From the NCBI GenBank assembly GCA_000990005.1, contig LBPF01000006.1, forward strand, positions 33,615 to 97,614: a stretch of DNA of 64,000 bases, written 5' to 3'. The DNA comes from Candidatus Woesebacteria bacterium GW2011_GWB1_33_38 (GTDB taxonomy: Bacteria; Patescibacteriota; Microgenomatia; UBA8517). How positions within the stretch are numbered: the stretch's first letter is position 1; the number at the start of each line of letters is the position of its first letter. A program made the translations under genes and the position numbers. The notes beneath the pieces were generated by a model that ran no database searches, had not been told where the DNA came from, and saw only the letters and a list, made by a program, of their open reading frames with translations. Below, piece after piece: positions 1 through 64,000 of this stretch.

Positions 1-695
1 CTTTTTCAAATTTAGAAAATCCAATTACTGAAAACTGTAAAAGACATGTAGGGGGTTTTACTTTTTGCACGACACCAGAAATTGCCAAGGGACTCAAATT
101 TGCAGGTATTGATGTTGTAACTCTTGCCAATAATCATTCAGAAAATTACGGAAAAGAAGGTTTGGAAGAAACAAAATCTCAACTAACTACATTAGGGATT
201 AAATCAGTTGGATATGGCAACCTAGAAAAATTTCAAAAAAATGAAATTAAATTTGGCTTTTTAGGATTTAACTACACTTTTAACACAACTAACTTAGGAA
301 ACGATCTGAAAGTTATAAAAGATTCAGATTCTAAAGTTGATATTTTAATTGTAGGTCCACATTGGGGAGATGAATACAAATCAATTGCTAATAATTTTCA
401 AGTAAAGGCGGCACACTCGATGATTGATTCTGGGGCAGATGTTGTTATTGGTCATCATCCTCATTGGGTGCAAAATTTTGAAGAAATAAACGGCAAACCT
501 GTTTATTATTCACTTGGGAATTTTATTTTTGATCAGATGTGGAGTGAGGAAACTAAAAAGGGCTTGATTGTTAAAATGACATTTGACACACCTGAAGGTG
601 AGGCTGATGTAAAATTAGTCAAAAGGGAAGAATTTAAAACCTATATCTCCAAAATCGGCCAGCCCGAAATTGTAGAACAAAATATATCAGACTAG
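1..695 (+). CDS. CapA/PgsA-family metallophosphatase (poly-gamma-glutamate synthesis CapA-like), 5' end outside window
   Basis: Frame is open from the window edge (…PITENCKRHVGGFTFCTTPEIAKGLKFAGIDVVTLANNHSENYGKEG…) into the listed ORF; HWGDEY and GHHPHW metallophosphatase motifs. Confidence 0.7.
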   Translation, partial: FSNLENPITENCKRHVGGFTFCTTPEIAKGLKFAGIDVVTLANNHSENYGKEGLEETKSQLTTLGIKSVGYGNLEKFQKNEIKFGFLGFNYTFNTTNLGNDLKVIKDSDSKVDILIVGPHWGDEYKSIANNFQVKAAHSMIDSGADVVIGHHPHWVQNFEEINGKPVYYSLGNFIFDQMWSEETKKGLIVKMTFDTPEGEADVKLVKREEFKTYISKIGQPEIVEQNISD

Positions 696-703
696 ATCGA
701 TTG

Positions 704-786
704 TGCCAAGGCTAGGATTCGAACCTAGGTATCCTTTCGGAGCGAGTTCTACAGACTCGTGTAATTGACCACTCTACCACCTTGGC
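704..786 (-). tRNA. tRNA-Tyr (anticodon GTA), type II with long variable arm
   Basis: The reverse complement folds as a cloverleaf: acceptor GCCAAGG/CCTTGGC, anticodon stem CGAGT/ACTCG with loop CTGTAGA, 14-nt variable arm, T-arm CTAGG-TTCGAAT-CCTAG, discriminator A; CCA is not encoded. Confidence 0.8.
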
Positions 787-807
787 TAACAAAATATTGT
801 ACGACTG

Positions 808-879
808 AGCCTGAGGCGAGAGTCGGACTCGCGACCTTAACTTTACAAAAGTTCTGCTCTACCACTGAGCTACCCAGGC
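808..879 (-). tRNA. tRNA-Thr (anticodon TGT)
   Basis: The reverse complement is GCCTGGG-TA-GCTCAGTGGTAGAGC-A-GAACT-TTTGTAA-AGTTA-AGGTC-GCGAG-TCCGACT-CTCGC-CTCAGGC-T. It has a classic D-arm and a 7-bp acceptor stem with one G-U pair; the anticodon stem has one mismatch. Confidence 0.7.
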
Positions 880-1077
880 TAATTTAACTCAAAGTGAATT
901 ATATCAAATTTTTTGTTAAAAATTGGTCCCGTCAGAAAAGAGCCTCGGTGAATTTCCTGAATTACTCCAGGTGGGTGAACTATCTAAAATCATTATAATC
1001 CTAGAAACTGTCCTCCCAATTCAACGATTTAGTCAGGAAAATCTGACCTCAACCCTAATCAAACAGGACCAAATATA

Positions 1078-1701
1078 TTATATCAAATTTGGAAGCAATA
1101 TTTTCAAGAACAAATTAATAGCAGGAGAAATAATGGAGGAAACAAGAGAGGATCCACCAAACGAAGGTAAAATTAAAAAAATCAAAATAATTGTCCCAAA
1201 TCTACTCAAAAAGGATTCGGCTTGGTATGCATACTGCTTTGGAAGAATACCTACTAATATTTTTCCTCCGTCTAAAGGATGAATTGGAATTAGGTTAAAA
1301 ATTGCCAAAGAAACATTTAAAATAACAAAAGGCACTGCAATTATTGCAAAAATTGGTACAAATCGAGCTGTAATTGCAAATATTAAGGCAAGAATTAAAT
1401 TTGAAGCAGGACCTGCAAAAGAAATTATGGCAGAATCACGTCGTGGATTTTTTAAATTATATTGATCAATTTCTACAGGTTTTGCCCAACCAAAAGGAAT
1501 AACTGGAGCTCCAAGAGACCTCATTATTGAAAGAACCAAAAGTAGTGTTGTGCCTATTGGGTCATAATGAACCAGGGGATTTAAAGAAAGTCTTCCCATA
1601 AGTCTTGCTGTTGGATCCCCAAGTCTATCTGCCATGTAGGCATGACTAGCTTCATGAATAGTGATTGCTACAACAAAAGCTAAAATCCAAATTAAAGTCA
1701 T
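1078..1701 (-). CDS. Peptidase M50 / site-2 protease-family membrane metalloprotease
   Basis: HEASH (HExxH) lies in the first transmembrane segment; a second conserved LDGG-type motif (HPLDGGKIL) is present; multi-pass hydrophobic profile. Confidence 0.7.
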   Translation of the reverse strand: MTLIWILAFVVAITIHEASHAYMADRLGDPTARLMGRLSLNPLVHYDPIGTTLLLVLSIMRSLGAPVIPFGWAKPVEIDQYNLKNPRRDSAIISFAGPASNLILALIFAITARFVPIFAIIAVPFVILNVSLAIFNLIPIHPLDGGKILVGILPKQYAYQAESFLSRFGTIILIFLILPSFGGSSLVSSIISPAINLFLKILLPNLI

Positions 1702-1749
1702 AATTGTAACTTTACCATTTTATTAGTATAATTAGTATAATTTGCCACT

Positions 1750-1947
1750 ATGAGTATGATGTGTGAGAAATGCAACAAGGTAAAAGTCTTTGGATCTAGC
1801 CAATCCCATGGACGTGGTGTTGCTGGAAAAAGATGGAACAAAAGAGCGCAAGAAACTAAAAGATTGTTTTCTCCTAATCTTCAAATGTATAAAAGCCAAA
1901 AACTTTGTACAAGTTGTCTTAAAAAATTGAAGGGTACGAAGAAATAA
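1750..1947 (+). CDS. rpmB: 50S ribosomal protein L28
   Basis: 65 aa with the C-x2-C…SH…G.KR.W.PNLQ pattern typical of bL28. Confidence 0.8.
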   Translation: MSMMCEKCNKVKVFGSSQSHGRGVAGKRWNKRAQETKRLFSPNLQMYKSQKLCTSCLKKLKGTKK

Positions 1948-1957
1948 GCAAAGCTTG

Positions 1958-2779
1958 TCACTTCGCGATAAATTGTTTAAAACTTACAGGGTTTTTTCCT
2001 TCAAGTTGAACTTTATCTAAAACTAATTCACTATTTTCTAGGTGGCATTTCAAAACTTTTAGTCGCTTTGCTTGCCCTGATGAGTCTTGACGAAGAAGAG
2101 TCCAAATTCCTGGCCAAGGGTAATATGCTCTTAATTTCGCTTCAATTTGTTTTGGATCATCTTTTTCTAAATCTACAAATCCATCTTGTTTTTTTATTAT
2201 TTTGCAATAAGTTGCTTGAGTTTCGTCCTGCGGTTTCAATTTTATTTTGCCTTTAGAATAATTAGGTATTAGATTAATTAGAAATTCAGAAGCTAGTTCA
2301 AACAATCGGACACTTAGGGTTTCGAAAGTGTCAGTAAGCAGAATATCCGTTTTAAATGAAGATAATACAGGTCCATGATCCATTTTTTCATCCATTTTAA
2401 TTATGGATACACCCGTTGTTTTATCAAGATTTGTGATTGCCGATTGAATAGGCGAGGCACCTCTGTATTTAGGTAAGATTGATGGGTGGATATTTAATAT
2501 TCCATGTTTAAAATGATCAAGTGTAGTTTGTGGAATAATCATGCCAAATGCAGCACAAACTCCCAAGTGCGCCTGTGGAAATTTCTGTATATCTAATTCA
2601 CTTAATATCTTTATATCTTTTTTGTATGCCCATTTATCAACGGCAGAATATTCGATAGTTTTTTCCCTGCCAACAGGTTTTGGAGATTGCGTCACCACCG
2701 CGACAATTTCATGGTATTTATTCAAAAGATCTAAAACTGGTAAAACATAATCTGGTGTACCAAAAAAAACAATTTTCAT
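1958..2779 (-). CDS. fmt: Methionyl-tRNA formyltransferase
   Basis: MKIVFFGTPDY N-terminus, formyltransferase fold, followed by the Fmt C-terminal domain; lies next to def. Confidence 0.85.
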   Translation of the reverse strand: MKIVFFGTPDYVLPVLDLLNKYHEIVAVVTQSPKPVGREKTIEYSAVDKWAYKKDIKILSELDIQKFPQAHLGVCAAFGMIIPQTTLDHFKHGILNIHPSILPKYRGASPIQSAITNLDKTTGVSIIKMDEKMDHGPVLSSFKTDILLTDTFETLSVRLFELASEFLINLIPNYSKGKIKLKPQDETQATYCKIIKKQDGFVDLEKDDPKQIEAKLRAYYPWPGIWTLLRQDSSGQAKRLKVLKCHLENSELVLDKVQLEGKNPVSFKQFIAK

Positions 2780-2783
2780 ATAA

Positions 2784-3317
2784 TCAAATTTCTATTTCTT
2801 CCCACTCATCATTTTTGTCTAATTTGTAAAGTTTTTTCTTTTGTTCAAGAAGTCTATCTACAAATAATTTTCCATTCAAATGATCAATTTCATGCAAGAT
2901 TATTTGAGCATTAAATCCATTAAATTCCTCAATGATCTCTTTTTGGTTTTCGTCCAAATATTTTAGTTTTACTGTATCCTCTCTTTTTAATGGTCCGTAA
3001 TAATGGGGTAGTGATAGACAGCCCTCTAGTATCTCAGATTTAGCCTTTTTGTTACGGGTTACGGGTAACGAGTTATTAATTTCTAAAATCTTGGGATTAA
3101 CAACAACTCTTTTTAAGTTTTTGAAGTTGGTTACAAAAGCTCGTAAATTTATGCCTATCTGGGGTGCAGCAAGACCAACTCCTTCAGGATCATTTTGAAT
3201 TGCTAGCGTGTCTTTCAAGTTTTGAATTAAAGCTATTATCTTTTTGTCAAATTTATCTACGGGTTTACTAATCTCTCTTAGTTTTTTCTCTCCTGACTGG
3301 ATAATTTTTTGTATCAT
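2784..3317 (-). CDS. def: Peptide deformylase
   Basis: GLAAPQIG, EGCLS and HEIDHLNG motifs. Confidence 0.9.
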   Translation of the reverse strand: MIQKIIQSGEKKLREISKPVDKFDKKIIALIQNLKDTLAIQNDPEGVGLAAPQIGINLRAFVTNFKNLKRVVVNPKILEINNSLPVTRNKKAKSEILEGCLSLPHYYGPLKREDTVKLKYLDENQKEIIEEFNGFNAQIILHEIDHLNGKLFVDRLLEQKKKLYKLDKNDEWEEIEI

Positions 3318-3326
3318 GTGAAGCTA

Positions 3327-3533
3327 TTATATATCAATTTTGGCATCTTTGAGAATTGACATTGTAATACCACGACCCAAATCACTTCCTTTATGAACAG
3401 GGACACTCACAATAACTTTTTTGACTGAATGGTAAAAAATATTATGACTTCCTTCAGTTCTTGATAATCTGAATCCATCCTTCTTCAAAATTTTAATTAA
3501 CTTTCTCGCATTAAAAACTGCCATTTTAGGCAT
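3327..3533 (-). CDS. hicA: HicA-like mRNA interferase toxin
   Basis: 68 aa, KK…GF……GSH…H pattern of the HicA/YcfA family; overlaps the upstream hicB-like gene. Confidence 0.65.
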   Translation of the reverse strand: MPKMAVFNARKLIKILKKDGFRLSRTEGSHNIFYHSVKKVIVSVPVHKGSDLGRGITMSILKDAKIDI

Positions 3534-3792
3534 AAGAAAAACTTTGATTTTTAGTGAAAATTTTACTCAGATCAAATGTTTCCACACTTTCTAAACCTTC
3601 ATCTTTAGTTATTGTTTGATTTTCACTTTGTAAAACTTTTAAATACCCAGTAATTGCTTCTCTGATGTTGCTTTTAGCTTCTTCAATTGTTTTACCTTGC
3701 GAATGGCAACCAACAAGAGAAGGTACGTATGCATGATAATATTTCCCATCCCTTTTTATAATAATTCTATATGTAAGAATATTTGTGTCCAT
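3526..3792 (-). CDS. hicB: HicB-like antitoxin (UPF0150)
   Basis: 88 aa; YHAYVPSLVGCHSQGKTIEEA matches the HicB N-terminal RNase-H-like fold; its stop overlaps the hicA start by 8 nt. Confidence 0.65.
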   Translation of the reverse strand: MDTNILTYRIIIKRDGKYYHAYVPSLVGCHSQGKTIEEAKSNIREAITGYLKVLQSENQTITKDEGLESVETFDLSKIFTKNQSFSYA

Positions 3793-3814
3793 GTTTGAAT
3801 TATATCATATCAAA

Positions 3815-5590
3815 TTATTGAATCTCACCCAAATACTTTTTTGTTAATTCGTCTTTAGGGTCTATTTTTTCTAAGATATATTTTAACTCATTTTCAGCCT
3901 TTTCAAACTCATGAAGATCAATAAAGGTAAGTCCTAATGCAAACCTTGCATCTTTGTAATTTGGTTTTAATTCTACTGATTTTGTAAAATAAACGGCTGC
4001 GTTGTTTAAATCATTTATTTTTAAGTAATAAATACCAATTTGATAATAATTCTTTGGATCATTGGGGACATTTTTGCTGGCATCTTTTAAAGTGTCAATA
4101 GCTTCTTGATATTTAGCGTTTCTAGAGTAAATACTTGATAGTGATCTTCTGAGGTTTATATTATAGGAAGAAAGTGAGACTGCCTTTTTAGCTAAATCGA
4201 TATTCCCTTGAGATACCGCAAGTTCATTGATATATAGGGCTTCGTTAGGAGAATACTTTAAAGATTTCAAAATTTCTTGTTTAGCCATTGGTAAATTTCC
4301 TGATTTATTAAAGAGTTTGGCTTTATTGTAGTGAATGTCAGCCAGCCAATATCTAGAGATCATAAGTAATAAGTAATAAGTAATAAATATAACTCCAACA
4401 ATAAAAACCCATTGCATTATGTTTGATTGCTTCAGTTTTTGCCATTCTACATCCTGCTTACTACTTACTACTGCCATAGCTGGGAACAAAAAGAACAAAA
4501 GTGAAACTGGAACAACTGAAAAGCCAAAGAAATTTGTTATTAATATTCCAACATATCCTGTTAAAAATTCATATCTTTTGGATTTTAGTAAAACGTAAAG
4601 AGTAAAAGTAATAATTACTAAGTAACTTAAAAATCCTAATATTCCAGTATTTGCCAAATAATTTAAAAATTCATTGTGTGCCTTGTTATATATAAAGTCC
4701 CACTCAGAAGTTAAGTTGTGTTCCATGGGTTTATAGACTGGAAAGGAAAATGCAAAAGTTTCAGGACCAGTTCCTAGAATTGGATGAGATCTAAAAACAT
4801 TGAAGGCACCCAGCCAAACATACTTTCGAATGGTTCCTGACTCTGTACCACCAACCTCAAGGGCTGGACCGCTTGAAACAGTAATCAGTGAACGGTAATC
4901 AGTGAACGGTGAAGAAAAAATAAAAAATAAAATTAAGAAAGAAAAATTAAGAATTAAGAATCCTTTTACAAACTTAAATTTATTTTTATAAAATATAAAT
5001 CCCCAGAAAATTATAAATTCAATACCAAAAGACAAAAGACCAGATCTTGATCCTGTAAATAATAATGTAACAAAAAATAAAATAGAAAACAGGCTATAGG
5101 CTATATGTTTCATGCTATATGCCCAAGTAATTGGAATTAATGCAACCAATATTGCAGCAAGCCAATTGGGTTGCCCAAGGGTTGAAAAAACTCTGGTTTG
5201 TACATCTTGTACCCAACAAGATTCTGTCCATCCCAAATTCATTAATCCGCAAGTTATAAACAGGCCAAAATGTTCGAGGATCGCAAGTATGCTTGCTATA
5301 AAAGTAGAAAGTAGTACGTAGTATGTAGTATGTAAAGCTTGCCTTTTGCTTAAATTGCTGACGAAGGCCCAATATAATAGGACGTAGCAGATTTGAGAAA
5401 TTAGGCCTCCATTAAAGCGTGAATAGTAGCCTAAAATTGAAGTTCGTGGGTCAATGGAAAAAAGTGTACTAAGTAAAAAGAAAAAAAGATATAAAGTGAG
5501 TGGAATATCTAGTATTGTGCGACGAAAGATAAGTTTCTTTTGGAGTATTGATTGATAGGACCAAGTAGTTACAATTAATGTGGTCATCAT
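3815..5590 (-). CDS. Polytopic membrane protein with O-antigen-ligase (Wzy_C)-like core and C-terminal TPR repeats
   Basis: Many transmembrane segments; a TPR-like C-terminus (YYQIGIYYLKINDLNNAAVYFTKSVELKPNY). The start is ambiguous: the longest ORF runs to 5782 (GTG) but would overlap divergent mreB by more than 90 nt; Met codons at 5590/5587 avoid the overlap. Confidence 0.55.
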   Translation of the reverse strand: MMTTLIVTTWSYQSILQKKLIFRRTILDIPLTLYLFFFLLSTLFSIDPRTSILGYYSRFNGGLISQICYVLLYWAFVSNLSKRQALHTTYYVLLSTFIASILAILEHFGLFITCGLMNLGWTESCWVQDVQTRVFSTLGQPNWLAAILVALIPITWAYSMKHIAYSLFSILFFVTLLFTGSRSGLLSFGIEFIIFWGFIFYKNKFKFVKGFLILNFSFLILFFIFSSPFTDYRSLITVSSGPALEVGGTESGTIRKYVWLGAFNVFRSHPILGTGPETFAFSFPVYKPMEHNLTSEWDFIYNKAHNEFLNYLANTGILGFLSYLVIITFTLYVLLKSKRYEFLTGYVGILITNFFGFSVVPVSLLFFLFPAMAVVSSKQDVEWQKLKQSNIMQWVFIVGVIFITYYLLLMISRYWLADIHYNKAKLFNKSGNLPMAKQEILKSLKYSPNEALYINELAVSQGNIDLAKKAVSLSSYNINLRRSLSSIYSRNAKYQEAIDTLKDASKNVPNDPKNYYQIGIYYLKINDLNNAAVYFTKSVELKPNYKDARFALGLTFIDLHEFEKAENELKYILEKIDPKDELTKKYLGEIQ

Positions 5591-5690
5591 GTAAAGGAAA
5601 ACTATTTTGTTAAATTCAAAAAGTTCTGATGTTGTTTTAAAGAAAAGAAGTGGAATAAAGGCGAATAATATGTTAAAAAGTACAGGAATC

Positions 5691-6761
5691 ATGTCTATTT
5701 TTAAAAGTATACCAAATCCAGTAAATTTAATCCTAGGGTTTTTCTCAACTGACTTAGGAATTGATCTAGGAACAGCAAACACACTTGTTTATATTAAAGG
5801 TAAAGGTGTTTCTGTTCGTGAACCATCAGTGGTTGCCAGAAACAAAAAGACCAAGGAGATTTTGGCAATTGGATCAAGTGCTAAAAAGATGTTAGGTCGA
5901 GCTCCAATTTCTATTGAAGTAATCAGGCCTTTGAAAGATGGAGTTGTTGCTGACTTTGATGCAACCGCCTCAATTCTTCTTCATTATATTAAAAAAGTTC
6001 ATGAAACTGGAGGAAACATACCTAAAATTCCTAGGCCTCATGTTATAGTTGGAATTCCGTCGGGAGTTACAGACGTTGAACGAAGAGCTGTTGCTGACGC
6101 TTGTATGGATGCAGGATGCAGGCGAGTTGATTTAGTTGAAGAACCAATGGCTGCTGCAATTGGAGCCAATTTAGAGGTTAATTCTCCTGAGGGTAATTTC
6201 ATAGTGGATATTGGTGGTGGAACCTCTGAAATTGCTGTTATCTCTTTGGGTGGGACAGTAATTGGAAAATCTTTACGTGTTGCGGGGGATGAAATGGATG
6301 AGGCCATTATTAACTACGTTAAACTTAAATATTCACTTCTGTTGGGTCAACCATCTGCAGAAGCGGTGAAAATTGCAATTGGTTCGGCAATAAGTTTAGA
6401 GAAGGAAAAATCTCATGTTATAAGAGGAAGAGATTTGGAAAACGGGCTTCCTAGGTCAATAAAAATAACAGACAGTGAGATTAGAGAAGCATTAGGGCCT
6501 ATTATTCACGAAGTAATCACAGCTATATCAGATGTGTTAGAAGAAACTCCACCTGAACTTGTGAGTGACATAATGGAAAGAGGGATTTATTTAGCAGGTG
6601 GTGGCGCAATGATTCATGGAATTGATAAAGCAATTTCTGATGCAACCAAAATGCCAGTATATATTGCAGAAGATCCTCTAACCTGTGTAGTTCGAGGTTG
6701 TGGAATGCTTTTGGAAAACCCAACACTTCTTAATAGAATTAGAATTACAAAAGGACTATAA
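5691..6761 (+). CDS. mreB: Rod shape-determining protein MreB
   Basis: The listed ORF starts at 5607; the start is taken at M29 (ATG 5691, AGGA 3 nt upstream) to avoid overlap with the divergent membrane-protein gene; the sequence from DLGIDLGTANT onward matches MreB. Confidence 0.85.
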   Translation: MSIFKSIPNPVNLILGFFSTDLGIDLGTANTLVYIKGKGVSVREPSVVARNKKTKEILAIGSSAKKMLGRAPISIEVIRPLKDGVVADFDATASILLHYIKKVHETGGNIPKIPRPHVIVGIPSGVTDVERRAVADACMDAGCRRVDLVEEPMAAAIGANLEVNSPEGNFIVDIGGGTSEIAVISLGGTVIGKSLRVAGDEMDEAIINYVKLKYSLLLGQPSAEAVKIAIGSAISLEKEKSHVIRGRDLENGLPRSIKITDSEIREALGPIIHEVITAISDVLEETPPELVSDIMERGIYLAGGGAMIHGIDKAISDATKMPVYIAEDPLTCVVRGCGMLLENPTLLNRIRITKGL

Positions 6762-6780
6762 CAAGTAGTATTATAGATTC

Positions 6781-8271
6781 ATGCAGACATATGCTTCAAC
6801 TAAGCAAAATCAATCTTGGTTTTCGTGGTTTTTACGAGGCGTTTTAATTTTGGGGTTTTTAATTTTAGTAGGCAGGCTTGTTGAACTTCAAATAATAAAG
6901 GGTAATTTTTATAGAAACTTATCTGAAGGAAATAGAATTGAAAGAATTAAAATACCAGCTCAAAGGGGAAAGATTTTGGCTCGTGGTGGGGAAGTTTTGA
7001 CAGGATCTGATTTTTCTCATATCACGGGTTATTTAGCAGAAACTAATGAAAACGAAGTGGGTAAAATTGATCCTAATTGTATAGAAAAAGGCCCTTTTAA
7101 ATTAGGTCAGATTGTTGGTCGAGGAGGATTACAAGAAAGATATAATTGTATTTTGTCTGGCATAGATGGAGAAGAACTAATTGAAGTTAATAGTCTGGGA
7201 GAAAAAATAAGAGAGATTGGTATTAAAAAGCCCGTCACAGGAAGCGACGTAAAAACTAATATTGATTACAATTTACAAAAAACTATTGCAAAAGAAATGG
7301 AAGGAAAACTTGGATCAGTTGTGGCAACAGACAAAAAAGGGCATGTTTTGTCTTTATTTTCATCTCCAACTTTTGATCCAAATGACATACAAAAGGCACT
7401 TACCGATTCACAATTACCGCTTTTTAATAGAGCAATTGGAGGCTTGTATCACCCTGGTTCTATCTTTAAGCCTTTAGTTGCAATTGTAGCCCTTGAAGAT
7501 AAAAAGATAGATGCCGATTTTAGGTTTAACGACACAGGGGTAGTAACAGTTGAATCAATTTATGGAAACTATTCATATACTAATTGGTACTATACCCAGT
7601 ATGGTGGAATGGAGGGGGAAGTTGATGTAACCCGTGCTCTTGCCAGATCAACTGACACTTTTTTTTATACGATCGGAGAGCGTGTGGGCATTAATTTACT
7701 TGTTGATTGGATGAAAAAATTTGGGTTAACAAAATTAACGGATATTGATTTAAATGGCGAAGTTTTATCTTTAATCCCTTCACCAGACTGGAAAGAAAAA
7801 GTAAAAAAAGAAAAATGGTTTTTGGGAAATACATATCACTTTTCAATTGGTCAGGGGGATTTGGCTACGACTCCAGTTGGAATCCATAGAGCAGATTTGA
7901 CTGTTTTAAATGGCGGTAAACTTTGTAATTTGAAAATTGTTGGAGATACGACTTGCATAAATTTAACGACGAAGTCGGTTACTTTAATTAAAAATTTAAA
8001 ATTGGTAGAAGAAGGAATGAAAATGGTGTGTCAGACTGGGGGTACTGGTTATACTTTTTTTGACTGGGAAACCAAACATAATGGTCAAAATGTACTTTGT
8101 AAAACAGGTACTGCAGAAACAAATGAGGATAATAAAACTCATGCTTGGTTTATTGCATCCTTAGATGATTTAGTCTTAACTGTAATGGTGGAGAAATCGG
8201 GAGAAGGTAGTAAAGTTGCTGGACCTATCGCTAGAAGTATTTTTGATGATTATTTTAAGGTCCGACCTTGA
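6781..8271 (+). CDS. mrdA: Penicillin-binding protein 2 (class B transpeptidase)
   Basis: N-terminal transmembrane segment, SIFK (SxxK), SxN-like and KTGTAE (KTG) motifs. Confidence 0.8.
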   Translation: MQTYASTKQNQSWFSWFLRGVLILGFLILVGRLVELQIIKGNFYRNLSEGNRIERIKIPAQRGKILARGGEVLTGSDFSHITGYLAETNENEVGKIDPNCIEKGPFKLGQIVGRGGLQERYNCILSGIDGEELIEVNSLGEKIREIGIKKPVTGSDVKTNIDYNLQKTIAKEMEGKLGSVVATDKKGHVLSLFSSPTFDPNDIQKALTDSQLPLFNRAIGGLYHPGSIFKPLVAIVALEDKKIDADFRFNDTGVVTVESIYGNYSYTNWYYTQYGGMEGEVDVTRALARSTDTFFYTIGERVGINLLVDWMKKFGLTKLTDIDLNGEVLSLIPSPDWKEKVKKEKWFLGNTYHFSIGQGDLATTPVGIHRADLTVLNGGKLCNLKIVGDTTCINLTTKSVTLIKNLKLVEEGMKMVCQTGGTGYTFFDWETKHNGQNVLCKTGTAETNEDNKTHAWFIASLDDLVLTVMVEKSGEGSKVAGPIARSIFDDYFKVRP

Positions 8272-8300
8272 AAGTTAAATCAGTATAAAGGTCGGACCTT
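8257..8300. repeat. Paired 13-bp palindromes AAGGTCCGACCTT…(17 nt)…AAGGTCGGACCTT, copy 1 of 3
   Basis: Seen directly; the first arm overlaps the mrdA stop codon (…aag gtc cga cct TGA); the element ends 11 nt before the dprA ATG. Confidence 0.8.
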
Positions 8301-8311
8301 GTTAGAAAAAT

Positions 8312-8872
8312 ATGAATTTGTATATTTTGGGGAAATTAAAAAAAGAAGATAAGAGGGCGGTGGCAATTGTGGGAACTAGACTACCTACTGAAAGAGGAAA
8401 AAAATTAACAGAAGAATTTGTTAAAGAACTTGTTAAAAACGAAATAACAATTGTTTCAGGGTTGGCGCGCGGAATTGACACAATTGCGCATCTTGCAGCA
8501 CTAAATTGTGGAGGCAGAACAATTGCAGTAATCGGCTCAGGTCTTAATGTTATTTATCCTCCTGAGAATAAAAAGCTGGCAGAGGAAATTTCAAAAAATG
8601 GAGCTTTGGTATCAGGTTTTCCATATGGCACAAAACCTGAGGGTAAAAACTTTCTGGCCAGAAATCAGTTGATTGTAAAATTATCAAAAGCAGTTTTAGT
8701 TATTGAAGGTAAAGCACGATCTGGTACAATCTCCACCGCTAATCATGCAGCTAACGATGGAGTAGAGGTCTTTGCAATCCCAGGCTCTGAAGCAACTGAT
8801 TATTTAATTGAAAATGGAGCAACACCTGTACAAAAGGCATTCGAGATAGTAGATTATTTAGATACATTATGA
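8312..8872 (+). CDS. dprA: DNA-processing protein DprA (Rossmann-fold core only)
   Basis: GLARGIDTIAH…AVIGSGLNVIYPPEN…FLARNQLIV…SGTISTANHAANDGVEVFAIPGS. Confidence 0.8.
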   Translation: MNLYILGKLKKEDKRAVAIVGTRLPTERGKKLTEEFVKELVKNEITIVSGLARGIDTIAHLAALNCGGRTIAVIGSGLNVIYPPENKKLAEEISKNGALVSGFPYGTKPEGKNFLARNQLIVKLSKAVLVIEGKARSGTISTANHAANDGVEVFAIPGSEATDYLIENGATPVQKAFEIVDYLDTL

Positions 8873-10821
8873 AATTAATAATTGTTGAATCACCGACTAA
8901 AGCTTCTACATTATCCAAGTTTTTGGGTAGCGACTATGAAGTGGATTCGACTCGTGGCCACATTAAAGACCTGCCCAAGAGCAAGTTAAGTATTGATATA
9001 GAACATAACTTCAAACCTGATTATCAAGAAATAGAAAAGAAAAAGTCAGTAATTAAAGACTTGAAGTCAAAGGCAAAAAATGCCAGTGAAGTTTATATTG
9101 CGACAGACCCTGACAGAGAAGGAGAAGCAATCGCTTCACACGTGCAGCAGATATTAAGTGACAAAGATATAAAGTTAAAAGTGGAAACACATAGAATTTC
9201 ATTTCATGAAATTACTCAAAAAGCAGTTGAGGATGCAATATTCAATCCTTCCAAAGTAAATAGAAACCTTGTTGATGCACAGATTGCAAGGAGAGTTTTG
9301 GATAGACTGGTTGGTTATAAACTTTCCCCGCTTCTTTGGAAAAAAGTAAGACGTGGCTTATCAGCTGGAAGAGTGCAATCAGTTGCTGTAAGGCTTATTG
9401 TTGACCGCGAAATGGAAATAAAAGCTTTTAAACCAGAAGAGTACTGGGAAATTTTTGCAAAATTTACTAAATTTACAGCACAGTTAATTAAGCAAGAGAT
9501 ACATAATAAAACTACTGCTGATAAAATTCTTTCTGATTTAGAAAAAGCTACATATAAAGTTTCTGATGTAAAGAAAAGACAAATTACAAAACACCCTTAT
9601 CCACCTTTTACCACTTCAACACTAACACAAGCTGGATCAAGGCTTTTTGGCTGGAGCGCTAAAAAGACAATGAGTGTAGCTCAAAAATTATATGAAGAGG
9701 GTTTAATTACCTATCATAGAACTGATTCCTTAAACCTCTCGGCTGATGCTGTGAACCTTGCTCGAGGATTTATTGAAAAAGAATATGGAAAAGAATATTT
9801 ACCAGAAAAGCCACATTTCTATAAGACGCATAGTAAATCTGCACAAGAGGCGCATGAGGCCATCCGTGTAACGGATGTGAGCCGTGAATCGTCAACAGTG
9901 AACAATGAACAAGGGGAACAAAAACTTTATGATTTGATAAGAAGAAGGTTTTTAGCAAGTCAAATGAATCCTGCCGTTTACGATGAAACTACAATAAATG
10001 TGTTGGCAAGTTCGCGAGTTGTGAGTTACAAGTTAAGAGCTTCAGGACAGATAATGAAATTTGATGGTTGGAGAAAATTGTTTCCAGTCAATCCCACATC
10101 GGGAGTGGGCTTTGACTCTCCAGATGTGAATTTATTACCTGAGGTTGTAAAAGATGAATCTTTGGACAAAGAAAAGGTCTGGGCAGATCAAAAATTCACT
10201 TTAGCTCCTCCACGATATAATGAAGCTTCACTAATTAAAACACTTGAAAAACTGGGGATTGGAAGGCCTTCCACTTATGCACCAATTATTACAACAATTC
10301 AAGTTAGAAGTTATGTGGAAAAAGTTGATAAAGTATTCATTCCCACAACAATTGGTTTTGCTGTAACAGAATTTTTGGTTAAAAATTTTCCAACAGAACT
10401 AGATTTTGGTTTTACAGCGGAAATGGAGGAAGATTTGGATAGGATTGCAGAAGGAAAAATAAAATGGGAAACTGAGATGAAAAAGTTTTGGACTCCCTTT
10501 GAAAAGAAATTAAAATCTGTTGAAAAAACAGCAGAAAGGGTAAAAATAGAAACAGAAAAGTTGAACATTAAGTGTCCAGATTGTAAGGATGGGGAGCTTG
10601 TCATAAGAGTTGGAAGATTTGGAAAGTTTATCAGTTGTTCTAGATTTCCAGACTGTAAGCATACTGAAAAGTTTTTAGAAAAAGTAGGGATTAAATGTCC
10701 TGACTGTAAAGAAGGTGACATAATTGTAAAAAAGAGTAGAAAAGGAAAGTTTTATGGCTGCTCAAGATATCCTGAATGTAAATTCGCTTCTTGGAAACTG
10801 CCAAAAAAAGAGGAAAAGTAG
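8869..10821 (+). CDS. topA: DNA topoisomerase I
   Basis: MKLIIVESPTKA Toprim N-terminus; C-terminal C4 zinc-ribbon repeats (CPDCKDGELV, CPDCKEGDII). Confidence 0.9.
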   Translation: MKLIIVESPTKASTLSKFLGSDYEVDSTRGHIKDLPKSKLSIDIEHNFKPDYQEIEKKKSVIKDLKSKAKNASEVYIATDPDREGEAIASHVQQILSDKDIKLKVETHRISFHEITQKAVEDAIFNPSKVNRNLVDAQIARRVLDRLVGYKLSPLLWKKVRRGLSAGRVQSVAVRLIVDREMEIKAFKPEEYWEIFAKFTKFTAQLIKQEIHNKTTADKILSDLEKATYKVSDVKKRQITKHPYPPFTTSTLTQAGSRLFGWSAKKTMSVAQKLYEEGLITYHRTDSLNLSADAVNLARGFIEKEYGKEYLPEKPHFYKTHSKSAQEAHEAIRVTDVSRESSTVNNEQGEQKLYDLIRRRFLASQMNPAVYDETTINVLASSRVVSYKLRASGQIMKFDGWRKLFPVNPTSGVGFDSPDVNLLPEVVKDESLDKEKVWADQKFTLAPPRYNEASLIKTLEKLGIGRPSTYAPIITTIQVRSYVEKVDKVFIPTTIGFAVTEFLVKNFPTELDFGFTAEMEEDLDRIAEGKIKWETEMKKFWTPFEKKLKSVEKTAERVKIETEKLNIKCPDCKDGELVIRVGRFGKFISCSRFPDCKHTEKFLEKVGIKCPDCKEGDIIVKKSRKGKFYGCSRYPECKFASWKLPKKEEK

Positions 10822-10834
10822 TATCATTAATTTA

Positions 10835-11173
10835 ATGTTTATTGTTGAGTTTTATAAATCTCCAAATGGAAAAGAAGTTGTAAAGAAAACATATTTCGAG
10901 TATTCAGACAAACAAAGAGCTAAGATTGCAAAGTCAATGGCAAATCTTAAAGAATACGGAATAAACCAAGCCATTGCAAACTTAAGGAAGTTGTTAGGAA
11001 CGCACCTTTGGGAATATAGAATTCTTGGTAAGGACAATATTCGGATTATTTGTGTGTCTTTACCAAGTAACAGAATAATGGTTCTGCATATCTTTACCAA
11101 AAAGTCACAGAAAACTTCAACAAAAGATTTAAAAACCTCAATTGAACGGTATAAACTTGTACTTGACAAATGA
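10835..11173 (+). CDS. RelE/ParE-superfamily toxin, HigB/Gp49-like
   Basis: …LWEYRILGKDNIRIICVSLPSNRIMVLHIFTKKSQKTSTKDL… matches the Gp49/HigB-type toxin pattern; the start is moved to ATG 10835 to clear topA. Confidence 0.6.
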   Translation: MFIVEFYKSPNGKEVVKKTYFEYSDKQRAKIAKSMANLKEYGINQAIANLRKLLGTHLWEYRILGKDNIRIICVSLPSNRIMVLHIFTKKSQKTSTKDLKTSIERYKLVLDK

Positions 11174-11198
11174 TATCCGATCGAATATCATACATTTT

Positions 11199-11480
11199 AT
11201 GTTAAAAGGAACTAATTTTGATGACATCTTAAAAGAGGAGCTAAAAAATCCTAAATTTAATAAAGAATGGGATAAATTAGAGCCTGCTTATCAGGCACAA
11301 AGGATTTTGATTCAATCAAGAATCAAGGCAAAAATGTCTCAACGGCAATTGGCTAAAAAGGCAAAAACAACTCAAGCAATAATTTCACGTATTGAAAACA
11401 TGACAATAAATCCTTCAATTGGTCTTCTTCAAAAATTAGCCACAGCTTTTGGAAAAAGATTAGAGATTAATTTTAGTTAG
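11199..11480 (+). CDS. XRE-family HTH antitoxin (HigA-like)
   Basis: MSQRQLAKKAKTTQAIISRIENMTINPSIGLLQKLATAFGKRL is a Cro/C1-type HTH; it lies immediately downstream of the toxin. Confidence 0.6.
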   Translation: MLKGTNFDDILKEELKNPKFNKEWDKLEPAYQAQRILIQSRIKAKMSQRQLAKKAKTTQAIISRIENMTINPSIGLLQKLATAFGKRLEINFS

Positions 11481-11545
11481 TAAAGTCGACCTTACTAGAT
11501 TGTTTTAAATTTCTTAAATATACTCGCGTTTAACTTGCCCAAATT

Positions 11546-12232
11546 ATGAATAACTATATTTGGGATAAATTGTTTAAAAAATACGAACAAAGCGTAAAAA
11601 AAGATGAAAATGCAGATTTTGCATATGAAAGTTTAGTTAATACTTTATCCATATTAAGTTTATGTGACAACTTAGGTGTTGCCTTAGATTTAGGTTGTGG
11701 AGATGGAAGGTTTACAAAAGAACTTGAAGTAAGGTGCCAAAAAACCTTTGCAGTTGACCTATCAGATTCAATGTTAAAGCAAGCGAAAAAAGTTTGTCTT
11801 AACACAACTTTTTTAAAAGTAGATCTGGAAAATAAATTTCCAAAATTTAATACAAAGTTTGATTTAATTACCTGTAAGTTGGTGTTAATGTATCTAACAA
11901 ATATTGAAAATTTAGCTTGTGAGACATATAAGATACTTAACAAAAACGGCGCTTTAGTTGTGTCTGTAACGCACCCTATGAAATGGATGGATAAAACATC
12001 ATATCTTAAGGAGGATGTTGTCCCTGGTGAGATTGCAAATGATAAAAATCTTAAGGTGACCTTTAAATCTAGAACGATTCAAACTTATATTAATACCTTC
12101 ACAAAATATGGGTTTCATCTTGAGGTAGTTCTGGAAACTGGGGTTCCTGATTCGTTCGTGATAAAATACCCTGATTATTTAGCATTTCAAAAAAAGCCGT
12201 ACAGATTAAATTTAAAATTTGTTAAAAAATAA
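11546..12232 (+). CDS. Class I SAM-dependent methyltransferase
   Basis: Motif I LDLGCGDGRFT. Confidence 0.7.
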   Translation: MNNYIWDKLFKKYEQSVKKDENADFAYESLVNTLSILSLCDNLGVALDLGCGDGRFTKELEVRCQKTFAVDLSDSMLKQAKKVCLNTTFLKVDLENKFPKFNTKFDLITCKLVLMYLTNIENLACETYKILNKNGALVVSVTHPMKWMDKTSYLKEDVVPGEIANDKNLKVTFKSRTIQTYINTFTKYGFHLEVVLETGVPDSFVIKYPDYLAFQKKPYRLNLKFVKK

Positions 12233-12233
12233 G

Positions 12234-12329
12234 AAGCAGAGCTTGTTAGAATATCATAAGCAGAGCTTGTTAGAATATCATAAGCAGAGCTTGTTAGAAT
12301 ATCATAAGCAGAGCTTGTTAAAATATCAT
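12234..12329. repeat. Four tandem copies of the 24-bp unit AAGCAGAGCTTGTTAGAATATCAT (last copy TTAAAATATCAT) running into the ATG of the HTH-NUDIX gene
   Basis: Seen directly; this is the source of the listed artefactual 62-aa ORF 12219..12407 (QSLLEYHK x4). Confidence 0.9.
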
Positions 12330-13005
12330 GAAAGACTTTCATCCATTACAATTAAAAATACTTCAAAAATTGTTGTACTCAGATGGTTTAAGATACTCAA
12401 AGATTAAACCCACAAAAATAGAGGGTAGTAAATTTGCATTTCATTTAGATCAACTACTCAAACTTAAATTTGTTAACAAAATTGGAACTATCTATAAACT
12501 GACACTTCTTGGTAAAGAATTGGCAAACAGAATGGATTTGGGAGATAAGAAAATAGAAACTCAAGCTAAAGTTTCTGTTTTAATGGTTTGTATTAAAAAA
12601 GATAAAATACTTCTTTATACGAGATTAAAATCACCCTTCTTTGGATATCAAGGTTTTCCTACAGGGAAAGTTAAACATGGGGAAAATATATTAAAAGCAG
12701 CAAAAAGAGAATTAAAAGAAGAGACGGGTTTAATTGGTACCCCAAAACTATTTGCAGTTAGGCATTATAAAATTTATGATTTATCAAAGAATCTGTTGGA
12801 AGATAAAATCTTTTTTGCCTGCAAATTCATCGACCCTAAAGGGGTCTTAAGAAATAATCCAGAAGGCACATATAAATGGATTCATAAAAACAAAGTTTGG
12901 GACTATCTTAAAAAACCTGTAGATGAAGTCAAAGAAATTCTTGATTCTATTGAAAACAGCGAAATTACGTTTTTAGAAAAAGAATACTCTACCAGGGGAT
13001 TTTAA
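12328..13005 (+). CDS. NUDIX hydrolase with N-terminal winged-helix domain
   Basis: Nudix box GKVKHGENILKAAKRELKEETGL; an N-terminal 90 aa segment looks helix-turn-helix-like. Confidence 0.7.
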   Translation: MKDFHPLQLKILQKLLYSDGLRYSKIKPTKIEGSKFAFHLDQLLKLKFVNKIGTIYKLTLLGKELANRMDLGDKKIETQAKVSVLMVCIKKDKILLYTRLKSPFFGYQGFPTGKVKHGENILKAAKRELKEETGLIGTPKLFAVRHYKIYDLSKNLLEDKIFFACKFIDPKGVLRNNPEGTYKWIHKNKVWDYLKKPVDEVKEILDSIENSEITFLEKEYSTRGF

Positions 13006-13009
13006 TTTT

Positions 13010-13495
13010 TTATTTGTACTTTACTGTTTCAGTGGAGATAAACTCTAATTTAATTTTCGCTTTTTTAAACATGCTTTCTGATTCTTGTCCTGCATGGTAT
13101 TTATTTGCAGCTACAACTCTTAGAATGCCAGTATTAATGAGTAACATTGCACAAGTTCTACAGGGAGTCATGTTTACGTAAACTGTAGAACCTTCAAGTG
13201 AAACACCTCTTTTAGCAGCTTGGCAAATAGCATTTTGTTCCGCATGAACTGTTCTTACACAATGTTCAGTAATGGTTCCGTCCTCGTGAATTATCTTTTT
13301 TAATTGATGTCCAACTTCATCACAATGTGGAAAACCAACAGGTGAACCTGCATAGCCAGTTACTAAGATTTGTTTTTCTTTGACAAAGACACAAGAAGCA
13401 TGGCCTCTATCACAAGTTCCTCGCTTGGATACGGTTTGCATTATTTCCAAAAAGTATTTATCCCATGATGGGCGGACATTTTTCAATTTCTTCAT
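13010..13495 (-). CDS. dCMP/cytidine deaminase family (ComEB-like)
   Basis: HAEQNAI and PCRTCA zinc-binding motifs. Confidence 0.8.
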   Translation of the reverse strand: MKKLKNVRPSWDKYFLEIMQTVSKRGTCDRGHASCVFVKEKQILVTGYAGSPVGFPHCDEVGHQLKKIIHEDGTITEHCVRTVHAEQNAICQAAKRGVSLEGSTVYVNMTPCRTCAMLLINTGILRVVAANKYHAGQESESMFKKAKIKLEFISTETVKYK

Positions 13496-14009
13496 ATAAC
13501 CTTTCTAAACTACCATCATTATTAAATAAATGATCGCTCATTTCAATACACTTTGGAAGGTTTTGTGCATTGGGATCAGTATTTTGCATCTCTCTTTCTT
13601 CTTGTTTTGTGAATTCATCAAAAGTTACAGAGTCTTTTTCAGATTGCCTTTTTTGAATTCTTTCATATCTTGTTTTTTGATCAGCAGTAATTGCAAACAT
13701 AATTCCGCCATGTGATTTAATAAACTCAGCCTCTTTTGGGTTTCTGATACTTTCAATGATTGAATTCTCTTTCTTTTTGCTTGCCTGGTTAAACAGCTGT
13801 TGTGTAATGTAGTCTGGTCCAAACTTTTCGCGCAGTGCATTGCCGACATCCTGAAGGTTGGCTCGGTTTATTTCTAACCCACGCTTTATTAATTCTTCTT
13901 TTAGAAAACCACTCACGGAATAGTGTATGAAGCCTTTGTTTTTAACTAAATATTCAACAATAGTTCCTTTCCCAGCTCCCAAAGTTCCAGTAATACCAAT
14001 TATTTGCAT
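13458..14009 (-). CDS. P-loop nucleotide kinase (adenylate/cytidylate/dephospho-CoA kinase-like)
   Basis: GITGTLGAGKGT Walker A at residues 5-16; small-kinase size; overlaps the deaminase start by 38 nt. Confidence 0.5.
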   Translation of the reverse strand: MQIIGITGTLGAGKGTIVEYLVKNKGFIHYSVSGFLKEELIKRGLEINRANLQDVGNALREKFGPDYITQQLFNQASKKKENSIIESIRNPKEAEFIKSHGGIMFAITADQKTRYERIQKRQSEKDSVTFDEFTKQEEREMQNTDPNAQNLPKCIEMSDHLFNNDGSLERLYEEIEKCPPIMG

Positions 14010-14061
14010 TTTATATTTTTAACAGTTAATAAACAAAAATTAAAGTGTTAAAATTAAATTT

Positions 14062-14391
14062 ATGGATTTTGATGAATACCAGAAAGAAGCAAACAAAACA
14101 GCAATTTATCCCGTACTTGGAGCTAAATTTGTATATCCTACATTAGGCTTAGCAGATGAGGCGGGTGAAGTGGTAGGTAAAATTAAAAAAGTAATGAGAG
14201 ATGATGGGGGAGTTTTAACAGAAGAAAAAAAGATTGAAATTAAAAAAGAGCTAGGCGATGTTTTGTGGTACTTAGCTCAGTTGTCTACTGACTTAGGAAT
14301 TAAGCTTTCAGAGGTAGCCAAGGCTAATGTCGAAAAACTTGCATCGAGAATGGAAAGAAATGTACTTCATGGTAGTGGGGACAACAGATAG
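14062..14391 (+). CDS. MazG-like nucleotide pyrophosphohydrolase (small all-alpha NTP-PPase)
   Basis: EVGEL-type and LGDVLWYL motifs of the MazG/HisE superfamily. Confidence 0.65.
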   Translation: MDFDEYQKEANKTAIYPVLGAKFVYPTLGLADEAGEVVGKIKKVMRDDGGVLTEEKKIEIKKELGDVLWYLAQLSTDLGIKLSEVAKANVEKLASRMERNVLHGSGDNR

Positions 14392-14399
14392 TAAATCAA

Positions 14400-14558
14400 A
14401 TGATTAATAAAACTTATACAGTTAAAGTAACAAATGGACGATTTACAATCCCAGTTGAAATAAGACGAAAATTTGGATTTTTAGGAAAGAAGATTCAATT
14501 AGATGCAATGCTCCAAAATAGTGGATTACTTGTAGACTTTAAAAAAATCAAAAAGTAG
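14400..14558 (+). CDS. AbrB/MazE/SpoVT-family small DNA-binding protein (52 aa), not in ORF track
   Basis: ATG 14400 to TAG 14556-14558: MINKTYTVKVTNGRFTIPVEIRRKFGFLGKKIQLDAMLQNSGLLVDFKKIKK, a swapped-hairpin pattern (V..NGR.TIP.EIR..LG). Confidence 0.5.
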   Translation: MINKTYTVKVTNGRFTIPVEIRRKFGFLGKKIQLDAMLQNSGLLVDFKKIKK

Positions 14559-14636
14559 ATAAGCAAAGCTTGCCATTTGGTGGTAAAAAATTTTCTCAAT
14601 TGACAAATATACACCATATATAGTAATGTATATAAT

Positions 14637-14900
14637 ATGACAAGATATCAAGTTTATTTAAATTCAGGATCGGTTGCTGTTGTTGATGAAGTTGAAGAAT
14701 ATTTAGGTATTTCAAGATCACAAATTATTCGCGATCTTGTTGATCGTTATGCTCAAAACATATTACAAATCTTTTCGGTTACAAGAACAACACCTTTCAA
14801 AAAATCTTCCTTAGAAGCATTAATTGGAATTATTAATGTAGATGGTCAAAAAGGGACAAATTATGCAATGAAAGACGATAATAAATATTTGATTGATTAA
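14637..14900 (+). CDS. VapB-type antitoxin
   Basis: 87 aa; its stop overlaps the vapC ATG (TAATG); a classic coupled arrangement. Confidence 0.55.
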   Translation: MTRYQVYLNSGSVAVVDEVEEYLGISRSQIIRDLVDRYAQNILQIFSVTRTTPFKKSSLEALIGIINVDGQKGTNYAMKDDNKYLID

Positions 14901-15316
14901 TGCAAAAAGTTTTTATAGACACAAGTTGTTATTTGGCACTTTTTATAGGAAGTGATATTAAACATTCAATTGTAGCTAAAACATTCAAAAAATATATTCA
15001 AGGGAGATATCAATTTTTTACATCATATTATGTTTTGAATGAACTTTATACACGATTGGTTTATGATTTTGGAAAAATAGAACTTAAAAAAGTTGTTGCA
15101 CAAATAAATAAAGTGGTAAAGAATAACGAATTAAAAATGCTTGACGTGGATGAAGTTTTATTTAATAAATCAGCTGAAACTATGACTAAATTTGCAGAGC
15201 ATAAATTGTCTTTTGTTGACGCATCAATTTATAATTTAGTTAAAGATTATAAACTTGACGAGGTTTTTACTCTTGATTCTGATTTTAAAAAAGTAGGCCT
15301 CAAAACATCTTTTTAA
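14900..15316 (+). CDS. vapC: PIN-domain toxin VapC
   Basis: VFIDTS (Asp at position 7), NE, DASIY and TLDSDF acidic residues of the PIN fold. Confidence 0.75.
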   Translation: MQKVFIDTSCYLALFIGSDIKHSIVAKTFKKYIQGRYQFFTSYYVLNELYTRLVYDFGKIELKKVVAQINKVVKNNELKMLDVDEVLFNKSAETMTKFAEHKLSFVDASIYNLVKDYKLDEVFTLDSDFKKVGLKTSF

Positions 15317-15375
15317 AATTAAAATATTTTCCCACCTTGAAGTTTTATCTACAATAGGGTATCTTGCGCCTAGAT

Positions 15376-16050
15376 ATGCAAAAGTTAAATGATGGGTTTT
15401 TAATAAATCTTGAGGGGGGGGAAGGTTGTGGAAAAACTACCCATGTTCCGTATCTTGTAGAGTATTTAAGAGAGAAAGGTTTTACTGTTTATCCAACCCG
15501 TGAACCTGGTGGAACTTCTATTGGAGAGCAAATACGAGATGTAATTCATGACCTTAAAAATGTTGACATACATCCTCGGACCGAAACACTTTTATATCAA
15601 GCTGCAAGATCTCAAATAGTGGAACAAGTAATAAGACCCAAACTTTTGGAGGGCCAGATTATAATTTGTGATCGTTTTTATGATTCAACAATAGCTTACC
15701 AAGGTTTTGGACATCAGCAAGATATTAAAGCAGTTCATCGGCTGGTTGATTATGCAACGGGCGGTTTAACTCCCGATTTAACTATTTTACTAGATGTAGA
15801 TGTAGAAGTGGGCCAGCGTCGTAAAGAAAGTAGTGATGAGTGGAACCGAATGGACGCAATGGACAAAGAATTTCATGAGCGGGTTAGAAAAGGTTATTTA
15901 AAAATGGCAGAGGTTGACGCACGCTGGATAGTTATAAATGCCAATAACGGAATTCAAGAAGTTCGTAGAGATTTACTTGAAGGTGTAAATAAAAGGTTAG
16001 AATTATTTCTAAATTTAGTAGAGGGTGTGAAGAAAAGCGCAGAAAGATAA
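15376..16050 (+). CDS. tmk: Thymidylate kinase
   Basis: LEGGEGCGKTT P-loop, DRF motif; the start is taken at ATG 15376 (the listed ORF begins at TTG 15364). Confidence 0.85.
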   Translation: MQKLNDGFLINLEGGEGCGKTTHVPYLVEYLREKGFTVYPTREPGGTSIGEQIRDVIHDLKNVDIHPRTETLLYQAARSQIVEQVIRPKLLEGQIIICDRFYDSTIAYQGFGHQQDIKAVHRLVDYATGGLTPDLTILLDVDVEVGQRRKESSDEWNRMDAMDKEFHERVRKGYLKMAEVDARWIVINANNGIQEVRRDLLEGVNKRLELFLNLVEGVKKSAER

Positions 16051-16065
16051 TATATAATACAAATT

Positions 16066-16941
16066 ATGCAAAAGATTGTAGAGTGTGTGCCGAATTTTTC
16101 GGAAGGCAAGAATTTGAAAGTTATCAATGCGATTTTTGATGTGTCTCAAACTGGTAAGGTCAAATCCTTTGAACTTGAATATAACGTTTCTCACAATCGA
16201 ATGCTATTTACCATTGTAGGTTCTCCTGAGGATGTTCTAAATTCAGTTTTTGAATCTATAAAAATTGCAACTAAATTAATTGACATGAATAAGCACACTG
16301 GAGAACATCCCAGAATTGGTGCTACTGACGTCGTTCCATTTGTTCCTGTTTCGGGTGTTTCAATGGAAGAATGTGTAGAACTTAGTAATAAACTTGCTAA
16401 AAAAGTTGCAGATGAACTTAACTTACCTGTTTTTATGTATGAAGCCTCGGCCAAAAAAGAGGAATATAGAAATTTGGCAGATGTCAGAGTTGGTGAATAT
16501 GAAGGATTAAAGAAAAGTATGAGAAAGCCTGATTATGGTCCCTTAAAAACTCATCCAACAGCTGGAGCTATGGTAATTGGAGCTAGAAAATACTTAATTG
16601 CCTATAATGTTGATCTGGACACTACAGATGTTAATGTTGCAAAACAGATTGCTAAAAAGATAAGAGAAAAAGACGGGGGACTTAAGGCGGTTAAAGCATT
16701 AGGTTTTGAAGTTGATGGGATGGCTCAGGTCTCTATGAATTTAGTTGATTATGAAATTACAAACTTTGACGAGGCATATAGAGAAATTGAAAAAGAGGCT
16801 AAAAACTTAGGAGTTGGGATTAAAAATTCTGAAATATATGGTATGATTCCGCTTGAAGCTTTAGTCAGAGCAGTCAAAACTACCTTTAAAGGTACAATCT
16901 TTAGAAGTGATCAGATTTTAGAAAAAAAATTATGGGAGTAA
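16066..16941 (+). CDS. Glutamate formimidoyltransferase (FtcD N-terminal domain homolog)
   Basis: MQKIVECVPNFSEGKN N-terminus and the overall formiminotransferase fold signature. Confidence 0.75.
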   Translation: MQKIVECVPNFSEGKNLKVINAIFDVSQTGKVKSFELEYNVSHNRMLFTIVGSPEDVLNSVFESIKIATKLIDMNKHTGEHPRIGATDVVPFVPVSGVSMEECVELSNKLAKKVADELNLPVFMYEASAKKEEYRNLADVRVGEYEGLKKSMRKPDYGPLKTHPTAGAMVIGARKYLIAYNVDLDTTDVNVAKQIAKKIREKDGGLKAVKALGFEVDGMAQVSMNLVDYEITNFDEAYREIEKEAKNLGVGIKNSEIYGMIPLEALVRAVKTTFKGTIFRSDQILEKKLWE

Positions 16942-17468
16942 TTAATTCCAAAACCTTAAAACAATTTCAAAAAGAATTGGGGAGTAAAAATCCAACACCT
17001 GGAGGAGGAGTTGTGGCTGCACTTTCTGGAGCCTTTGCTGCATCTTTAATTGAAATGGTTTGTAATTTAACTCTTGGTAAAGAAAAATATGAAAAAAATA
17101 AAAAAGATGTTATTAAAATTCATAAAGATGTGCTTGAACTAAAGGAAAAACTAACTAAATTGGCTGAGGAGGATAAAAAAGCATATGATAAGGTGCTTAT
17201 AGCTTATAGACTACAGCCTGAAAACAAAAAACGAAAACAAGAAATAATAAAAGCACTAAGATATGCTATTGCAGTTCCAATGGAAGTTAGAAAAATTAGC
17301 CAAGAGGTTGAAAGATTAGCTTACAGGATTAGCAAGATTGGCAATAAAAACGCTCTAAGCGATGCCAAAACTGCAATTTATTTAGCCCATGCTTCTGGAA
17401 AATCTGCACTGGAGAATATTAAAATAAACAAAAAGTCACTGGCAGATCTATCAAGGTCCGACCTTTGA
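16932..17468 (+). CDS. Formiminotetrahydrofolate cyclodeaminase / methenyl-THF cyclohydrolase family (FtcD C-terminal domain homolog)
   Basis: PTPGGGVVAALSGAFAASL signature; a separate gene overlapping the upstream ORF by 10 nt. Confidence 0.7.
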   Translation: MGVINSKTLKQFQKELGSKNPTPGGGVVAALSGAFAASLIEMVCNLTLGKEKYEKNKKDVIKIHKDVLELKEKLTKLAEEDKKAYDKVLIAYRLQPENKKRKQEIIKALRYAIAVPMEVRKISQEVERLAYRISKIGNKNALSDAKTAIYLAHASGKSALENIKINKKSLADLSRSDL

Positions 17469-17496
17469 AGACAAATCTGTAATAAGGTCGGACCTT
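17453..17496. repeat. Paired 13-bp palindromes AAGGTCCGACCTT…(18 nt)…AAGGTCGGACCTT, copy 2 of 3
   Basis: The first arm overlaps the stop of the cyclodeaminase gene (…agg tcc gac ctt TGA); the second arm ends 14 nt before the -35 of the rpsB promoter. Confidence 0.8.
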
Positions 17497-17510
17497 AACA
17501 GAACATCTAC

Positions 17511-17539
17511 TTGTCAACTTTCTTTTTCTAAAATATAAT
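17511..17539 (+). promoter_or_regulatory. Sigma-70-type promoter for rpsB-tsf-frr (TTGTCA-17 nt-TATAAT)
   Basis: Near-consensus hexamers with a 17-nt spacer, 80 nt upstream of rpsB. Confidence 0.55.
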
Positions 17540-17618
17540 ACTCCATAAGCACACAGATTTTAGTTTCCTGAAGCTTACGAAATCTGTGGAAGGTTAAGGA
17601 AACAAATAATTAATATAT

Positions 17619-18329
17619 ATGGCTGTTAAAATATCACTTGAAGATTTACTTGAAAGCGGGGCTCATTTTGGTCACCAGGTTAGACGTTGGAATCCAAAGG
17701 TAAAAGAATTTGTATATGGTGAACAAGATGGCGTTCATATTTTTGATTTGGTTAAAACAAAGGAATCTCTCGAAATTGCTTTGGCTGAAATTACAAAAAA
17801 TATTAAAGAAGGTAAAACTATCTTACTTCTTGCTACTAAAAAACAAGCCAAAGACAAAGCTTTGGAAATTTTAAATGAAACAGGAATCTCAGTTGTTACT
17901 GAAAGATGGCTTGGTGGAACAATTACCAATTTTAATCAAATTAAAAAGTCACTTGACAAGCTTGTAGATATGAAAGAAAAACTTGTAAATGGGTACTATG
18001 CAAAATACACAAAGAAAGAAAGAGTATTAATAGAAAGAGAAAAAGATAGACTTGAGAGATTTTTCGGAGGTATTACGAACTTAAAAGCAATACCAGATTT
18101 ATTAATTGTTGTCGATATTAGAAAAGAGATAACTGCAATTCACGAAGCTAATAGAAAAGGAATTAAGGTTGTAGGAATTGTGGACACTAACTCAGATCCT
18201 AACATGGTAGATTTCCCCATACCAATGAATGATGATGCCACAAAAGCACTTCACTTGGTATTGGAATATATTAAATTAGCTATTCTTGAGGGTCAAAAAG
18301 TACCAAAAACTTCAAAAGTAAAAAAATGA
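17619..18329 (+). CDS. rpsB: 30S ribosomal protein S2
   Basis: LLESGAHFGHQVRRWNPK N-terminus. Confidence 0.9.
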   Translation: MAVKISLEDLLESGAHFGHQVRRWNPKVKEFVYGEQDGVHIFDLVKTKESLEIALAEITKNIKEGKTILLLATKKQAKDKALEILNETGISVVTERWLGGTITNFNQIKKSLDKLVDMKEKLVNGYYAKYTKKERVLIEREKDRLERFFGGITNLKAIPDLLIVVDIRKEITAIHEANRKGIKVVGIVDTNSDPNMVDFPIPMNDDATKALHLVLEYIKLAILEGQKVPKTSKVKK

Positions 18330-18778
18330 AAATAAATGCGGAGTTAATAAAAAAGTTAAGAGAAGAGACAGGGGCTGGAGTTATGAGGGTTAAACAAGTC
18401 TTGGAACAGACAAATGGGAAAAAGCCAGAGGCTCTTGAGATACTCAAAAAAGAGGGTTTTGAAAAAGTAGCTAAGAGATCGGAAAGAGAGACAAAACAAG
18501 GTAAAATATTTACTTACGCACATCATACTGGAAAAGTTGGAGTATTGGTTGAATTATTTGCTGAAACTGATTTTGTAGCTAGAAATGAACTTTTTGAAAG
18601 TTTGGGTAAAGATATTGCACTTCAGGTTGCTTCGATGGGTGAAAAAGATATTGAAAAACAAGAATTCATTAAAGATCCAAGTAAAACAATCTTAGATTTA
18701 ATTAAAGAGGTTATTGCAAAAACTGGTGAAAATATTAAACTTGGTAGAGTAGTTCGAATAGAACTGGGCAAAGAATGA
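18326..18778 (+). CDS. tsf: Elongation factor Ts (short form)
   Basis: LREETGAGVM…, TDFVARNELF. Confidence 0.85.
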   Translation: MKINAELIKKLREETGAGVMRVKQVLEQTNGKKPEALEILKKEGFEKVAKRSERETKQGKIFTYAHHTGKVGVLVELFAETDFVARNELFESLGKDIALQVASMGEKDIEKQEFIKDPSKTILDLIKEVIAKTGENIKLGRVVRIELGKE

Positions 18779-19329
18779 TAGATCCTTCAATAACTCAAAA
18801 ATTTCAAAAAGTTGTAGATCTTGTGGCCGTTGATATTTCAGGAATTAGAACGGGAAGAGCAACTTCAGCAATGGTTGAAAATATTGTTTGCCCCGCTTAC
18901 GGTGGCACACAATTTTTAAAAGTGATGGAATTGGCTTCTATTACTGTAAGTGATCCTACTCAAATTGTAATTTCACCTTGGGATAAATCAATAATTGGAG
19001 ATATTAGAAAAGGACTTTTAGAAGCAAACATGGGTTTTAACCCTTCAATTGATGGGGAAGTAATTAGAATTTCAATTCCTCCAATGACGACAGAGGATAG
19101 AGAAAAATATGTCAAGCTCCTCTCTTCTAAACTTGAAAACGGTAAGGTAATGATGAGGCAGGTTAGAGCTGATGAAATGCACGAAATAAAGAAGAAGTTT
19201 GAAGGAAAAGAAATAACTGAAGATGAAAAATTTGCAGATGAAAAATCCTTGCAAGATTTAACCGATTCTCATATTACAAAAATTGAAAGTTTAGGAGAAA
19301 CCAAAAAAGCAGATTTACTTCAAATATGA
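18775..19329 (+). CDS. frr: Ribosome recycling factor
   Basis: 184 aa RRF pattern (…VDISGIRTGRA…PPMTTEDRE…). Confidence 0.85.
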   Translation: MIDPSITQKFQKVVDLVAVDISGIRTGRATSAMVENIVCPAYGGTQFLKVMELASITVSDPTQIVISPWDKSIIGDIRKGLLEANMGFNPSIDGEVIRISIPPMTTEDREKYVKLLSSKLENGKVMMRQVRADEMHEIKKKFEGKEITEDEKFADEKSLQDLTDSHITKIESLGETKKADLLQI

Positions 19330-20441
19330 TTTGGTCAATTTTGATTTTCTTTTTGGTTTTATCTATTTTAGTCATTGTTCACGAGTTTGGTCATTACATT
19401 GTAGCCAAGAAAAATGGAATTTTGGTTGAAGAGTTTGGATTTGGCTTGCCACCTAGAATCTTTGGTAAAAAAATAGGTGAGACACTTTGGTCTATAAACC
19501 TTTTACCTTTTGGTGGTTTTGTGAAACTTCATGGTGAATTAACTGATCCGCCCGAGGCGGACAAGTCTTTAAATAAACGGGCCTTTCTTTATAAATCAAA
19601 AAAGATAAAAATTGCCGTTATTGTTGCAGGAGTTGTCATGAATATTATTTTAGCAATTGTTGCTTTTGCTATTGTCTATTCTCATTATGGTATTCCAAAA
19701 GAACAGGGATTTGTTGAAGTTGTTGGGGTACTACCTGATTCACCAGCATCTATTTCCAAAATAGTAGTTGGGGAGAGAATATATGCAATCAATGGTAAAG
19801 AGGTTTCTAAAAAAGCTGAAGTGACAGACATTTCAAGTAAAGGAGGGAAGCATATTCTATTAGTTGGCACTAAAGATTCAGATTCCAAAGACTTACGAAA
19901 AGTTACAATAAACACAGAATTCAGTGAAGAAGACAAAAGATGGTATATGGGTTTTCTTCTAAGTTCAGAAAGTGTTTATTTTCCACCAGTCTGGCAAAGA
20001 CCGTTTTACGGTGTTTATTATGGAGTTAAAAATTCATTTCTAATTACAAAAGGGATCGTTACAAGTTTGGCTGGTATTTTTGTAAAAGAAACAAGAACTG
20101 AACTTGTTCAAGGGACCACGGGACCTGTTGGACTTTTAGCACTTGTTGATAATATTAGAAAACAGGGAATTTATCCATTAATTGATTTCATGGGTTTAAT
20201 ATCTATAAATTTGGCAGTTATAAATATTTTACCTTTCCCAGCACTTGATGGGGGAAGACTTCTTTTTGTGTTAATAGAAAAAGTAATAGGTAAAAAAGTA
20301 ATTCCCAAAGTGGAGGCCGCTATTCATTCTGTTGGTATGATAATACTTTTGGGATTAATTCTGGCAATAACCATCAAAGATATAAGAGGTCTAATCTCCG
20401 CTGGCTCCATTTCAGGCTTTCTTGAGAACATGATGAAGTGA
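19326..20441 (+). CDS. rseP: RIP zinc metalloprotease RseP
   Basis: HEFGHY in TM1, a PDZ segment and a C-terminal LDGG motif. Confidence 0.8.
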   Translation: MIWSILIFFLVLSILVIVHEFGHYIVAKKNGILVEEFGFGLPPRIFGKKIGETLWSINLLPFGGFVKLHGELTDPPEADKSLNKRAFLYKSKKIKIAVIVAGVVMNIILAIVAFAIVYSHYGIPKEQGFVEVVGVLPDSPASISKIVVGERIYAINGKEVSKKAEVTDISSKGGKHILLVGTKDSDSKDLRKVTINTEFSEEDKRWYMGFLLSSESVYFPPVWQRPFYGVYYGVKNSFLITKGIVTSLAGIFVKETRTELVQGTTGPVGLLALVDNIRKQGIYPLIDFMGLISINLAVINILPFPALDGGRLLFVLIEKVIGKKVIPKVEAAIHSVGMIILLGLILAITIKDIRGLISAGSISGFLENMMK

Positions 20442-20455
20442 TACAATAACTGCAT

Positions 20456-21676
20456 ATGAAGTTGACTGATAGTTTTGTAACAACATTAAGAGATGCGCCA
20501 AAGGATGCATTAACAATTAATCATCAGCTTTTGGTTAGAGCAGGGTTCGTTAGGCAACTAATGGCTGGGGTTTATACATATCTTCCATTGGGTTTAAAAG
20601 TTCTAAATAAAATTAGTCAAATTGTTAGAGAAGAAATGAATGAAATTGGTTCAACTGAGGTTTTGATGCCGATTCTCCATCCTGCAATAAATTGGAAAAT
20701 AACAGGTGGATGGGATAAGATTGATGTTTTGTTTAAAGTGAAATCAAGAACAAAAAGAGATTACGCATTGGCTCAAAGTAATGAAGAAACAGTAACCCCA
20801 TTAACTTCCGAGTTCATCCACACTTACAAAGATTTACCTTTGTCTATCTATCATATTAATTGGAAATTTAGGGATGAGTTAAGGAGTAAATCAGGAATTC
20901 TAAGGGGTCGTGAGTTTTTAATGAAAGACCTTTACTCTTTTCATATTGATCAGGAAGATTTTGACAAATATTATCAAACTGCCAAGAAAGCATACTTGAG
21001 AGTTTTTGAAAGATTAGGGTTGGTTGCCAAAGTTACAGAAGCTTCAGGTGGAGGATTTAGTGAAAAAGTTTCATATGAATTTGAAGTTTTGACTTCGGCT
21101 GGTGAAGCAAATATCTTGTACTGCAACAATTGCGAATATTGTGTAAATATTGATGACATTAAAAAATATAATGAAGGGGATAATTGTCCACTTTGCAAAA
21201 AAGCGAAATTAAAAGCATCACTTGCTTCTGAAGTTGGTAATGTTTTTGATTTAGGTCAAAAATATACCAAGGCATTTGGATTAACAGCCGTAAACGAGAA
21301 AGGAACAAAAGTCTATCCTATCATGGGTTGTTATGGAATTGGAATTTCTAGAACCATGGGAGTTATTGTTGAAAAGTTCCACGATGATAAAGGTATAATT
21401 TGGCCAAGGGAAGTAGCACCTTTTGACGTTCATTTGGTAGGACTTAATGGAAAGGGTGAAGATTTATACAAGAAACTTAAAGAAAATCATATTGACGTTT
21501 TGTTTGATGACAGAGATCTTCCTGCGGGACAGAAGTTTAATGACGCTGATCTTATAGGAATTCCTGTAAGACTTGTAGTTTCAGAGAAAACCTGTGAGAA
21601 AATTGAGTTTAAAGAACGAACTTCAGATAAAACAGAATTGTTAAGTTTTGATGAAATAATTAAGAAATTAAAGTAA
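20456..21676 (+). CDS. proS: Proline--tRNA ligase (short form without editing insertion)
   Basis: Class II aaRS motifs; N-terminus and length (406 aa) match compact ProRS. Confidence 0.8.
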   Translation: MKLTDSFVTTLRDAPKDALTINHQLLVRAGFVRQLMAGVYTYLPLGLKVLNKISQIVREEMNEIGSTEVLMPILHPAINWKITGGWDKIDVLFKVKSRTKRDYALAQSNEETVTPLTSEFIHTYKDLPLSIYHINWKFRDELRSKSGILRGREFLMKDLYSFHIDQEDFDKYYQTAKKAYLRVFERLGLVAKVTEASGGGFSEKVSYEFEVLTSAGEANILYCNNCEYCVNIDDIKKYNEGDNCPLCKKAKLKASLASEVGNVFDLGQKYTKAFGLTAVNEKGTKVYPIMGCYGIGISRTMGVIVEKFHDDKGIIWPREVAPFDVHLVGLNGKGEDLYKKLKENHIDVLFDDRDLPAGQKFNDADLIGIPVRLVVSEKTCEKIEFKERTSDKTELLSFDEIIKKLK

Positions 21677-21692
21677 AGTTGTGGAAAAGAAT

Positions 21693-21902
21693 TTAATTTT
21701 CGTCATCTTTTGCTCCGAGATTTTTAGCAATATTTTTAAATAATGTTGAATTTGCTAATTTATCAACTTGTGGCCCTAGTGCTTGTTGAAATATATCTGG
21801 TTCGCCCTCAGACGCTTTAATTAAATGTTGGGGTAATTTATACCAATCAATTGCTCCCCCCCCTAAATCTTTTAGCTTTCTAACAAGCTCACCAAATTCC
21901 AT
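21693..21902 (-). CDS. Hypothetical small protein (69 aa)
   Basis: The listed 132-aa ORF is trimmed to M64 (MEFGELVRKL…) because its upstream part overlaps the HIT gene on the opposite strand. Confidence 0.35.
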   Translation of the reverse strand: MEFGELVRKLKDLGGGAIDWYKLPQHLIKASEGEPDIFQQALGPQVDKLANSTLFKNIAKNLGAKDDEN

Positions 21903-21960
21903 ATTATGGGATATTTTATCCCTCTTGTTCTCAAAAGTCAAAAAAACTATACTTAAGTCT

Positions 21961-22266
21961 ATGGATGATTGTATTTTTTGTAAGATTGTAAAAAGGGAAA
22001 TTAAAGCTGAGATTAAAAAAGAAACTGATAATTTTATTGTAATTCCAGATATCAAGCCGTCCGCAAAAACGCATTTATTAATTATTACCAAAAATCACGT
22101 GTCGGATTTAAAATTCGCTGAAGATAATTTGTTGGTTGAAGCAAAAAACCTTGCTTTGGACTTACAAAATGAATTAAGTTTAGATGAATTCCAGTTTAGA
22201 GTAAACTGGGGTAAACTTTTGGAAGTTAACCATTTGCATTTTCATTTTATGGCTAATTTTAATTAA
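21961..22266 (+). CDS. HIT-family hydrolase
   Basis: CIFCKI N-terminus and the histidine triad HLHFHFM; the start is taken at MDDCIFCKI. Confidence 0.8.
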   Translation: MDDCIFCKIVKREIKAEIKKETDNFIVIPDIKPSAKTHLLIITKNHVSDLKFAEDNLLVEAKNLALDLQNELSLDEFQFRVNWGKLLEVNHLHFHFMANFN

Positions 22267-22267
22267 T

Positions 22268-22705
22268 ATGATTTCGCAAAATATTACTAAATTAATAGGG
22301 GAGGCTATGAAAGCTCATGATGGTGTTCGACTTTCTACACTCCGTATGCTTTCTTCAGAATTTAACTATGAAAAGATAAGATTACAGAAGGAATTAGAAG
22401 AAAGTGATGAAGAAAAAGTAATTAGGAAAGAGGTCAGAAAAAGAAAAGATGCAATAGAGGCTTTTGCGAAAGCTGGTGCAGTAGATCGAGTTGAATTAGA
22501 AACCAAAGAGCTTAACATATTGCAAGAATTCCTCCCACCTGGTGTTTCTCCCGAAGAGGTCATTAAACTGATTGAAGATTCAATTAAAGAAATTGATGCA
22601 AAATCAATTGCAGATATGGGTAAGGTAATAGCTTTAGTTAAATCTAAATCCTCAGGCGTTGATGGAGCTACAGTAGCTCAAATTGTTAGAGAGAAGTTAG
22701 GTTAA
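22268..22705 (+). CDS. GatB/YqeY-domain protein
   Basis: Matches the YqeY family over its full length. Confidence 0.75.
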   Translation: MISQNITKLIGEAMKAHDGVRLSTLRMLSSEFNYEKIRLQKELEESDEEKVIRKEVRKRKDAIEAFAKAGAVDRVELETKELNILQEFLPPGVSPEEVIKLIEDSIKEIDAKSIADMGKVIALVKSKSSGVDGATVAQIVREKLG

Positions 22706-22706
22706 T

Positions 22707-23114
22707 ATGATTAAGATTAACGTGTCCAAACAAACAAATTATCCAATAAGTACAGTAAATTTAAAAAACTTTTTACAAAAGTTTTTTTTAGAAAAGGGCA
22801 TAGTGTCTGACGCTGAAGTTTTTGTTTCATTTGTAAACGAGGCAAAAATGAAGGACATCGGGAAGAAATATTATAGGCGAAGCTTGGCTAGCTCCGCTGG
22901 TAAAAATGACTTAAGAATTCACAATGTATTTTCTTTTGTTGATTCGGAATCAATGAAGTTTCCTGGTGATAAAATTAATTTGGGTGAAATTGTTGTTTGC
23001 TTTCCAATTGTTGTTAAAGAGGCAAACACTGAAGGGAAGTTAATTGAAGAAAAAGTATTGGAACTTATTGAACACTCCGCATTGCATTTATTGGGAATTC
23101 ATCACGAAGAATGA
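22707..23114 (+). CDS. ybeY: Endoribonuclease YbeY
   Basis: HSALHLLGIHHEE zinc-binding motif. Confidence 0.8.
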   Translation: MIKINVSKQTNYPISTVNLKNFLQKFFLEKGIVSDAEVFVSFVNEAKMKDIGKKYYRRSLASSAGKNDLRIHNVFSFVDSESMKFPGDKINLGEIVVCFPIVVKEANTEGKLIEEKVLELIEHSALHLLGIHHEE

Positions 23115-24076
23115 CATACTATTTAAAATATCGACCACAAACTATTGAAGAACTTGATATGCAATCTGTCAGAGAATCTTTAACTAATATTGTTAAATCA
23201 GGTAATATCCCTCACGCATTTTTATTTGCAGGTCCCAAGGGAACTGGAAAAACTTCAGTGGCAAGAATTCTTGCAAAAATAATTAATTGTGAGTCCAAAA
23301 ACCCCCCGTGCAATAAATGTGAACAGTGCTTGTCTATAACAAATGGAAATAATATTGACATTATTGAAATGGACGCTGCTAGTAATCGTGGAATTGATGA
23401 TATTAGGGCACTAAAAGATACAATTCGTCTTACCCCATCTAAAGCTAAAGCCAAAATCTATATTTTAGACGAGGCCCATATGTTAACTATAGAAGCTAGC
23501 AACGCCCTTTTAAAGACCCTAGAAGAGCCGCCAAGCCATGTTTATTTTATTCTAGCTACTACTAACCCAGAAAAGCTAATTGAGACTGTAAAAAGTAGAA
23601 CAGTACTTATTAGTTTTACAAAGGCAACACCCGAGGAAACTAAAAGATCACTAGCTAGAATAATTAAGAAAGAAGAATTAAAAATTAAAAACGAGGAGTT
23701 GAATGAGATTATAAAAATGTCAAAAGGTTCATTTAGGGATGCAGTTAAACTCTTAGAGCAGTTTTCTAAAGATAGTAATTTTCTAAAAAGTATTAAGTTG
23801 TTTGACGTTCAGGATTTTTTAGAAGTGTTACTTGCCAAAAATCTTAAGGAAGCAATTATAAAAATAGAAAATGCTCTAAGAAGTGGTTGTACTATTGTTA
23901 ACACTACTGAAGAAATTTTAGAAAAACTACAATCAAAACTTATTGAAACAGAGGATAGGAATTTAGTTACTTTAATAGAATATATTTTAGAAGCTCAAGA
24001 ATTTAATAAAGTTACACCTATTGAAGAATTGCCACTTGAAGTGGCAATAGTTAAGTGGTGTAAACTAGATAAATAA
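23111..24076 (+). CDS. dnaX: DNA polymerase III subunit gamma/tau (domains I-III only)
   Basis: AAA+ P-loop GPKGTGKTS, zinc module CNKCEQC, SRT sensor motif. Confidence 0.85.
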   Translation: MTYYLKYRPQTIEELDMQSVRESLTNIVKSGNIPHAFLFAGPKGTGKTSVARILAKIINCESKNPPCNKCEQCLSITNGNNIDIIEMDAASNRGIDDIRALKDTIRLTPSKAKAKIYILDEAHMLTIEASNALLKTLEEPPSHVYFILATTNPEKLIETVKSRTVLISFTKATPEETKRSLARIIKKEELKIKNEELNEIIKMSKGSFRDAVKLLEQFSKDSNFLKSIKLFDVQDFLEVLLAKNLKEAIIKIENALRSGCTIVNTTEEILEKLQSKLIETEDRNLVTLIEYILEAQEFNKVTPIEELPLEVAIVKWCKLDK

Positions 24077-24387
24077 TGGACGAAGCTGTTTGGAGCAAAA
24101 TACTTAATAATATTAAGCCAGTTAGTCCATCAATTGAAGCCTTACTTCGCTCTTCACAACTCAAAAATTTAGATGGTAATAAATTAAAACTGGTTGTTTA
24201 CTATAAGTTTCATAAGGATAAATTAGAGGAAAATAAAAACAAAAAATTAATTGAGGATTCGATTTTAAGTATTCTTTCAAAACAAATAACACTTGAGATT
24301 GGATTAGTAGATGCTCCTGTAAAGTCCGAGTTGACTGGGGTAACAAATCAAAATATAATGACAGCAGCAGAAGAAATTTTTAGTTAA
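24076..24387 (+). CDS. Hypothetical protein, possibly a detached DnaX C-terminal-like domain
   Basis: Position between dnaX and ybaB only; no motif recognised. Confidence 0.4.
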   Translation: MDEAVWSKILNNIKPVSPSIEALLRSSQLKNLDGNKLKLVVYYKFHKDKLEENKNKKLIEDSILSILSKQITLEIGLVDAPVKSELTGVTNQNIMTAAEEIFS

Positions 24388-24389
24388 CT

Positions 24390-24677
24390 ATGTTTGACAA
24401 ATTTAAACAACTAGGCGAGTTTAATAAAATGCGACAACAAGCAAATGCCTTACAAAAAGAGCTTGAGAAAATTATTGAAACAATTGAGAAAAGAGGTTGG
24501 ACAGTTTCTGTAACTGGAGATCAAAAAGTTAGGTATATTAAGCGTGGTGAAGAAGATTTTGCCGAACTTGTTGAGCTAATAAATGAAGCCATGAAGAACG
24601 TTCAGAAAGAATCTGCTAAGAAAATGATGGAAATGGGCGGTGGACTCTCCGGACTTTTGGGTGGACTTGGAAAGTAG
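24390..24677 (+). CDS. ybaB: Nucleoid-associated protein YbaB/EbfC
   Basis: 95 aa, typical YbaB sequence and the dnaX-ybaB-recR context. Confidence 0.85.
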   Translation: MFDKFKQLGEFNKMRQQANALQKELEKIIETIEKRGWTVSVTGDQKVRYIKRGEEDFAELVELINEAMKNVQKESAKKMMEMGGGLSGLLGGLGK

Positions 24678-24683
24678 CTTTTT

Positions 24684-25298
24684 ATGAAGATCCCCAAGGC
24701 AATTTCTTCTCTAATAGAGTCTTTTGAAAAACTTCCTGGAATTGGACCAAAATCGGCACAGCGCTTAACTTATTATCTTTTACATGTCCCACAAAGAGAA
24801 CTTGATGACTTTGCTGAAAATCTTACAAACCTTAAAAAAAATACCATGCTTTGCTCAGTTTGTAAAAATGTGGGTGAAACCGATCCATGTAACATTTGTT
24901 CTGACACACTTCGTGACAAAGCGACTGTGTTGGTAGTTGAACAACCACTTGACTTAATTGCCTTCGAAAGAAGTGGTAAATATCATGGGCTTTATCATGT
25001 TTTGCATGGCGCTATTAACCCGCTTGATAATATTGGACCAGATGAAATCTATATTGCGGACTTGTTAAAACGTGTGACGGGTGACGAGTTACGAGTTATA
25101 ACAGAAATTATTATTGCAACCAACCCAACCATGGAAGGGGAGGCAACTGCAATGTATATGGCGAAAAAACTCAAAACTGAAAAAAATCAAAACTTAAAAA
25201 TAACCAGACTCGGGATGGGAATTCCAACTGGGGCTGACTTGGAGTATGCAGATGATGTAACATTAACTCAAGCCCTCGAAGGGCGAAGAGAATTATGA
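24684..25298 (+). CDS. recR: Recombination protein RecR
   Basis: HhH N-terminus, C4 zinc finger CSVCKN…CNIC, Toprim domain. Confidence 0.9.
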   Translation: MKIPKAISSLIESFEKLPGIGPKSAQRLTYYLLHVPQRELDDFAENLTNLKKNTMLCSVCKNVGETDPCNICSDTLRDKATVLVVEQPLDLIAFERSGKYHGLYHVLHGAINPLDNIGPDEIYIADLLKRVTGDELRVITEIIIATNPTMEGEATAMYMAKKLKTEKNQNLKITRLGMGIPTGADLEYADDVTLTQALEGRREL

Positions 25299-25822
25299 AT
25301 ACTGCTACTGCCCAAGTAAAACAAGCTATTAAGAAATCTGCAAAAACTTTTGCTGATGAGCCATTGGAACTTCTGAAATCTGCAAGAAAGCAAATAACGG
25401 GAGAGGAAATGAACTCAGGCCCTGAGATTCCTCAGAATGGTCAAAAGTCAGATCCTGATACGCATCAGGATTTACAAAAAGAAGAAGTTTATAAACAACA
25501 AAAAGCTGAGAGTGAAGGTAGAACTTTGCAAGCTCTTGAATCAGAACTTAAAGATATTAGACGACAAAAATTATTTAATGACTTAATGGCTAGAATCCAA
25601 AACGGTGAAAATATTCCCTTGGAGGAATTTAGTGAACTTTCATATGAACAAAAGGATGTCTTAAAAGCCCAAATTGAAGCTGTTCGCGCCCGTAACTCGC
25701 AACCCGTAACTGATCAATTAATTGAACCTGGTGCCAAAAAAGGCAGACAAATGTTTGGACAAAAACAGTCAGCCCAAAAACAAACTACCCGTGTCGAAAA
25801 ACCAGTACCCCCTAGTGGTTGA
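25295..25822 (+). CDS. Hypothetical charged low-complexity protein
   Basis: ORF only; Glu/Lys/Gln-rich. Confidence 0.4.
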   Translation: MNTATAQVKQAIKKSAKTFADEPLELLKSARKQITGEEMNSGPEIPQNGQKSDPDTHQDLQKEEVYKQQKAESEGRTLQALESELKDIRRQKLFNDLMARIQNGENIPLEEFSELSYEQKDVLKAQIEAVRARNSQPVTDQLIEPGAKKGRQMFGQKQSAQKQTTRVEKPVPPSG

Positions 25823-25853
25823 TTTTGGCACAAGTTTGATTTAGTATATAAAC

Positions 25854-25997
25854 ATGGAAATATTTTACGCAACAGTTTCAAGATCGGGAAGTATAATTAT
25901 TCCAGTTAAATTACGAAAAGAGTCAGGGATTGTTGGAAGTACGGTGGTCTCTTTAACTGTAGAAGGCAATTCAATCGTGTTGAGGATTGTAAAATAA
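25854..25997 (+). CDS. AbrB/SpoVT-family small protein (47 aa), not in ORF track
   Basis: MEIFYATVSRSGSIIIPVKLRKESGIVGSTVVSLTVEGNSIVLRIVK; replaces the listed antisense ORF 25865..26095. Confidence 0.5.
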   Translation: MEIFYATVSRSGSIIIPVKLRKESGIVGSTVVSLTVEGNSIVLRIVK

Positions 25998-26109
25998 ATA
26001 TATGAAATTAAATATAAAGTTTGTTTGTTGTAGCTTCCTTTTGTAGGGAGCTTTTTGCATTTTATTTTAAGCTCCCGACATCGAAAGATGTTCATAAGGG
26101 GGTTTTTTT

Positions 26110-26304
26110 ATGATTAAAAAATATTTTATATATAAGGCAAGGTATAAAGCTGTTGATGAAACAGGTATGATAATTTGGCTTAATATTGATTATTGGAATA
26201 ATAAGTTCGGCTTGAGTGTAAGTAATATTGATTTAGAGAATTTTGCTCGAAAACTGTTAAAGAAAAAACATAAAGTAAATTTGGTACATAAAATGCTACA
26301 ATAA
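26110..26304 (+). CDS. Hypothetical protein (64 aa)
   Basis: AAGGGGG ribosome-binding site 8 nt upstream of the ATG; no recognisable domain. Confidence 0.4.
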   Translation: MIKKYFIYKARYKAVDETGMIIWLNIDYWNNKFGLSVSNIDLENFARKLLKKKHKVNLVHKMLQ

Positions 26305-26308
26305 AAAT

Positions 26309-27556
26309 ATGGATTTATATTTATACAACTCGTTTAGTAGACAGAAAGAGTTGTTTACACCAATAAATCCCACATCGGGAGTGGGATTATATACTTGTGG
26401 ACCAACTGTCTATGATTATGCACACATTGGACATGGTCGAAAATTTTTGATGGATGATATTTTAAGAAGAACTTTGGAATTTAATGGTTACAAGGTTAAT
26501 CATGTTCAAAATATTACAGATGTAGGGCATTTAGTATCTGATGCTGATGATGGTGAGGATAAATTAGAAAAAGGTGCCAAGAAACAAAATAAAACTGTTT
26601 GGGAGGTTGCAGAGTATTTTACAAAAAGCTTTTATGAATCTATGGACGCACTTAATTTTCTACGCCCAACTACAATTTGTAAGGCCACCGACCATATCAA
26701 AGAACAGATAGAATTAATAGAGAAACTTTTTAAAAATAGTTATGCCTACGATACAGTTGAAGCGGTTTATTTTGATACTGCAAAATTTGCCGATTATGGA
26801 AAATTGTTTGGACAACCACTTTCTGAGAAGAAAGTGGGTGTTAGGAATGAAGTAAAAATTGATGCAAACAAGAAAAATCCACAGGATTTTGCACTATGGT
26901 TTAAGAGAGTCGGAAATTTTGCCGATCACGTAATGCATTGGGATAGCCCTTGGGGGGATGGTTTTCCAGGTTGGCATATAGAGTGTTCTGCAATGAGTAT
27001 GAAGTATTTAGGTGAGCAGATAGATATACATACTGGGGGGGAAGATCATTTGTCAATTCATCATCCTAATGAAATTGCCCAAAGTGAAGGTGCAACAGGT
27101 AAGAAGCCCTTTAGTAAATTTTGGATACATTCTGCGTTTTTAACTGTAGATGGCACTAAAATGAGTAAATCTTTGGGTAATTATTTCACGATTGAAGATA
27201 TTATTGCTAAAGGTTATAACCCAATTGCCTTAAGATATTTATATCTTGGGGCACATTACAAAAAGCCAATGAACTTTACTTGGCAAGCATTAGACGGCGC
27301 CTTAAAAGGCTTGAAGCGACTACAGCAAACAGTCAACAATCTACAAATTTCGGCCAGAACAATACTTTCAGAAGAAAAAAATCAAAAAATGGAAGATTAT
27401 AGAATTAAGTTTAATCTAGCAATTAACGACGATTTAAACACAAGTAAAGCTATGGCGGTAATGTTTGAAATGTTAAAATCAAATATTCCAAATCCTGATA
27501 AATATGATTTAGCAATTTTTTTTGATGAAGTTTTAGGGTTAAGACTTAAAGTTTAA
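26309..27556 (+). CDS. cysS: Cysteine--tRNA ligase
   Basis: HIGHGR and KMSKS motifs. Confidence 0.9.
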
Positions 27557-27884
27557 TCTTTTTAATTAAAAACATTGACTCTTTTTTGGTTACCACTCCA
27601 ATATAATCAATTAAGGGATATGTTTTTCTAACCTCAGTCCAAAATTTTTCTGATAGGTTAGTTGAATAATTACCAAAACCCGCCTTTTCTGTTTGAGAGC
27701 AAAGTTTGTTTTCCCATTCCCTAATAATCTTAAGTATTTCTTTACCTTCAGCGTTGTATTTTTCTTGAAGACCATCTTGGTTTTTAATGTATTCGTTATA
27801 CAACTTATTAAATTCATCAAACTTATACTTATCAGTTGATATCATCCTGTCAAAGTAGTCTTTATATTTTGTAGCCATACCCAT
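27546..27884 (-). CDS. Hypothetical protein
   Basis: ORF only. Confidence 0.4.
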   Translation of the reverse strand: MGMATKYKDYFDRMISTDKYKFDEFNKLYNEYIKNQDGLQEKYNAEGKEILKIIREWENKLCSQTEKAGFGNYSTNLSEKFWTEVRKTYPLIDYIGVVTKKESMFLIKKIKL

Positions 27885-27942
27885 ATCATTTAATAGATTT
27901 AGACACTTGATTTCAAGACCTAAAATATGACATTATTAATCT

Positions 27943-29277
27943 ATGACAGAAGGGGACATTAAAGTTGTGGGTTTGTCTTCAAGTAAAAAGGGCGGTCAAA
28001 CAAACTGGAAGATAATTGGTGCAATTATCGGGATTATTGTTTTGGCTCTAGGTATTGTTGCTGGTATCCTTCTCGTTAAACAGCAACAGGATATTAGGGA
28101 AAAGGCTGAAATTGTTTCTTGTGTTGACCCAACTGTTGAACAGTGTCCTGTAGCTGGTAAACCTGATGTTTTAAGAAATTGCCATCCGCCTCAATCTGAC
28201 AACTCCCCCGTTGAAAGTATTTGCAATGAAGAAGGAAAAATCTCTTTTTGTGGCAATAAGAATTATTGTTGCCCATCAGTAGGTGGATCTTGGACAACTG
28301 ATATGAGCGTTTGTACTTTAGATGTATTTCCTAAAGTAGATTTAATTCCCGCGGAAGCCGAAGTTTCTTGTGCTCAAGGTTTTACGGATTCTTTTGATAC
28401 CATCGATTTGACCAAATGGAACAAAGAAGGTGATGTGAATGTAAATGGTGGAGTACTGGAAGTTAAAAGGGATGAGCCAGGTACGACAAGTTATGATGGT
28501 TTATATACAAAGAATTCCTTTACAGATGATTTTACAGTCGAAGTTGATGTACCTGAAGTTAATAAATCAGGTGATGGTGGTGGTGGTGCTACAATCTTAT
28601 TTACTACAGATACAACAGAGGGTTTGTCGGTTGTTCGACAAAGAAAGAATAACAGGGGCGGTGCTGGTGTTTGGCAAATTACTTCAAGATTGAATGTAGG
28701 TACTAACTTTGATAATGGATTGAAAACATTAGCACAAGGGGCAGTTTCATTTAAAGTAGAACGAAAAGCGGGAAAATTTAAGATTTTTTACAAAACTGGA
28801 GCTAATTATATACTTCTTGATGAACCAACATTAACATTAACAAAGCCAATTCAAAAAATTCATTTATCTGCTATGAACACAGAATATATCGCTTCTGAAT
28901 ATACACTTGTTAAATATGATAACTTTAAAATTTCTTGTTCTGGTAATATTGCTACAACGACTCCAACAGCTACAGCAAGTGCAACTAGCACACCTACTTC
29001 TAGTCCAACACGAACACCTACAACAACACCAACTGCAACAGGGGTCGGAACAGCAACACCAACAGCAACTGGGCAGAGGACTGCAACAGCCACGGCAACA
29101 GTTACTTCAACATCAACATCATCAACAAGTGCGACAAAAACTCCAACAGCTAGAGCCACCGCAACATCAACGTCATCGTCAGCGCCTATTCCAGTAACTG
29201 GAATGAACTTACCAACAATGATTGGTGCAGGTTTTGGTATTCTTATGATTCTGATTTCCCTTGCCCTAGCTTTATAA
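27943..29277 (+). CDS. Cell-surface protein: N-terminal signal anchor, Cys-rich and beta-rich domains, Thr/Pro/Ala/Ser linker, C-terminal hydrophobic anchor
   Basis: The TTTPTATASATSTPTSSPTRTPTT… low-complexity tract is followed by PIPVTGMNLPTMIGAGFGILMILISLALAL. Confidence 0.6.
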   Translation: MTEGDIKVVGLSSSKKGGQTNWKIIGAIIGIIVLALGIVAGILLVKQQQDIREKAEIVSCVDPTVEQCPVAGKPDVLRNCHPPQSDNSPVESICNEEGKISFCGNKNYCCPSVGGSWTTDMSVCTLDVFPKVDLIPAEAEVSCAQGFTDSFDTIDLTKWNKEGDVNVNGGVLEVKRDEPGTTSYDGLYTKNSFTDDFTVEVDVPEVNKSGDGGGGATILFTTDTTEGLSVVRQRKNNRGGAGVWQITSRLNVGTNFDNGLKTLAQGAVSFKVERKAGKFKIFYKTGANYILLDEPTLTLTKPIQKIHLSAMNTEYIASEYTLVKYDNFKISCSGNIATTTPTATASATSTPTSSPTRTPTTTPTATGVGTATPTATGQRTATATATVTSTSTSSTSATKTPTARATATSTSSSAPIPVTGMNLPTMIGAGFGILMILISLALAL

Positions 29278-29281
29278 TTAC

Positions 29282-29611
29282 ATGAAAAAAGAGCTTAATA
29301 TTGGCTTGCCTGCAGGCAGGCAGGGGTTTATTCAGGCTTTGGGTGTTACCATTTACTGTGGTCTTGTTGGTTTGATTATGTGGAATGGTGATCAAATTTT
29401 TGGCAAAGTAGATACTTTTATAGCTCCAATAACTGCTTTATTGATGTTCTCAGTTTCTGCACTTGTTTGTGGCTTGTTAGTATTTTATAAACCATATTTA
29501 TTATTTTTTCAAAACAAAAAAGAAGAAGCTGTTAAGGTTGTTGTTGCAACTGCTGTCTCTTTGTTTACCATCATCCTCATCCTCTTTGAAGTAATGTATT
29601 TTGTGAAATAA
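29282..29611 (+). CDS. Small integral membrane protein
   Basis: Three hydrophobic segments; the 5' end contains the GC-rich palindrome (LPAGRQG). Confidence 0.45.
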   Translation: MKKELNIGLPAGRQGFIQALGVTIYCGLVGLIMWNGDQIFGKVDTFIAPITALLMFSVSALVCGLLVFYKPYLLFFQNKKEEAVKVVVATAVSLFTIILILFEVMYFVK

Positions 29612-29648
29612 CACTTGACAGATTGTATGGTTATTGTATAATTATTGT

Positions 29649-29882
29649 ATGACTACAATTAATATATCTTTACCAATTCAATTAAAGTCTGATGCAGAGC
29701 TTTTAGTAGAGAACGGGCTCTATGTGTCTTTTAGTGATTTGGTACGAGATTCAATTAGAAAATTAATCTCCGATGCTAAATATGACCTTTTATATTTACG
29801 AACCAAAAGAGATTATAAGAACGGTAAGGCGACTGTGTTAAAAACACAAAAAGACATTGACGATTATTTCAAAAAACTTTAA
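29649..29882 (+). CDS. Ribbon-helix-helix antitoxin (ParD/DinJ-like)
   Basis: INISLPIQLKSDAELLVENGLYVSFSDLVRDSIRKLI matches the ParD pattern. Confidence 0.6.
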   Translation: MTTINISLPIQLKSDAELLVENGLYVSFSDLVRDSIRKLISDAKYDLLYLRTKRDYKNGKATVLKTQKDIDDYFKKL

Positions 29883-29887
29883 ACTAA

Positions 29888-30151
29888 TTGAAAGTGTACA
29901 AATTAGTATTTTCAAATAAATTTGAAAAAAGATTAAAAAAATTAACATTTTCAAATAAACCCTTAAAATTTCAGGCTAAAAAGACAGTTGAATTGATATA
30001 CTCTGATATTGACCATCCCTCACTTAGAATGCACAAACTAAGTAATCAAAAATGGTCAGTCTCTGTTAATAAAAGTATTAGAATGATTTTAAAAATTCAT
30101 GATAATGAAATATTTATTTTAGATATCGGAACCCATAACGATGTTTATTAG
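29888..30151 (+). CDS. RelE/YafQ-family mRNA interferase toxin
   Basis: …HKLSNQKWSVSVNKSIRMILKIHDNEIFILDIGTHNDVY matches the YafQ signature. Confidence 0.65.
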   Translation: MKVYKLVFSNKFEKRLKKLTFSNKPLKFQAKKTVELIYSDIDHPSLRMHKLSNQKWSVSVNKSIRMILKIHDNEIFILDIGTHNDVY

Positions 30152-30169
30152 TTGTATAATTGAAAATAT

Positions 30170-30784
30170 ATGGATATCGAATGGGAAGCAAAGTTTTTAA
30201 ATGTAAATAGGGATGAACTTCGAGAAAAACTTAAATCAACTGGAGCTAAATTAATCAAACCTGAAACACTTTTCAAAAGAGCAGTTTTTTATTTACCAAA
30301 AGGACACGAGATTGAAGGCGGTTGGCTTAGAGTTAGAGATGAAGGAGATAGGATAACAATGAGTTTAAAAGCTACTGTTAATGGAAGTATCGATAATCAA
30401 AAAGAAACAATGGTGATCGTAGATAATTACGATAACGCAAGACAGTTGCTAAAAGATATTGGCTGTATAGAAAAAGCATATCAAGAAACAAAGCGAGAAA
30501 CCTGGAAATTAAATGATGTAGAAATAACAATTGATGAATGGCCATATTTAGAACCTTACACAGAAATTGAGGGATCTTCAGAAGAAGAAATTAAAAAAGT
30601 AGCTGAACTGTTAGGTTTTGATTATTCCCAAGCAGTTTTTGGCTCTGCTGACCAAATAATCGGAAAAAAATATAGTATTCCAGAAGATGCAGTAAATAAT
30701 GAAATTCCAAGAATTGTTTTTAATGAACCTAATCCATATTTAGCTTGGATAGAGAAAAACAAAATTTACTTCATAAATTTTTAA
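30170..30784 (+). CDS. CYTH-domain protein (triphosphate tunnel metalloenzyme)
   Basis: N-terminal IEWEAKFL (ExExK) and downstream acidic strands. Confidence 0.6.
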   Translation: MDIEWEAKFLNVNRDELREKLKSTGAKLIKPETLFKRAVFYLPKGHEIEGGWLRVRDEGDRITMSLKATVNGSIDNQKETMVIVDNYDNARQLLKDIGCIEKAYQETKRETWKLNDVEITIDEWPYLEPYTEIEGSSEEEIKKVAELLGFDYSQAVFGSADQIIGKKYSIPEDAVNNEIPRIVFNEPNPYLAWIEKNKIYFINF

Positions 30785-30951
30785 GCTTCTTTTTAATATT
30801 TAGGATTTAAACTTCTTTGTTATTGCTTGGTGTAGGTTTAGGTTTTGCGGATTGAAGGCAACGTATATGATATTACAAATAAGCCTGGCTCGCAAAATGC
30901 TTCAAGATTTGAGGCTAGGCAGTTTATCTAATTGATGCTACAATTTTTCTG

Positions 30952-31701
30952 ATGAATGAAGTTTTAAACCTCTTTCTTTTGGCTCTTTTAGGTAGTGTAA
31001 TTGCTTTGTTTGGCGGAGTTGTTTTTTTGTACAACAGATCATTGTCGTCAACTTTAGAAAAGTATTCTGTTCCTTTTGCTGCAGGAGTTTTAGTCACAGT
31101 TTCACTTTTAGGTTTAATTCCAGAATCTGAACATGAAATAGGGGAAATATCACATTGGATAGTCTTGGGCTCTTTTTTAGGAGTTTACCTTTTTGAACAT
31201 TTGTTTTTTGGTATTCACCACCATGGTGACGGAGATGATCATCATGAGATTAAGGATTCTTCAATCGGACTTGTCATATTTGGTGACACAATTCATAATT
31301 TTATTGATGGTGTAGCAATAGGGGCAAGTTTTATGATTAACCCAAATTTAGGATTAATTACAGCCTTTTCAACATTCTTGCATGAGGTTCCTCATGAGAT
31401 AGGGGACTTTGGAATTTTATTAAAAGCGGGATGGAAAAATTCTAGGATTCTTTTAATTAATATTTTTTCATCATTAACTACAATAATTGGAGCTTTTCTA
31501 GTTTACCTCTTTAATAGTAACGATTATTTAAACGGTTCTTTAATGGCAGTTTCTGCTGGAGTTTTCTTGTATTTAGGAGCAAGTGACTTTTTGCCAAAAA
31601 TCAAAGAACAAAAACTTCATAAGCTTAAATCAATACTTCCATTAATTCTAGGTTCCGCAATTATTATTCTGACTTTACTATTAATCCCTCATGAACATTA
31701 A
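30952..31701 (+). CDS. ZIP-family metal cation transporter
   Basis: His-rich loop HHHGDGDDHHE and HEVPHEIGDF signature. Confidence 0.8.
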   Translation: MNEVLNLFLLALLGSVIALFGGVVFLYNRSLSSTLEKYSVPFAAGVLVTVSLLGLIPESEHEIGEISHWIVLGSFLGVYLFEHLFFGIHHHGDGDDHHEIKDSSIGLVIFGDTIHNFIDGVAIGASFMINPNLGLITAFSTFLHEVPHEIGDFGILLKAGWKNSRILLINIFSSLTTIIGAFLVYLFNSNDYLNGSLMAVSAGVFLYLGASDFLPKIKEQKLHKLKSILPLILGSAIIILTLLLIPHEH

Positions 31702-31721
31702 ATAATATATAATAGCAAACT

Positions 31722-33182
31722 ATGCTTCATGTAATTGACTTATCATTTGGCTTTGGAGAAAAACCTCTATACACTGGGGTCAATTTTCGTGTATCAAAAG
31801 GTCAAAAAGTTGGCTTAGTTGGACCAAATGGCTCAGGAAAGTCTACACTTTTTTCAATAATTAAAGGTGAAGAAAATGGGTTTACTGGAAGTGTAAAAAT
31901 TAATGCAACAGTTGGATTAGTTCCACAAGAAATAAAATATGACGCAATTATGGAAAATTCCAAAACGGTAAGAAATTATGTTGATTCTGAAAATAAACTT
32001 ATAGATTTTGAAATAATTAAAATGTTTAAAGGTTTGGAATTAAATATTAGCTTAGATCACAACCCAATAACTTTATCAGGTGGCCAAAAAACTAAACTAG
32101 CTCTTGCTCGAGCACTTTTTCAAAATCCAGATCTGTTACTTCTTGATGAACCAACCAATTTTATGGATAAGGAAGGAAAAGATTGGGTGATGAGATTTTT
32201 AGCAAATTATAAAGGTGCGATAATTGTAATCTCGCATGATTTGGAATTGATGGACCAATCAATAGATAAAATACTTGCAGTTACTCCTTATAACTCAACA
32301 ATAGTTGAATATAAAGGAACTTATTCAGATTATATCCGCCTTAAAAAACAGAAAGAAGAAAATTTAAGAAAAGAATTAGAAATTAAATCAAGACACTTAA
32401 AAAGAACTGAAGAAAGATATAATAATTCAAGGGCAGTAGCTACAAAATCAATACTTCGAAAGAAAATGGAAAGAGAAAGAGAAAATTTACCAGAGGTTCC
32501 ACCTGGAATTAGAAAGATATCAATTCGTCTGCCTGAACCAAAACGGATTGGAGAAGTACCATTAAAGACCTCATCAATAAAGAAAAGTTATGAAGATTTA
32601 GAAGTTTTAAAAGGAGTAGATTTTACAATTTTAAGAGGAGAAAAGATTGCCTTAATTGGTTCAAACGGAACAGGGAAGTCAACATTTATTAAAATTTTGA
32701 TGGATATAACCAAACCAGATGGTGGAGAAATATATAGAAATTCAGATCTATCAGTTGGCTATTATTCACAGGAATTTGAAACGTTTGATTTTAAAAATAG
32801 CGTAATTGAAGCCTTTACTGATTTTACTAAAATGAATGAAGGAATGGCTAGAGGTTTTTTAGCTAGATTTATGCTTTCTGGTCAGAAAGTATTTCAAAGA
32901 GTTGGAAGTTTATCAGGAGGAGAAAAAACAAGACTTTCAATTGCCTGTCTTACAGGAAAAGACAATAATTTACTTATTCTTGATGAACCAACAACTTATC
33001 TTGATGTGATGAGTCAAAGAATTATTTTAGAGTCCTTAAAAGAGTATAAAGGGACAATGATAATAGTTTCTCACTCGCCAGAATTCATGAAAGAACTAAA
33101 ACCTGATAAAGCATATCTATTCCCAGAGCATAGAATGGTTTATTGGGACAATGAACTTATAGATAGAATTGGAGAAGTGTAG
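31722..33182 (+). CDS. ABC-F family ATPase (two tandem ABC cassettes, no transmembrane domain)
   Basis: Two Walker A motifs (GPNGSGKST, GSNGTGKST) and two LSGG signatures. Confidence 0.8.
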   Translation: MLHVIDLSFGFGEKPLYTGVNFRVSKGQKVGLVGPNGSGKSTLFSIIKGEENGFTGSVKINATVGLVPQEIKYDAIMENSKTVRNYVDSENKLIDFEIIKMFKGLELNISLDHNPITLSGGQKTKLALARALFQNPDLLLLDEPTNFMDKEGKDWVMRFLANYKGAIIVISHDLELMDQSIDKILAVTPYNSTIVEYKGTYSDYIRLKKQKEENLRKELEIKSRHLKRTEERYNNSRAVATKSILRKKMERERENLPEVPPGIRKISIRLPEPKRIGEVPLKTSSIKKSYEDLEVLKGVDFTILRGEKIALIGSNGTGKSTFIKILMDITKPDGGEIYRNSDLSVGYYSQEFETFDFKNSVIEAFTDFTKMNEGMARGFLARFMLSGQKVFQRVGSLSGGEKTRLSIACLTGKDNNLLILDEPTTYLDVMSQRIILESLKEYKGTMIIVSHSPEFMKELKPDKAYLFPEHRMVYWDNELIDRIGEV

Positions 33183-33201
33183 AAAGTGTTAAAATAAATT
33201 T

Positions 33202-33447
33202 ATGGCCAATAAAAATAAAAGGGAAATTGTATATGCATTTATAGACAGCCAAAATTTAAATTTAGGTACAGGTAAAGATATTGTTAAGAATGGAAGGTTG
33301 GTATACAAAGGTTGGAAACTAGATTTTAAAAGATTTAAAAAGTATCTGACTGATAAATTTAGAGTTACTAAGGCATTTTTGTTTATTGTTTTTATCAAAA
33401 AACAAACTTATTTTGAACCAAAAAAAATCGGAGGGCGTTGCGAATAG
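33202..33447 (+). pseudogene. Truncated NYN/LabA-domain gene remnant
   Basis: REIVYAFIDSQNLNLG resembles the NYN N-terminal motif (compare KKTFLYIDGTNL in the intact paralog at 39885..40511); the ORF ends after about 60 domain residues amid poly-A runs. Confidence 0.35.
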
Positions 33448-33535
33448 ACACGTAGTCTAATGTTCGTATTCCTCCTAATGATTATGTAATTATAATTTAT
33501 ATGTATAACAAAAGTCAAGGAAATGGGGTTAAAAT

Positions 33536-34510
33536 ATGAGCCTATCAGTTGGGATAGTGGGGTTACCAAACGTGGGCAAGTCCACGTTGTTTAATGCTCT
33601 TTTAAAAAAGCAACAGGCATATGTTGCCAATTTTCCATTCGCTACAATAGAACCAAACATAGGAGTGGTTCCAGTTCCCGATGAAAGATTAAACAAATTA
33701 AGTCCCATATACAATAATGCTCCTATTGTTCCTGCAACTTGCGAATTTGTGGATATTGCAGGTTTAATTGAAGGAGCCAGCAAAGGTGAAGGTTTGGGAA
33801 ATAAATTCCTAAATCATATCAGACAAGTTGATGCTATTTGTTTTGTACTTCGAGCTTTTTCAGACCCTGACATAATCAAGCAAGGTGTAAAAGATCCAAA
33901 ATCAGATTTAGAGATATTACGATTAGAACTAGATCTTGCAGACGCAGAGATGGAAGAAAAACATTTAAAGAAAAAAAACGCAGATACTGAAAGTCTTCAG
34001 TATTTTAAGGACAAGCCCTTTTTGGTTGTTTTAAATGTTGATGAAACTGATGTTGCTAAAAGCGCAGAATTAGAGGAAAAGTATGCAAATGAACTTGGAG
34101 TGAATAGGGATCAAATAGTAGCCATTTGCGCCAAAGTAGAGTCAGAACTTGCAGATCTTTTACTCGAAGAACAAAAAGAATACTTAAAAGAAATTGGCGC
34201 CAGTTTAGGAGCTTTGGACAAATTGATTCAAAAAGCATTTAAGACATTGGGGTTAATAACATTTTTGACAGCAGGAGAAAAAGAAGTTAGAGCTTGGACA
34301 ATTAATGAGGGGATTACGGCACAAGACGCAAGCGGTGTAATTCATACTGATTTTATGAATAAATTTATAAAAGCTGATGTTTGTGATTTTAATGATTTTG
34401 TAAATAATGGTGGGTGGAAACAGAATAGGGAATTAGGTAAAGTTAGAAGTGAGGGAAGGGATTACATTGTAAAAGACGGAGATGTTATTGAATTTAAGAT
34501 TGGTTCTTAG
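33536..34510 (+). CDS. ychF: Ribosome-binding ATPase YchF
   Basis: GIVGLPNVGKSTLFNAL and a C-terminal TGS domain. Confidence 0.9.
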   Translation: MSLSVGIVGLPNVGKSTLFNALLKKQQAYVANFPFATIEPNIGVVPVPDERLNKLSPIYNNAPIVPATCEFVDIAGLIEGASKGEGLGNKFLNHIRQVDAICFVLRAFSDPDIIKQGVKDPKSDLEILRLELDLADAEMEEKHLKKKNADTESLQYFKDKPFLVVLNVDETDVAKSAELEEKYANELGVNRDQIVAICAKVESELADLLLEEQKEYLKEIGASLGALDKLIQKAFKTLGLITFLTAGEKEVRAWTINEGITAQDASGVIHTDFMNKFIKADVCDFNDFVNNGGWKQNRELGKVRSEGRDYIVKDGDVIEFKIGS

Positions 34511-34527
34511 TATACTAACCAAGTTAC

Positions 34528-34809
34528 ATGAAAAACTATGAATTAACACTAATTTTAGAGGGAAAAGCGACTTCTGCCAAGAAAAAGGCTGTTTTGGAAT
34601 CTTTGGAGAAGGTTGTCAAAATGTTTAAAGGTAAAATGGAGAAAGTTGAGGATTGGGGAGTAAAAGAAATGTTTCATGAAATAAAGAAAAATAAGGAAGG
34701 GACTTATTTACATATTCCTCTTGAATTTGAACCTAGTAGTTTAAAAAGTTTGGAAGTAAAATTGAAAGCTGAAGAAAATATATTAAGATATTTAATAGTA
34801 AAATCATGA
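34528..34809 (+). CDS. rpsF: 30S ribosomal protein S6
   Basis: MKNYELTLIL… typical bS6. Confidence 0.85.
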   Translation: MKNYELTLILEGKATSAKKKAVLESLEKVVKMFKGKMEKVEDWGVKEMFHEIKKNKEGTYLHIPLEFEPSSLKSLEVKLKAEENILRYLIVKS

Positions 34810-35258
34810 AATCATTAAACAAAGTACAATTAATTGGAAATTTAACCCGCGATCCAGAATTAAAATATACTCCAACCGGAACTGCCATCTGTAGTTTTAC
34901 CGTAGCAACAAACAGAAGTTGGACAACAGATACGGGAGAGAAAAAAGAAGAAGCTGATTTTACCAGAATTGTGGCATGGCAAAAATTAGCTGAGATTTGT
35001 GGAAACTTACTTAAAAAAGGAAGAAAAGTATATGTAGAAGGCAGGCTTTCAAATAGGAGTTATCAAGATAAAGATGGGGTAACAAAATATATTTCAGAAG
35101 TTGTAATTAATGATATGATTTTACTTGATTCAAAGCCAACAGGAGATAGTGACTTTAATGTTCCAGAACCAACTGAATCACCTGTAGCGGAAGAAGTAGA
35201 GAAAAAAGAAAAGGTAAAAGAAGAAGAAGAAGTAACAGCAGACGATATACCGTTCTAA
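34806..35258 (+). CDS. ssb: Single-stranded DNA-binding protein
   Basis: OB fold with an acidic DDIPF tail. Confidence 0.85.
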   Translation: MKSLNKVQLIGNLTRDPELKYTPTGTAICSFTVATNRSWTTDTGEKKEEADFTRIVAWQKLAEICGNLLKKGRKVYVEGRLSNRSYQDKDGVTKYISEVVINDMILLDSKPTGDSDFNVPEPTESPVAEEVEKKEKVKEEEEVTADDIPF

Positions 35259-35297
35259 ATTAATAGTTAAGAGTTAATAATTAATAATTGAAAAACC

Positions 35298-35537
35298 ATG
35301 GCAGCCAAGAAAAAATTTAAGAAACAAATAAGAAAAGAAAGACCACTTTCAACCAAGTGTCTTTTCTGTGAAGCTAAAAAAGATCCTGATTACAAAAATT
35401 ATGCTGATTTATCAAAATATTTGTCCGACCGAGGTAGAATCTTTTCAAGAGAAAGAAGTGGGGTTTGTTCAAAACATCAAAGAAAACTTGCATCAGAAGT
35501 AAAAAGAGCAAGGTTTTTGGCACTTCTCCCTTACTAA
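35298..35537 (+). CDS. rpsR: 30S ribosomal protein S18
   Basis: Typical bS18 core. Confidence 0.85.
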   Translation: MAAKKKFKKQIRKERPLSTKCLFCEAKKDPDYKNYADLSKYLSDRGRIFSRERSGVCSKHQRKLASEVKRARFLALLPY

Positions 35538-35562
35538 AATCTACAGTATTATTAATTCTTGT

Positions 35563-36807
35563 ATGAATTCTCTAAAAGTAAATTTTTCATTTGTTAGAAA
35601 GACAATTTTAATTACCCTTTTTGTTGGTATTATTTTTTCTTCTGGATATATATTTGGTCTTAATGGTTTTAAGCTTGAGACTGGTGGTTTTCCAAAGATT
35701 AAAATTTCAAGAGAAATCCCTAATAATCATGAGGACGTTGACTTTGCACTTTTTTGGAGAGTTTGGGATACTTTGGATTCTTCATACTATGACAAGTCTA
35801 AAATAAACGTATCAAAAATGGTCTATGGTGCAATTTCTGGTATGGTAGCGTCTTTGGGTGATCCTTACACAGCTTTTCTTCCTCCTGAAGAAAATAAAGT
35901 AGTTGAAGAAGATCTGTCTGGTTCGTTTGAAGGAGTGGGAATTCAAATAGGGTTTAAAGGTAAAAACCTAGCAGTTATCGCTCCACTTCCTGGTTCACCT
36001 GCAGAAAAAGCTGGAATTAAGGCAGGGGATTTTATTGTTGGCATTAAAGATGAAGTTAAAAAGATTGATACGGGAACTTCAGGAATTACACTTAGCGATG
36101 CTGTAAAAATAATTAGAGGTAAGGCAAACACTAAAGTAACACTACTTCTTTTAAGAGATGTGTCAAATGAGCCAATTACTGTTACTGTAGAAAGAGCCAA
36201 GCTTGATGTGCCTTCTGTTGCTGTTTCATTTGTAGAGAATGGGACTATAGTCCATATAAAATTACTTAAATTTGGTGCAGATACTGACACTGAGTGGAAC
36301 AAGGCTGTACAAGAAGTTATAAATCATAAACCAACGGTAATTGGAATTATTCTTGACCTTAGAAATAACCCAGGTGGTTATTTACAAGGCTCGGTTGATA
36401 TTGCAGGTGAATTTTTAGACAAAGGTTCAGTTGTTGTTATTGAAGACAGGGGAGTACTCAAAAATGATTTTAAAACAGATCGGATTGGGAGTTTTACAAA
36501 CAAAAATGTTATTATTTTAGTTAATGCTGGTAGTGCTTCAGCTTCTGAAATTCTAGCGGGAGCTTTGTCTGAAACTAAGGGTTATAAATTAATAGGGGAG
36601 ACTACTTTTGGCAAAGGAACAATTCAGGAACCTCTACAACTTGAAAAAGGAAGCAGTCTTCACATCACAACTGCAAAATGGTTAACACCAAAGGGTGTGT
36701 GGGTTAATGAAAAAGGGATTACTCCTGATTTAGTAATTGAAGATAATCCTGATACCATCATCGACGAGCAACTCCAAGAAGCTATAAAACAAGTAACTAG
36801 AAGTTAG
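35563..36807 (+). CDS. ctpA: C-terminal processing (S41) peptidase with PDZ domain
   Basis: N-terminal transmembrane segment, PDZ segment and S41 catalytic region. Confidence 0.75.
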   Translation: MNSLKVNFSFVRKTILITLFVGIIFSSGYIFGLNGFKLETGGFPKIKISREIPNNHEDVDFALFWRVWDTLDSSYYDKSKINVSKMVYGAISGMVASLGDPYTAFLPPEENKVVEEDLSGSFEGVGIQIGFKGKNLAVIAPLPGSPAEKAGIKAGDFIVGIKDEVKKIDTGTSGITLSDAVKIIRGKANTKVTLLLLRDVSNEPITVTVERAKLDVPSVAVSFVENGTIVHIKLLKFGADTDTEWNKAVQEVINHKPTVIGIILDLRNNPGGYLQGSVDIAGEFLDKGSVVVIEDRGVLKNDFKTDRIGSFTNKNVIILVNAGSASASEILAGALSETKGYKLIGETTFGKGTIQEPLQLEKGSSLHITTAKWLTPKGVWVNEKGITPDLVIEDNPDTIIDEQLQEAIKQVTRS

Positions 36808-37532
36808 GAATTAGAATTTAGATTTTTTGTAAGCTCAATTACTTTTTCTAAGTTTCCCTCTACAATTGATTCAAGGTTGCCCCAGGATTTTTTTAATCTA
36901 TGATCTGTAATTCTATCCTGTGGAAAATTATATGTTCTTATTTTTTCGCTTCTCTTGCCACTTCCAATTGCTGATCTATAACCTGTAATTTTAGTTAATT
37001 TTTCTTCTTCTTGTTTTTCCCAGAGCTTGGATCTTAAAAGTGACAATGCAATTATTCTATTTTGTTCTTGGAATCTTTCTTCTCTTGATTGGACCACAAT
37101 ACCTGTTGGGATATGCTTTAGTCTTACTGCAGTAGCTACCTTATTTACATTTTGTCCTCCATGACCTCCTGCTGTTGTAAACTGCCACTCCAACTCCTGT
37201 GAGTTAATTTGCACATCAGTTTCTTTAACTTCAGGTAATACTACTACTGTTGCGGTTGATGTGTGGATCCTTCCCCTTTTTTCTGTTGTTGGCACTCTTT
37301 GAACCCTATGAACTCCTGATTCATTTTTAAGATCGTCAAATACACCAAAACCTGTTATTTTTAAGGTCAGTTCATCAATTTGAGATTGTTTCCAATTTTT
37401 CTTAGTTGCAAATCTTCCGTACATGCGAAGTAGATCTTGTCCCCAGAGCTTGGCTTCATCTCCACCAGTAGCACCACGGATTTCTAAATATACTATTTGG
37501 TTATTTGGATACATGTTTACGAAGGGCTTCAA
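36804..37532 (-). CDS. prfA: Peptide chain release factor 1 lacking N-terminal domain 1
   Basis: PTT (PxT codon-recognition motif), GGQ, and RF1-type [16 protein letters not shown]; only 242 aa, beginning just before domain 2; there is no room upstream for domain 1. Confidence 0.7.
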
Positions 37533-37818
37533 GTGTGTCTGGTCTATTCATTTCTTCATTTATCTTCTTTTCTCTTTTTAACTTTCTCTTATCTGCCTTA
37601 CTGACATTTTTAGTGGATTTACCTGTCATTTTGGTTTTAAACTTTTCAACTCTACCTGCAGTATCTAAAAATTTCATTTGTCCAGTATAGAAAGGGTGGC
37701 ATTTACTACAGACATCAACACGAACTTCTTCAGTTGTAGCACCGACCGTAAAAGTATTTCCACAAGCACAAGTAACTTTTGCATCTTTAAACCATTTAGG
37801 ATGAATAGCTGTTTTCAT
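37501..37818 (-). CDS. rpmE: 50S ribosomal protein L31 with about 30-aa Lys-rich C-terminal extension
   Basis: MKTAIHPKW…CACG…[10 protein letters not shown]; overlaps the prfA start by 32 nt. Confidence 0.8.
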
Positions 37819-37819
37819 A

Positions 37820-38728
37820 TCAGATATTGTATCGTTTTTTCTTGATTTCGGCAATGCCTACTCCAACAATTGCAATTACTCCACCAATTATAAGTTGTGA
37901 GGTTATTTTATCGCCCAACAAGAGTAAAGCAAATACAGCTGAAATTGCAGGATGAATATAGGAGAAAAGCGCAGCTTCTGAAAGTTCAATTGTTTTTTGC
38001 GCTTTTGCATTCAAATAATATGCTAAAGTTCCAGAAACAAAAGCCATGTATACCACCCCCAGGTGGTAAGGAAATGGGGTATAGCGAATAGCGTATAGGG
38101 TTTCGGATATAGAAGAATTAAACAAAACAAAAGGCAAAGTAGTTAAAAAACCAACGACAAATGACAGGTTAATCAAGAAAAATGGCTCATGCCCCTTTTT
38201 TAACAATGTTTTAGTCAAAAGTCCCGACATTGCTCCACAAAGAAGTGATCCTAGTATTAATATATTTCCTATCAATCGGTCAGGGCCATGGTCATTTGAA
38301 GTTATAGGTTCAACTGCAATAACAAGAGAACCAAAGAAAGCAATTAATATGCCTATTTTTTCGCGTTTTGTAACATGGTCGTGTAAGAAAAAATAACCAA
38401 ACAAAATCATTAAAATTGGTCCTAAAAGAGAAAGTAAGCTCATGTCAAGAAGTGTTGTTTTGTCTGTTCCCAAAAAGAGAAGTCCAAGTGTGGCTGTAGA
38501 ATTTAAGAAACCATAAAGTAGAAGTAACCAAAAATTCTTTTTAAGGTTATATAGTTTGGGAAGTAAAAAGGGTAGTGCAAAGATTGAAGCTATTAAAAAT
38601 CTATAAGTTATAAATAAAAGTGGGGGAATACCGTTTAGGGTTAATTTAATAACAGGACCTGCAATTCCCCAAATTAGGGCAACTCCAAGGAGCATCAAAT
38701 AGGCCTTTACTCTAGGAGTAATTTGCAT
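37820..38728 (-). CDS. DMT-superfamily (EamA) transporter
   Basis: Ten predicted transmembrane segments, duplicated EamA halves. Confidence 0.7.
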
Positions 38729-38875
38729 ACTTCATCAATTGTAACTTTCTTTTGTTCTTTTGTCTGCAAGTTTTTTAGAGTAACAATTTTATTTTCTACC
38801 TCGTTTTGACCAATAATAATTACGTACGGAATACCTTTTTTATCTGCATATTTTAGTTGTTTATCAAGCTTAGTG
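38707..38875 (-). other. hisS: HisRS anticodon-binding domain coding segment in a shifted frame (no start codon)
   Basis: Manual translation: …[56 protein letters not shown]…. Confidence 0.6.
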
Positions 38876-38881
38876 TTAGGA

Positions 38882-39853
38882 TCAGGGTAAATTTCCGAGT
38901 TTATTTACTAAAACTTTAGTATTAACTTTATCTACCTTGATTAATCCTAATTCATCGGCTGCCTCAACGGTTCTATCAAAACCAAAAGCAATTCCTGTTG
39001 CTGGCATATCAAGGCCTGTTAATCTTTTCATCATCCCGTCGTAGCGTTCACCACCACCAACAGAACCTACTTTGTAATCCTCGATGACGATTTCCCATAT
39101 TGGACCTTCCGAATATGAAAATGATCTGGCAAGGGTAGGTTCGAAACGATAAAACTCACGACTAAAACCTGACTTCTCTAAATATGCAATAATTATTTTT
39201 ATAGTTTCATCTGGTTTTATTTGAGAGACAAATTTTAAGTATTCCTTAGCTTTTGAATTAGAAATTCCTTTTTTGATCATGTCTGTTATTACCCCTTCTG
39301 GACCTATCTTTTTCAACTTATCTATGGCAACTATTGCTTCGTAGGAGACACCTTTCATAAGATCACGATTATTAAATATGATTACAGGTTTTTTAAAACC
39401 TATGGAAAGATAAGTATCAATATTTTCTGCAATAACTTCTGCGTCAGCAGTAGGGCCAGCAACACCAAAAATATCAAGATCAAATTGTGTGAACTCTCTA
39501 TATCTTCCCTTTTGAGTATTTTCTGCTCTAAATACAGATTGAAATTGATAACGTTTGAAAGGAAAAACCAAACTGTTTTGATTGTTTGCAACAAACCTGC
39601 ATGTTGGAACTGTTTGATCATAACGAAGCATTACTTCACGATCTCCCAGATCCTTGAACTTATAAAACATTTTTTCATCTTCACCAACTTCACCTTTGAA
39701 TAGTGAATATGACTCAAGTGTTGGAGTTTCAATTGGTTCATAACCCCACCTTTCTGCGGTTTTGATCATAATATCTTTAACCCAGTTTCGTTTATAAACT
39801 TCACTGGGCAAAAAGTCCCTAAATCCTTTTAATGTTTGTATTTTACTTGACAT
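38882..39853 (-). CDS. hisS: Histidine--tRNA ligase, catalytic domain ORF; the anticodon-binding domain continues in another frame
   Basis: GFRDFLP, RYDQTVP and GGGERYDG class II motifs; the ORF stops at 38882 while the C-terminal domain is encoded in the +1 frame downstream. Confidence 0.75.
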   Translation of the reverse strand: MSSKIQTLKGFRDFLPSEVYKRNWVKDIMIKTAERWGYEPIETPTLESYSLFKGEVGEDEKMFYKFKDLGDREVMLRYDQTVPTCRFVANNQNSLVFPFKRYQFQSVFRAENTQKGRYREFTQFDLDIFGVAGPTADAEVIAENIDTYLSIGFKKPVIIFNNRDLMKGVSYEAIVAIDKLKKIGPEGVITDMIKKGISNSKAKEYLKFVSQIKPDETIKIIIAYLEKSGFSREFYRFEPTLARSFSYSEGPIWEIVIEDYKVGSVGGGERYDGMMKRLTGLDMPATGIAFGFDRTVEAADELGLIKVDKVNTKVLVNKLGNLP

Positions 39854-39884
39854 ATATCTATTTCTATATTATTATATCAATAAC

Positions 39885-40511
39885 CTACCTCGTTCGGTTA
39901 CGAACGAGGATTTTTTTGACTATTTCCAGATTTAAATCTTTTAACTTAGCTTTTGCTTTATAACTTTTGAAAAACGTTTCTTTATAATCAATAATTTTAG
40001 CGAAATTTGATTGATATGCAATTGCAATTGAAAATCTATTAGGTATAAAAATAGAATAAACTTTATATTTTAATTTTCTAACAATCTCAACTGAATACGC
40101 GAAATCAGCATCTCCTGAGACAATAATCGCAGTTTTAAATTTCTTTTGAAAAGCGTCTTTTGTTAGATCAACTGCTAAATGTACATCTACACCCTTTTCT
40201 TTTCCTGAAGTTGGTGATCTGTAGCCTTTGTAAAACACTAAATTGGGAGTTTTTAACACATCGTTAAAAAAGACCAATTCTTCTTTAATTTGTCTTTTTA
40301 TTTTCAAAACCTTTAAATTCTTAGCTGTTGATGGTGTATATGAAGCATAAAAATATATTTTGTCAAATTTATAAAGTTCTCTGAAATCACTTACGATCGA
40401 TTTAAAACTGGGTACTTTATCAAATCCAAAAATATCAATCAGCCCAGCAAGTAGATTTGTTCCGTCAATATATAAAAATGTTTTTTTATTATTTTTTCTT
40501 TTTGTAGACAT
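39885..40511 (-). CDS. NYN-domain (LabA-like) predicted RNase
   Basis: KKTFLYIDGTNL N-terminus and GKEKGVDVHLAVDL…AIIVSGDADF acidic motifs. Confidence 0.7.
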   Translation of the reverse strand: MSTKRKNNKKTFLYIDGTNLLAGLIDIFGFDKVPSFKSIVSDFRELYKFDKIYFYASYTPSTAKNLKVLKIKRQIKEELVFFNDVLKTPNLVFYKGYRSPTSGKEKGVDVHLAVDLTKDAFQKKFKTAIIVSGDADFAYSVEIVRKLKYKVYSIFIPNRFSIAIAYQSNFAKIIDYKETFFKSYKAKAKLKDLNLEIVKKILVRNRTR

Positions 40512-40529
40512 GGATTTATATTATCATCT

Positions 40530-41837
40530 TTAAGTTCCTTTTTGAACGAGTTTACGATTCCAATTTTCGGCAGCCTTTAAAATATATAAAACTGGTGGAA
40601 AGTTTTCTCTTGAACTTTTGCCTATTGTATAGTTTACATCTCTTTCTCGACGTTCTGTACTAATAAGAATTGTATTTTGATCTAATGTTCCCAAAATTAC
40701 CCCTTGAGCAGCATTACATGCCCAAATACTTCTTGTTAACTCAAGTGTCTTTTGCCTGATTTCATTTTCGGCAAATATCTTTCGTTTGGTTTGACTTTCA
40801 AATCGTCTTTCAACATCATCCTCAAATTTTTGATACCACTCTCTTGCAAAATCGTAATCTTTAAAGTTTTTAACTTTTTCTAAAATTTCCAATTTTACTT
40901 TTTGATAAACAGGATTTTCATTTGTAAGTTCCGAAATTGGTTTAATTACTATCCCTCGTGAATTTTGTAGATATTGCTTTACATTCACAATGTAATCTTT
41001 TATGTTTTGAAGATTTTTTAAATTAACTGGTCCAAATTCTCCAATTTCTGAATAATCTGTATCAGCAATATAAATTGTTAAGTTAGATTGAATCCCGTAA
41101 TATTCAAAAAAATTGGGAATAAGTAACATCTCATCAATGATAAGTGGTATGGCCTCAAGTTTTGGATTGTCAAGATAAGCATTCAGGTTCGGATTTGAAG
41201 TGTATCCACCTTTGTAATCAAATTCGTTTATAAGACAAAGCACCGTTATTAAGTTGATTTTTCCACCTTCTAATCCATTAAAAATAATTTGTTCAAATCT
41301 ATTCGAGCCCCAAATATTGTCTGTTTTTATTCTATTAATTTCATATTGAATTGAGGTTAATGTTAGTCCTTTTTCTTCATCTCCCATATCCTCGATGTAT
41401 TTAAGAAGCGATCTTTTTAGCTGACTTATCCTTTGGTTATATAAAGTGGTGTTTAAATATTTTTCAATATCTTGATCTGTAATTTTATTTTCTATATCTT
41501 TTTTAATAACTTTTTCTGCATCAGGCAAACTTAGATCAAGTTTGTCGGCAGTTTGACAAACCAATCTATTAAAATTATCTCCGTATGAATCGTTTGAGGG
41601 CGTTTGTTTTAGGTAATTAATTTTGGAATCCAAAGCTTCCCTTTTGAGTCTTTCGTATTCGTTGTCGTTAGTATTGATCCATTTTAGAATTCTTTTTGTT
41701 TCGAACTTTAAATTATCTAAAATCCATTTTTCACCTTCGTTAAGATTCTTTTTTGGTTTGCTTAGGCTCTTTGAAAATTCCGGAATTGAGGAATCTTCGA
41801 GAACCAAAAATGGTCCAAGTATTTTATGTAGTTCCAA
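40530..41837 (-). CDS. Hypothetical 435-aa protein (no recognisable domain); the only start is TTG with an in-frame stop immediately upstream
   Basis: ORF only; probably continuous with the upstream 103-aa ORF through a frameshift. Confidence 0.45.
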   Translation of the reverse strand: MELHKILGPFLVLEDSSIPEFSKSLSKPKKNLNEGEKWILDNLKFETKRILKWINTNDNEYERLKREALDSKINYLKQTPSNDSYGDNFNRLVCQTADKLDLSLPDAEKVIKKDIENKITDQDIEKYLNTTLYNQRISQLKRSLLKYIEDMGDEEKGLTLTSIQYEINRIKTDNIWGSNRFEQIIFNGLEGGKINLITVLCLINEFDYKGGYTSNPNLNAYLDNPKLEAIPLIIDEMLLIPNFFEYYGIQSNLTIYIADTDYSEIGEFGPVNLKNLQNIKDYIVNVKQYLQNSRGIVIKPISELTNENPVYQKVKLEILEKVKNFKDYDFAREWYQKFEDDVERRFESQTKRKIFAENEIRQKTLELTRSIWACNAAQGVILGTLDQNTILISTERRERDVNYTIGKSSRENFPPVLYILKAAENWNRKLVQKGT

Positions 41838-42073
41838 CTTTCAGCCCGACTTCTTATTTTTTCAATAATCTGTTTTGCAACTACAGACTTATTTTGATTT
41901 AAACGCAGAATTGTTGAATCTACTTCTAACTGAATATCTGATTTAATTGACTCTGCTAGTGATACAATTTGATTTGACCACGGAAAAAGCTGACGATCTA
42001 AAAATCGTCCAAATAACAGTTCAATATTTATGTTTTTGTTATCTTTTATTCTTTCCATTTTTATAAATTTCAT
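41762..42073 (-). CDS. Hypothetical 103-aa ORF, probably the N-terminal part of the downstream 435-aa gene
   Basis: The listed ORF 41762..42118 is trimmed to MKFIK… because its first 15 codons overlap tRNA-His; 76-nt same-strand overlap with the next ORF. Confidence 0.35.
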   Translation of the reverse strand: MKFIKMERIKDNKNINIELLFGRFLDRQLFPWSNQIVSLAESIKSDIQLEVDSTILRLNQNKSVVAKQIIEKIRSRAESWNYIKYLDHFWFSKIPQFRNFQRA

Positions 42074-42074
42074 T

Positions 42075-42150
42075 TGGGGTGGGGGAGGGGGAATGATCCC
42101 CTGATTTCGGCTCCACAAGCCGACGTGTTTCCGACTACACTACCTCCACC
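42075..42150 (-). tRNA. tRNA-His (anticodon GTG) with encoded G-1 and 3' CCA
   Basis: The reverse complement is G-GTGGAGG-TA-GTGT-AGTCGGAA-ACAC-G-TCGGC-TTGTGGA-GCCGA-AATC-AGGGG-ATCATTC-CCCCT-CCCCCAC-C-CCA; G-1 pairs with C73 as in bacterial tRNA-His. Confidence 0.7.
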
Positions 42151-42192
42151 AAACAAAAAGTCCCGTTTGTCAAAACAAACGAGATGTTCTAT

Positions 42193-42220
42193 AAAAACAA
42201 AAAGACCGCTAACCGCGGTC
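42193..42220 (-). terminator. Rho-independent terminator (GACCGC-GGTTA-GCGGTC followed by TTTTTGTTTTT)
   Basis: Perfect 6-bp GC-rich stem plus a U-tract on the minus strand. Confidence 0.6.
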
Positions 42221-42352
42221 AAAATATTTTTTATTTCCATCTCTACTTTGCGGTGACAATGGTTGACTAATTTTTACAGTTTGTCTTCTGTCTAGCATTT
42301 TGGCTAGCTCCTCCCGAATCGTGACTTCGGTAAAACGGATTTGTTAAAATGT
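42209..42352 (-). ncRNA. Candidate small structured RNA (about 160 nt from promoter to terminator), possibly encoding a 29-aa peptide (42209..42298)
   Basis: Bounded by a consensus promoter and a terminator; internal hairpins (CCGAA-GTCACGA-TTCGG; GACAA…TTGTC); a GGGAGGAG motif 11 nt upstream of an ATG. Confidence 0.4.
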
Positions 42353-42359
42353 ATTTTGT

Positions 42360-42387
42360 ATTATATCAAGAAATTCAGCCCTGTCAA
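42360..42387 (-). promoter_or_regulatory. Consensus sigma-70 promoter (TTGACA-16 nt-TATAAT)
   Basis: Both hexamers are perfect on the minus strand. Confidence 0.6.
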
Positions 42388-42401
42388 ATTTAGCTTCTGT
42401 T

Positions 42402-42426
42402 AAGGTCTGACCTTACAAGGTCGGGG
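42402..42426. repeat. Palindrome element copy 3 of 3 (AAGGTCTGACCTT-ACA-AGGTCGGGG)
   Basis: Overlaps the stop of minus-strand gene 42413..43237 and sits 15 nt upstream of the -35 of the small-RNA promoter. Confidence 0.7.
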
Positions 42427-43237
42427 CAAAGATACTTCGTAAAGAAAAAATGTCATTTTCTGCTTTTCCTGTAACAATTATTTCTTGTCCAATTTCCAAA
42501 TCTTTAACATTTGGGCCAATCCACTTTTTAGGTAGTATTATATCGTTTATTTTTGTTTTTGATATAGTTTCAATTACAATTTTCTTGGCTTCAAATTTGT
42601 TTTCTTCCATTGGAGAAGTTATTAAAATTCGTTTGGTTTTCAAAACTTTGTTTCCATTAATAAATCCCATTGCTACTATGTAATCTCCAATTGCCAAATC
42701 TGTTGATTTGACTTCCACATTTTTTTTCAAAATGTTTATATATTTTGTATCTTTTTCTGTTGAAGCCTGCTTAATCTCACCTTGAGGATCTTTAATTTGA
42801 ATTGTTTCAGCTGTTATATCTGTAACCGTCCCAACATATGAGGTAGCACCTTTTTCTGGAAACTCAGATGAAAATACTAAGTTTATTTTTGTATTATTAA
42901 TTTTAACTTCACTTAAACCTGATGGAAAAGTAACAGTAATTTCAAAAGAACCATCTTCTTTTGCTTTGCTTAAAAAATCTTTTTCTTCAGTTATTACTAA
43001 AACATTTGAATTGGGATTGGTTAATCCCGTGAGTGTGTATTCTTCATCTATTATTACATCAAAATTGGTTAGTTTATCTAAGGATACAAATAGATTTGTT
43101 TTTAGTACAGGAGTGGGTCTGGAAGTTAAAATAGGTACATCTCTTTTTATATTTTTAATAAGTCTCCAGCTTCCAAAAGCAAAAATTAGACCAATTGAAA
43201 TACCTGCAAATATGGCAAGAATTGTTTCTTTTCTCAT
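42413..43237 (-). CDS. Hypothetical membrane-anchored protein (N-terminal transmembrane segment, beta-rich ectodomain)
   Basis: ORF only. Confidence 0.45.
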   Translation of the reverse strand: MRKETILAIFAGISIGLIFAFGSWRLIKNIKRDVPILTSRPTPVLKTNLFVSLDKLTNFDVIIDEEYTLTGLTNPNSNVLVITEEKDFLSKAKEDGSFEITVTFPSGLSEVKINNTKINLVFSSEFPEKGATSYVGTVTDITAETIQIKDPQGEIKQASTEKDTKYINILKKNVEVKSTDLAIGDYIVAMGFINGNKVLKTKRILITSPMEENKFEAKKIVIETISKTKINDIILPKKWIGPNVKDLEIGQEIIVTGKAENDIFSLRSIFAPTL

Positions 43238-43316
43238 GCGTTTGCTAATATACGGTTAAAAGTGCCCCCTTGTCAACATTTCAGTTTTAAGATATAAAGT
43301 AAAGAGCAGATAAAGT

Positions 43317-43808
43317 ATGGAGATAACAATTAAAAATAACGAATTTAGAGTTAAGGGAAAGACTGGAGTTTTGTACTCTAAACCAAATGGTGTGTTGATA
43401 GAAACACCAGATGGTATAGCCTCAAAAGAGCTTCTGGGGGCAGGGGAATATGAAGTTTCTGGAATTTCTGTAATTGGAATACAAGCTGAAGAAAAAGAAA
43501 TAATTTTTGTATATGAAGTTGATGGACTTAGAATTTGTAACTTAAACAATCTAACTAAAAAACTTACTGATTCAAAAGTTTCAGCAGTTGGAGATGTTGA
43601 TATTTTACTTCTTCCTGTTGGAGCAAGTTCAATTGAAATGATGCAGCAATTAGAAAGTTATTATGTAATTCCATTTGGACAAAAATCAGAGGAGGAACTG
43701 GAAAAGTTCTTGAAAGAAAGTGGCTTAGTCACACAAAGAATATCTAAATTTGTCCTTAAAAAAGAGGAAATAATAGAGGATCAAACCACTGAAATAATAG
43801 TTATTTAA
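43317..43808 (+). CDS. Hypothetical protein
   Basis: ORF only. Confidence 0.4.
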   Translation: MEITIKNNEFRVKGKTGVLYSKPNGVLIETPDGIASKELLGAGEYEVSGISVIGIQAEEKEIIFVYEVDGLRICNLNNLTKKLTDSKVSAVGDVDILLLPVGASSIEMMQQLESYYVIPFGQKSEEELEKFLKESGLVTQRISKFVLKKEEIIEDQTTEIIVI

Positions 43809-43827
43809 ACTGCCCCGAGTTTAAATT

Positions 43828-45150
43828 ATGGCTGATAATAATCAAATTAGAGTACCACCGCATAGTATTGAAGCTGAACAAAGTGTCTTGGGGGCACTAC
43901 TCCTTGATAAAGATGCAGTTATTGCTGTTGCTGAATTTTTACTTGCAGAGGACTTCTATGATGAACGTCATAATGAAATATATGAAGCCATTTTAACTCT
44001 TTATGAAGAAAGATCACCTGTTGACGTTTTAACAGTTGCAGAAAAGTTAAAGAAAAACAAAAATTTAAAAAAAATAGGGGGAGCATCATACTTAACTAAT
44101 ATTGTCAATAAAGTTCCAACTGCAGCTCACGTTGAACATTACGGGAAGATTGTCAAGGATTTGGCCGTAAAAAGAGCTTTAATGAAAGCTGCTTCAAGAC
44201 TTGTAGACTTTTCAACCGATGAAGGTATTTCTTCTGCTGAACTATTAGATAAAGCAGAAGCTGAAGTTTTTTCCTTAACCCAAAAACATTTAACTAAAGC
44301 TTTTACATCAGTCAGGGATACTTTGGCTGAAAGTTTTGATAGATTAGATGAACTTCATAAACAAGGTGAAGGTTTAAGAGGAATTTCAACGGGATTTGAA
44401 AGTTTGGATAATGCACTGGCCGGATTACAAAAAAGTAATTTAATAATACTTGCGGCGCGCCCTGGTATTGGTAAAACCTCTTTTGCATTAGGAATTGCTC
44501 AAAATGCAGCCGTCAAAAATAAAAAAAATGTTGGCTTTTTCTCTCTTGAAATGAGCAAGGAAGAGCTTGTCGATAGACTTCTTGTTGCCCAAGCAGATAT
44601 TGATGCCTGGAGGTTAAAAACAGGTAAGTTAACCGAGGATGACTTTACTAAACTTTCAAATGCCATGGGAGTTTTGGCAGAAGCTTCTCTTTATATTGAT
44701 GATACACCAGCTCTTTCAATACTTGAAATGAGAACAAAAGCAAGAAGGCTCCAAGTAGAACATGGTTTGGATTTAATAGTTGTTGATTATTTACAACTTG
44801 CAAGAAGTAGAAACTTGGAAAATAGGGTACAAGAGGTAAGTGAAATTTCTCAAGGACTTAAAAATCTCGCCCGTGAACTTAAAGTTCCTGTAATTGGTAT
44901 ATCTCAACTGTCACGCGGAGTTGAACAAAGGGGGACAAGAAAGCCCCAACTTTCGGACCTTCGTGAGTCTGGATCAATTGAACAAGATGCTGACGTTGTA
45001 ATGTTTTTATGGCGTGAAAATGAGGATGATTTTGAAAATATAATGCTTGATATTGCCAAACACAGAAACGGACCCCTTGCTTCAGTTCCATTATTCTTCA
45101 AGGGAGATAGAATCAAGTTTTTCCCGAGAGATACAAAACATACAAAATAG
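43828..45150 (+). CDS. dnaB: Replicative DNA helicase DnaB
   Basis: Walker A GIGKTS, FFSLEMS, RecA-like C-terminal domain. Confidence 0.9.
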   Translation: MADNNQIRVPPHSIEAEQSVLGALLLDKDAVIAVAEFLLAEDFYDERHNEIYEAILTLYEERSPVDVLTVAEKLKKNKNLKKIGGASYLTNIVNKVPTAAHVEHYGKIVKDLAVKRALMKAASRLVDFSTDEGISSAELLDKAEAEVFSLTQKHLTKAFTSVRDTLAESFDRLDELHKQGEGLRGISTGFESLDNALAGLQKSNLIILAARPGIGKTSFALGIAQNAAVKNKKNVGFFSLEMSKEELVDRLLVAQADIDAWRLKTGKLTEDDFTKLSNAMGVLAEASLYIDDTPALSILEMRTKARRLQVEHGLDLIVVDYLQLARSRNLENRVQEVSEISQGLKNLARELKVPVIGISQLSRGVEQRGTRKPQLSDLRESGSIEQDADVVMFLWRENEDDFENIMLDIAKHRNGPLASVPLFFKGDRIKFFPRDTKHTK

Positions 45151-45160
45151 ATATAATAAA

Positions 45161-45370
45161 TTAGGGAACATTTGTTATCTTTGTGCCATGTCGGTTTGGA
45201 ACTTGGTATCGTTTGAGGCCTTTTCCAGCTACCGCTGGGGAAACCGTAACATCATAGGTTGCTAAATTACGTTCTTTTACTAAAATTTGAACTCTATCCC
45301 AAGCTTGATTAGGTTTATCATTAGCTTCTTCAACAATAATTGTAAACTCGTTTATTTGTTGCTCATACAT
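45161..45370 (-). CDS. Hypothetical small protein (69 aa)
   Basis: GGGAGGTGA ribosome-binding site 6 nt upstream of the ATG. Confidence 0.45.
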   Translation of the reverse strand: MYEQQINEFTIIVEEANDKPNQAWDRVQILVKERNLATYDVTVSPAVAGKGLKRYQVPNRHGTKITNVP

Positions 45371-45459
45371 AATTGTTCACCTCCCACTTCAAATAAGTAA
45401 GTTTTTGAATTATAACATGATATTTGATAATGTCAAGATTGTGGGTTATTATTTATGTA

Positions 45460-46353
45460 ATGGATAAACTTCAAATAATTGATCAATTGGCAGAAAACTA
45501 TCAACTAACAGACAATCAAAAATCAATTTTAAAATTTTTAACTAGTAGAGATTCCAACGCTGAGGAAATTTTAAAAGCAACTAGAATTTCATCAGGCAGA
45601 ATTTATAAAATTTTAAGAGAACTTGAAGAATTTGGAATTATTAATAAATCTTTTAAAAAACCCAGTATAAAACCCAGTATTTATAGTATGCAAAATTTTT
45701 CTCAAAACATTAGAAATTTTGTGGATAGAAAATTAAAGCAAAGTTTGTCTTCTCAAAGTGCCATAATTTCCAATCTGGAGATGCTTGGGGACGAGGAAAG
45801 AATAGGTATTTTAACAGGTAATAAAAAAGAATCTGATATCCATATTATAAATATGTTTGAACAAGCAAAGTGGATTAGGATTTTGCATAAAAATGTTAGT
45901 TTACCTTGGTTTTTATATGTATTTTTTGATGAAAAGAAATTTTTGCAAATTAGGGAAAGGATTGCTAAACAAAGAGTAATTGGATCTTCTCCAAATAAAT
46001 TTGACCTACTAAATAAAAGAGAGGCTTATTTAAATTTATATAACACTAAAAATGTAGATCAAGTAATGAGCAGAGATGCCTTGTTAAAATATAAAAGTTT
46101 TCTTAAGAGCGATGAAATTGAAGTTATAAAGAAAAACCTATCCAAATGTCCAAACATAAAAATTCATGTTTTAGATCATTTGATTACACCTTTTTCTGTT
46201 TATTTATCTGATAATCTAGTTTTAATGCCAGTTTTTAACAAGTCAAATGAAAGTAAAATAATTAAAATGAAGGGAAGTGAATATGTTGATATTTATAATG
46301 AATATATCTCCTCGTTTATTACCAAATCACAGGATATGGTAGATATTCTTTGA
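45460..46353 (+). CDS. Winged-helix transcriptional regulator (TrmB/MarR-like N-terminus)
   Basis: N-terminal LTDNQKSILKFL…GRIYKILRELEEFGII wHTH; the start is taken at MDKLQ. Confidence 0.5.
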   Translation: MDKLQIIDQLAENYQLTDNQKSILKFLTSRDSNAEEILKATRISSGRIYKILRELEEFGIINKSFKKPSIKPSIYSMQNFSQNIRNFVDRKLKQSLSSQSAIISNLEMLGDEERIGILTGNKKESDIHIINMFEQAKWIRILHKNVSLPWFLYVFFDEKKFLQIRERIAKQRVIGSSPNKFDLLNKREAYLNLYNTKNVDQVMSRDALLKYKSFLKSDEIEVIKKNLSKCPNIKIHVLDHLITPFSVYLSDNLVLMPVFNKSNESKIIKMKGSEYVDIYNEYISSFITKSQDMVDIL

Positions 46354-46359
46354 ATCTTG

Positions 46360-46444
46360 TGGCTGGGGAGGGAGTCGAACCCTCACGAGGTGTTATCCTC
46401 ACAGGTTTTTGAGACCTGTGCGTCTGCCATTCCGCCACCCAGCC
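46360..46444 (-). tRNA. tRNA-Leu (anticodon CAA), type II
   Basis: Reverse complement: GGCTGGG-TG-GCGGAATGGCAGACGC-A-CAGGT-CTCAAAA-ACCTG-long variable arm-GAGGG-TTCGACT-CCCTC-CCCAGCC-A. Confidence 0.8.
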
Positions 46445-46674
46445 AATTCATGTATTATCTCACGACCAAACCCGGATTTAAAGAATCTTTCTAAATTTCT
46501 CGCCTCAAACCTATTTTTTGTTAATTCTACGTGAACTAATTGAAATGGAAGTTTATTTTTTGTAGTTCGGACGTTACCGACTTCGTGATCTTTTAGTCTT
46601 TTATTTAAGTCTTGTGTTTGACCTTTATAAAAAGCTTTATTATTTAATTTTAATATGTAGTTATAGTACATTAT
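46399..46674 (-). CDS. GIY-YIG nuclease-family protein (UPF0213/YhbQ-like); 3' end reads 46 nt into tRNA-Leu
   Basis: MYYNYILKLNNKAFYKGQTQDLNKRLKDHE…ARNLERFFKSGFGREII; the listed ORF is trimmed because its first 39 codons derive from a tRNA-fragment copy. Confidence 0.65.
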   Translation of the reverse strand: MMYYNYILKLNNKAFYKGQTQDLNKRLKDHEVGNVRTTKNKLPFQLVHVELTKNRFEARNLERFFKSGFGREIIHELAGWRNGRRTGLKNL

Positions 46675-46680
46675 GTCTGC

Positions 46681-46722
46681 CATTCCCTGCCTGCCGGCAG
46701 GCAGGCGCCACCCAGCCAATGA
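46681..46722. repeat. Duplicated 5' segment of tRNA-Leu (positions 1-23) interrupted by the GC-rich palindrome CCTGCCTGCCGGCAGGCAGG
   Basis: GTCTGCCATTCC[…]GCCACCCAGCCAAT versus the tRNA 5' end GTCTGCCATTCCGCCACCCAGCCAAT at 46423-46448. Confidence 0.8.
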
Positions 46723-46825
46723 CAGTATTTTACCACGTAGTGGCAAGCTGTGTTTATCATTTTTGTTTGCATTTATACTAGAAAGATTCAATTGACAAAA
46801 AAGTTAAAGAAATTAATATAAACAT

Positions 46826-46981
46826 ATGGGATTTAGATATGTTTGTGATATTTGTAATAAAGAGGCCAAAGAACATATTTCTGTAGGACGAAGCAACACT
46901 TTATTTTGTAAAAAATGTTGGATGGATAAAAAGAATTGGGAAAAAATTCATAAAGATGCAGTGAAAAACTCCAAATATTAG
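46826..46981 (+). CDS. Small zinc-ribbon protein (51 aa, CxxC…CxxC), not in ORF track
   Basis: MGFRYVCDICNKEAKEHISVGRSNTLFCKKCWMDKKNW…; TTGACA / TATAAA promoter-like hexamers upstream. Confidence 0.4.
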   Translation: MGFRYVCDICNKEAKEHISVGRSNTLFCKKCWMDKKNWEKIHKDAVKNSKY

Positions 46982-46998
46982 GTTATAATATCCACAAC

Positions 46999-47568
46999 AT
47001 GGCAAATGTTAATGCAACTGATTTAAGAGCTGGGATTGCCTTTTTGTATGAAGGTAAGCCTTTTAAAGTTACCAAATATAATCTAATTAAAATGGGTAGG
47101 GGAGGAGCAACCGTTAGAGTTAATTGTATTAATCTTGAAAATGGAGCCAATATTGAACATGCATTTTCAAGTAATTTAAGTTTTGAAAAGATAGAACTTC
47201 AAAAGAAAAGTTTGCAATTTTTATATAAAGATACTAAAGTCGCTACCTTCATGGATTCTAGATCATATGACCAAGTTGAAGTCCCACTAGCAATACTTGG
47301 ATCAGATATATTTTATGTCAAAGAGGGAGAAGAGGTTAATATTCTCTTTTGGTCTGACAGGGCCATGTCTGTTGACCTTCCCCCTAAGGTAACCTTAAAA
47401 GTTATTGATTGCGATCCTGGTGTAAAAGGAAACTCTGCCAGTAATTTTTTAAAATCAGCAAAATTGGAAAATGGACTTGATGTTAAGGTTCCGCTGTTTA
47501 TAGAAATAGGAGAGAAAATTAGAGTGGACACAAGAAGTGGAGAATATGTAGAGCGTGCAAAGGACTAG
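46999..47568 (+). CDS. efp: Elongation factor P
   Basis: Full-length EF-P with the KPGKG-loop region. Confidence 0.9.
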   Translation: MANVNATDLRAGIAFLYEGKPFKVTKYNLIKMGRGGATVRVNCINLENGANIEHAFSSNLSFEKIELQKKSLQFLYKDTKVATFMDSRSYDQVEVPLAILGSDIFYVKEGEEVNILFWSDRAMSVDLPPKVTLKVIDCDPGVKGNSASNFLKSAKLENGLDVKVPLFIEIGEKIRVDTRSGEYVERAKD

Positions 47569-48026
47569 TTAAAAATCCAAAACAAAGAAGCAACAACAAC
47601 ACATATCTGAGTTACAATTCCCCAAAACGGTTTGATTTCAATTTGAATTTTTCTTTCAAAATCTACCCATTTTTTAATTAATCCAAATCTTATATTATAA
47701 AAAAAGTAGGGAATTTTAATTTGATCAGGAAGTACTGATAAAGTTGAACAAACAAGGATAAGAAATGACTTATTAACATCGGGCATAAATTTATATGCCA
47801 AAAACAAAGTAAGAGCGATTGCAATCACCTCATCCGCAATTGCAATATAAGTACTTATTTTTTTAGGTTGTCCAAATTTTTGAGTTTCTGAATAAAAATG
47901 AGGATTCCAGTGGGGGACCTTGTCAAGTAAAAAATGACTTGCAAGAGATAATGGTATTGCGACCCAAGGATTTCCTGATTTGACTGCAATTGCAATCCCT
48001 AGTGCCACGTGTGGTGTTTCTAACAT
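47565..48026 (-). CDS. Membrane protein, possibly YdjM-like membrane-bound metal-dependent hydrolase
   Basis: His-rich hydrophobic N-terminus (H…HFLLDKVPHWNPH). Confidence 0.4.
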   Translation of the reverse strand: MLETPHVALGIAIAVKSGNPWVAIPLSLASHFLLDKVPHWNPHFYSETQKFGQPKKISTYIAIADEVIAIALTLFLAYKFMPDVNKSFLILVCSTLSVLPDQIKIPYFFYNIRFGLIKKWVDFERKIQIEIKPFWGIVTQICVVVASLFWIFN

Positions 48027-48619
48027 GCAAGCTATATGATATTATCTTTACGATGTTAATTGCAAATATTTTAGGAATTTTTGTCTTTTTCTATTTGTAC
48101 TGGAAGAGGTTGAAGGAAGATTATTCAAGTGAAAGAATTTTTAATGCAGGTTTTATTATAATTATTGGAGCTTGTCTTGGCTTAATTGTTGCTAAATATA
48201 ACTTTCCAAGTTTCTGGCTTTGGATAATTATTTTGTCGTTTTTAATCTCTGAAGGAATAATAGTTATCAAGCTCAAATTGAAATTCTTTGAAAGTCTTGA
48301 TGCTTTGGTTATTTCAATCTTACCTTGGTTATCCTTTTTTTATTTAACAGATTCAGTAGTTAACACAAGTCTTGCCTCATTTTTAATTTTTTGGGTTAGT
48401 TTAACTTGTATATTTATGTTTTTTCTGTTTGATCATTTCTATAGAACCTTTACTTGGTATAAATCTGGTAGGGTAGGTTTTTCTGGGCTTGCTACTTTGG
48501 GGATATTTTTTTTGATAAAGATATTGTTTCCCTCATTGTTCGTTGAAAAAATTATTTCTGGGACTATTGCTTTTATTAGTTTTTTGTTATTATTTAACCT
48601 GTCAAGACAAGATGGCTAA
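47990..48619 (+). CDS. Hypothetical polytopic membrane protein
   Basis: ORF only, six hydrophobic segments. Confidence 0.45.
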   Translation: MQSLVPRVVFLTCKLYDIIFTMLIANILGIFVFFYLYWKRLKEDYSSERIFNAGFIIIIGACLGLIVAKYNFPSFWLWIIILSFLISEGIIVIKLKLKFFESLDALVISILPWLSFFYLTDSVVNTSLASFLIFWVSLTCIFMFFLFDHFYRTFTWYKSGRVGFSGLATLGIFFLIKILFPSLFVEKIISGTIAFISFLLLFNLSRQDG

Positions 48620-48983
48620 ACAACTTACATTTCCAACTAATTTATTAAAACCAGTGGGCGACTTTTTAAAGGCTAGACTTGCTTCTTTAAAAATAAACAA
48701 AAAGAAAATTTCATCCGAAGATCCATTCAATGATAAAACAAGAGATCTTGATAATGCTGCAACTGATACAGAAGCTGAAGAACAATTTGGCCATGCACGA
48801 GTGACGGCTATTAAAGAAGAACTTAATAGAAAGTCAGCTCAAATTAAAAAAGCTCTTGCAAGAGTTAAGATTGGTAAATATGGAATTTGTGAAGATTGTG
48901 GAAAAATGATTGATACAGACCGTTTAGCAGTTTTTCCTGAGGCTACAATGTGCATAAATTGTGAGAAGAAAAGAGAAAAGTAA
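48612..48983 (+). CDS. DksA/TraR-family C4 zinc-finger protein
   Basis: CEDCGKMIDTDRLAVFPEATMCINCE. Confidence 0.7.
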   Translation: MAKQLTFPTNLLKPVGDFLKARLASLKINKKKISSEDPFNDKTRDLDNAATDTEAEEQFGHARVTAIKEELNRKSAQIKKALARVKIGKYGICEDCGKMIDTDRLAVFPEATMCINCEKKREK

Positions 48984-49001
48984 ATATAGTATAATTTCTT
49001 C

Positions 49002-49973
49002 ATGGCTTTTTTTCAGGTTTTATCTTTGATATTTTTTTCATTAGTATTGATCAAGGCTGCTGAGTGGGTAATACTATCTTTAAGAAGAATTGCTAGAAAA
49101 AGTAAAATTGGAGTTTTTGCAATTTCAGCAGTTATCTTGGCTGTTGGAACATCACTCCCTGAACTATTTGTAAGTATTACCTCTGCAATTGAAGGTACAC
49201 CCAACATTGCTCTTGGTGTTGTTTTAGGTAGTAACATTGCAAATACGGCTCTAATAACTGGGATGGTAGCTTTGATCTTAGGCAAAATTAATGTTCACGG
49301 AGAATATCTTAAAAGGGACGTATTCATGGCTCTTGTTGCCGGATTATTACCCCTTGCTTTAATGGCTGATGGGATATTGGGTAGAGTTGATGGTCTGGTT
49401 TTACTTTTTGTATATGCTTCCTATACTGCTAGTTTTTTTAAAGATAAGATTAATGAAATAACCAATGAACATAGTAGTGAAAGTTTTTTTTATAAGTTCT
49501 TTAGAGAAATAAACCATATCGATTTTGATATAAGTAAAGAGTACGGAAAACTGTTTTTAAGCCTTGCTTTAATGCTTTTTTCTTCCCAGGTGATAATTTC
49601 TACTTCTGAAAAACTATCAATTTTAATGGGAATACCAGTTTTTGTGGTTAGTTTAACTATTTTAGCTATTGGCACATCACTACCTGAACTTGTTTTTTCT
49701 TTAAGAAGTATTAAGGGGGGAGAGCCAAAAATGTTTTTTGGAAATTTGTTGGGTTCAACAATTGCAAATTCAACTTTAATAGTAGGTTTGGCTGCAGTTA
49801 TCAGCCCAATTACTATAGTATCTTTTGGAGATTATAGAAATGCCATTATTGCATTTATAACCATTTTTATTACTTTTTGGTTCTTTATTCGTAGTAAGCA
49901 TAGGTTGGACAGATTTGAAGCTTTAATTTTAGTTTTGATGTATATTATTTTTATAATTTTAGAAATTACTTAA
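49002..49973 (+). CDS. Ca2+/cation antiporter (CaCA family)
   Basis: Duplicated alpha repeats GTSLPELFVS / GTSLPELVFS. Confidence 0.8.
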   Translation: MAFFQVLSLIFFSLVLIKAAEWVILSLRRIARKSKIGVFAISAVILAVGTSLPELFVSITSAIEGTPNIALGVVLGSNIANTALITGMVALILGKINVHGEYLKRDVFMALVAGLLPLALMADGILGRVDGLVLLFVYASYTASFFKDKINEITNEHSSESFFYKFFREINHIDFDISKEYGKLFLSLALMLFSSQVIISTSEKLSILMGIPVFVVSLTILAIGTSLPELVFSLRSIKGGEPKMFFGNLLGSTIANSTLIVGLAAVISPITIVSFGDYRNAIIAFITIFITFWFFIRSKHRLDRFEALILVLMYIIFIILEIT

Positions 49974-49975
49974 AT

Positions 49976-50689
49976 ATGCAAAATCCAAAAATAATTTTTG
50001 AGGACGATAGTCTTTTTGTCCTTGAAAAACCCGCCGGATGGATATCCAACGATGCTGATACAACAACAAATCAGCCAGTTATCCAGAAATGGGTTAGAGA
50101 TAATTTTGAATATCCTCTAAAGGAAAATCGTGAGTTAAGAGATGGAATAGTTCATAGGTTGGATAAAGAAACATCGGGAATACTGCTCGTTGCTAAGACC
50201 CAGTTAGCATTTGAGGACCTTCAGAGACAATTTAAAGAGAGACTTATTAGTAAAACATACATTGCCTTAGTTCATGGTCACGTTAAAGGAAGTGGAGAAA
50301 TAAACGCAGAAGTTGGTAGACTTCCTTGGAGACGTGATCGTTTTGGAGTACTTCCTGGTGGTAGGAAAGCAGTTACAAGATATAAAGTGATTGGATATAG
50401 AGTGAATAGTAATAACGAAAAATATACTCTTCTTGAAATTAAACCTGAAACAGGTAGAACTCATCAAATCAGAATCCACTTAAAACATATTGGTTTTCCA
50501 ATTGTAGCCGATGAATTTTATGCGGGCAGAAAAACAGCTAGAAATGATAGAAAATGGTGTAGCAGACTTTTTTTACATGCAGGTGGAATATCTTTTAATC
50601 ATCCAAAAACTCAAAAAAAAATAAATTTTGAAATAGACTTACCACAAGATCTTCGTGAAACCCTAGCAAAGTTATCTAAATTAACATAA
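49976..50689 (+). CDS. RluA-family pseudouridine synthase
   Basis: HRLDKETSGILLVAK catalytic Asp motif. Confidence 0.8.
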   Translation: MQNPKIIFEDDSLFVLEKPAGWISNDADTTTNQPVIQKWVRDNFEYPLKENRELRDGIVHRLDKETSGILLVAKTQLAFEDLQRQFKERLISKTYIALVHGHVKGSGEINAEVGRLPWRRDRFGVLPGGRKAVTRYKVIGYRVNSNNEKYTLLEIKPETGRTHQIRIHLKHIGFPIVADEFYAGRKTARNDRKWCSRLFLHAGGISFNHPKTQKKINFEIDLPQDLRETLAKLSKLT

Positions 50690-50703
50690 GATTAATATTA
50701 GAA

Positions 50704-52377
50704 ATGGAAAATTCTTTCACGCTAGGACTTTTTTTAGTTACTGTTTTTGCACTTTTAGGTGGTTATGTTGCAAAAAAACTTAAAGCTCCAGCAATTGTCG
50801 GATATATTTTAGCCGGAGTAGTTGCGGGTGCAATTTTTCCAATTGAGAACTATGGTTTAGAAAAATTGGCTGAACTAGGTTCTATACTACTTTTGTTCTC
50901 AATAGGATTAGAGTTTTCAATTAATAAATTTAAAGGTTTATTAAAGAGAATTTTCGCCGCATCTATCTTACAAATGGTAATTGTTACGATAGTTTTATAT
51001 TTTCTACTAAAACTTTTTGGAGTTGATAATATATCATCACTGGTTTTATCAATTGGCTTTTCAATGTCGTCTACAGCTGTAATTATTAAGATGCTCTTTG
51101 ACAGGGGTGAAAGTGATAGTGTTCATGGAAAACTAATGGTAGGCTGGCTTCTTATTCAAGACTTGTCCGTTATTCCGGTAATGATTTTATTACCCCTTTT
51201 AATTGGTGGCGAAGAAGCAATTCTTCTACCTGGAATTTTAGCCTTTGCAAAGTCAGTTCTTTTAATTTTTGTAGCCGTTATTTTGGGTAAGAATGTAGTC
51301 CCTTTTATTATTCATAAAATAGCAGTACTTAATTCAAGAGAACTTTTACTTTTAACCTCTGTTTCATTAGCAGTTGGAACTGCTATGTTAGCAACTTTTT
51401 TTGGAATTTCGCCAGCATTGGGCGCTTTTATAGCGGGCTTTGTAATCTCTGAATCACAAGAAAATCATGCTGTTTTTGCTGAAACAAGACCACTTAAAAA
51501 CTTATTTGTTGCCCTGTTTTTTGTGACATTGGGATTTTTTGTTACACCTCAAGTGGTTTTTGAGAATTTGGGGATGATCATTGCAATATCAATTCTTATT
51601 ATTTTAGTTAAGTTTGTTGTAATTCTATTTATTAATTATATTTTCAAATTTAATGGTAAAACTATGATACTAACTGCCTTGGGACTTTCTCAAGTAGGAG
51701 AGTTTGCATTTATAATTTTTGGATCCAGTGCATTACTAAATTTAATTTCAAAAGAAACTTCTTCAATGGGAGTAGCGGTTGGTTTAGTTACCCTTTTACT
51801 TTCTCCGCTCATCTATGCCAACGCATTTAAATTATGGCGATTTTTAAAGAACAGATTTAAAGTATTTTCGTCTCTTGAAAGAAATTCAAATACTGAAAAT
51901 GATCTTAAAGATCACATCATCATTTTAGGTTTTGGTAGAGTGGGGGGTTGGGTAGGTAAGGCATTAAGTGATAATGGGATTGGTTTTATAGTTGTTGATT
52001 ACGATCAAGAAACAGTTGCAAGCTGTTTACAAAAAGGAATTAAAGCAATTTATGGAGATCCTGTTGAAAAAGAAGTTCTAGAAATGGCTAATGTAGCATC
52101 TGCTAAAGCAGTTATTATTGCAATACCAGATAGAATCTCTCAGGAATCAATTATTACTCATGTTCAAAACTTAGCTCCAAATGCAAAGATTATTTCAAGA
52201 GTTCATTTAGATGAAGACTGGGAAAAATTAAAACTTCTAAGGGTAGATAAATTAGTCCAACCAGAATTTGAAGCGGCTACCTCAATAATTAAAAATATTT
52301 TGAGTAGTATGGGCAAGAGTAAAGAGGAAGTTAACAAAAATATTAAAAGTGTAAGGCTCTCTCATGCGAAGATCTAG
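50704..52377 (+). CDS. Monovalent cation:proton antiporter (CPA2/Kef-type) with C-terminal RCK/TrkA-N domain
   Basis: Twelve transmembrane segments plus Rossmann GFGRVGG. Confidence 0.8.
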   Translation: MENSFTLGLFLVTVFALLGGYVAKKLKAPAIVGYILAGVVAGAIFPIENYGLEKLAELGSILLLFSIGLEFSINKFKGLLKRIFAASILQMVIVTIVLYFLLKLFGVDNISSLVLSIGFSMSSTAVIIKMLFDRGESDSVHGKLMVGWLLIQDLSVIPVMILLPLLIGGEEAILLPGILAFAKSVLLIFVAVILGKNVVPFIIHKIAVLNSRELLLLTSVSLAVGTAMLATFFGISPALGAFIAGFVISESQENHAVFAETRPLKNLFVALFFVTLGFFVTPQVVFENLGMIIAISILIILVKFVVILFINYIFKFNGKTMILTALGLSQVGEFAFIIFGSSALLNLISKETSSMGVAVGLVTLLLSPLIYANAFKLWRFLKNRFKVFSSLERNSNTENDLKDHIIILGFGRVGGWVGKALSDNGIGFIVVDYDQETVASCLQKGIKAIYGDPVEKEVLEMANVASAKAVIIAIPDRISQESIITHVQNLAPNAKIISRVHLDEDWEKLKLLRVDKLVQPEFEAATSIIKNILSSMGKSKEEVNKNIKSVRLSHAKI

Positions 52378-53146
52378 ATATTTAAAACATAAATCAAAAA
52401 ATACAAAATTTAAGCCATATAAATTGGTTGTAGTTTCTATATTTATTTTTTTAATAGTAATTTTTTGCTTCATAAGTTACAAAGTTTCTTCTCTTGAGAA
52501 ATTTAGTTATGTAAACAATAAAGATGGAAACGCCGAAATAATCGTTGTGGATCCTCAAAAAGACAAGATTGTAAAAATACTAATAGATAAGGATTTTCAA
52601 CTTGAGTCGTCTAGAAGTTTAGGTGAATATAGATTGTCAAGTCTTTGGGTGCTTGGTCAAAAAGAAAAGTATAAGGGGAAGCTTGTATCTGAATCAATTG
52701 TTAAAAACTTCGGTATCCCAATTTATCTTTGGAAAGACGGTGATTTAACAAACTTAAATTTATACCAGAGAGTAAAAGTTTTACTGTTAAATACAAGAAA
52801 TTATAACGATGATTATTTACTAAACTCGAAAACTCCTAAAGACTCAATTCTTATTAATTTTGTCCATCCTTACGTAGCTTTAAATTTACCAAAAATGAGA
52901 ATAGAGGATTTAACAGGCAAAAAAGGTGTTACAGAAACGGTTTCGAAAATTTTAGAGACTGTAGGTTTTAAGACTGTTGATTATTCAAGGGGGTACGACG
53001 ATAAACTGGACTGTGAAGTGGTTGGTAAAAATAAAAAATACAATGATATTGTATCTAAAATCTTTGATTGTACTAATATCTTAGACTTAAATTTGTATAT
53101 CGATTTAAAGATCCGAATCGGAAAAAGTTTCAGTGATAGATTCTAA
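52364..53146 (+). CDS. Hypothetical membrane-anchored protein
   Basis: ORF only, single N-terminal transmembrane segment. Confidence 0.4.
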   Translation: MRRSRYLKHKSKNTKFKPYKLVVVSIFIFLIVIFCFISYKVSSLEKFSYVNNKDGNAEIIVVDPQKDKIVKILIDKDFQLESSRSLGEYRLSSLWVLGQKEKYKGKLVSESIVKNFGIPIYLWKDGDLTNLNLYQRVKVLLLNTRNYNDDYLLNSKTPKDSILINFVHPYVALNLPKMRIEDLTGKKGVTETVSKILETVGFKTVDYSRGYDDKLDCEVVGKNKKYNDIVSKIFDCTNILDLNLYIDLKIRIGKSFSDRF

Positions 53147-53755
53147 AGATTCTCGTGGAAAAGATTGAACATTTTTAAATTCCTCGCCTCGACGCGCTTC
53201 CTTGATTAAAACTTTAACGTCTTTACCTTCAACAGATTTTACATAAGCCTTGTATTCGTTCCCCCCCTTAATTAGATTTCTTAATTTTGCCGAAAGATCA
53301 TCTGGAAGTCTTCCTATATACCTTCCTTCGCAATCTATTAATGACACCTTGTGGGTATGGGTGGTTAGAATAACTTCATCACCTGAATTAAGACAGGCGC
53401 AGGTAGAACTTGAGCCAACATTAATTAGGTTGATTAGTTTTGTTTTACCTGGCTCTTCAATAAAAATTGATGTATCAATATTCTTCGTATGGTTAATCTT
53501 TTTAACTTTTGACTGTTTGTATTTTTTTACAGCTTTTAGAGCAATGTTATTAGTGGAATCTATTTTTAGTACATTGAGAGAAGTCTTTTTAGCTTTAGTC
53601 AAATCGCCGTTTTCATAATATGACCTTGATAATCTATTTAAAGTATCAATGTCACTTGGATTTATTTTTAGAATTTTTAAATTTGTTTTGATGGCTTCAG
53701 ACCAATCACATTTTAAGGCTAAGTTAATTGCTTTTTGGGTCAGTGTATCATCCAT
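53105..53755 (-). CDS. TPR-repeat protein
   Basis: N-terminal TPR-like repeats. Confidence 0.45.
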   Translation of the reverse strand: MDDTLTQKAINLALKCDWSEAIKTNLKILKINPSDIDTLNRLSRSYYENGDLTKAKKTSLNVLKIDSTNNIALKAVKKYKQSKVKKINHTKNIDTSIFIEEPGKTKLINLINVGSSSTCACLNSGDEVILTTHTHKVSLIDCEGRYIGRLPDDLSAKLRNLIKGGNEYKAYVKSVEGKDVKVLIKEARRGEEFKNVQSFPRESLESITETFSDSDL

Positions 53756-53784
53756 AAATTTTTATAGTATAATTGACATATAGT

Positions 53785-54495
53785 ATGTCAGGACACTCAC
53801 ATTTTGCAACCATTAAAAGACAGAAAGGTTTAAAGGATGCAGCCAAAAGCAATATTTTTGGCAAACTTTCCAAAATGATTACTATTGCAGTTAAGTCTGG
53901 TGGAGGTCCAAATCCTGATATGAACTTCAAATTAAGAGTAGCTATTGATAAAGCCAGAGAAAGTAATATGCCTAAGGAGAATATTGATAGAATTCTAAAA
54001 AGTGCTTCAGAGAAAGCTAATAATTATGAAGAAATAAGATACGAAGGTTTTGGGCCTTTTGGCATTGCGGTAATTGTTGATTGTGCAACAGACAATAAAA
54101 ACAGAACTGCACAAGAATTAAAAAATTTGTTTGAAAAGGGTGGGGGATCATTAGGAGGGCCCAACTCGGTTGCTTACAATTTTACCGACAAGGGATTTTT
54201 GTTGGTTGAAAAAAATAACGACGTAGAAACACAGACATTATCCCTAATTGATTTAGGGGTCGAAGATATACAGGAAAGAGAAGATGGTCTAGAAGTCTTT
54301 GTAGCACCAGACCATTTGAAAGAAATAAGTGAAAAAGTTTCCAATATCGGTTTTAAGATTCTAAAAACTGAGCTAACTATGGTTCCAAAAACATACGCTG
54401 ATATTACTGATGACAACCAAATCGCTAAAATAACAAATTTTTTAGTAAGTTTCGATGATCATGAAGATGTCCAAAGAGTTTATTCCAACGTTTAG
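53785..54495 (+). CDS. yebC: YebC/PmpR-family transcriptional regulatory protein
   Basis: MSGHSHFATIKRQKG… canonical N-terminus. Confidence 0.85.
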   Translation: MSGHSHFATIKRQKGLKDAAKSNIFGKLSKMITIAVKSGGGPNPDMNFKLRVAIDKARESNMPKENIDRILKSASEKANNYEEIRYEGFGPFGIAVIVDCATDNKNRTAQELKNLFEKGGGSLGGPNSVAYNFTDKGFLLVEKNNDVETQTLSLIDLGVEDIQEREDGLEVFVAPDHLKEISEKVSNIGFKILKTELTMVPKTYADITDDNQIAKITNFLVSFDDHEDVQRVYSNV

Positions 54496-54498
54496 AAT

Positions 54499-55272
54499 AT
54501 GTCTAAAAAACTTCGTTTCTTAATTAGTTCAATAATCTTATCAGCTGGTTTTGTATTGGTACAGTTTCTTGAAGGAAAATTTAAATTTCCTGCTGTCTCA
54601 CTTTTAGTTATTTTGACGGGTGCATTTTCTGCTTGGTCATTTCATGAAGGTTTAGGTAAAAATATGACTTGGGTTTCACTTATTTTGCCCATGCTATTTA
54701 CACTTAGCATTGGACTTTTTTGGTTTTTATTACCGACTAATATTTTTACGAGAATCCCCATTGTTATTTTTTTTGGCCTAGGTGTATATGTGCTTTTTTC
54801 GACGATGAATATATATACAGTGTCTTCATCTTTAAGAACAATTGGTCTTTTAAGAGCAGCAAGGGGTGTTGGATTTGTCCTGACGCTTATAATTAGTTTT
54901 TTAATTTTTGATGCTATTTTTTCAATTAAACAATCAGTTTTTATAAATGCTCCACTAAGTTTTGTCTTATCTTTTCTTCTCTTCATCCAAGGATTTTGGT
55001 CAATTAACTTAGAGAAAACGCTTGAAAAGAATATCTTAGTTTTGTCTTTGACCTCAGGTCTTATAATTTCAGAACTTGTAGTGTTAATTTTCTTCTGGCC
55101 AGTAACAGTTGTTGTAGGATCACTTTTTTTAACCAGTGGGGTATACCTCTTGCTTGGGTTAGGTCAAGCTAAACTTGAAGATAGATTATTTCCATCAATC
55201 ACTAGAGAGTACTTAACATTAGGATTGATTGTGCTTATTGGTATGTTTTTTGCCACTAGATGGGGCGGGTAG
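54499..55272 (+). CDS. Hypothetical polytopic membrane protein
   Basis: ORF only. Confidence 0.45.
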   Translation: MSKKLRFLISSIILSAGFVLVQFLEGKFKFPAVSLLVILTGAFSAWSFHEGLGKNMTWVSLILPMLFTLSIGLFWFLLPTNIFTRIPIVIFFGLGVYVLFSTMNIYTVSSSLRTIGLLRAARGVGFVLTLIISFLIFDAIFSIKQSVFINAPLSFVLSFLLFIQGFWSINLEKTLEKNILVLSLTSGLIISELVVLIFFWPVTVVVGSLFLTSGVYLLLGLGQAKLEDRLFPSITREYLTLGLIVLIGMFFATRWGG

Positions 55273-56040
55273 TGGGGAAGTGGGGTATTAAACCCCTATA
55301 ATATTATAGGGTGTTTTCACGGGAGTGATTGTAATTTTCACGGATGATATAGTTTGATACACAATGTGGATAAGTCAAATGGCTAGCTACAGGTGACTAG
55401 ATGTTAATAACAAGAATAATAACAACAAAATACTTCACCCAATATTCTTAAGTACGGCATGTGTAGTTCTCTTAACTATTAACTGTTAATTATTAACTTT
55501 AATATCATGTCGTACAATAATACTTTTACGACGTATAGTAAATTGTTGAGTGTAGTGTAGTAAATTAATTAATAATTAAAAGTTAAGAATTAATAATTAT
55601 TTTTATGATACTGCAATAAGGTTTTTCTTGCTGTTTTACTGCTATATATGTCTTACTACTAGTGTCTAATTTCTAGCTTCTAGTTACTTATCCAACTCCC
55701 CTAAATTTTATAAAACAGAGAAGTGTCTAGTTAGCCCTAGGGTTTACGTCTTTTATCCCTGAGGCCTTTTAAAATCGATTTGGTGAGGTCATATTTGTGG
55801 CCAATTTCTAATTTCTAATTACTCTAATTATTCTAAATTTTTTCACTATAGAGCAAATATTTAAAGTAAAAATCAATAATTAATTTTTAAATGTAAATTA
55901 AGTCTATTTCTGTCAATACTATTTGTTAACTATTAATTCTTAATTTTTAATTCCCAGCGGGGGACTCTCCCCTATTTTCCCATCTCTCGTGAAAATCGTG
56001 AAAATTTTGACAATTTAATTATTTTCTGTATTATCCAAAC
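55273..56040. repeat. 770-bp ORF-free AT-rich region dense in short direct and inverted repeats
   Basis: TTTTCACGG x2 at the left edge and its inverse CGTGAAAAT x2 at the right edge; AATTTCTA tandem motifs; the ATGTCGTACAAT motif recurs at 56645. Confidence 0.6.
55282..55318 (+). terminator. Terminator-like structure: GGGGT-ATTAA-ACCCC, then the perfect palindrome CCCTATAAT|ATTATAGGG, then a T-run
   Basis: Seen directly after the stop of 54499..55272. Confidence 0.45.
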
Positions 56041-56613
56041 ATGACTGCAGAAAGACCTCACATTTTTATAGAAACCTTGTCAAATAAGCAGATAGTGTTA
56101 CTTCGTGATCTTTTCGAATTTAGAATTCGAAAAATAACATGGGACCTTGATGAAATACTAGCCGATACTCAAACTCCAGTTAAACAAGAATTTTATAATA
56201 AAACAGGTTTTGATTTTCAAGATAGACGAATCGATCAGTGGCTTGCACTGGCTCATTGGGCAAAAGCAAAAGGAGCAAATTTTGAAGAGGCTTCAAAAGA
56301 ACTTGCTGATGTTACTATACGCTGGCTAGATAATAATTATCCATGGATAGATGTAAAAAATATCTTTATTCGTTCCAATGTGCTTATGAATGGTGATGTT
56401 TTCAAGGGTCATGTAGCATGCCAGAATTGTTCAATGTTACATTTTGATGACTCCGTCTTATCCGCGACAGAAGTACTCAAACAGTCTGATGCTAATTTAA
56501 TGATTTTTCCTCGAGCTTTAGAAATGGGCAATTTTAAAAGTAACGGTAGAGTTATTGAATTTCCAGATATGAATTTGTGGTCTAGGTTATTTGGATTACA
56601 TCAAGATCATTAA
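56041..56613 (+). CDS. Hypothetical protein, possibly HAD-superfamily 5'(3')-deoxyribonucleotidase-like
   Basis: An early WDLDEILADT (DxD) motif. Confidence 0.35.
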   Translation: MTAERPHIFIETLSNKQIVLLRDLFEFRIRKITWDLDEILADTQTPVKQEFYNKTGFDFQDRRIDQWLALAHWAKAKGANFEEASKELADVTIRWLDNNYPWIDVKNIFIRSNVLMNGDVFKGHVACQNCSMLHFDDSVLSATEVLKQSDANLMIFPRALEMGNFKSNGRVIEFPDMNLWSRLFGLHQDH

Positions 56614-56652
56614 AGCTTGCAGGGTTTCACCCTGCAATGTCGTACAATGTTA

Positions 56653-56682
56653 TTGACATCTCGCCTCGATTACATGTAAACT
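56653..56682 (+). promoter_or_regulatory. Putative promoter of xer gene (TTGACA-18 nt-TAAACT), overlapped by the ATGTCGTACAAT motif
   Basis: Hexamer match only. Confidence 0.3.
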
Positions 56683-56693
56683 GATTTTAGACA

Positions 56694-57623
56694 ATGCCCA
56701 GTCAAAATAAAACTTCAGAAATTGCAAAAAAAATTGATGAATTCTTGGACTATTTAAGTGTTGAAAAGGGATCCTCTCCCCTAACGATTAGAAATTACAA
56801 ACATTACCTAACTAGGCTTATAAAATGGCTAAATGCTAAAAAGATAAATGCTAAATTAGAAAATATAAATCAAGAAGTTGTTCATGATTATCGCATATAT
56901 TTATCAAAACTTGGCTTGGGCAGAAAAACTCAAGGATACCATGCAATAGCACTTCGCTCATTTTTAAAGTGGCTTATAAGAAACGATTATCAAGTCTTAG
57001 CACCTGACAAAATTGATCTTCCAAAAATTCCTGAAAGGCAAGTCAAATTTTTGTCAGGTGAACAAATAGATAGGCTTCTTAATGCTCCTACACTTTCCAG
57101 TATTCAAGGGATTAGAGACAAAGCAATTCTTGAAGTTTTATTTTCAACAGGTCTTCGTGTATCTGAACTAACAAACCTTAATATTGAAAAAATTGATTTT
57201 GAGAGGCGTGAATTTGGAATTACAGGTAAGGGTGGTAGGGCCAGGGTTGTTTTTCTTTCATCTCGATCTGCTGATTACTTAAAAAAATATTTAAATGAGA
57301 GAAAAGATCATTTTAAACCGCTTTTTATCCGTCATAAAGGTTCAGTTGATCCAACAACTCCCGATGAAAAAATGCGCTTGACTCCCCGATCAGTGGAACG
57401 ATTGGTTAAAAAATATGTACACAAGATGAAGCTTCCTATTGAAGCTACACCCCATAGTATTCGTCACTCGTACGCGACCGATCTACTTATAGCAGGGGCT
57501 GACATTAGGTCAGTCCAGGAAATGTTGGGGCATAAAAACATTTCAACTACCCAGATTTATACACATGTCACCAATAAACAGCTTCATGAAATTCATGAAC
57601 AATTTCACGGGAGGGGTAAATAG
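56694..57623 (+). CDS. xerC: Tyrosine recombinase XerC/XerD family
   Basis: R…HxxR…Y catalytic residues (GLRVSEL, HSIRHSYAT, IYTHV) and a Xer-type N-terminal core-binding domain. Confidence 0.8.
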   Translation: MPSQNKTSEIAKKIDEFLDYLSVEKGSSPLTIRNYKHYLTRLIKWLNAKKINAKLENINQEVVHDYRIYLSKLGLGRKTQGYHAIALRSFLKWLIRNDYQVLAPDKIDLPKIPERQVKFLSGEQIDRLLNAPTLSSIQGIRDKAILEVLFSTGLRVSELTNLNIEKIDFERREFGITGKGGRARVVFLSSRSADYLKKYLNERKDHFKPLFIRHKGSVDPTTPDEKMRLTPRSVERLVKKYVHKMKLPIEATPHSIRHSYATDLLIAGADIRSVQEMLGHKNISTTQIYTHVTNKQLHEIHEQFHGRGK

Positions 57624-57625
57624 AA

Positions 57626-58639
57626 TTAGTTGAGTCTAAAATAATTATCAAGAGCGAATTTTAATTGATCGGTAAACATTTTTTTGAGATAAAAAAGATT
57701 GTTTTGCTCGTAAAATAGTAAAAGTGATCTTCGATATTCATTTACATCGACATTTCTATATGAAAGTGGAAAATAATCATATGCTAATAAAATTGCATTA
57801 GCTAGTGTTCTGGCGGTTCTTTTATTTCCATCGGCAAATGGTTGTAAATAGGCAATCATAGATGAAGCAATTAGTGCTTTTTCAGGAGGGAAAGCAGTTT
57901 TATTTATTACATCAATTATTTTCTTAAGATTATTTCCAAGTTCGATATTTTGTGATCTAATTCCGCTTGAAATTAAATTTTTTGTTAGTACTCCATGAAG
58001 CTGTATTACATCCGTAAAATTTAGTTCTTTGAAACTCTCTTTATTTTTTAAAATCGTATCAAATGCTTTCTTGTGATTTATAAGCATAACTGCTTCTTCA
58101 TGAGAATGACCTTTTGCCTCTATGTTTTGTGTAAACAATGTCTCAGTTTCCAAGAGATCATACGTATTTCCTTCAATTTGGGCGGATTTCCAGGAAAATT
58201 CAATAACAAATCGTTCCAGTTCTCTTTTATATATGCTTTTATCTAAATTTGTGATTCTGAATTTAAATTCTTTTGAAGAATCATTCCAAAACACAATTTC
58301 TTTATTTAAAAATAAATTTGTTAAATTTTTAAAAACATCGTTATCAAAACTAGGTTTGGCGTTTCTATTATCCATGTCGTTTTTAAAATAATTTTCGATA
58401 TCGATAAATTTTAAAAGTGGATTAGTTTTTTCCAATGAATATACTTTTGCTCTCGCAGAACCTGCCTGCATTATTAGGTTTTGATCAATCAGGTTATTAA
58501 GGTCACGAATTGCTGTGATTCTTGAAATTAACTTTTTTCCTGAGAGCAATTTTGTAATTTCAAGACGTGATAGACTACCTTTTCCTTCTAGGATATTAAG
58601 CATTTGTTTTTGTCTATCGTTTAATATCGTATCATTCAT
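57626..58639 (-). CDS. Fic-family protein with N-terminal winged-helix
   Basis: Fic motif QPFADGNKRTAR. Confidence 0.75.
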   Translation of the reverse strand: MNDTILNDRQKQMLNILEGKGSLSRLEITKLLSGKKLISRITAIRDLNNLIDQNLIMQAGSARAKVYSLEKTNPLLKFIDIENYFKNDMDNRNAKPSFDNDVFKNLTNLFLNKEIVFWNDSSKEFKFRITNLDKSIYKRELERFVIEFSWKSAQIEGNTYDLLETETLFTQNIEAKGHSHEEAVMLINHKKAFDTILKNKESFKELNFTDVIQLHGVLTKNLISSGIRSQNIELGNNLKKIIDVINKTAFPPEKALIASSMIAYLQPFADGNKRTARTLANAILLAYDYFPLSYRNVDVNEYRRSLLLFYEQNNLFYLKKMFTDQLKFALDNYFRLN

Positions 58640-58746
58640 GTTGTATAAATCGTATCATTTTTATTAAAGTTTAGCAACTTGAGGCTAAGTATCGTTTTAT
58701 TTTGATGCGTTTTTCGTATCATTTGTTAATTTGTTATACTTAATTT

Positions 58747-59733
58747 ATGAAAAAATTATTACAAAGTCCTAATTTTGTATTTCTTTTAGTTCTTCCAGTT
58801 TTTTTAATTGGTATGTATCTTGGTACTTATGGCTATTCTAAGTTTGTAAAGACTTCTTTTGATACAAAAACAACTAAGGTTGAGACTAACTATCCCCTAC
58901 CCGAAATAGTAGAAGAAAATAGAGTTACTACAAAAAATGCTAAATTTTTAAATGTTTTACTAACTGGTCATGGAGGTGTTGGTCATTCTGGTGGAGGTTT
59001 AATGGATGCTATTATGGTTGTGTCGGTTAATGTGACTGATAAAAAAGCAAGTATAATATCTTTTCCTCGTGATTTTTGGTTTTCAGGTCATAAAATAAAC
59101 GCTGACCCATCACTTAAAGATGCTCTTGTTGGGGTTACTGGACTTTCCATATCTAACTTTATATCTATAGACTTTATATCTTTCGTTAATATGATTAATT
59201 CTATAGGTGGAATAACAGTGGATGTTAAAAAAGCATATACTGACAATTTTTACCCCGTCAGGGGCAAGGAAAATGAATTATGTGGAATGAGTAACGAAAA
59301 AATTGCCGAGGTCCATAAACTCTATACAAACTTTGAACTAGAGAAACAGTTTACTTGTAGATATGAGACCATTTCATATAAAGTTGGTTTGAATAATATG
59401 AGCGGTGAAGAGGCATTAAAATATGTTAGAAGTAGACATGGTGGTAATGATTTTGAAAGAAGTAGGCACCAATTTGAAGCACTAAAAGCAATACTTCAAA
59501 AAGCCAACATAGCTTCAGTTTCAGAAGCCTTCAGTTTTGTAACAACAGATTTTACAATTGATAGTGTTAATAAAATGATTACTGAAATCGGAAACCCTTT
59601 GGAATATTCGATTTTCTATCTTGGTCTATCTGAGGAAAATGTTTTAGTTTCAGCTAAAAGTTCAGGGGGAGCTTACATTTTACAAACAAGAGAGGGACAA
59701 AATATCAAAGAATATATAAAAAACATCATCTAA
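58747..59733 (+). CDS. LytR-CpsA-Psr (LCP) family protein
   Basis: N-terminal transmembrane segment and LLTGHGGVGHSGGGLMDAIMVVSVN. Confidence 0.7.
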   Translation: MKKLLQSPNFVFLLVLPVFLIGMYLGTYGYSKFVKTSFDTKTTKVETNYPLPEIVEENRVTTKNAKFLNVLLTGHGGVGHSGGGLMDAIMVVSVNVTDKKASIISFPRDFWFSGHKINADPSLKDALVGVTGLSISNFISIDFISFVNMINSIGGITVDVKKAYTDNFYPVRGKENELCGMSNEKIAEVHKLYTNFELEKQFTCRYETISYKVGLNNMSGEEALKYVRSRHGGNDFERSRHQFEALKAILQKANIASVSEAFSFVTTDFTIDSVNKMITEIGNPLEYSIFYLGLSEENVLVSAKSSGGAYILQTREGQNIKEYIKNII

Positions 59734-59746
59734 GGATGTAAGAAAT

Positions 59747-60475
59747 CTATCTAACTTCGTAGAAAAGAGTAACTGTTACCTCAATTTCAGTTTCCCCTGG
59801 AGTAATGTTAGCTTCCGTTACGGGTTCGGAACCTGAAATTGCTTTGTCATACATTAAAATTGGTCTTGGTTCAAATCCTCCAGATTCACTAACATTAATT
59901 ATTTTACCTAGAGTAATTCCTGCTGATTTTGCTAAACCTTCCGCTTTTGTTTTTGCTTTTTCTACAGCTTCATCTCGAGCTTTACTAGTTAACTCTTCCT
60001 TAGTTTTGTCATTTACCTCAAAACTAATGTTTCCGATTATATTTGCACCAATCGAAGTAGCAACTGTTAAAACTTCATTAACTACTTCAAAATCAGTTAT
60101 TTTTATTTCATAACTGACAGATACTCTGTAACCATTTATTTTGTAAGAGCTATTTTGATAATCAAATTCAGGATATACGTTATAATTTATCGTTTTAATG
60201 TTCTTTTCATCAATTCCTAATTTTTTCAATTCATCAGTTAGTTTTTTTGATTTTGTGTTGACATTGTTTTGAACTTGTTTTAAGGTTGGACCTTGTTCTT
60301 CGATTCCAATTGTAACTTTGGCTATGTCAGGAGTAACCGCAACTTTTCCTGTTTCAGTTACCGTTAAAGGTTCGCCCTTTTGTTGAGAAAGGACTGAGAA
60401 TGGAATACTTGGCCCCCATTTGGAGTAAACAAAGAGAAGTACAAAAAATAAAAATACGCTTCCAATTTTCTTCAT
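59747..60475 (-). CDS. SIMPL/DUF541-domain secreted protein
   Basis: Signal-like N-terminus and SIMPL pattern. Confidence 0.6.
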   Translation of the reverse strand: MKKIGSVFLFFVLLFVYSKWGPSIPFSVLSQQKGEPLTVTETGKVAVTPDIAKVTIGIEEQGPTLKQVQNNVNTKSKKLTDELKKLGIDEKNIKTINYNVYPEFDYQNSSYKINGYRVSVSYEIKITDFEVVNEVLTVATSIGANIIGNISFEVNDKTKEELTSKARDEAVEKAKTKAEGLAKSAGITLGKIINVSESGGFEPRPILMYDKAISGSEPVTEANITPGETEIEVTVTLFYEVR

Positions 60476-60536
60476 AATATTAACTATATCAGAAAAATTT
60501 GACAAAAAGAAGTAAGAAGAGGTAAAATACCCCCAA

Positions 60537-60737
60537 ATGTTTGAAACAATTACAATTAAGAAAAATGTTTTAGATTTTAAACCACCTCAATTAACTTCGG
60601 AACAACTTGAAGAAGCAAGGGTTCGACTTCAAGTTTTAAATCAAATTAGTTTGAATCATGGTGCTGTGCCTGTTCAAGCACAAGTTGGTAAAGACGGTAA
60701 GATAATATCAATTACTGTTGAAGAAAAGAAAAAATAA
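60537..60737 (+). CDS. Hypothetical small protein
   Basis: ORF only. Confidence 0.35.
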   Translation: MFETITIKKNVLDFKPPQLTSEQLEEARVRLQVLNQISLNHGAVPVQAQVGKDGKIISITVEEKKK

Positions 60738-60738
60738 T

Positions 60739-63360
60739 TTAACTTTCTTCTTCCTCATCCCCTGTTTTTTCAAGGACTGTGGCGGCGGCTATTGAATCTT
60801 CCTTGTCTGCAAATCGCATGATAATTACTCCTTGTGTTGCTCTGCCTAATTGTGGAATGTTTTTAACAGGAAGTTTTATAACTTGGCCTTTTTTGCTAGT
60901 TATGACTAATTGATCTGATTTTTCAGTAACTAAACAGGCTACTGCCAAATCCCCAGTCTTTACTGAAACCACACACACCTTAACCCCTTTTCCTGCCCTT
61001 TTTTGAATCGGGAAAAGATCAAATCTCGTTCGTTTCCCAAGTCCGTGAAATGAAAGTGTCAAAATATCGCGAAAGACCTTTTTTCTTTTGTCTTCAAGAA
61101 TATCCAATTTTTCAGGAAATACTTCCATACCAATTATTTTGTCCCCACTTGCCATTTTAACTCCTGTTACCCCAGTTGTAGCCCTACCCATTGGTCTAAC
61201 GTTTCCTTCAGGGAATCTAATGGACATACCTTTTTGAGTTAAAAGCATAATATTGTCACTGCCGTATGTTAAATGAGCTGAAATGAGCATGTCCGTACCT
61301 TGTAATTTAATTGCAATAAGTCCATTTGTCCTTAAGTTTTCAAATTGTTTAAGTTCTGTCTTTTTGATAACTCCTGATGAGGTTGCTAGTATTAAATGCT
61401 TAGCCCCCGCTTCTTTATCCATTGGTAAAATAGATTTTATTTCTTCCCCTTGCTCAAGGTTTAAAAAATTAACAAGTGCTTGACCTTTTGCCTGTCTTGA
61501 GGATTCTGGTATTTCATATGCTTTTGCACCAAAGACACGGCCTTTATTAGTAAAGAATAATATCTGATCATGGGTTGAGGCGGTAACTAAATGATCAATT
61601 TCATCTTCTTCTTTGGTAGTCATTCCAATAACACCTTTTCCTCCCCTTCTTTGGGCCTTATAGGCGTTTCTGGAAACTCTTTTAATGTAACCAGTTCTTG
61701 TAACAGTTACTAAAACATCTTCTTTGGCAACTAAGTCTTCTTCAGAGAACTCCCCGATTTTACTTTTGTAAATTTTTGTTTTTCGGCTATCACCAAATTT
61801 GGCCTTTAGTTCACTAAGTTCATTACTGATAATTTCTAATATTCTTTGTGGGTCTTTTAATATAGCAATAAGTGAGTCAATTAACTTTTTAATTTCGTCA
61901 TATTCTTTTTCTATCTTTTCTCTTTCCAAAGCTGCCAATCTTCGAAGTTGCATATCAAGAATTGCGATTGACTGAATCTCAGAAAGTTTAAAGCGTTTCA
62001 TCAAGTTTTCTTTTGCTTCCTCTTGAGTTTTACTTTCTCTAATTGTTTTTACAACCTCGTCGAGGTTGTCAAGTGCAATTTTTAAGCCTTCTAAAATATG
62101 AGCTCTTCTTTTGGCCTCAGTTAGTTCAAAAATTGTTCTTCTAACTACTACTTTTTGTCTATGTTTTATATACTCTGTCAAAATCTGTTTTAAATTTAAG
62201 GTATGGGGAGTACCATCAACTAAAGCAACAAAGTTTGCAGGGAATGTTGTTTGAAGCCTGGTGTGTTTATAAATATTATTAAGAACTGATTTTGGTTTGG
62301 CATCTCTTTTTAAGTCAATTGCTACTCTCATTCCATCTTTGTCTGATTCATCTCGAAGATCAGCAATACCTATTAACTTTTTATCTTTTACAAGTTCTGC
62401 AATTTTGGCAACCATTTCCGCTTTATTAACTTGATATGGAATTTCAGAAATTATTATTTGAGTTTTTCCACTTTTATTTTCTTGAATTTCTGCAATTCCA
62501 CGAACAACAATTCTTCCCCTACCTGTTGCATAAACTTCCTTTAGAGAGTTTGCGTCATAGATTGCTCCTCCTGTTGGAAAATCAGGACCAGGTAGGATTT
62601 CACAAATTTCATCAATTGTTGTATCAGTCTCAAAAGAGATTGATTTAGGATCAACTTCTTCTTGTGTAAAACTTTTTTCTCCCCCTGATGCTATTAGATT
62701 TATCTTTTTAATAACAAATTCATTTTCTGAAGCATGGACTGTTTCATCCTCAATTGTAACTCTTCCCTTTTTAATCATCATAGTAATTGCATCAATTACT
62801 TCAGTTAAATTGTGTGGTGGAATTTTAGTAGCCATTCCAACAGCAATTCCTTCAGAACCCATAAGTAAAAGGTTAGGAAGAAGTGCTGGCATGAAAATAG
62901 GTTCTTTTAAAGTTGCATCAAAGTTGTCGATGTAATCAACTGTATCTTTTTCAATATCCATGAGTAAATATTCACTAATTGAGGATAATTTTACCTCAGT
63001 ATATCTCATGGCTGCGGCTGAGTCACCATCTACTGAACCAAAGTTACCCTGACCTCTAACAAGTGGATATCTCATTGAAAAATCTTGGGCCAAACGAACC
63101 ATGGTGTCATAAACAGCAGTATCTCCATGAGGATGATATTTACCTAAAACTTCTCCAACTACTTTAGCTGATTTAGTAAATGGTCCTGAATGTTTAAGTC
63201 CCATTTGAGCCATGGCGTAAAGAATTCTTCTGTGAACTGGTTTTAATCCATCTTTAACATCAGGGAGAGCGCGGGCAACAATAACACTCATGGCATAATC
63301 AACGTAAGATTTTGAAAGTTCTGCAGTTATTTCGGAGTTTATTATTTTACCTATGTCCAT
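60739..63360 (-). CDS. gyrA: DNA gyrase subunit A
   Basis: Active-site region, GyrA box and C-terminal beta-pinwheel repeats; the start is taken at MDIGKIIN. Confidence 0.9.
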
Positions 63361-63418
63361 ATATGTAATACACGGACACAAGCTTTGCTTATGTCCATAG
63401 CTTCAACATTGTAGCTGA

Positions 63419-63646
63419 TTACTTTTGGCCTGACAAGTAGCTTAATATGTAGTATGCAGGGTTGGTGTCGTCATAGTCTAAACTGTCTAATGAACTCGGA
63501 CAAAGAGCTTTTGCTTTAGCTTCACCTTCTCTTCGATACTTATCTGCCATCTCTTGTCTTGATAGATTTTCTGAAAATTGTATTCCAGCTAGTAAGTGTT
63601 CTCTTTTTTCTCGTTGTGCACGAATCCTTGGATGTTCAAATTCCAC
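63419..63646 (-). CDS. Hypothetical small protein
   Basis: ORF only. Confidence 0.3.
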   Translation of the reverse strand: MEFEHPRIRAQREKREHLLAGIQFSENLSRQEMADKYRREGEAKAKALCPSSLDSLDYDDTNPAYYILSYLSGQK

Positions 63647-63725
63647 CCTTGAAAGGTACTAAAAAATATCTACTATCTACAACTGGCAAAATTTTGATAA
63701 AATAATAATATCCCCCGCTAATAAT

Positions 63726-64000
63726 TTAACGAATTGCTGAAGAGACTGCTTTTACTACTCCTTTTTCAAATGGGCTGGGGATGATTTTTTTAGCTGTTGG
63801 GGTTTTAACTAATTTAGAAAGATTAATAGCAGCAGAAATTAACATCTTATTTGTTATCTTTTTAACTTTGTTATCAAGTGCACCTCTAAAAATTCCCGGA
63901 AAAGCTAGGACATTATTAATCTGATTGTTAAAATCACTTCTTCCTGTTGCAATAACTTTTGCTCCACCTAATTTTGCTTCATCAGGCATTATTTCTGGAG
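63726..64000 (-). CDS. NAD(P)-dependent malic enzyme, C-terminal part (gene continues beyond window)
   Basis: VIATGRSDFNNQINNVLAFPGIFRGALD matches the malic enzyme NAD-binding domain. Confidence 0.7.
   Translation of the reverse strand, partial: PEIMPDEAKLGGAKVIATGRSDFNNQINNVLAFPGIFRGALDNKVKKITNKMLISAAINLSKLVKTPTAKKIIPSPFEKGVVKAVSSAIR

Follow-up and report, generated by a model that had tools for sequence, protein, structure and literature searches.

The closest described counterparts of the element reported here are the REP/REPIN-RAYT systems of Proteobacteria (E. coli REP/BIME, Pseudomonas REPINs), with which it shares dispersed short palindromes, inverted pairs that form a larger hairpin, and a Y1 HUH transposase gene bracketed by the repeats. 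Proteobacterial REPs usually lie just after ORFs, and the three copies in the Woesebacteria DNA described below are likewise at gene 3' ends. REPs within genes have been described for established REP families as well (Di Nocera et al. 2013, PMC3733652). Like Rickettsia palindromic elements (RPE), they are found in housekeeping proteins, including uvrA, ligase and tRNA synthetases, either singly or as dimers, and are missing from homologs (PMC3733652). IS200/IS605 elements and their miniature derivatives provide a third point of comparison; membership of the Y1_Tnp superfamily, subterminal hairpins as recognition elements, and the lack of an apparent target-site duplication are features common to them and to the present system.

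Here we describe a palindrome, AAGGTC-N-GACCTT, that occurs in a 64,000-nucleotide stretch of the genome of Candidatus Woesebacteria bacterium GW2011_GWB1_33_38 (hereafter the window). We consider it about 85% probable that this palindrome is a REP/REPIN-type repeat, spread across the CPR (Patescibacteria) and tied to a RAYT-like transposase, rather than a binding site for a regulator. This reading is supported by four lines of evidence: a phylum-wide family, inverted arms, flanking of transposase genes, and frequent in-frame insertion. The same four support a suggestion of the first-pass annotation of this DNA, which had listed a small repetitive REP-like element among its options. The palindromes form a new family within a class of element that is already known: REPs located inside genes, and REP dimers, have been described in other phyla (PMC3733652). 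We found no relevant publication on the 13-mer itself, or on REP/RAYT systems in CPR/Patescibacteria.

Three copies of a paired palindrome at gene ends

The exact 13-mer AAGGTCNGACCTT (AAGGTC-N-GACCTT) occurred five times in the window (positions 8257-8269, 8288-8300, 17453-17465, 17484-17496 and 42402-42414) against an expected count of ~0.1, and six matches were obtained when up to one mismatch was allowed, compared with 0.11 ± 0.31 in shuffled sequences. The five exact cores fell at three loci, confirming the recurrence at three gene ends reported in the first-pass annotation. Two of the loci are 44-nt doublets. Copy 1 (8257-8300), located between mrdA and dprA, consists of the arm AAGGTCCGACCTT (8257-8269), an 18-nt loop GAAAGTTAAATCAGTATA, and the arm AAGGTCGGACCTT (8288-8300). 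Copy 2 (17453-17496) has the same arms, AAGGTCCGACCTT and AAGGTCGGACCTT, around the 18-nt loop TGAAGACAAATCTGTAAT; the arm-to-arm spacing, previously given as 17-18 nt, is therefore 18 nt in both of these doublets. Copy 3 (42402-42424), described earlier as two adjacent 13-mers, contains one full arm (AAGGTCTGACCTT, 42402-42414) followed by the dinucleotide AC and a truncated second arm of only 8 nt (AAGGTCGG, 42417-42424). On the minus strand, copy 3 is followed by AACAGAAGCTAAA, which is similar to the flank of copy 2.

Because the central base is C in arm 1 and G in arm 2 of copies 1 and 2, the arms of each doublet are exact reverse complements. Both doublets were predicted to fold into a hairpin of 13-14 bp (-23 and -24.6 kcal/mol; z -5.6 and -5.0), while no stable structure was predicted for copy 3 (42402-42424). 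A scan of Rfam that also covered copy 1 returned only tRNAs at the gathering threshold, and matches below threshold near copies 2 and 3 were at chance level; we consequently rejected a known RNA family as the identity of the palindrome copies. A one-mismatch single arm, AAGGTTGGACCTT, at 60282-60294 is a possible relic: it lies within a SIMPL-family ORF (59747-60505, minus strand), where it is read in frame as QGPTL. The same site is present in one other locus (L212), and taken alone the arm is weak evidence.

Each copy meets the end of an ORF. Arm 1 of copy 1 supplies the final four codons (KVRP) of the mrdA ORF (PBP2; 6781-8271, plus strand, Pfam match) and also the T of its TGA stop codon (8269-8271), whose other two bases come from the start of the loop. 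The C-terminus of this ORF reads YFKVRP*, where element-free homologs end in YFKN*, YFKNE* or YFGAK*. The FTCD_C ORF (formiminotransferase-cyclodeaminase C-domain; 16932-17468, plus strand, Pfam match) takes its tail SRSDL from copy 2, and the C-terminus of a 274-aa ORF on the minus strand (42413-43237, no Pfam match), ..APTL*, reads the truncated arm of copy 3. An overlap of the first arm with the upstream stop codon had been claimed for every copy. It was found for mrdA (1 nt) and for the minus-strand ORF, whose TAA shares 2 nt with the full arm of copy 3, but the FTCD_C TGA (17466-17468) directly abuts arm 1 of copy 2, inside the loop. At all three copies the upstream ORF enters the element and terminates at a stop codon that the element itself supplies; the AT-rich loop of the window type carries stops in all three forward frames.

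The proposed proximity of the second arm to a start or promoter was also borne out. The ATG of dprA (8312-8872, plus strand, Pfam match) lies 11 nt past copy 1; a promoter-like site before rpsB (TTGTCA-17-TATAAT, 17511-17539, plus strand, 11/12 match) lies 14 nt past copy 2; and a sigma-70-like promoter (TTGACA-16-TGnTATAAT, 42387-42360, minus strand, 12/12 match) lies 14 nt past copy 3. Both promoter matches are context, the one before rpsB standing outside the repeat.

All three copies are preceded by a stop codon and followed by a start or a strong promoter, and the two hairpins are stable (z about -5). Both features would suit a host-selected RNA element at gene ends that separates the upstream gene from the start or promoter that follows, either by terminating or insulating transcription with no U-tract involved or by stabilizing 3' ends; REPs elsewhere lie mostly downstream of ORFs, where they are presumed to function at the RNA level (PMC3733652). 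We regard this explanation as unlikely. A GC-containing hairpin right after a stop codon is indeed what an intrinsic (Rho-independent) terminator offers, but the CPR element has no U-tract, copies of it occur inside ORFs, and its stem sequence is fixed phylum-wide, whereas termination requires no fixed stem sequence. No U-tract terminator was predicted at copies 1, 2 or 3, in agreement with the earlier view that the element is not a classical intrinsic terminator; that candidate was rejected for lack of a T-run. Copy 3, moreover, does not fold.

A further candidate was an operator bound by a dimeric transcription factor such as a GntR/FadR-type protein (GGTC-N-GACC core), paired sites allowing cooperative binding. 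Each 13-mer has perfect dyad symmetry, GGTCNGACC is contained in FadR/LldR-type sites described in the literature, and the copies are near promoters or starts. However, the genes that flank them are functionally unrelated (mrdA/dprA, FTCD/rpsB, a hypothetical gene and a small RNA, and dozens of others elsewhere), and we judge this candidate highly improbable in light of this and of the family-wide evidence below.

Comparison of the three loci with related genomes

Copy 1 was absent from the mrdA-dprA junctions of three relatives (L126, L127 and L128). In L127 and L128 the dprA ATG overlaps or abuts the mrdA stop codon with no element present; in L126 the position of copy 1 is occupied by a different, unrelated sequence rather than by a clean empty site. 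The copy-1-free relatives are the closer ones (82-87% mrdA identity), and element-derived mrdA C-termini have a patchy distribution among homologs. Similarly, 118 of 120 FTCD_C homologs end in ..INKxSLxKL* without an element-encoded tail, and the FTCD_C-rpsB junction of L129 lacks copy 2, which on this comparison is lineage-specific. Given the overlapping or abutting mrdA and dprA genes of relatives, the patchy mrdA tails and the tailless FTCD_C homologs, all three window copies are, by sequence comparison, insertions, each at the very 3' end of a gene. No empty/filled pair with exact boundaries, and no transposition event, was recovered among the relatives compared.

An orthologous copy 1 was present in L129, L130 and L131 (four genomes including that of the window), even though the downstream gene differs there. 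Across these four genomes the 44 nt of copy 1 contain 2-5 differences, versus 9-10 in 30 nt of adjacent mrdA coding sequence (~30%). This conservation hints at some constraint, which a purely selfish relic does not explain. A copy that stays nearly unchanged beside a different gene would also be compatible with an RNA element selected by the host; against this, the closer relatives lack copy 1 and have overlapping mrdA and dprA genes, and copy 2 is confined to its lineage. Such a role could hold for some copies at most, as a secondary exaptation.

A hairpin family spread across Patescibacteria

A scan for the exact doublet identified at least 119 public loci, nearly all of them in CPR MAGs with GC contents of 33 to 58%; the fractions derived from this sample are estimates. 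Among the matches listed, the doublet was almost confined to Patescibacteria, and 269 of 297 cores were in doublets. One Lloydbacteria MAG (MHLS01) contributed at least 15 doublets to this sample. In the same set of listed matches, the central bases of the two arms were complementary in 121 of 136 arm pairs, 31 copies had copy-specific complementary stem extensions of 5-11 bp, and the mean extension was 2.1 bp compared with 0.33 bp expected. Complementarity of the central bases favors a hairpin over a pair of independent binding sites, and neither it nor the copy-specific stem extensions would be expected of independent operators.

The core differs in sequence from proteobacterial REPs, and each CPR core forms a near-perfect dyad with a single free base at its center. 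Tags of the GTAG or CGTC type are missing beside the stem: among the matches listed, GTAG/CTAC and CGTC/GACG were each found near 1-4 of 126 doublets, below the ~9 expected, and the only flank preference was for C at -1 and G at +1. Viral contigs scanned for the doublet yielded no matches, and carriage by phages was rejected on that basis. Tandem arrays of the motif were seen, among the matches listed, only in a Verrucomicrobia MAG. A TIGR/CRISPR-like array was rejected as well, the CPR copies being isolated doublets.

In-frame copies inside proteins

Extragenic location, a usual criterion for REPs, does not describe this family: among the matches listed, 71 of 126 CPR doublets (~56%) were within ORFs of at least 150 aa, and the window copies overlap ORF ends. 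This is a far larger intragenic share than that of proteobacterial REPs. The host ORFs include those for a P-type ATPase, UvrA, TopA, LeuRS, SMC, trigger factor, LigA, LepA, TsaD and GatB. The in-frame doublets add 9-14 aa that are missing from homologs, and in different genomes the same protein carries inserts at different sites. The core itself keeps two of three reading frames open in either orientation, and these encode the peptides RSDL or G-x-T-L/F. A motif at the protein level was rejected, as copies occur on both strands and in both the RSDL and the GxTL frame, and the central base co-varies.

In-frame palindromic inserts in proteins of replication, repair and translation (here UvrA, LigA, TopA, SMC and LeuRS) recall intragenic REPs and Rickettsia RPE. 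The CPR elements are shorter (29-56 nt, compared with 100-150 bp for RPE-1) and belong to another sequence family and another host phylum, and those in the window, unlike intragenic REPs and RPE, touch only the last codons of genes.

The intragenic copies bear on both functional alternatives. Transcription termination would be harmful within the coding sequences that hold 56% of the CPR doublets listed. The dimeric-regulator operator proposed in the first-pass annotation is contradicted by the location of more than half of the listed copies inside ORFs, by their unrelated neighbors, and by the arm complementarity that implies a hairpin. That annotation had itself named two signs that would speak against it, occurrence inside genes and absence from close relatives with conserved synteny. 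Both were observed, which refutes a regulatory reading and leaves a repeat element standing.

Association with a RAYT-like transposase

A protein of 215-245 aa with HUH and Tyr motifs was encoded in 14 of 119 loci among the matches listed. It matched Pfam Y1_Tnp with scores of 27.7-31.2 bits, above the cutoff of 23; the REP-associated tyrosine transposase was the sole NCBIfam match (E 5e-10, 39.5 bits), below the 80-bit equivalog cutoff. In an alignment of these proteins H85-F86-H87 was nearly invariant and Y145 invariant. A PDB sequence search with the transposase returned no match; with this result and the sub-cutoff NCBIfam score, the CPR enzyme is only distantly related to proteobacterial RAYT. 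At eight loci (L030, L113, L057, L084, L125, L138, L164 and L188) the transposase gene was flanked by AAGGTC-N-GACCTT or one-mismatch variants, and the flanking doublets of L030 have reverse-complementary loops.

An independent set of 80 loci was retrieved by the RAYT-like protein alone, with both flanks available in 66. The two flanks of the transposase gene shared an 11-mer in 59 of these 66; where orientation was visible, the sharing was only as reverse complement in 17 loci, only direct in 18, and mixed in 21. A palindromic AGG-N3-7-CCT occurred within 300 nt of the RAYT-like gene in 58 of 80 loci, versus 13 of 89 control segments, and the density of the exact motif was 37-fold higher near the gene than far away. 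To judge by these sequences, a wider set of palindromes, xxAAGG-nn-N-nn-CCTTxx, which includes the AAGGTC-N-GACCTT family, brackets RAYT-like Y1 (HUH) transposase genes, an arrangement that also speaks against an operator. In contrast to IS200/IS605, the dispersed unit in CPR is the hairpin alone. The transposase gene, where seen, is single and bracketed by repeats and does not belong to a multi-copy IS, and no tnpB was noticed beside the transposase genes inspected.

The window's own genome encodes a RAYT-like gene ~2.1 kb beyond the right end of the window, with CAACAAGGTGACACCTTGTTG on both sides. This flank is a sister palindrome, AAGGTG-A-CACCTT, and not AAGGTC-N-GACCTT, so the enzyme behind the window's copies may have been lost. 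A GIY-YIG nuclease was considered as an alternative mobilizer because one such gene lies between two doublets (L098); the genome is rich in copies and the arrangement did not recur, and we judged it coincidental.

These observations also address a role in natural transformation. The DNA uptake sequences of Neisseria often form inverted pairs after genes, an arrangement that the inverted pairs at gene ends resemble; CPR bacteria have kept competence genes, and dprA adjoins copy 1. Known uptake sequences, though, occur about once per kb, whereas the window has 5 cores in 64 kb and its relatives have none to a few per 20 kb. The motif is itself palindromic, its architecture is common to many sequence variants, each flanking a transposase gene, and the same sites in close relatives lack it. 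An uptake sequence is thus extremely improbable.

Discussion

Together, the results point to a REP-type element whose core is AAGGTC-N-GACCTT, two inverted cores around a short spacer making up a REPIN-like doublet that would form one long hairpin. By analogy with E. coli TnpA-REP and with IS200/IS605, the RAYT-like enzyme would most likely recognize this hairpin in single-stranded DNA and disperse it. Copies persist at sites that can accommodate them, be it between genes, at the 3' ends of genes or in frame within proteins. Effects on the expression of neighbors are plausible, as with E. coli REPs, but would be secondary. They might include protection of 3' ends by the hairpin, attenuated read-through toward the dprA and rpsB genes or the small-RNA promoter, and stalling of ribosomes at a stop codon within, or just after, the first stem arm.

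A more far-reaching interpretation is that the xxAAGG..N..CCTTxx hairpins and the RAYT-like enzyme are an ancient, vertically kept and domesticated system of Patescibacteria, some copies of which are under selection. The copy at the mrdA stop, nearly unchanged while adjacent mrdA coding sequence differs by ~30%, would be an example. We hold this to be doubtful. If true, such copies would have acquired host functions: coupling control of the upstream gene to translation by way of a stop codon in or at the edge of the stem, insulation from the promoter that follows, or modification of replication and repair proteins by RSDL / G-x-T-L peptides.

The REP-type reading has practical consequences for work on CPR organisms. 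The elements lengthen essential proteins by RSDL / GxTL-type peptides of 9-14 residues and change C-termini and stop codons. Such changes carry over into gene calling, structure prediction, and the alignment of proteins and of phylogenetic markers. Perfect hairpins of this type can also break or misjoin short-read assemblies. For the biology of the phylum, CPR/Patescibacteria genomes are ~1 Mb and regarded as streamlined, yet they host a phylum-wide hairpin family together with a matching tyrosine transposase. The REP-RAYT relationship would thereby reach into one of the very deep lineages of Bacteria, and the finding provides a defined pair of sequence and enzyme that is testable in the few cultivable Saccharibacteria.

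A paired palindrome at three gene ends

Exact matches to AAGGTC-N-GACCTT, the 13-nt palindrome termed here the core, start at positions 8257, 8288, 17453, 17484 and 42402 of the 64-kb window, with one additional match at 60282 carrying a single mismatch; shuffled sequence yields 0.11 matches at ≤1 mismatch. The first-pass annotation had described three copies, each composed of two self-complementary 13-mers that were spaced 17-18 nt apart in the first two. The pairing stands for copies 1 (8257-8300) and 2 (17453-17496), which are 44 nt each and consist of a 13-mer with a central C, 18 nt in both cases and never 17, and a 13-mer with a central G, so that the arms are exact reverse complements. 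It does not extend to copy 3 (42402-42424), where a full arm is followed by AC and only 8 nt of the second arm. The interiors of copies 1 and 2 are related (repeat family D9, 80% identity), and as RNA both are predicted to form hairpins with 13-14 bp stems, at -23 kcal/mol (z = -5.6) for copy 1 and -24.6 kcal/mol (z = -5.0) for copy 2. Copy 3 folded no better than shuffles.

ORFs upstream of all three copies read into the element. The arm meets their stop codons in different frames, as noted earlier, because stop codons are present in every forward frame of the window-type loop: the C-termini are ..YFKVRP-TGA for mrdA at copy 1, ..LSRSDL-TGA for the cyclodeaminase gene at copy 2, and ..APTL-TAA for the minus-strand ORF 42413-43237 at copy 3. 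The reported closeness of starts and promoters was also borne out, with the dprA ATG lying 11 nt downstream of copy 1 and promoter matches starting 14 nt past copy 2 (17511-17539, 11/12) and copy 3 (42387-42360, minus strand, 12/12). No terminator-like site was predicted at any of the three copies, in agreement with the view that the element is not a classical terminator.

The palindrome is a repeat family of Patescibacteria

The window has a GC content of 33%. It matches contigs of Rifle groundwater metagenomes, as well as GCA_000990105.1, with full identity, and its nearest named mrdA homologs are in Candidatus Woesebacteria (CPR/Patescibacteria). A scan for pairs of cores separated by 0-30 nt, covering a single genome from each species, returned at least 119 loci, nearly all from Patescibacteria (many Parcubacteria lineages, Saccharibacteria, Woese-, Beckwith- and Moranbacteria); with 24 fixed bases, we estimate that ~0.1 match would arise by chance across the entire collection. 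The sequence is therefore a repeat family. Among the matches listed, GC of doublet-bearing loci ranged from 33 to 58%, 269 of 297 cores sat in doublets, and loops of 3-30 nt (modes 11 and 14) were frequently palindromic themselves. The sole flanking preference in this set was for a C preceding the core and a G following it.

The element has hairpin geometry. Among the matches listed, the central bases of the two arms were complementary in 121 of 136 pairs (25% expected), and in 31 copies a further 5-11 complementary bases, specific to the copy, lengthened the stem outward. Such features are those of an inverted doublet that forms a hairpin rather than of two independent protein sites, and so speak against the operator for a dimeric regulator that was among the readings first offered.

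The 13-mer also occurs outside the CPR. One Verrucomicrobia MAG (L073 438-472, L077 3040-3170, L090 3590-3730) carries it in tandem direct arrays of AAAAGGTCTGACCTTTT with 9-nt spacers and a period of 22, mixed with a variant ending GACGATAT; these adjoin GC-rich DNA, and their layout is unlike that of CPR doublets. Identical 13-mer doublets with 9-nt spacers, flanked by related half-sites, occur in gut Bacteroidales (Bacteroides/Phocaeicola; L009 3968-4002, L067 2758-2792, L076 6325-6359) and may represent an independent repeat family or horizontal spread.

Copies are insertions, many of them within genes

Occurrence inside genes, which the first-pass annotation had named as counting against its reading, is common: among the matches listed, 71 of 126 CPR doublets lie within ORFs ≥150 aa long, which read through them in frame. 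Host proteins identified by Pfam include P-type ATPase, UvrA, TopA, LeuRS, SMC, trigger factor, LigA, LepA, TsaD and GatB. BLASTP against homologs in other loci revealed clean inserts of 9-14 aa that the homologs lack, at positions that vary between genomes within one protein; LigA has at least four distinct sites, and TopA of L017 and L119 contains an insert at a place where window TopA has none. The core is translated in two always-open frames, as RSDL or G-x-T-L/F, and the third (KV-x-P, or a stop if the centre is T) was used by just 11 of 142 arms among the matches listed. Both of these frames and both strands are used, and the central base covaries, which places the signal at the DNA level.

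The two complete window copies differ in history. The element-derived ending YFKVRP*, or one of its decayed forms KVQP, KVRH and KVLP, is patchily distributed across 120 mrdA homologs, interleaved with YFKN*, YFKNE* and YFGAK*. Copy 1 is missing from L126 (mrdA 87% identical to that of the window), from L127 (82%), where the stop codon of mrdA and the ATG of dprA overlap, and from L128 (82%), where a short spacer alone separates the two genes. An orthologous copy is present in L129, L130 and L131 (76-78%), with arms identical except for one mismatch in L131. Its loops differ from the window at 2-3 of 18 positions, against 9-10 in the adjoining 30 nt of mrdA, and these orthologs are more alike than window copies 1 and 2 are to each other. 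Copy 1 is thus an old and slow-changing insertion. Its slow change, which points to either constraint or repeated conversion, is the sole observation that a purely selfish reading leaves unexplained.

Among cyclodeaminase homologs, 118 of 120 end in ..INKxSLxKL*, the SRSDL* ending is confined to the window type and one other, and no element was found at the copy 2 junction in L129; this makes copy 2 a recent, lineage-specific insertion. Absence from relatives, which the first-pass annotation likewise named as counting against its reading, is thus seen for both copies.

At L131 19478-19490, a single exact core overlaps the stop of a folD-like gene (..AAGGTCCGACCTTGA), giving it the same KVRP* ending as window mrdA; the element has therefore supplied C-termini and stops more than once.

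Association with a RAYT-like transposase

The repeat is physically associated with genes for Y1 transposases. In 14 of the at least 119 loci, a protein of 215-245 aa is immediately flanked by the palindrome. These proteins match Pfam Y1_Tnp above cutoff, have REP-associated tyrosine transposase as their sole NCBIfam match (E = 5e-10, under the equivalog cutoff), and conserve in alignment an HUH motif and a tyrosine; we call them RAYT-like. The L030 gene lies between two doublets whose loops are reverse complements of each other, and that of L113 has the palindrome on either side. At L057 three single cores precede the gene and one follows it; L084 and L125 are likewise flanked, and L100, L088 and L091 carry close variants of the palindrome.

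As an independent test set, we used 80 metagenome loci found by protein alignment alone. An 11-mer was common to both flanks in 59 of the 66 with both flanks available, and a palindromic AGG-N3-7-CCT lay within 300 nt of the gene in 58 of 80, versus 13 of 89 control segments. Flank palindromes vary on one architecture (for example CCAAGGTCGGACCTTGG, TCCAAGGACAGTCCTTGGA, TACAAGGTTCAACCTTGTA, ATCAAGGCGGCGCCTTGAT and GTGCGAAGGGTGGCCCTTCGCAC); the window motif itself (≤1 mismatch) was near 6 of the 80 genes, at a density across these loci of 0.34 per kb near the gene versus 0.009 per kb far away. Such flanking of the gene by palindromes is what defines a REP-RAYT system, and here each palindrome variant goes with a different enzyme lineage.

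The window's own genome encodes such an enzyme: a 215-aa RAYT-like Y1_Tnp gene (L212 6636-7283) lies ~2.1 kb past window position 64000, on a locus whose gyrA is 100% nucleotide-identical to window gyrA. A perfect 21-nt palindrome, CAACAAGGTGACACCTTGTTG, sits on both sides of it; this is a sister class of the window motif, differing in an inner base pair, and does not occur within the 64-kb window.

RAYT-like genes L100 3078-4007, L097 6241-6972 and L110 3108-3782 contain element-derived peptides (RSDL, GPTL, KVRP-SDIR-RSDL), either within a variable loop or as extensions of the N-terminus, so the presumed mobiliser itself receives insertions of the repeats.

Other features of the window

The perfect sigma-70-type promoter at 42387-42360 heads a small-RNA candidate (42161-42387, minus strand) upstream of tRNA-His, with two terminator-like hairpins bearing T-runs (42220-42204 and 42184-42161) just before the tRNA. 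This arrangement implies a putative unannotated small RNA of ~140-190 nt; the candidate had no Rfam match. The rpsB leader, ~80 nt from promoter to start (17540-17618), is conserved in L131 (~19920-19993) despite a different upstream gene, which suggests an S2-type leader structure; it too had no Rfam match. Between a methyltransferase ORF and a NUDIX ORF, a 24-nt unit, TTGTTAGAATATCATAAGCAGAGC, is present four times in tandem (12219-12338, family D3), and the array extends into the beginning of the NUDIX ORF. A perfect 20-nt GC-rich palindrome, CCTGCCTGCCGGCAGGCAGG, at 46686-46705 adjoins a small GIY-YIG nuclease-like ORF (~46453-46674, minus strand) and tRNA-Leu. Inside ORF 27943-29277, a Thr/Ala/Pro-rich stretch is encoded by degenerate repeats with a 6-36-nt period (28950-29170, D1/D2), in which ACA, GCA and CCA codons are frequent.

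A new family of REP-type element

IS200/IS605 TnpA and E. coli TnpA-REP provide the established basis for inferring transposase action. By analogy, the enzyme would recognise the folded single strand and then move or copy the doublet. By analogy with E. coli REPs, some copies may shield 3' ends, reduce read-through or stall ribosomes at termination, given that the first stem arm contains the stop codon or is immediately followed by it.

Di Nocera et al. (2013, PMC3733652) described REPs that form dimers and lie immediately downstream of ORFs, as well as REPs carried in frame within the genes for UvrA, ligase and tRNA synthetases, among them RPE-4 and RPE-6 of Rickettsia. CPR lineages go unmentioned in a phylogenomic survey of Y1 HUH proteins (PMC6006769), and our literature search found no report of the 13-mer or of REP/RAYT in CPR. 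Unlike the two described REP superfamilies, the present family lacks GTAG and CGTC tags, and its enzyme is a distant relative of described RAYTs. Of the readings first offered, a small repetitive REP-like element agrees best with a phylum-wide hairpin repeat, inserted copies and palindromes beside Y1 transposase genes. The AAGGTC-N-GACCTT hairpins are a newly found family of an already known type of element, and one that is useful for CPR genomics.

Follow-up and report, generated by a model that had tools for sequence, protein, structure and literature searches.

The gene of a SAM-dependent methyltransferase (228 amino acids, 11546–12232, plus strand; class I, Pfam Methyltransf_11, 5.6e-16) and that of a 225-residue winged-helix and NUDIX protein (12328–13005, plus strand) are separated by a tandem array of the 24-bp unit AAGCAGAGCTTGTTAGAATATCAT in the analyzed stretch of 64 kb, here called the window. 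Three perfect units, on the plus strand like the genes, start at 12234, 12258 and 12282 and occupy 12234–12305, while the fourth and last, AAGCAGAGCTTGTTAAAATATCAT (12306–12329, plus strand), carries one mismatch, a G→A change at 12321. No match to the unit was obtained in any of 100 dinucleotide-preserving shuffles. TRF placed the array at 12219–12329 (period 24, 4.6 copies, 94% matches, score 187), where it outranks every other TRF array in the window by a wide margin. The additional 0.6 copy corresponds to a degenerate unit, TTGTTAAAAAATAAGAAGCAGAGC (12219–12242, plus strand), which shares the last codons of the methyltransferase gene, TTT GTT AAA AAA TAA, including the stop codon at 12230–12232. 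It constitutes both ancestral coding sequence and the left edge of the array, and it is matched by the array-free junction of a relative (L009) discussed below. The 95-bp spacer between the two genes is made up entirely of the array. At the right end, A12328 and T12329 of the NUDIX start codon come from the last unit, while G12330 lies outside it. An earlier sequence-only reading, according to which four 24-bp repeats end in the NUDIX start, was thereby confirmed.

Every unit closes both flanking reading frames, with TAA for the upstream and TAG for the downstream gene. Across the array, the methyltransferase frame reads VKK*EAELVRIS*AELVRIS*AELVRIS*AELVKIS* and the NUDIX frame reads ...SRAC*NIISRAC*NIMKDF, so that both flanking genes are insulated. 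Internal units read ATA where the last unit reads ATG, and it is the last unit that regenerates the sequence ATGA, which provides a TGA in the methyltransferase frame. The only open frame is a repetitive ORF (12219–12407, KQSLLEYH four times), which passes the ATG out of frame. A protein-database query built from two open-frame repeat peptides gave no match at E ≤ 10. As this ORF runs across both real genes in a different frame, it is most sensibly regarded as spurious, which had been presumed from the letters.

Folding of the array RNA was no better than that of shuffled sequences (z = −1.15), and no Rfam family matched the array at a threshold as loose as E ≤ 1. The segment formed by the last unit and the start region is rich in A and U and lacks structure (−2.8 kcal/mol, z = +0.5). 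In the DNA, the unit holds an inverted repeat of only 4 bp with no real dyad symmetry beyond this stem, and a period of 24 bp is not in phase with the helix. Only five unit variants occur across all arrays described in this work (window, L004, L017–L019 and L027–L034). Three of the four kinds of unit change (G/T/A at unit position 6; a 1-nt insertion) lie in the loop of the small hairpin AAGC-AnA-GCTT, and the TTGTTAGAATATCAT part is invariant except in the last copy of the window; this loop-centred variation could be a hotspot or a constraint.

The ATG at 12328 is taken as the true start of the NUDIX gene because the family N-terminus MKxLHxxQL is conserved and the frame has a stop two codons upstream. 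The NUDIX domain (residues 81–190, E = 1.5e-12) is MutT/MTH1-like (3fk9, E = 2.9e-10), and its Nudix box is intact (G113x5E119x7R127E128LxE131E132xG134L). An AF2 model of the whole protein (pLDDT 93.5) shows residues 1–67 as three helices followed by a β-hairpin. Modelled alone (pLDDT 85.8), the N-terminal domain resembles the winged helices of IdeR, MarR, HxlR/QsrR, Sso10a and AspA with TM scores of 0.6–0.75 and rmsd values of 1.5–2.5 Å, while 39 of 46 family members match DUF7347 and 31 of 46 match Pfam HTH_45. The domain composition proposed for the downstream gene was thereby supported, with an N-terminal fold of the MarR/HxlR type in structure comparison of the predicted model. The neighbouring genes encode a dCMP deaminase, a dNMP-kinase-like P-loop protein, MazG and thymidylate kinase in the window, and a dCTP deaminase, dUTPase, ThyA or ThyX and DHFR in relatives. 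As these are genes of dNTP metabolism, the neighbourhood points to dNTP-pool housekeeping as its probable function. The closest homologs with a name belong to Candidatus Dojkabacteria, which makes the host probably a member of this CPR group, and the contigs derive from groundwater metagenomes.

Upstream of the methyltransferase gene, a Gp49(HigB-like)/HTH_3 pair of the toxin-antitoxin type (10754–11480) follows topA; it is missing from the relatives L009 and L012, where the methyltransferase gene comes directly after topA. DNA identity between the window (9067–13013) and L009 amounts to 93% for the NUDIX gene, 85% for the adjacent methyltransferase gene and only 76% for topA, and the gene order 3′ of the NUDIX gene differs as well. 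This suggests an unusual constraint on the NUDIX gene, or else recombination or transfer.

The number of units varies among assemblies that encode an identical 225-residue protein. Four units are found in the window and in three further contigs (L001, L003, L007), three units in L006, and two units in L002, L008 and L004, the first unit being a variant in L004. Compared with the window, the flanks carry no substitution over ~5.8 kb in L002 and at most 0.6% in the other contigs. Gain and loss between strains concern whole, perfect internal units, and a repeat number that changes faster than point substitutions accumulate is a signature of replication slippage. We therefore have high confidence that the array represents a real variable-number tandem repeat (VNTR), judged from these comparisons of assembled sequence. 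The sequence-only reading had offered a slippage-generated, strain-variable duplication as its second option, and this is what the cross-strain comparison revealed, all copy numbers being taken from short-read metagenome assemblies.

As a separate observation, the MazG gene of the two-unit contig L002 is shortened in frame by 57 nt (109 → 90 amino acids; window 14180–14248), the deletion falling between two 12-nt direct repeats, AAATTAAAAAAG. It is a second repeat-mediated length polymorphism in DNA that is otherwise identical.

The array is missing from other orthologous loci. In L009–L011 (96% amino acid identity) and L013–L016 (72%), the methyltransferase and NUDIX genes overlap as ATGA and there is no spacer; the junctions end in ...TTTGTTAAAAAATCATGAAAGA and ...TTTGTTAAAAAATGAAAGA, respectively. 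In L012 (83%), a single in-place duplication of the junction is present (21–22 nt, TTGTTAAAAGATAAT[T]GAAAGA / TTGTTAGAACATAATGAAAAA), which has an identity of 18/21, includes a decayed start codon and leaves a spacer of 21 nt. The methyltransferase C-terminus KFVKK* is retained in all relatives, and the window differs from an L009-type junction by exactly 96 additional nt (4 × 24). An overlap is thus, with high confidence, the probable ancestral state of the two genes.

The unit itself resembles this ancestral junction. Its 3′ 17-mer, TTGTTAGAATATCATAA, aligns with the array-free junction of L009, TTGTTAAAAAATCATGA, with three mismatches at the exact site of the array, and this is the sole match in 5.7 kb, where 0.07 would be expected by chance. 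The TTGTTAAAAAAT part of the unit, in its ancestral version, encodes the conserved methyltransferase C-terminus FVKK. For the 5′ 7–9 nt of the unit (GCAGAGC), no convincing derivation from the ancestral junction was found. We consider it moderately well supported that the unit was born at the methyltransferase/NUDIX junction and was afterwards copied elsewhere. The L009 junction may represent either the progenitor state or an array that collapsed by recombination between its first and last copies.

When JGI metagenome contigs were scanned with the unit, three were retrieved (L017, L018, L019); no reference genome was matched among the GTDB genomes. The junction between array and gene start, CTTGTTAAAATATCATGAAAGA, had no match in either collection. 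Viral contigs contained no arrays, only eight single chance 17-mers inside coding regions. At the second locus (L017, L018, L029–L034), four units end, as ...GCTTGTTAGAATATCATGAATAAG, in the ATG of a gene located downstream of bacA that encodes a secreted-type protein of 201 amino acids. These units read AAGCA[A/T]AGC..., one of them has a 1-nt insertion, and L029–L034 carry an identical set of four diversified units. At the third locus (L019, L027, L028), the units end in ...ATATCATGAAAAAAATA, which contains the ATG of a 224-residue membrane protein; both locus-3 contigs break within the array. The units at loci 2 and 3 are identical to the window unit at 23 of 24 positions and agree with it in orientation and register, and all three arrays end in ...ATATCATGA. 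With blastn, the window array matched L017–L019 at 93–98% identity over 42–104 nt.

Array-free alleles of locus 2 are available as well. In L020, L035 and L036 (≥90% amino acid identity), the start region reads TTGAAA-16-TGTATAAT-caatctta-GTG, by its sequence an ordinary, putatively leaderless promoter placed directly at the start codon; in an 84% relative it reads TGTATAAT-caacatc-ATG. The filled alleles contain 97 additional nt directly before the start codon, and this codon is ATG instead of GTG. Nothing unit-like was found at the empty locus-2 site, whereas the NUDIX junction contains such a sequence, which argues that the unit is native at the NUDIX locus and imported at locus 2. The comparison of empty and filled sites gave, at two loci, an insertion at the start codon in the orientation of the gene with ATGA regenerated. 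The locus-2 contigs and the window lineage share a sample series, and the loci lie on separate contigs. No second array was present in ~84 kb of the window genome, and the window with its ~20 kb of flanks contained neither further arrays nor homologs of the locus-2 and locus-3 genes. We are highly confident that the unit has been dispersed to other start codons, as these alignments indicate.

An SD-like 4-mer (AGGA/GGAG/GAGG) at −16 to −5 is absent from all 61 genes of the window that start with ATG. A −10 box of the form TAnnnT, often extended by TGn, ends 6–9 nt before the ATG in 26 of the 61 genes, where about 5 would be expected, and a further 21 genes have an overlap with, or almost no gap to, the gene before them. 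Based on these three counts, the host seems to do without SD sequences, to be largely leaderless and to rely otherwise on translational coupling. Our search of the literature on leaderless or SD-less translation in CPR/Patescibacteria, including Dojkabacteria, returned nothing directly relevant. Coupling by termination-reinitiation is lost beyond about 20–38 nt (PMC10666635). Since the spacer of 47–95 nt exceeds this distance, coupling of the NUDIX gene to the methyltransferase gene should be abolished, and the NUDIX gene would consequently need de novo initiation on an SD-less leader. Our confidence that the array affects NUDIX expression, including a tuning by copy number, is low. At locus 2, the insertion would appear to have converted a leaderless gene into a leadered one.

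Taken together, we favour, with a probability of roughly 60%, the explanation that the array is a young, copy-number-variable minisatellite that was born by duplication at the overlap junction, varied by slippage and was copied to at least two other start codons, similar to a MIRU. The methyltransferase and wHTH-NUDIX genes would once have overlapped by 4 nt (ATGA) at the site of the array, and the unit most likely arose by tandem duplication of this junction, because its 3′ 17 nt correspond to the last methyltransferase codons and the ATCAT(G)A start region. The array would then have grown and shrunk by replication slippage, and the homogenised unit would later have been copied, by recombination or template switch, to positions directly before the start codons of two or more other genes. 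The dispersal on which the term mobile would be based comprises three loci and few events. Such an element may be tolerated because its units stop both frames and read ATA internally, while the last unit restores ATG and ATGA. With a spacer of the observed lengths, termination-reinitiation coupling between the two genes would be abolished, and the NUDIX gene would probably be translated by SD-independent de novo initiation on a short, AU-rich and unstructured leader. The copy number would alter the length of spacer and leader and perhaps the level of expression.

The known repeats that come closest are the MIRU-VNTR loci (mycobacterial interspersed repetitive units; Supply et al., 1997), as outlined in two summaries (PMC12548453; PMC3635867). 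Common features are short tandem units with a strain-variable copy number at several loci, an intergenic position within operons in the orientation of the genes, and insertion at a start codon that restores the ATGA stop/start overlap and leaves the flanking genes intact. The present repeats are set apart by size and probably by sequence, with a unit of 24 bp compared to ~40–100 bp in MIRUs, and also by their CPR host and by three loci instead of dozens. A MIRU-type coupled mini-ORF was considered and rejected: the frame ending in the TGA of ATGA reads AELV(R/K)IS* and contains no ATG, GTG or TTG, so that, in contrast to MIRUs, no start codon is available in it. Here, moreover, a plausible birthplace can be identified at the methyltransferase/NUDIX junction, which distinguishes this family from MIRUs.

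Phase-variable repeat tracts occur near pathogen promoters, for example the heptanucleotide repeats upstream of the Haemophilus hmw genes. The array resembles these contingency tracts in being a hypermutable tandem tract between upstream signals and a start codon, with a copy number that differs among near-clonal strains. In contrast to them, its 24-bp unit is a multiple of three, non-coding and outside both coding sequences, so that it provides no frameshift switch; it is not known to cause an ON/OFF phenotype, and it occurs in a CPR bacterium of groundwater that is free-living or episymbiotic.

Both the origin of MIRU-type repeats and their targeting of start codons have been unexplained since 1997. 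The array offers a much simpler case of this type: its unit measures 24 bp, it is known from three loci, a progenitor junction can be recognised and the empty sites are clean. As the host appears to lack SD sequences and is largely leaderless, the effect of a start-codon insertion on expression and SD-less de novo initiation could be tested directly. In addition, the array provides a ready means of telling strains apart in an uncultured CPR population of groundwater. Should the repeats be nothing more than neutral products of slippage, they would form a tidy but ordinary VNTR.

A more far-reaching explanation, which we regard as possible but tentative, is that the unit belongs to a start-codon-seeking, MIRU-like family of CPR bacteria that was born at the junction, inserts between AT and G, and carries its own SD-independent start and maybe a binding site for the wHTH-NUDIX protein, which would create a small regulon. 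Such a family would convert leaderless or coupled genes into leadered ones.

Somewhat less probable, and in our opinion unlikely, is a tandem promoter cassette, in which an extended −10 element (TGtTAGAAT) in each unit would give the NUDIX gene one or more promoters of its own, and transcription would increase with copy number; from the penultimate unit it would begin at ~12307 and yield a 21-nt leader. Boxes of the form TGnTAnnnT located 6–7 nt before the ATG are indeed the typical promoters of this genome, and the final T of the box, which is critical, goes back to an A→T change in the ancestral TTGTTAAAAAAT. Identical DNA upstream of non-homologous genes would also fit the putative mobile promoters of Matus-Garcia et al. 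(2012; PMC3488235), for which near-identity of at least 80% is the criterion, a value surpassed by the blastn matches given above. However, a weight matrix trained on 23 leaderless promoters of this genome (training median 8.7 bits) assigned only 0.9 bits to the internal unit and 3.3 bits to the last unit (TGtTAAAAT). Scores as high are reached by 2.6% and 0.8% of the window positions, respectively, and are so common that a random 24-mer will often contain such a site; likewise, only 10 of the 164 TGnTAnnnT sites in the window stand before a start. The box of the last unit is situated 3 nt from the ATG, off the 6–9-nt peak, which makes a leaderless AUG impossible from it, and the gene at locus 2 already had a near-consensus promoter. 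The evidence for a promoter in each unit is therefore weak. In contrast to mobile promoters, promoter activity is doubtful here, and the shared DNA is a tandem array that reaches and includes the start codon. A scan for standard −35/−10 elements detected no pair on the plus strand of the array. Sigma-70-like matches on the minus strand (ATGATA-17-TATGAT) were rejected as being at chance level (19 found, 12.3 ± 4.1 expected).

The first option of the sequence-only reading, that the repeats are iterated operators bound by the wHTH-NUDIX protein for autoregulation, fared worse and now appears improbable. In an extended form, the protein would bind each unit and possibly also control the two other array-bearing genes as a small regulon. 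The MarR/HxlR-type winged helix of the model, the position of the array at the protein's own start codon and the confinement of unit variation to one spot, with the TTGTTAGAATATCAT part unchanged, are in line with this idea, and the presence of the unit before two other genes could be read as growth of a regulon. On the other hand, these two genes are unrelated, the orthologues with 96% and 72% identity have neither the unit nor any intergenic DNA, that with 83% identity has one diverged copy, and the wHTH domain is conserved across lineages that lack the unit. Units that are 100% identical and vary in number among near-clonal strains indicate recent slippage rather than selected sites, and neither the absence of dyad symmetry past the 4-bp stem nor the helical phasing speaks for operators. 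Differences from the array-free 96% relative are scattered over the protein, and the recognition helix is not singled out. The comparative support for operators or autoregulation is thus removed, although the protein may nevertheless bind the unit.

The suggested parallel with NrtR did not hold either. The two proteins have in common a Nudix fold fused to a winged helix-turn-helix. In NrtR, the Nudix-like domain is N-terminal and the wHTH C-terminal (PMC2330246), whereas here the order is reversed, with the wHTH at residues 1–67 and the Nudix domain at 81–190, and the Nudix box is predicted to be catalytically intact. The neighbourhood here concerns dNTP rather than NAD metabolism. A palindromic operator upstream of NAD-metabolism genes is a defining feature of the NrtR family; the present repeats, with their 4-bp inverted repeat, are not palindromic operators.

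Still less probable, and in our judgement very unlikely, is a REP-like element mobilised by a Y1 (RAYT/IS200-type) transposase acting on the ssDNA hairpin ATAAGC-AnA-GCTTGT. A gene for such a transposase (215 amino acids, PF01797; L025 6596–7306) is present in the same genome ~3 kb past the right end of the window. It scores 42 bits with the model of REP-associated tyrosine transposases, which is below the NCBIfam cutoff of 80. The unit variation (G/T/A, 1-nt insertion) in the hairpin loop and insertion always after ...AT would agree with this mechanism, as would the general likeness to REP/BIME elements, which are short intergenic repeats with a small hairpin, in a genome with a RAYT-like gene. 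However, the Y1 gene has a different and perfect palindrome of 23 nt, ACAACAAGGTGACACCTTGTTGT, on either side, the stem of the unit measures only 4–6 bp, and the units are direct repeats of a low-copy family rather than inverted REPIN pairs, abutting start codons rather than gene 3′ ends. A partial copy of ACAACAAGGTGACACCTTGTTGT lies inside the transposase gene. Since this palindrome is unlike the unit and was not found in the 64-kb window, a link between the array and RAYT/REP was rejected.

Least probable of all is an assembly artefact, i.e., arrays or copy-number differences produced by collapse or expansion of a short repeat in the de Bruijn graph: the data do consist of short-read metagenome assemblies and four contigs (L005, L019, L027, L034) terminate within arrays, but the final k-mers, given as 127 and 141 in the contig names, exceed the whole array of 96–111 bp in length, every copy number recurs in independent samples and assemblers, and locus 2 shows identical diversified units in at least six assemblies.

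Two further gene starts in the window deserve mention. At the start of dprA, the unit-like sequence CTTGTTAGAAAAATATG (8298–8314, plus strand) differs from the unit by three mismatches and shares with it the geometry TTGTTAGAA-N4-ATG; with 0.4 matches expected by chance per window, it may be a chance occurrence. It is contained in a repeated stretch at the PBP/dprA junction (8256–8314), where an 18-mer from the end of the upstream gene, AAGGTCCGACCTTGAAAG, returns after 31 nt as AAGGTCGGACCTTGTTAG, ahead of AAAAATATG with the start of dprA, which may represent another junction duplication. TATAAT-like boxes near starts are found, for example, at 3526, 6781, 14062, 26309, 30952, 33202, 49002 and 56041. 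At 29615–29651, a near-consensus promoter, TTGACA-16-TGtTATAAT, sits within a triple 11-mer (ATTGTATGgtt/ATTGTATAatt/ATTGTATGact), with an ATG (29649) 6 nt further on. This ATG lies 3′ of the TTG at 29634, the first codon of the longest ORF, and the gene may begin at the ATG rather than at the TTG.

Follow-up and report, generated by a model that had tools for sequence, protein, structure and literature searches.

A release factor 1 without domain 1 at the L31-prfA locus of a Candidatus Woesebacteria genome

Domain 1 is present in both RF1 and RF2 of ordinary bacteria, many of which have no RF3, and candidates for its RF3-independent role are contact with the L11 stalk, on and off kinetics, and accuracy. 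Among the homologues that occur without it, PrfH (RFH; TIGR03072) is RF2-like, diverges in its decoding region and partners RtcB in rescue or repair, and ArfB (YaeJ), ICT1 and C12orf65 (mtRF-R), built around a GGQ domain without domains 2 and 4, are codon-independent rescue factors. PrfH is translationally coupled to its upstream gene (PMC1586002). Peptide release in vitro does not need domain 1, truncated RF1 also works in vivo, and interaction with RF3 requires domain 1; engineered E. coli RF1 and RF2 reduced to domains 2-4 (Mora et al. 2003) reportedly carried out codon-specific release in vitro and were functional in vivo, but could not stimulate RF3 (PMC1586002). RF3 is missing from 72 of 191 surveyed genomes, and Bacillus, Mycobacterium and Mycoplasma have no RF3 yet keep domain 1 (PMC1780047).

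The window analysed here is a 64,000-nucleotide stretch of contig LBPF01000006.1 from Candidatus Woesebacteria bacterium GW2011_GWB1_33_38. Its minus strand carries a short prfA gene behind genes for ribosomal protein L31 and a transporter, with the following features:

35563..36807, plus strand: gene for a CtpB-like S41 protease, convergent with prfA
36804..37514, minus strand: prfA from its likely start, encoding an RF1 of domains 2, 3 and 4 only (236 aa), with stop TAA at 36804-36806
37152..37160, minus strand: GGQ catalytic motif of domain 3, read directly from the sequence
37284..37292, minus strand: PTT, the PxT "anticodon" motif in its RF1 form, read directly from the sequence
37371..37376, minus strand: codons for D47 and E48, flanking a 10-residue deletion in a domain-2 beta-hairpin relative to canonical RF1
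37501..37514, minus strand: 14-nt overlap of L31 and RF1, ATGTATCCAAATAA
37501..37818, minus strand: rpmE from its most likely start, ATG at 37818, encoding bL31 (105 aa), with stop TAA at 37501-37503
37504..37620, minus strand: basic C-terminal tail of L31, residues 67-105, with the conserved pattern SK.DKRK.K.EK.I..E..RPDTL..LR in the alignment
37820..38728, minus strand: EamA-family transporter gene, ending in TGA 1 nt upstream of L31

The mechanical prfA open reading frame (36804..37532, minus strand) opens with TTG and encodes 242 aa; it exists, with its PTT and GGQ motifs, as described in an earlier sequence-only reading of this DNA. Since 21 homologues share the same first methionine (MYPNNQ/MNPxNQ), the ATG at 37514 is taken as the likely start. 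The mechanical L31 frame (37501..37854, minus strand) also opens with TTG and encodes 117 aa; the ATG at 37818 is most likely its start, the resulting 105 aa being equal to the length in relatives, with 120 L31 homologues mostly 102-109 aa long and covering 91-100% of the query. The 32-nt overlap between L31 and prfA given in the same reading therefore holds for the mechanical TTG frame only, and shrinks to 14 nt with the likely ATG. There is no Shine-Dalgarno sequence at this overlap, an arrangement that suggests translational coupling of the two genes; in relatives they are separated by 0-3 nt at the closest loci and by 17-107 nt at others. The EamA gene is probably in one operon with L31. 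A scan for promoters and terminators gave nothing above the shuffled expectation.

Profile and structure alignments agree that the N-terminal three-helix domain 1 is not present in the encoded protein, in keeping with what the sequence-only reading had claimed. The Pfam PCRF profile was matched at positions 100-194 of 194 only, whereas RF-1 was matched at 2-116 of 116, and the best NCBIfam family, prfA TIGR00019, was confined to profile positions 111-345 of 361, with matches to prfA-type profiles beginning at position 103-111. Scores fell below the curated equivalog cut-offs (TIGR00019, 294.7 bits against 423.25; NF001859, 301.7 against 400) because the N-terminal third, domain 1, is missing. 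In alignment to solved structures the protein begins at residue 89 of the T. maritima, 108 of the T. thermophilus and 110 of the E. coli RF1, with 50-60% identity over domains 2-4 (E-value 5e-65); no more than 8 residues stand ahead of domain 2, and the start codon directly adjoins L31. The AlphaFold model of the short protein is poor (mean pLDDT 50, shallow alignment), so the assignment of the RF1 fold rests on sequence homology.

The protein shares much with canonical RF1 (PrfA; TIGR00019/PRK00591; 1RQ0 of T. maritima, 4V63 of T. thermophilus). It has domains 2-4 with the codon-reading superdomain of domains 2 and 4, including PTT and the RVQRVP and RIHTS elements, the GGQ domain 3, the region aligning with the switch loop, an RF1-type C-terminus and the L31-prfA gene order. 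The P and T of PxT, as well as GGQ, are invariant in alignments that span short, intermediate and full-length RF1. The ~88-110 residues that stand before domain 2 in the solved RF1 chains (domain 1 and linker) are wholly missing here; the protein also differs from canonical RF1 in lacking 10 residues of the domain-2 hairpin, and the gene in having no prmC downstream. The hairpin gap is visible in alignments both to solved RF1 structures and to RF1 homologues; the 10 sequences that show it all have a domain 1 that is reduced or gone, and none of the sampled full-length RF1s has it. This deletion had no place in the earlier description of the gene.

The truncation is shared by relatives. The best 120 database proteins are all 230-242 aa long, with source names Woesebacteria, Microgenomates or Patescibacteria, and the EamA-L31-RF1 locus recurs in the closed 841-kb Woesebacteria genome CP129472.1 and on independent contigs, with an EamA orthologue at the same position in L001-L003. 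Comparison with the RF1 orthologue of L001 gave dN/dS of 0.106/1.52, or ~0.07, which points to strong purifying selection on the short RF1. In six short-form lineages an upstream in-frame stop caps the N-terminus at 12-31 residues before the domain-2 GG[DE]E; since such a stop lies just upstream at each short locus examined, the short frames cannot be longer. In favour of an artefact of assembly or annotation, or of a decaying pseudogene, ordinary bacteria do account for many RF1 entries in the protein databases that are clipped at the N-terminus, and in one relative (L209) the copy is frameshifted, on a contig prone to errors. This explanation is nonetheless effectively refuted: the same protein of 230-236 aa comes from hundreds of independent contigs of several sources, one instance lies in a closed genome, selection on it is strongly purifying, and L31 abuts the start codon, so that an exon-like piece could not have been missed there. 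Only a more distant CPR lineage was seen to have a full-length RF1 at this locus. When the hairpin remnant (see below) was used as a profile for stand-alone domain-1 frames, it gave only 8 matches, which were contig-edge fragments. The single 52-aa domain-1-like frame on a long contig, that of L209, was set aside as the product of a homopolymer frameshift; the contig has a second frameshift, and this looks like sequencing error.

That more distant CPR relative, L007, encodes an L31 of 76 aa, an RF1 of 367 aa that clusters with Dojkabacteria, and then PrmC, an arrangement that indicates the ancestral state; in the window, the place of prmC is occupied by the S41 protease gene. Forms of 296-339 aa stand at the same L31-prfA locus in L006, L008, L009, L010 and L014, and other Microgenomates have a remnant of 70-95 residues ahead of the domain-2 motif. 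In a scan of a genome collection with the RF1 alignment, the matches listed were mostly from ordinary bacteria, and L009, L010, L011, L014, L040 and L054 were informative. Within this limited sampling, the predicted RF1 proteins of Microgenomates-type CPR lineages form a gradation: some are full length, others keep a helical hairpin of ~45 residues, and in the rest nothing of domain 1 is left. The short forms were monophyletic in 0 of 200 bootstrap trees, which were weakly resolved neighbour-joining trees of a single protein, and complete loss of domain 1 probably happened more than once.

Most probably, judging from the alignments and the conserved locus, the short protein is a working housekeeping RF1, vertically inherited at the ancestral L31-prfA locus, from which the three-helix domain 1 has been deleted. 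Stop codons in the 64-kb window include TAG at 24% (19 of 78 crude open reading frames), so RF1 activity is needed, and TGA at 23%, so an RF2 must lie outside the window. It could be supposed instead that the short protein is an auxiliary release factor paralogue serving rescue or quality control, like PrfH or ArfB, with a canonical full-length RF1 elsewhere: PrfH, ArfB and ICT1, known homologues that have no domain 1, serve in rescue, NCBI names these proteins in terms of likeness to a release factor, and the view of the genome here is 64 kb. We consider this unlikely. The gene stands at the orthologous L31-prfA locus, the protein falls within CPR RF1 in the tree, and every RF1 decoding residue is kept. 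The PrfH model matched the GGQ domain only, at 63 bits against the TIGR03072 cut-off of 166.65; the decoding motifs are canonical for RF1 where those of PrfH are not, the upstream gene is L31 rather than rtcB, and no rtcB partner lies nearby. ArfB scored 47 against a cut-off of 100, and domains 2 and 4, which ArfB, ICT1 and C12orf65 do not have, are present. The nearest named full-length RF1 clusters are Dojkabacteria or Patescibacteria, not Woesebacteria. By tblastn, the 64-kb window contains no second release factor, whether full-length prfA, prfB or prfC, and no HemK/NPPY (PrmC) gene was found in the window, nor beside RF1 at the Microgenomates loci examined. For RF2, a metagenome scan with the AT-biased pattern SPFDxxxRRHTSF, from which 80 low-GC loci were kept, gave no locus assignable to Microgenomates; those RF2s with a readable N-terminal region all retain the domain-1 region, with ~110-140 residues before GGxE. 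One locus, L117, was considered as a Microgenomates RF2 locus and rejected, its only match in this respect being GyrB; it carries trpC, unlike CPR.

The other departure from the ordinary at this locus is in L31, and here too the Lys-rich C-terminal extension claimed in the sequence-only reading exists. The protein scores above cut-off with PF01197 (96.8 bits) and TIGR00105 (89.9 bits) and has the type A zinc motif of bL31 (CAC...CSKC); the L31 domain extends to about residue 66-70, and beyond it lies a Lys/Arg-rich tail of ~39 residues. An AF2 model gives a helix at 74-90, a break at RPDTL and a helix at 96-103, with pLDDT 73-84. The pattern [RKAG]P[KDS][TS]L..[LM] recurs in 7 of 9 clade-A (Microgenomates-type) arrangements, and the variant KSYQDIL/LSYKQIL in the other 2. 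That reading also implied a link between the extension and the truncation of RF1, which could mean that the tail replaces domain 1 in trans or, as a variant, that the tail is the first helix of RF1, acquired when the gene boundary shifted, giving ribosome-borne docking for the truncated factor. In our sample the [RKAG]P[KDS][TS]L tail is indeed found only where RF1 has lost at least ~25-45 N-terminal residues, and its length of ~35-40 aa is similar to the loss in intermediate forms. All these cases belong to one clade, however, so that the co-occurrence is confounded by shared ancestry; the tail is the same beside an RF1 with a hairpin remnant as beside one with nothing of domain 1, and in Parcubacteria-type CPR, Saganbacteria and Elusimicrobiota basic L31 tails go together with an RF1 of full length. 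The sole hhalign match, which pairs the tail with RYEEL..L.DPE of RF1 helix 1, has a probability of 1.7% and a P-value of 0.03, and transfer of that helix to L31 was rejected as unsupported. In 70S structures bL31 forms a bridge from the central protuberance to the 30S head, a position remote from the L11 stalk, the site of domain 1. Enlarged bL31 has moreover already been reported for CPR in general (PMC9297842). Replacement in trans by the tail is thus very unlikely; by these comparisons the tail is a separate ribosomal trait typical of the lineage, and nothing ties it to the truncation.

Given its codon-reading superdomain, its switch-loop region and its GGQ domain, the short RF1 is predicted to bind the A site like other RF1s. 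It would do so at UAA and UAG and then open, placing GGQ in the peptidyl-transferase centre as any RF1 would. Without domain 1, contacts to the L11 stalk or to RF3 would not be possible, and the factor would presumably leave the ribosome spontaneously and independently of RF3. It would probably be expressed through translational coupling with L31, as part of an EamA-L31-RF1 operon. Since many bacteria without RF3 keep domain 1, absence of RF3 is not by itself an explanation for the loss; there are presumably further roles of domain 1, which must be dispensable or compensated here. A bolder proposal, quite unlikely in our judgement, would have Microgenomates terminate translation with class I release factors that lack any domain 1 and without RF3 or PrmC. 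In its strongest form the basic helix-turn-helix tail of bL31, or another lineage-specific ribosomal element, would take over factor docking, and, stronger still, there would be no RF2 and the short factor would read UGA too.

No description of a CPR RF1 without domain 1 was found in the literature, as covered outside subscription journals, and the protein is a new natural variant of RF1. It shares its composition of domains 2-4 with the truncated E. coli factors of Mora et al. (2003), which were made in the laboratory and used in an RF3-bearing host, whereas the present form is natural, fixed in its lineage and under purifying selection. A large bacterial lineage seemingly without domain 1, which it would have lost via intermediates and probably repeatedly, amounts to a natural deletion series, and selection can evidently preserve domains 2-4 alone as the RF1 gene of the ancestral prfA locus. 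The short RF1s lend themselves directly to kinetic and structural work on the contribution of domain 1, and they point to the CPR ribosome as a setting where domain 1 is dispensable. This ribosome has no uL30, often no bL9, and altered rRNA. Because the profile scores lie below threshold and the labels are of the "release factor-like" kind, RF1 may be counted as absent from these genomes by automated annotation and in estimates of completeness; the NCBI name for the proteins is "peptide chain release factor-like protein".

Three genes lie head to tail on the minus strand of the window, with a fourth converging on the last of them:

37820-38728, minus strand: EamA-family transporter gene, first of the three
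37501-37818, minus strand: bL31 gene, 105 aa, start ATG at 37818, second of the three
36804-37514, minus strand: class I release factor gene, 236 aa, start ATG at 37514, third of the three
37284-37292, minus strand: PTT motif in RF1
37152-37160, minus strand: GGQ motif in RF1
35563-36807, opposite strand to the release factor gene and convergent with it: CtpB-like protease gene

Mechanically called open reading frames open at TTG codons further upstream (37854 for L31, 37532 for the release factor). Because all RF1 homologues compared begin at the methionine of MYPNNQ/MNPxNQ, the overlap with L31 noticed in the sequence-only reading is retained but shrinks from 32 to 14 nt. L31-RF1 spacing in the window and the relatives nearest to it ranges from this 14-nt overlap to a 3-nt gap, and a Shine-Dalgarno sequence is absent 5' of the RF1 start in the window, which together suggest that RF1 is translationally coupled to L31.

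Judging from profile and structure alignments, the protein is an RF1 that consists of domains 2, 3 and 4 and lacks domain 1, bearing out the sequence-only reading of an RF1 with PxT (PTT) and GGQ motifs and no domain 1. The Pfam PCRF domain was matched at profile positions 100-194 of 194 only, and RF-1 over its full profile length. The best NCBIfam models were those for prfA, TIGR00019 (covered at 111-345 of 361) and NF001859 (103-337 of 347), with bit scores under the curated cut-offs (294.7 vs 423.25 and 301.7 vs 400, respectively). In alignments with solved RF1 structures the match opens at residue 89 in T. maritima, 108 in T. thermophilus and 110 in E. coli and runs through the C-terminus, with a best E-value of 5e-65 and RF2 chains scoring far lower; an AlphaFold prediction for this protein was low in confidence and was left out of the analysis. 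Domain 1 is the RF1 family feature that the protein fails, and the curated thresholds are missed as well; proteins of this kind accordingly bear the NCBI name 'peptide chain release factor-like protein'. These alignments also revealed the absence of a 10-residue domain-2 beta-hairpin (deleted at codons 37371-37376, minus strand; columns 184-193 of alignment A2, which spans short, intermediate and full-length RF1). The deletion occurs in 10 sampled sequences, all 10 with reduced or absent domain 1, and in none of the full-length RF1s sampled, a hint of structural coupling between this hairpin and domain 1, although the 10 sequences share phylogeny and are not independent.

The RVQRVP-x-T-E, RIHTS and GGQ motifs are invariant across short, intermediate and full-length RF1, as is the stretch that aligns to the switch loop, so far as sequence can tell retaining in the short RF1 all elements known for stop-codon reading and release catalysis. 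Among 78 crude window ORFs, 41 stop at TAA, 19 at TAG and 18 at TGA; the TAG stops imply that UAG termination, the RF1-specific task, is needed. UGA termination, specific to RF2, is also in use, the EamA gene, for example, stopping at TGA with the length of its orthologue.

The truncation is shared by relatives, as the sequence-only reading had proposed to check. The best 120 matches in a 5.8-billion-protein collection (82-99% identity) are all 230-242 aa long, come from ENA, JGI, NCBI and Logan assemblies with some contigs of up to 841 kb, and are assigned, where an organism is named, to Woesebacteria, Microgenomates or Patescibacteria. One of them resides in the closed genome CP129472.1 (841,695 bp), which repeats the gene order of the window: HisRS-like, EamA, L31 (105 aa), RF1 (233 aa), convergent CtpB, S18, SSB, S6 and YchF. 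In every short locus with DNA examined an in-frame stop lies just 5' of the start, so the N-terminus cannot extend further, and comparison of the RF1 gene with that of the Woesebacteria locus in the closed genome (L001) yields dN = 0.106 and dS = 1.52, indicating strong purifying selection. The equally short matches, closed-genome synteny, upstream stops and dN/dS rule out both an assembly artefact and a pseudogene. Shortness alone would be no proof of natural truncation, since many database 'RF1' entries of ordinary bacteria open at ...LLLPKDPND.., or carry duplications or fusions (for example proteins P0241 and P0244; 477-481 aa), apparently as clipped or chimeric products of gene calling. 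In locus L209, belonging to one relative, a frameshift in an A-run splits RF1 (4001-4757) into two ORFs, one of 52 aa with the domain-1 hairpin remnant and one of 213 aa, and a second frameshift lies close to the C-terminus; long-read sequencing error is the most likely cause, not biology.

Other identities were also considered. PrfH is ruled out by the canonical decoding motifs, the lack of RtcB as a partner and a score of 63 vs 166.65, and ArfB or ICT1 by the retention of domains 2 and 4; by its sequence, the window protein is best regarded as an RF1 orthologue that would work like RF1. The genome could formally hold another RF1 gene, of full length, at a different place, because the search for RF2, RF3 and PrmC genes, none of which lies within the 64-kb window, covered only the window and collection scans too unspecific to reach Microgenomates RF2. 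Nothing indicates such a gene, however, and the named full-length RF1 clusters most similar to the protein are those of Dojkabacteria or ones labelled no further than Patescibacteria.

N-terminal length, measured in loci from several sources as residues between the start codon and the GG[DE]E motif opening domain 2, falls into grades. Ordinary bacteria (with a few longer outliers) and Parcubacteria-type CPR have 113-127 residues, five Microgenomates-type lineages (L006, L008, L009, L010, L014) 70-95, and the window, Woesebacteria (L001-L003), Amesbacteria (L004, L005), Gottesmanbacteria (L011) and two further Patescibacteria (L040, L054) 12-31. Intermediate forms retain a helical hairpin of ~45 residues (consensus ..QID.ID.KI.E...LL.DPD..E[ML]AQ.E...L..QK.), equivalent to the distal portion of domain 1, and after it a variable acidic linker. 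In a neighbour-joining tree of domains 2-4, a single-protein and not a species tree, with weak support on internal branches, Microgenomates-type sequences form one clade (75% bootstrap), within which the fully truncated RF1s are monophyletic in 0 of 200 replicates; the short pair P0245 and L054 (82% support) sits elsewhere among CPR RF1. This pattern suggests that domain 1 was reduced stepwise, with several independent complete losses. In L007, a CPR relative whose RF1 (P0256) clusters with Dojkabacteria RF1, this locus has the order L31 (76 aa), RF1 (367 aa) and HemK/PrmC methyltransferase (7091-7897), which points to the arrangement that preceded the loss. The latter gene also directly follows RF1 in many ordinary bacteria and does so in no Microgenomates locus, its place there usually being taken by a convergent gene for a CtpB protease; no ORF with an NPPY motif occurs anywhere in the window.

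Codon-specific release in vitro works without domain 1, truncated RF1 works in vivo, and interaction with RF3 requires domain 1 (PMC1586002); as laboratory work had already shown domain 1 to be dispensable, its loss is not mechanistically shocking. The short RF1 most likely performs ordinary RF1 chemistry, and would do so without contacting the L11 stalk and RF3 through domain 1, presumably dissociating from the ribosome spontaneously. RF3 is missing from 72 of 191 surveyed genomes, most small ones included, yet Bacillus, Mycobacterium and Mycoplasma, which lack it, keep domain 1 (PMC1780047), so RF3 loss cannot be the whole explanation and the natural deletion gains interest. The closest functional analogue is an engineered N-terminally truncated E. 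coli RF1, whereas the truncation here is natural; no such truncation in CPR bacteria was described in the full-text literature searched, a scope outside which subscription journals fall. The lineage as a whole presents a clean natural experiment, one that has apparently recurred, in which the role of domain 1 is directly testable.

The Lys-rich C-terminal extension of L31 that the initial inspection had pointed out is present and conserved, residues 67-105 carrying the motif SK.DKRK.K.EK.I..E..RPDTL..LR, with a predicted helix-break-helix structure. A related motif, [RKAG]P[KDS][TS]L..[LM], ends L31 in 7 of 9 clade-A (Microgenomates-type) arrangements examined, and the variants KSYQDIL or LSYKQIL in the other two, whether RF1 keeps the hairpin remnant or has lost all of domain 1. 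Lys/Ala-rich tails without that motif accompany full-length RF1 in Parcubacteria-type CPR, Saganbacteria and Elusimicrobiota, and enlarged bL31 is already listed among CPR traits (PMC9297842). That the tail substitutes for domain 1 is a speculation of low probability: profile-profile comparison of the two was not significant (probability 1.7%, P 0.03), and we accordingly count the tail as a ribosomal trait of its own in this lineage.

The neighbouring histidyl-tRNA synthetase (38882-39853, minus strand) is only 323 aa long, matching hisS profile positions 1-332 of 406 without an anticodon-binding domain. Syntenic orthologues in L004 (Amesbacteria) and the other Microgenomates loci L006, L008 and L209 have 391-415 aa and an HGTP_anticodon domain, and the Woesebacteria orthologue in L001 has 290 aa. 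HisRS appears to be a second translation protein from which the same lineage has lost a domain. The prolyl-tRNA synthetase (20456-21676, plus strand) is compact as well (406 aa); its match to the bacterial proS profile falls into two pieces, and the inserted editing domain is missing. Three sizeable ORFs had no family match: 27943-29277 (plus, 444 aa; none in Pfam), 39885-40511 (minus, 208 aa; none in NCBIfam) and 40530-41837 (minus, 435 aa; none in either), the latter two lying just upstream of the HisRS-EamA-L31-RF1 string. The window DnaB (43828-45150, 440 aa) is intein-free, and that of the closed-genome relative (L001 3738-6326, 862 aa) bears an intein with a LAGLIDADG endonuclease. A tyrosine recombinase gene of the phage-integrase family (56694-57623) adjoins a Fic/DOC-domain gene (57626-58639), and the pair (56694-58639) may form a small mobile or toxin-type module.

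Follow-up and report, generated by a model that had tools for sequence, protein, structure and literature searches.

Several described systems resemble, in one respect or another, the gene analysed here. In prfB, which encodes RF2, a slow A-site codon reports on the factor that reads it and the P-site tRNA slips, at the site AGGGGG-UAU-CUU_UGA. At −1 sites of the dnaX type the slippery sequence is followed by a hairpin, and the canonical slippery heptamer is X_XXY_YYZ. Leader attenuation (trpL, hisL) and T-boxes sense a specific charged tRNA, via cognate codons or the tRNA, upstream of amino-acid or aminoacyl-tRNA synthetase (aaRS) genes. The field has raised the question of whether frameshifting at codons left hungry by starvation ever serves a purpose. 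A 2016 review of recoding knew of no natural frameshift at a hungry codon that yields a functional trans-frame protein (PMC5009743).

On the protein side, the relevant families are the class-Ic aaRSs (TyrRS, TrpRS), the cyclodipeptide synthases (CDPSs; AlbC, Rv2275 and YvmC, 220–290 aa) and the isonitrile synthases IsnA/PvcA. In the CDPS AlbC, Ser37 lies where the first Rossmann strand ends, and its exchange for Cys (S37C) does not prevent formation of the covalent intermediate (PMC3105412).

Here we compare these systems with a gene, termed X, from Candidatus Woesebacteria bacterium GW2011_GWB1_33_38. CPR bacteria of this kind are unable to make amino acids. The window analysed is a stretch of 64,000 nucleotides (contig LBPF01000006.1, positions 33,615 to 97,614), and all coordinates below refer to it. 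Literature searches on the X family, on CDPSs in CPR/Patescibacteria and on frameshifting in Patescibacteria returned nothing relevant.

Gene order between tRNA-His and hisS

The genes of this locus all lie on the minus strand. The tRNA-His(GUG) gene occupies 42075–42149 (ARAGORN; Rfam tRNA, 53 bits), and the sequence also encodes G-1, at 42150, as well as the discriminator C73 and the CCA end. The ATG of X lies 1 nt past the end of the tRNA gene and opens a 103-aa ORF (ORF1, ATG 42073 to stop 41762). A 435-aa ORF (ORF2, 40530–41837) overlaps ORF1 by 76 nt and lies in its −1 frame, with a TTG start and an in-frame TGA two codons 5′ of the TTG. An NYN/LabA-like nuclease gene (39885–40511; Pfam NYN PF01936, E 1.2e-14) follows after 18 nt, and hisS (38707–39853) after a further 31 nt. 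The initial annotation had described the same ORFs, order, overlap, start codon and gaps, and the coordinates confirm them. An Rfam search of 38500–42500 at E ≤ 1 returned the tRNA as its sole match, with no T-box or leader element.

The catalytic part of hisS (38882–39853; TIGR00442, E 1.6e-78) is intact and encodes 323 aa with zero His residues. As a separate observation, hisS in the window is broken: a deletion of ~22 aa is followed by the rest of the anticodon-binding domain, out of frame to the stop at 38707.

Two ORFs form one gene with a conserved frame change

Together, the ORFs of 103 aa and 435 aa make up a single gene, X, whose 514-aa product contains no histidine. ORF1 is homologous to the N-termini of unsplit relatives of 507–568 aa, which span both parts, and the initial proposal of a single frameshifted gene of about 540 aa is borne out at about 514 aa. 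In the window, X consists of 87 codons in the 0 frame (41813–42073, from ATG 42073 to GAC 41815–41813) and 427 codons plus stop in the −1 frame (40530–41813). The codon at which the frame changes is shared by 10 independent genomes of Microgenomates (CPR), with identities of 38–67%; these split genes are that of the window (WIN) and L001, L002, L005, L007, L010, L012, L014, L019 and L028. The junction product YLD|PF corresponds to LDPY of the unsplit homologs, and the predicted trans-frame junction peptide is YLDPFLVLEDSSIPEFSK.

The frameshift had first been called either real or artefactual, and the recurrence of the two-frame arrangement in 10 genomes speaks for the former. Sequencing error was rejected as its origin: 10 assemblies produced in different studies share this break, and the site and hairpin are conserved along with it. 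Downstream of the site, synonymous changes track the −1 frame and not the 0 frame, and the 0-frame tail of the 103-aa product (41762–41812; the His codon, 15 further codons and TAA) is not conserved among relatives. The genes show the conserved −1 ORF pair of a programmed −1 frameshift, and the downstream start is missing in L005 and L012, which have no ATG, GTG or TTG near the junction in the −1 frame. These sequence comparisons argue that −1 frameshifting in X is real and conserved, and not an assembly artefact.

A proposed shift site at the only histidine codon

The proposed −1 shift site is G_GAC_CAU (41810–41816), also written U_UGG_ACC_AU and read as G_GAC_CAU. Its TGGA(C/A)CAT sequence is invariant in the 10 split genes and the flanking codons are variable. 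The site is built from rare synonymous codons, TTG making up 15% of Leu codons and GAC 25% of Asp codons in window usage. The P site would hold Asp GAC, which could re-pair with GGA; the 0-frame A site would hold His CAU, and the post-shift codon would be CCA (Pro). This CAU is the sole His codon on the path of the ribosome along the X mRNA. The site does not have the form of the canonical X_XXY_YYZ heptamer and allows re-pairing of one tRNA alone, that in the P site (GAC to GGA); on GGA, the slipped tRNA-Asp would form the pairs G-C and G.U, with a mismatch at the wobble position. Selection for reading CCA in the new frame, and not CAU in the old one, could account for the invariant A of CCA. 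Slippage further upstream, at the AAA/GAA or UUG codons, was rejected because conservation is lacking at these codons and their re-pairing is poor, and because in most loci the −1 frame has a stop directly 5′ of the site.

The window carries a hairpin (41765–41805) 4 nt past the CAU, in which a 6-bp base stem (GGUUCU/AGAGCC) bears a 9-bp upper stem (MFE −17.9 kcal/mol, z −4.3). Each of the 10 split genes has an equivalent hairpin 3–6 nt after the CAU, with z from −2.5 to −6.0. This hairpin is missing in six of seven unsplit homologs, and the nested revertants P0010 and P0011, which are unsplit, have lost it. Pairing is seen in 90% of the base-stem cells, with compensatory changes in 6 of 9 pairs and none of 500 shuffles equal to the observed value, in an alignment whose 3′ arms were placed by each sequence's own MFE fold, a choice that favours pairing. 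The two arms were aligned in codon register, since a MAFFT nucleotide alignment under-reported covariation because of loop indels. The hairpin stands 3′ of the −1 site, where a stimulatory RNA structure is expected, and we regard it as a putative frameshift stimulator.

Avoidance of histidine

The two coding parts of all 10 split genes contain no His. Across the His family as a whole we counted 18 His in 23,992 residues (0.08%). The frequency of Trp in the family, 1.29%, is normal; in the background of the window, His accounts for 1.57% and Trp for 0.87%. The adjacent HisRS shares this avoidance, with 0–1 His.

Predicted fold of X

Searches of Pfam, NCBIfam, PADLOC and PDB sequences, with the single protein and with a profile, gave no significant match to X, in keeping with the initial impression that it holds no known domain. 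The joined protein was modelled with AlphaFold2 (pLDDT 88.2, pTM 0.78) and compared using Foldseek, as the initial annotation had suggested, and an aaRS catalytic-domain fold was recovered. The matches were PIsnA/PvcA, TyrRS and CDPSs, of which IsnA/PvcA were the best and had the longest aligned span. The C-terminal half of X is thus predicted to adopt the catalytic Rossmann fold of class-Ic aaRSs, cyclodipeptide synthases and isonitrile synthases, with the Rossmann domain at residues ~260–510 of the joined protein, after a helical N-terminal half of 260 aa. Conserved residues of the Rossmann domain are Cys280, Glu307, Asp338-x-Asp340, Tyr361, Tyr390 and Glu474. In the model, Cys280 comes after the strand formed by residues 273–279, and its column holds Cys in 33 of the 34 sequences aligned, the rest having Ser; Ser is found in two members of the sister family described below. 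The net charge and pI of X are uninformative on RNA binding.

X differs from each of these families. Relative to TyrRS and TrpRS, it lacks the HIGH and KMSKS motifs of class I aaRSs as well as a TyrRS/TrpRS-type anticodon-binding domain, and a bona fide HisRS is encoded next door. A HIGH motif is impossible in X because the product has no His at all, and no KMSKS-like motif is found among the conserved columns. Compared to CDPSs, the model of X has the class-Ic aaRS-like Rossmann fold but the protein is longer, with 514 aa including its helical N-terminal half. The CDPS set Y178/E182/Y202 is not recognisable in X, which has the conserved E307, D338-x-D340, Y361, Y390 and E474 in its place. Pfam CDPS gave no match to X at E ≤ 1, and hhalign of the X family against four CDPS sequences gave a probability of 5.8% over a local match of 55 columns, so the predicted fold is the one feature that would link X to the CDPSs. 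X also stands in a housekeeping tRNA/aaRS operon, not in a biosynthetic cluster, and avoids its cognate amino acid. As for IsnA/PvcA, the likeness is in the fold; X has no match to Pfam DIT1_PvcA, and a gene for a partner Fe/2OG oxygenase is not among its neighbours.

A sister family in tryptophan cassettes

A sister family, X′, occupies tRNA-Trp/X′/trpS cassettes and is homologous to X (hhalign 99.5%, E 1e-22). The tRNA-Trp gene is 5′ of X′ in all seven distinct loci, and trpS is directly 3′ in four of them, so that a bona fide TrpRS is again the neighbour. The X′ model (pLDDT 93.9) has the same Foldseek matches as X. The X′ genes carry a prfB-like +1 site, GGAGG-UA-GUU_UGG, in which the SD-like GGAGG lies 2 nt 5′ of GUU_UGG. 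The +1 frame is open and Trp-free over 458–466 aa, and three loci have no available start codon. The Trp family as a whole has 1 Trp in 16,409 residues (0.01%) with His at a normal 1.40%, and the adjacent TrpRS has 0 Trp.

Gene neighbourhood of X

The X family is small and restricted to Patescibacteria (Microgenomates). Among 1.8 billion representatives, a profile search recovered just 45 proteins, and a combined His and Trp profile run against a set of 5.8 billion proteins returned His-family members alone, with no third paralog family. The neighbours of X across loci are tRNA, aaRS, EamA and L31 genes. X almost always comes directly after a tRNA-His gene, in 14 loci according to ARAGORN, and L027 has a contig-truncated 3′ part of one. 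Downstream, hisS is directly 3′ of X in 11 of the 17 loci with downstream sequence and follows the NYN gene in 2 more. The synteny from DnaB to RF2 is largely conserved among these relatives, so that a position next to hisS could, by itself, simply reflect the inherited order of the genes.

The NYN gene follows X only in the window and L002 (and in its copies L003 and L004), and is absent from 18 of 20 distinct loci. NYN is a lineage-specific insertion separating X from hisS and not a conserved partner. In the neighbourhood and PADLOC checks proposed in the initial annotation, the NYN protein had a partial match to the PADLOC candidate HEC-09 (E 1.9e-13), and the genes conserved around X were tRNA-His and hisS. 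A truncated NYN remnant had also been reported at 33202. An 81-aa ORF is present there (33202–33447) and begins in an NYN-like manner, IVYAFIDSQNLNLG; its NYN identity was not confirmed, as Pfam (E ≤ 0.1) and a tblastn comparison with the window NYN (E ≤ 10) both gave no match.

Discussion

We propose, as a probable explanation drawn from sequence comparison, that X is a His-free protein of aaRS fold, produced by −1 frameshifting at the sole His codon of its mRNA, made when His-tRNA-His is short and acting on histidine or tRNA-His. When His-tRNA-His is plentiful, CAU would be decoded and translation would terminate 16 codons on. When it is scarce, the ribosome would pause on CAU with the hairpin in front of it, and tRNA-Asp in the P site would slip from GAC to GGA; CCA (Pro) would be read next, and the His-free frame would be translated to its end. 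Full-length X would thus be made mainly under limitation for histidine or tRNA-His, beside a likewise His-free HisRS. The arrangement looks like a built-in sensor for a shortage of charged tRNA-His. Unsplit family members have no frameshift switch, and therefore the switch is not essential to the function of the family. What X does is proposed with less assurance. X may bind the histidyl group, the acceptor end of tRNA-His or both, and Cys280, which may lie where CDPSs carry their aminoacyl-accepting Ser, after the first Rossmann strand, might serve in acyl transfer or deacylation; a candidate role is upkeep or quality control of the His-tRNA-His pool.

Two readings keep the fold of X and change its task. 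X could be a CDPS-type consumer of His-tRNA-His, making a His-containing cyclodipeptide or transferring His to another acceptor, with the frameshift merely fixing the ratio of short to long product. Such an enzyme has no evident need to be free of His or to be triggered by a hungry His codon, and X has no sequence-level relation to CDPSs, is twice their size and has no tailoring genes nearby. The adjacent aaRS shares the avoidance, which suggests that X acts upstream of charging or in its support, and we regard a consumer as rather unlikely. It seems very unlikely that X and X′ are IsnA/PvcA-like modifiers of free histidine and tryptophan, for example by isonitrile formation, with no tRNA involved. 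These families head the structural matches, but the DIT1_PvcA match and the partner oxygenase gene are both missing, and the tRNA-X-aaRS arrangement, the cognate-codon shift sites and the amino-acid avoidance would be left unexplained.

The remaining readings concern the two-frame structure and the NYN gene. The split may be no recoding at all, the gene having undergone fission into polypeptides of ~100 aa and ~427 aa or being a decaying pseudogene. An ATG or TTG does lie at the junction in L002, L001, L007, L010 and WIN, gene callers annotate a separate protein of 425–429 aa, the slippery sequence departs from the canonical form, hisS next to X in the window is itself broken, and L011 and L007 have extra frame breaks. 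Yet L005 and L012 have no start near the junction, the −1 frame is conserved 5′ of the candidate starts (GP(F/Y)), and the nucleotides of the site do not vary, in spite of codon-usage bias. Every split gene has a covarying hairpin, which unsplit genes such as P0010 and P0011 have lost, and both parts are under strong purifying selection and His-free at 38–67% identity, which makes fission or decay quite improbable. The initial annotation had instead favoured X and NYN as a two-gene RNA-targeting defence or toxin system, which would then sit between tRNA-His and hisS by chance. The 18-nt gap on the same strand, the partial HEC-09 match and the same X-NYN order in L002 are consistent with such a pair. 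That idea did not hold up: NYN almost never co-occurs with X, which is then directly followed by hisS, X has no PADLOC match, its predicted fold is that of an aaRS catalytic domain, and the avoidance of His, together with the parallel cassettes for Trp, connects X with tRNA-His and HisRS instead. We consider the pair extremely unlikely.

Under the preferred reading, frameshifting at a hungry His codon, X and X′ resemble prfB in that a slow A-site codon reports on its reading factor and the P-site tRNA slips, and X resembles dnaX-type sites in its hairpin, but the codon sensed is a sense codon (CAU or UGG) and not a stop, and G_GAC_CAU is not X_XXY_YYZ. Like leader attenuation and T-boxes, the arrangement would sense one specific charged tRNA. 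Its read-out, in contrast, would be a frame change inside the coding sequence and not transcription termination, and X would use a single cognate codon and not a run.

We tentatively suggest that these cassettes might be the first natural frameshift switches to sense a specific charged tRNA by a hungry sense codon (−1 with a hairpin for His, +1 for Trp), turning on cognate-free proteins in tRNA/sensor-enzyme/aaRS cassettes, and that the enzymes might form a new branch of the aaRS/CDPS fold that manages His- and Trp-tRNA in starving auxotrophic CPR bacteria. For recoding, they would be two independent and mechanistically different candidates for purposeful hungry-codon frameshifting. For aaRS evolution, they point to an uncharacterised class-I aaRS/CDPS-fold branch tied to single tRNA/aaRS pairs. 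For CPR biology, proteins free of the scarce amino acid would make the cassette starvation-proof, which suggests a way to restart translation after famine. X-family genes are split or truncated in public records, and therefore the family is mis-annotated throughout.

Sequence comparison joins ORF1 and ORF2 into a single gene

The source of the window is a CPR bacterium. On the minus strand, tRNA-His(GUG) (42075–42149) precedes a 103-aa ORF (ORF1, 42073–41762), a 435-aa ORF with a TTG start (ORF2, 41837–40530), a NYN nuclease ORF (40511–39885) and hisS (39853–38882). ORF2 differs at one residue, across the annotated 425 aa, from a hypothetical protein of "Microgenomates group bacterium GW2011_GWD1_33_9". 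It lies in the −1 frame relative to ORF1, with a TGA two codons 5′ of its TTG. The ORF1/ORF2 overlap of 76 nt and the gaps of 18 nt and 31 nt in the initial annotation were reproduced. No known domain had been recognized there, and neither ORF found a match in any sequence library searched.

Homologs of the joined gene (X, 514 aa) number a few dozen, all from Patescibacteria: 24 among 5.8 billion clustered proteins and 45 when 1.8 billion representatives were searched with a profile. In six of them (507–568 aa), one uninterrupted frame covers both ORFs. We fetched 20 distinct X loci (handles beginning with L; WIN for the window), and in ten of them the frame changes by −1 at one shared codon (WIN, L001, L002, L005, L007, L010, L012, L014, L019 and L028). 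These split loci are 38–67% identical to the window protein, and the N-termini of other cluster representatives indicate further split members. The unsplit homologs and the shared codon bear out the initial suggestion of one frameshifted gene.

The octamer UGGA(C/A)CAU is invariant in the split genes and the neighboring codons vary. Substitutions among relatives 3′ of the junction are synonymous in the −1 frame, with the 0 frame scrambled. Near the junction, the −1 frame of L005 and L012 contains no ATG, GTG or TTG, and a stop in that frame directly precedes the shift site in most loci. Together, these features rule out both a sequencing error and an independent start of ORF2; on this comparison, ORF1 and ORF2 are a single gene with a real −1 frameshift.

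By homology with unsplit proteins (LDPY, LEPY, LGPF), the junction falls at ...Y-L-D|P-F..., so that frame 0 supplies GAC and frame −1 supplies CCA. The sole conserved re-pairing option would have the P-site tRNA-Asp move from GAC to GGA while CAU (His) occupies the 0-frame A site; in L001, a P-site tRNA-Glu would instead move from GAA to GGA. The shift-site codons are locally rare among synonyms (TTG, 15% of Leu; GAC, 25% of Asp).

Some loci show other breaks. X is spread over three or four frames in L011 (8001–9188) and has extra breaks in L007 (9150–9230), which look like decay or long-read errors, unlike the clean single break elsewhere. In L009 a separate +1 break at ...GCC CAT TGA..., 5′ of the usual site (region 5609–8000), likewise sits at a His codon with a stop after it; as an isolated case, it may be an error.

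A hairpin follows the shift site

All split genes have a hairpin of 40–55 nt, 3–6 nt past CAU (shuffle z −2.5 to −6.0). The equivalent region of the unsplit genes L006, L008, L009, L015, L027 and L029 has no such fold (z +0.85 to −1.7), L017 being the sole exception among unsplit genes (z −4.3). The base stem covaries: a 5′-arm Leu codon (CUU, UUG, CUG, CUC) is always paired with a 3′-arm K/Q/E codon (AAG, CAA, CAG, GAG). When both arms were aligned in codon register, the 3′ arms being placed from each sequence's own MFE fold, 90% of cells pair (slid controls, 29–56%) and compensatory double changes occur at six of the nine base-stem pairs, in 13 cells; 0 of 500 shuffles do as well. The hairpin is thus a conserved putative frameshift stimulator. 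A rough NJ tree places the split genes in one large clade, with split L019 far off; two unsplit homologs, P0010 and P0011, are nested inside this clade and have lost both the shift site (now CUC GAU AGA) and the hairpin. The frameshift device is therefore old and maintained.

X and the adjacent HisRS avoid histidine

The predicted window X product contains no His in 514 residues. Across the His family (61 proteins, 53 without His), 18 of 23,992 residues are His (0.08%) and Trp stands at 1.29%, against a window background of 1.57% His and 0.87% Trp (14,206 residues). HisRS encoded beside X has 0–1 His in 302–444 aa at 13 loci (WIN, L001, L002, L005, L007–L012, L017, L018, L021). Other window proteins are ordinary in His (DnaB 9, EamA 6, CysRS 14); the window CysRS retains 3 Cys. 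Neither coding part of any of the ten split genes contains His, so the shift-site CAU is the first and sole His codon on the path. A ribosome that reads this codon in frame meets a stop 7–17 codons on.

A sister family lies in tRNA-Trp/trpS cassettes

The profile search also retrieved a family of ~460 aa (X′, E 1e-12 to 1e-3), which has no Pfam domains and is homologous to X (hhalign 99.5%, E 1e-22, 339 columns). X′ lies just 3′ of tRNA-Trp(CCA) in all seven distinct loci examined, with trpS directly 3′ in four; a fifth contig ends just past X′. The avoidance is reciprocal: the 36 Trp-family proteins (16,409 residues) contain one Trp (0.01%) and 1.40% His, and the TrpRS beside X′ has no Trp in 329–496 aa (L022–L024). 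At L015 (2134–5418) the His and Trp cassettes adjoin convergently without an aaRS gene between them (tRNA-His, then X at 2228–3829; X′ at 5250–3886, tRNA-Trp at 5418–5347). The L015 X′ has Ser in place of a conserved Cys (HIKSLRF).

An ATG 2 nt past the tRNA-Trp 3′ end (six of seven loci; 178 nt in L023) starts a Trp-free ORF of 19–23 codons that ends in GGAGG-UA-GUU_UGG (CUU_UGG in L023). The 0 frame meets a stop 0–15 codons past this site. No stop interrupts the +1 frame for 458–466 codons, and this frame comprises the entire X′ with no Trp; three loci have no start codon ahead of the conserved N-terminal FG motif. The site regions are L015 (reverse complement), L022 5929–6010, L023 955–1020, L024 2773–2870, L030 2187–2300, L031 798–875 and L032 2775–2900. 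The prfB +1 site consists of an SD-like element followed by CUU_UGA with a slow A-site codon. The Trp-family site has the same architecture, but its slow codon is the cognate UGG rather than UGA.

The two paralogous families therefore shift in opposite directions (−1 for His, +1 for Trp), each with the cognate codon in the A site, which strongly supports that both sites sense the charged tRNA. Frameshifting would probably rise when His-tRNA-His is scarce, making X a starvation-induced product. According to a 2016 recoding review, no natural example of hungry-codon frameshifting put to such use is known (PMC5009743), and our literature search found no later report of one.

Several Trp-cassette TrpRSs carry an N-terminal YbaK/ProX-like tRNA-editing domain (Pfam tRNA_edit; L022 7376–8863, L024 4245–5690), and the gene next after such a TrpRS encodes a small Trbp111/CsaA-like tRNA-binding protein (L024 5692–6054), an unusual combination for TrpRS.

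Predicted fold and conserved residues of X

The AlphaFold2 model of joined X (24-sequence alignment; pLDDT 88.2, pTM 0.78) has a helical N-terminal half. Residues ~260–510 of the model are a class-Ic aaRS/CDPS/IsnA-type Rossmann domain, judging from Foldseek matches in the PDB to PIsnA/PvcA isonitrile synthases (top, E 3e-4, ~315 columns), then TyrRS, CDPS and TrpRS. Although CDPS shares this fold, no sequence relation to X was detected (no Pfam hit; hhalign 5.8% against four CDPS sequences). A HIGH motif is impossible, since the protein lacks histidine.

Cys280, Glu307, Asp338-x-Asp340, Tyr361, Tyr390 and Glu474 are conserved superfamily-wide. Cys280 lies directly past the first strand (273–279); the sole substitution is Ser, which two sister-family members have. 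AlbC carries its aminoacyl-accepting Ser37 where the first Rossmann strand ends, and the S37C variant (PDB 4Q24) still yields a covalent intermediate (PMC3105412). By topology only, Cys280 would be equivalent in position to Ser37. X might be a plain CDPS-like consumer of His-tRNA-His, as the fold would allow, but such a role is at odds with the His avoidance and with the direction of the switch. X may act via Cys280 on the histidyl moiety or the tRNA-His acceptor end, to support the His-tRNA-His pool or control its quality.

Gene neighborhood and further observations

X and NYN had been proposed as a defense pair. This is not supported: NYN lies 3′ of X solely in the window and L002 (with copies L003 and L004), and elsewhere hisS or another gene abuts X. 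ARAGORN places tRNA-His directly 5′ of X in 14 loci; L027 has a contig-truncated 3′ part, a Mutator-family transposase gene separates the two by 2.1 kb in L009, and only L017 lacks the tRNA. hisS is directly 3′ of X in 11 of the 17 loci having downstream sequence and past NYN in two more. Since synteny among these relatives extends over the entire DnaB-to-RF2 region, gene adjacency is in itself weak evidence, which the sister-family cassettes and the reciprocal amino-acid avoidance are not. We take tRNA-His and hisS, not NYN, to be the partners of X. We regard the locus as a candidate amino-acid-specific recoding switch and new aaRS-fold family within a tRNA-His/hisS operon, which is more unusual than a NYN defense pair.

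The first ATG of X lies 0–2 nt from the encoded tRNA 3′ end (window 42073–42075; L002 4244–4247, where the A of the tRNA CCA doubles as that of the ATG; Trp loci likewise), and the mRNA would be essentially leaderless once this end is processed. L001 and L002 have SD-preceded ATGs a few codons further 3′ as alternative candidate starts.

A truncated NYN paralog reported at 33202 could not be confirmed: the 81-aa plus-strand ORF there (33202–33447), with a NYN-like N-terminus (IVYAFIDSQNLNLG), matched neither any Pfam model nor, by tblastn, the window NYN. Judged against L012 hisS (403 aa, 80% identical), the 3′ end of window hisS (38707–38900, minus strand) has an out-of-frame deletion of ~22 aa inside the anticodon-binding domain, which may be a misassembly or a true truncation. 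Only the catalytic domain lies within the annotated 323-aa ORF, and the last 60 aa (EIYPDPNTKLDKQLKYADKKGIPYVIIIGQ...) are carried on in another frame. Three same-strand ORF pairs elsewhere in the window overlap by 30–80 nt (10754..11173/11142..11480, 13010..13495/13458..14009 and 47990..48619/48543..48983), and may be further frameshifts or ordinary overlapping genes. The window DnaB (43828–45150) has no intein; the L002 gene (1–2501) contains one with a LAGLIDADG endonuclease domain.
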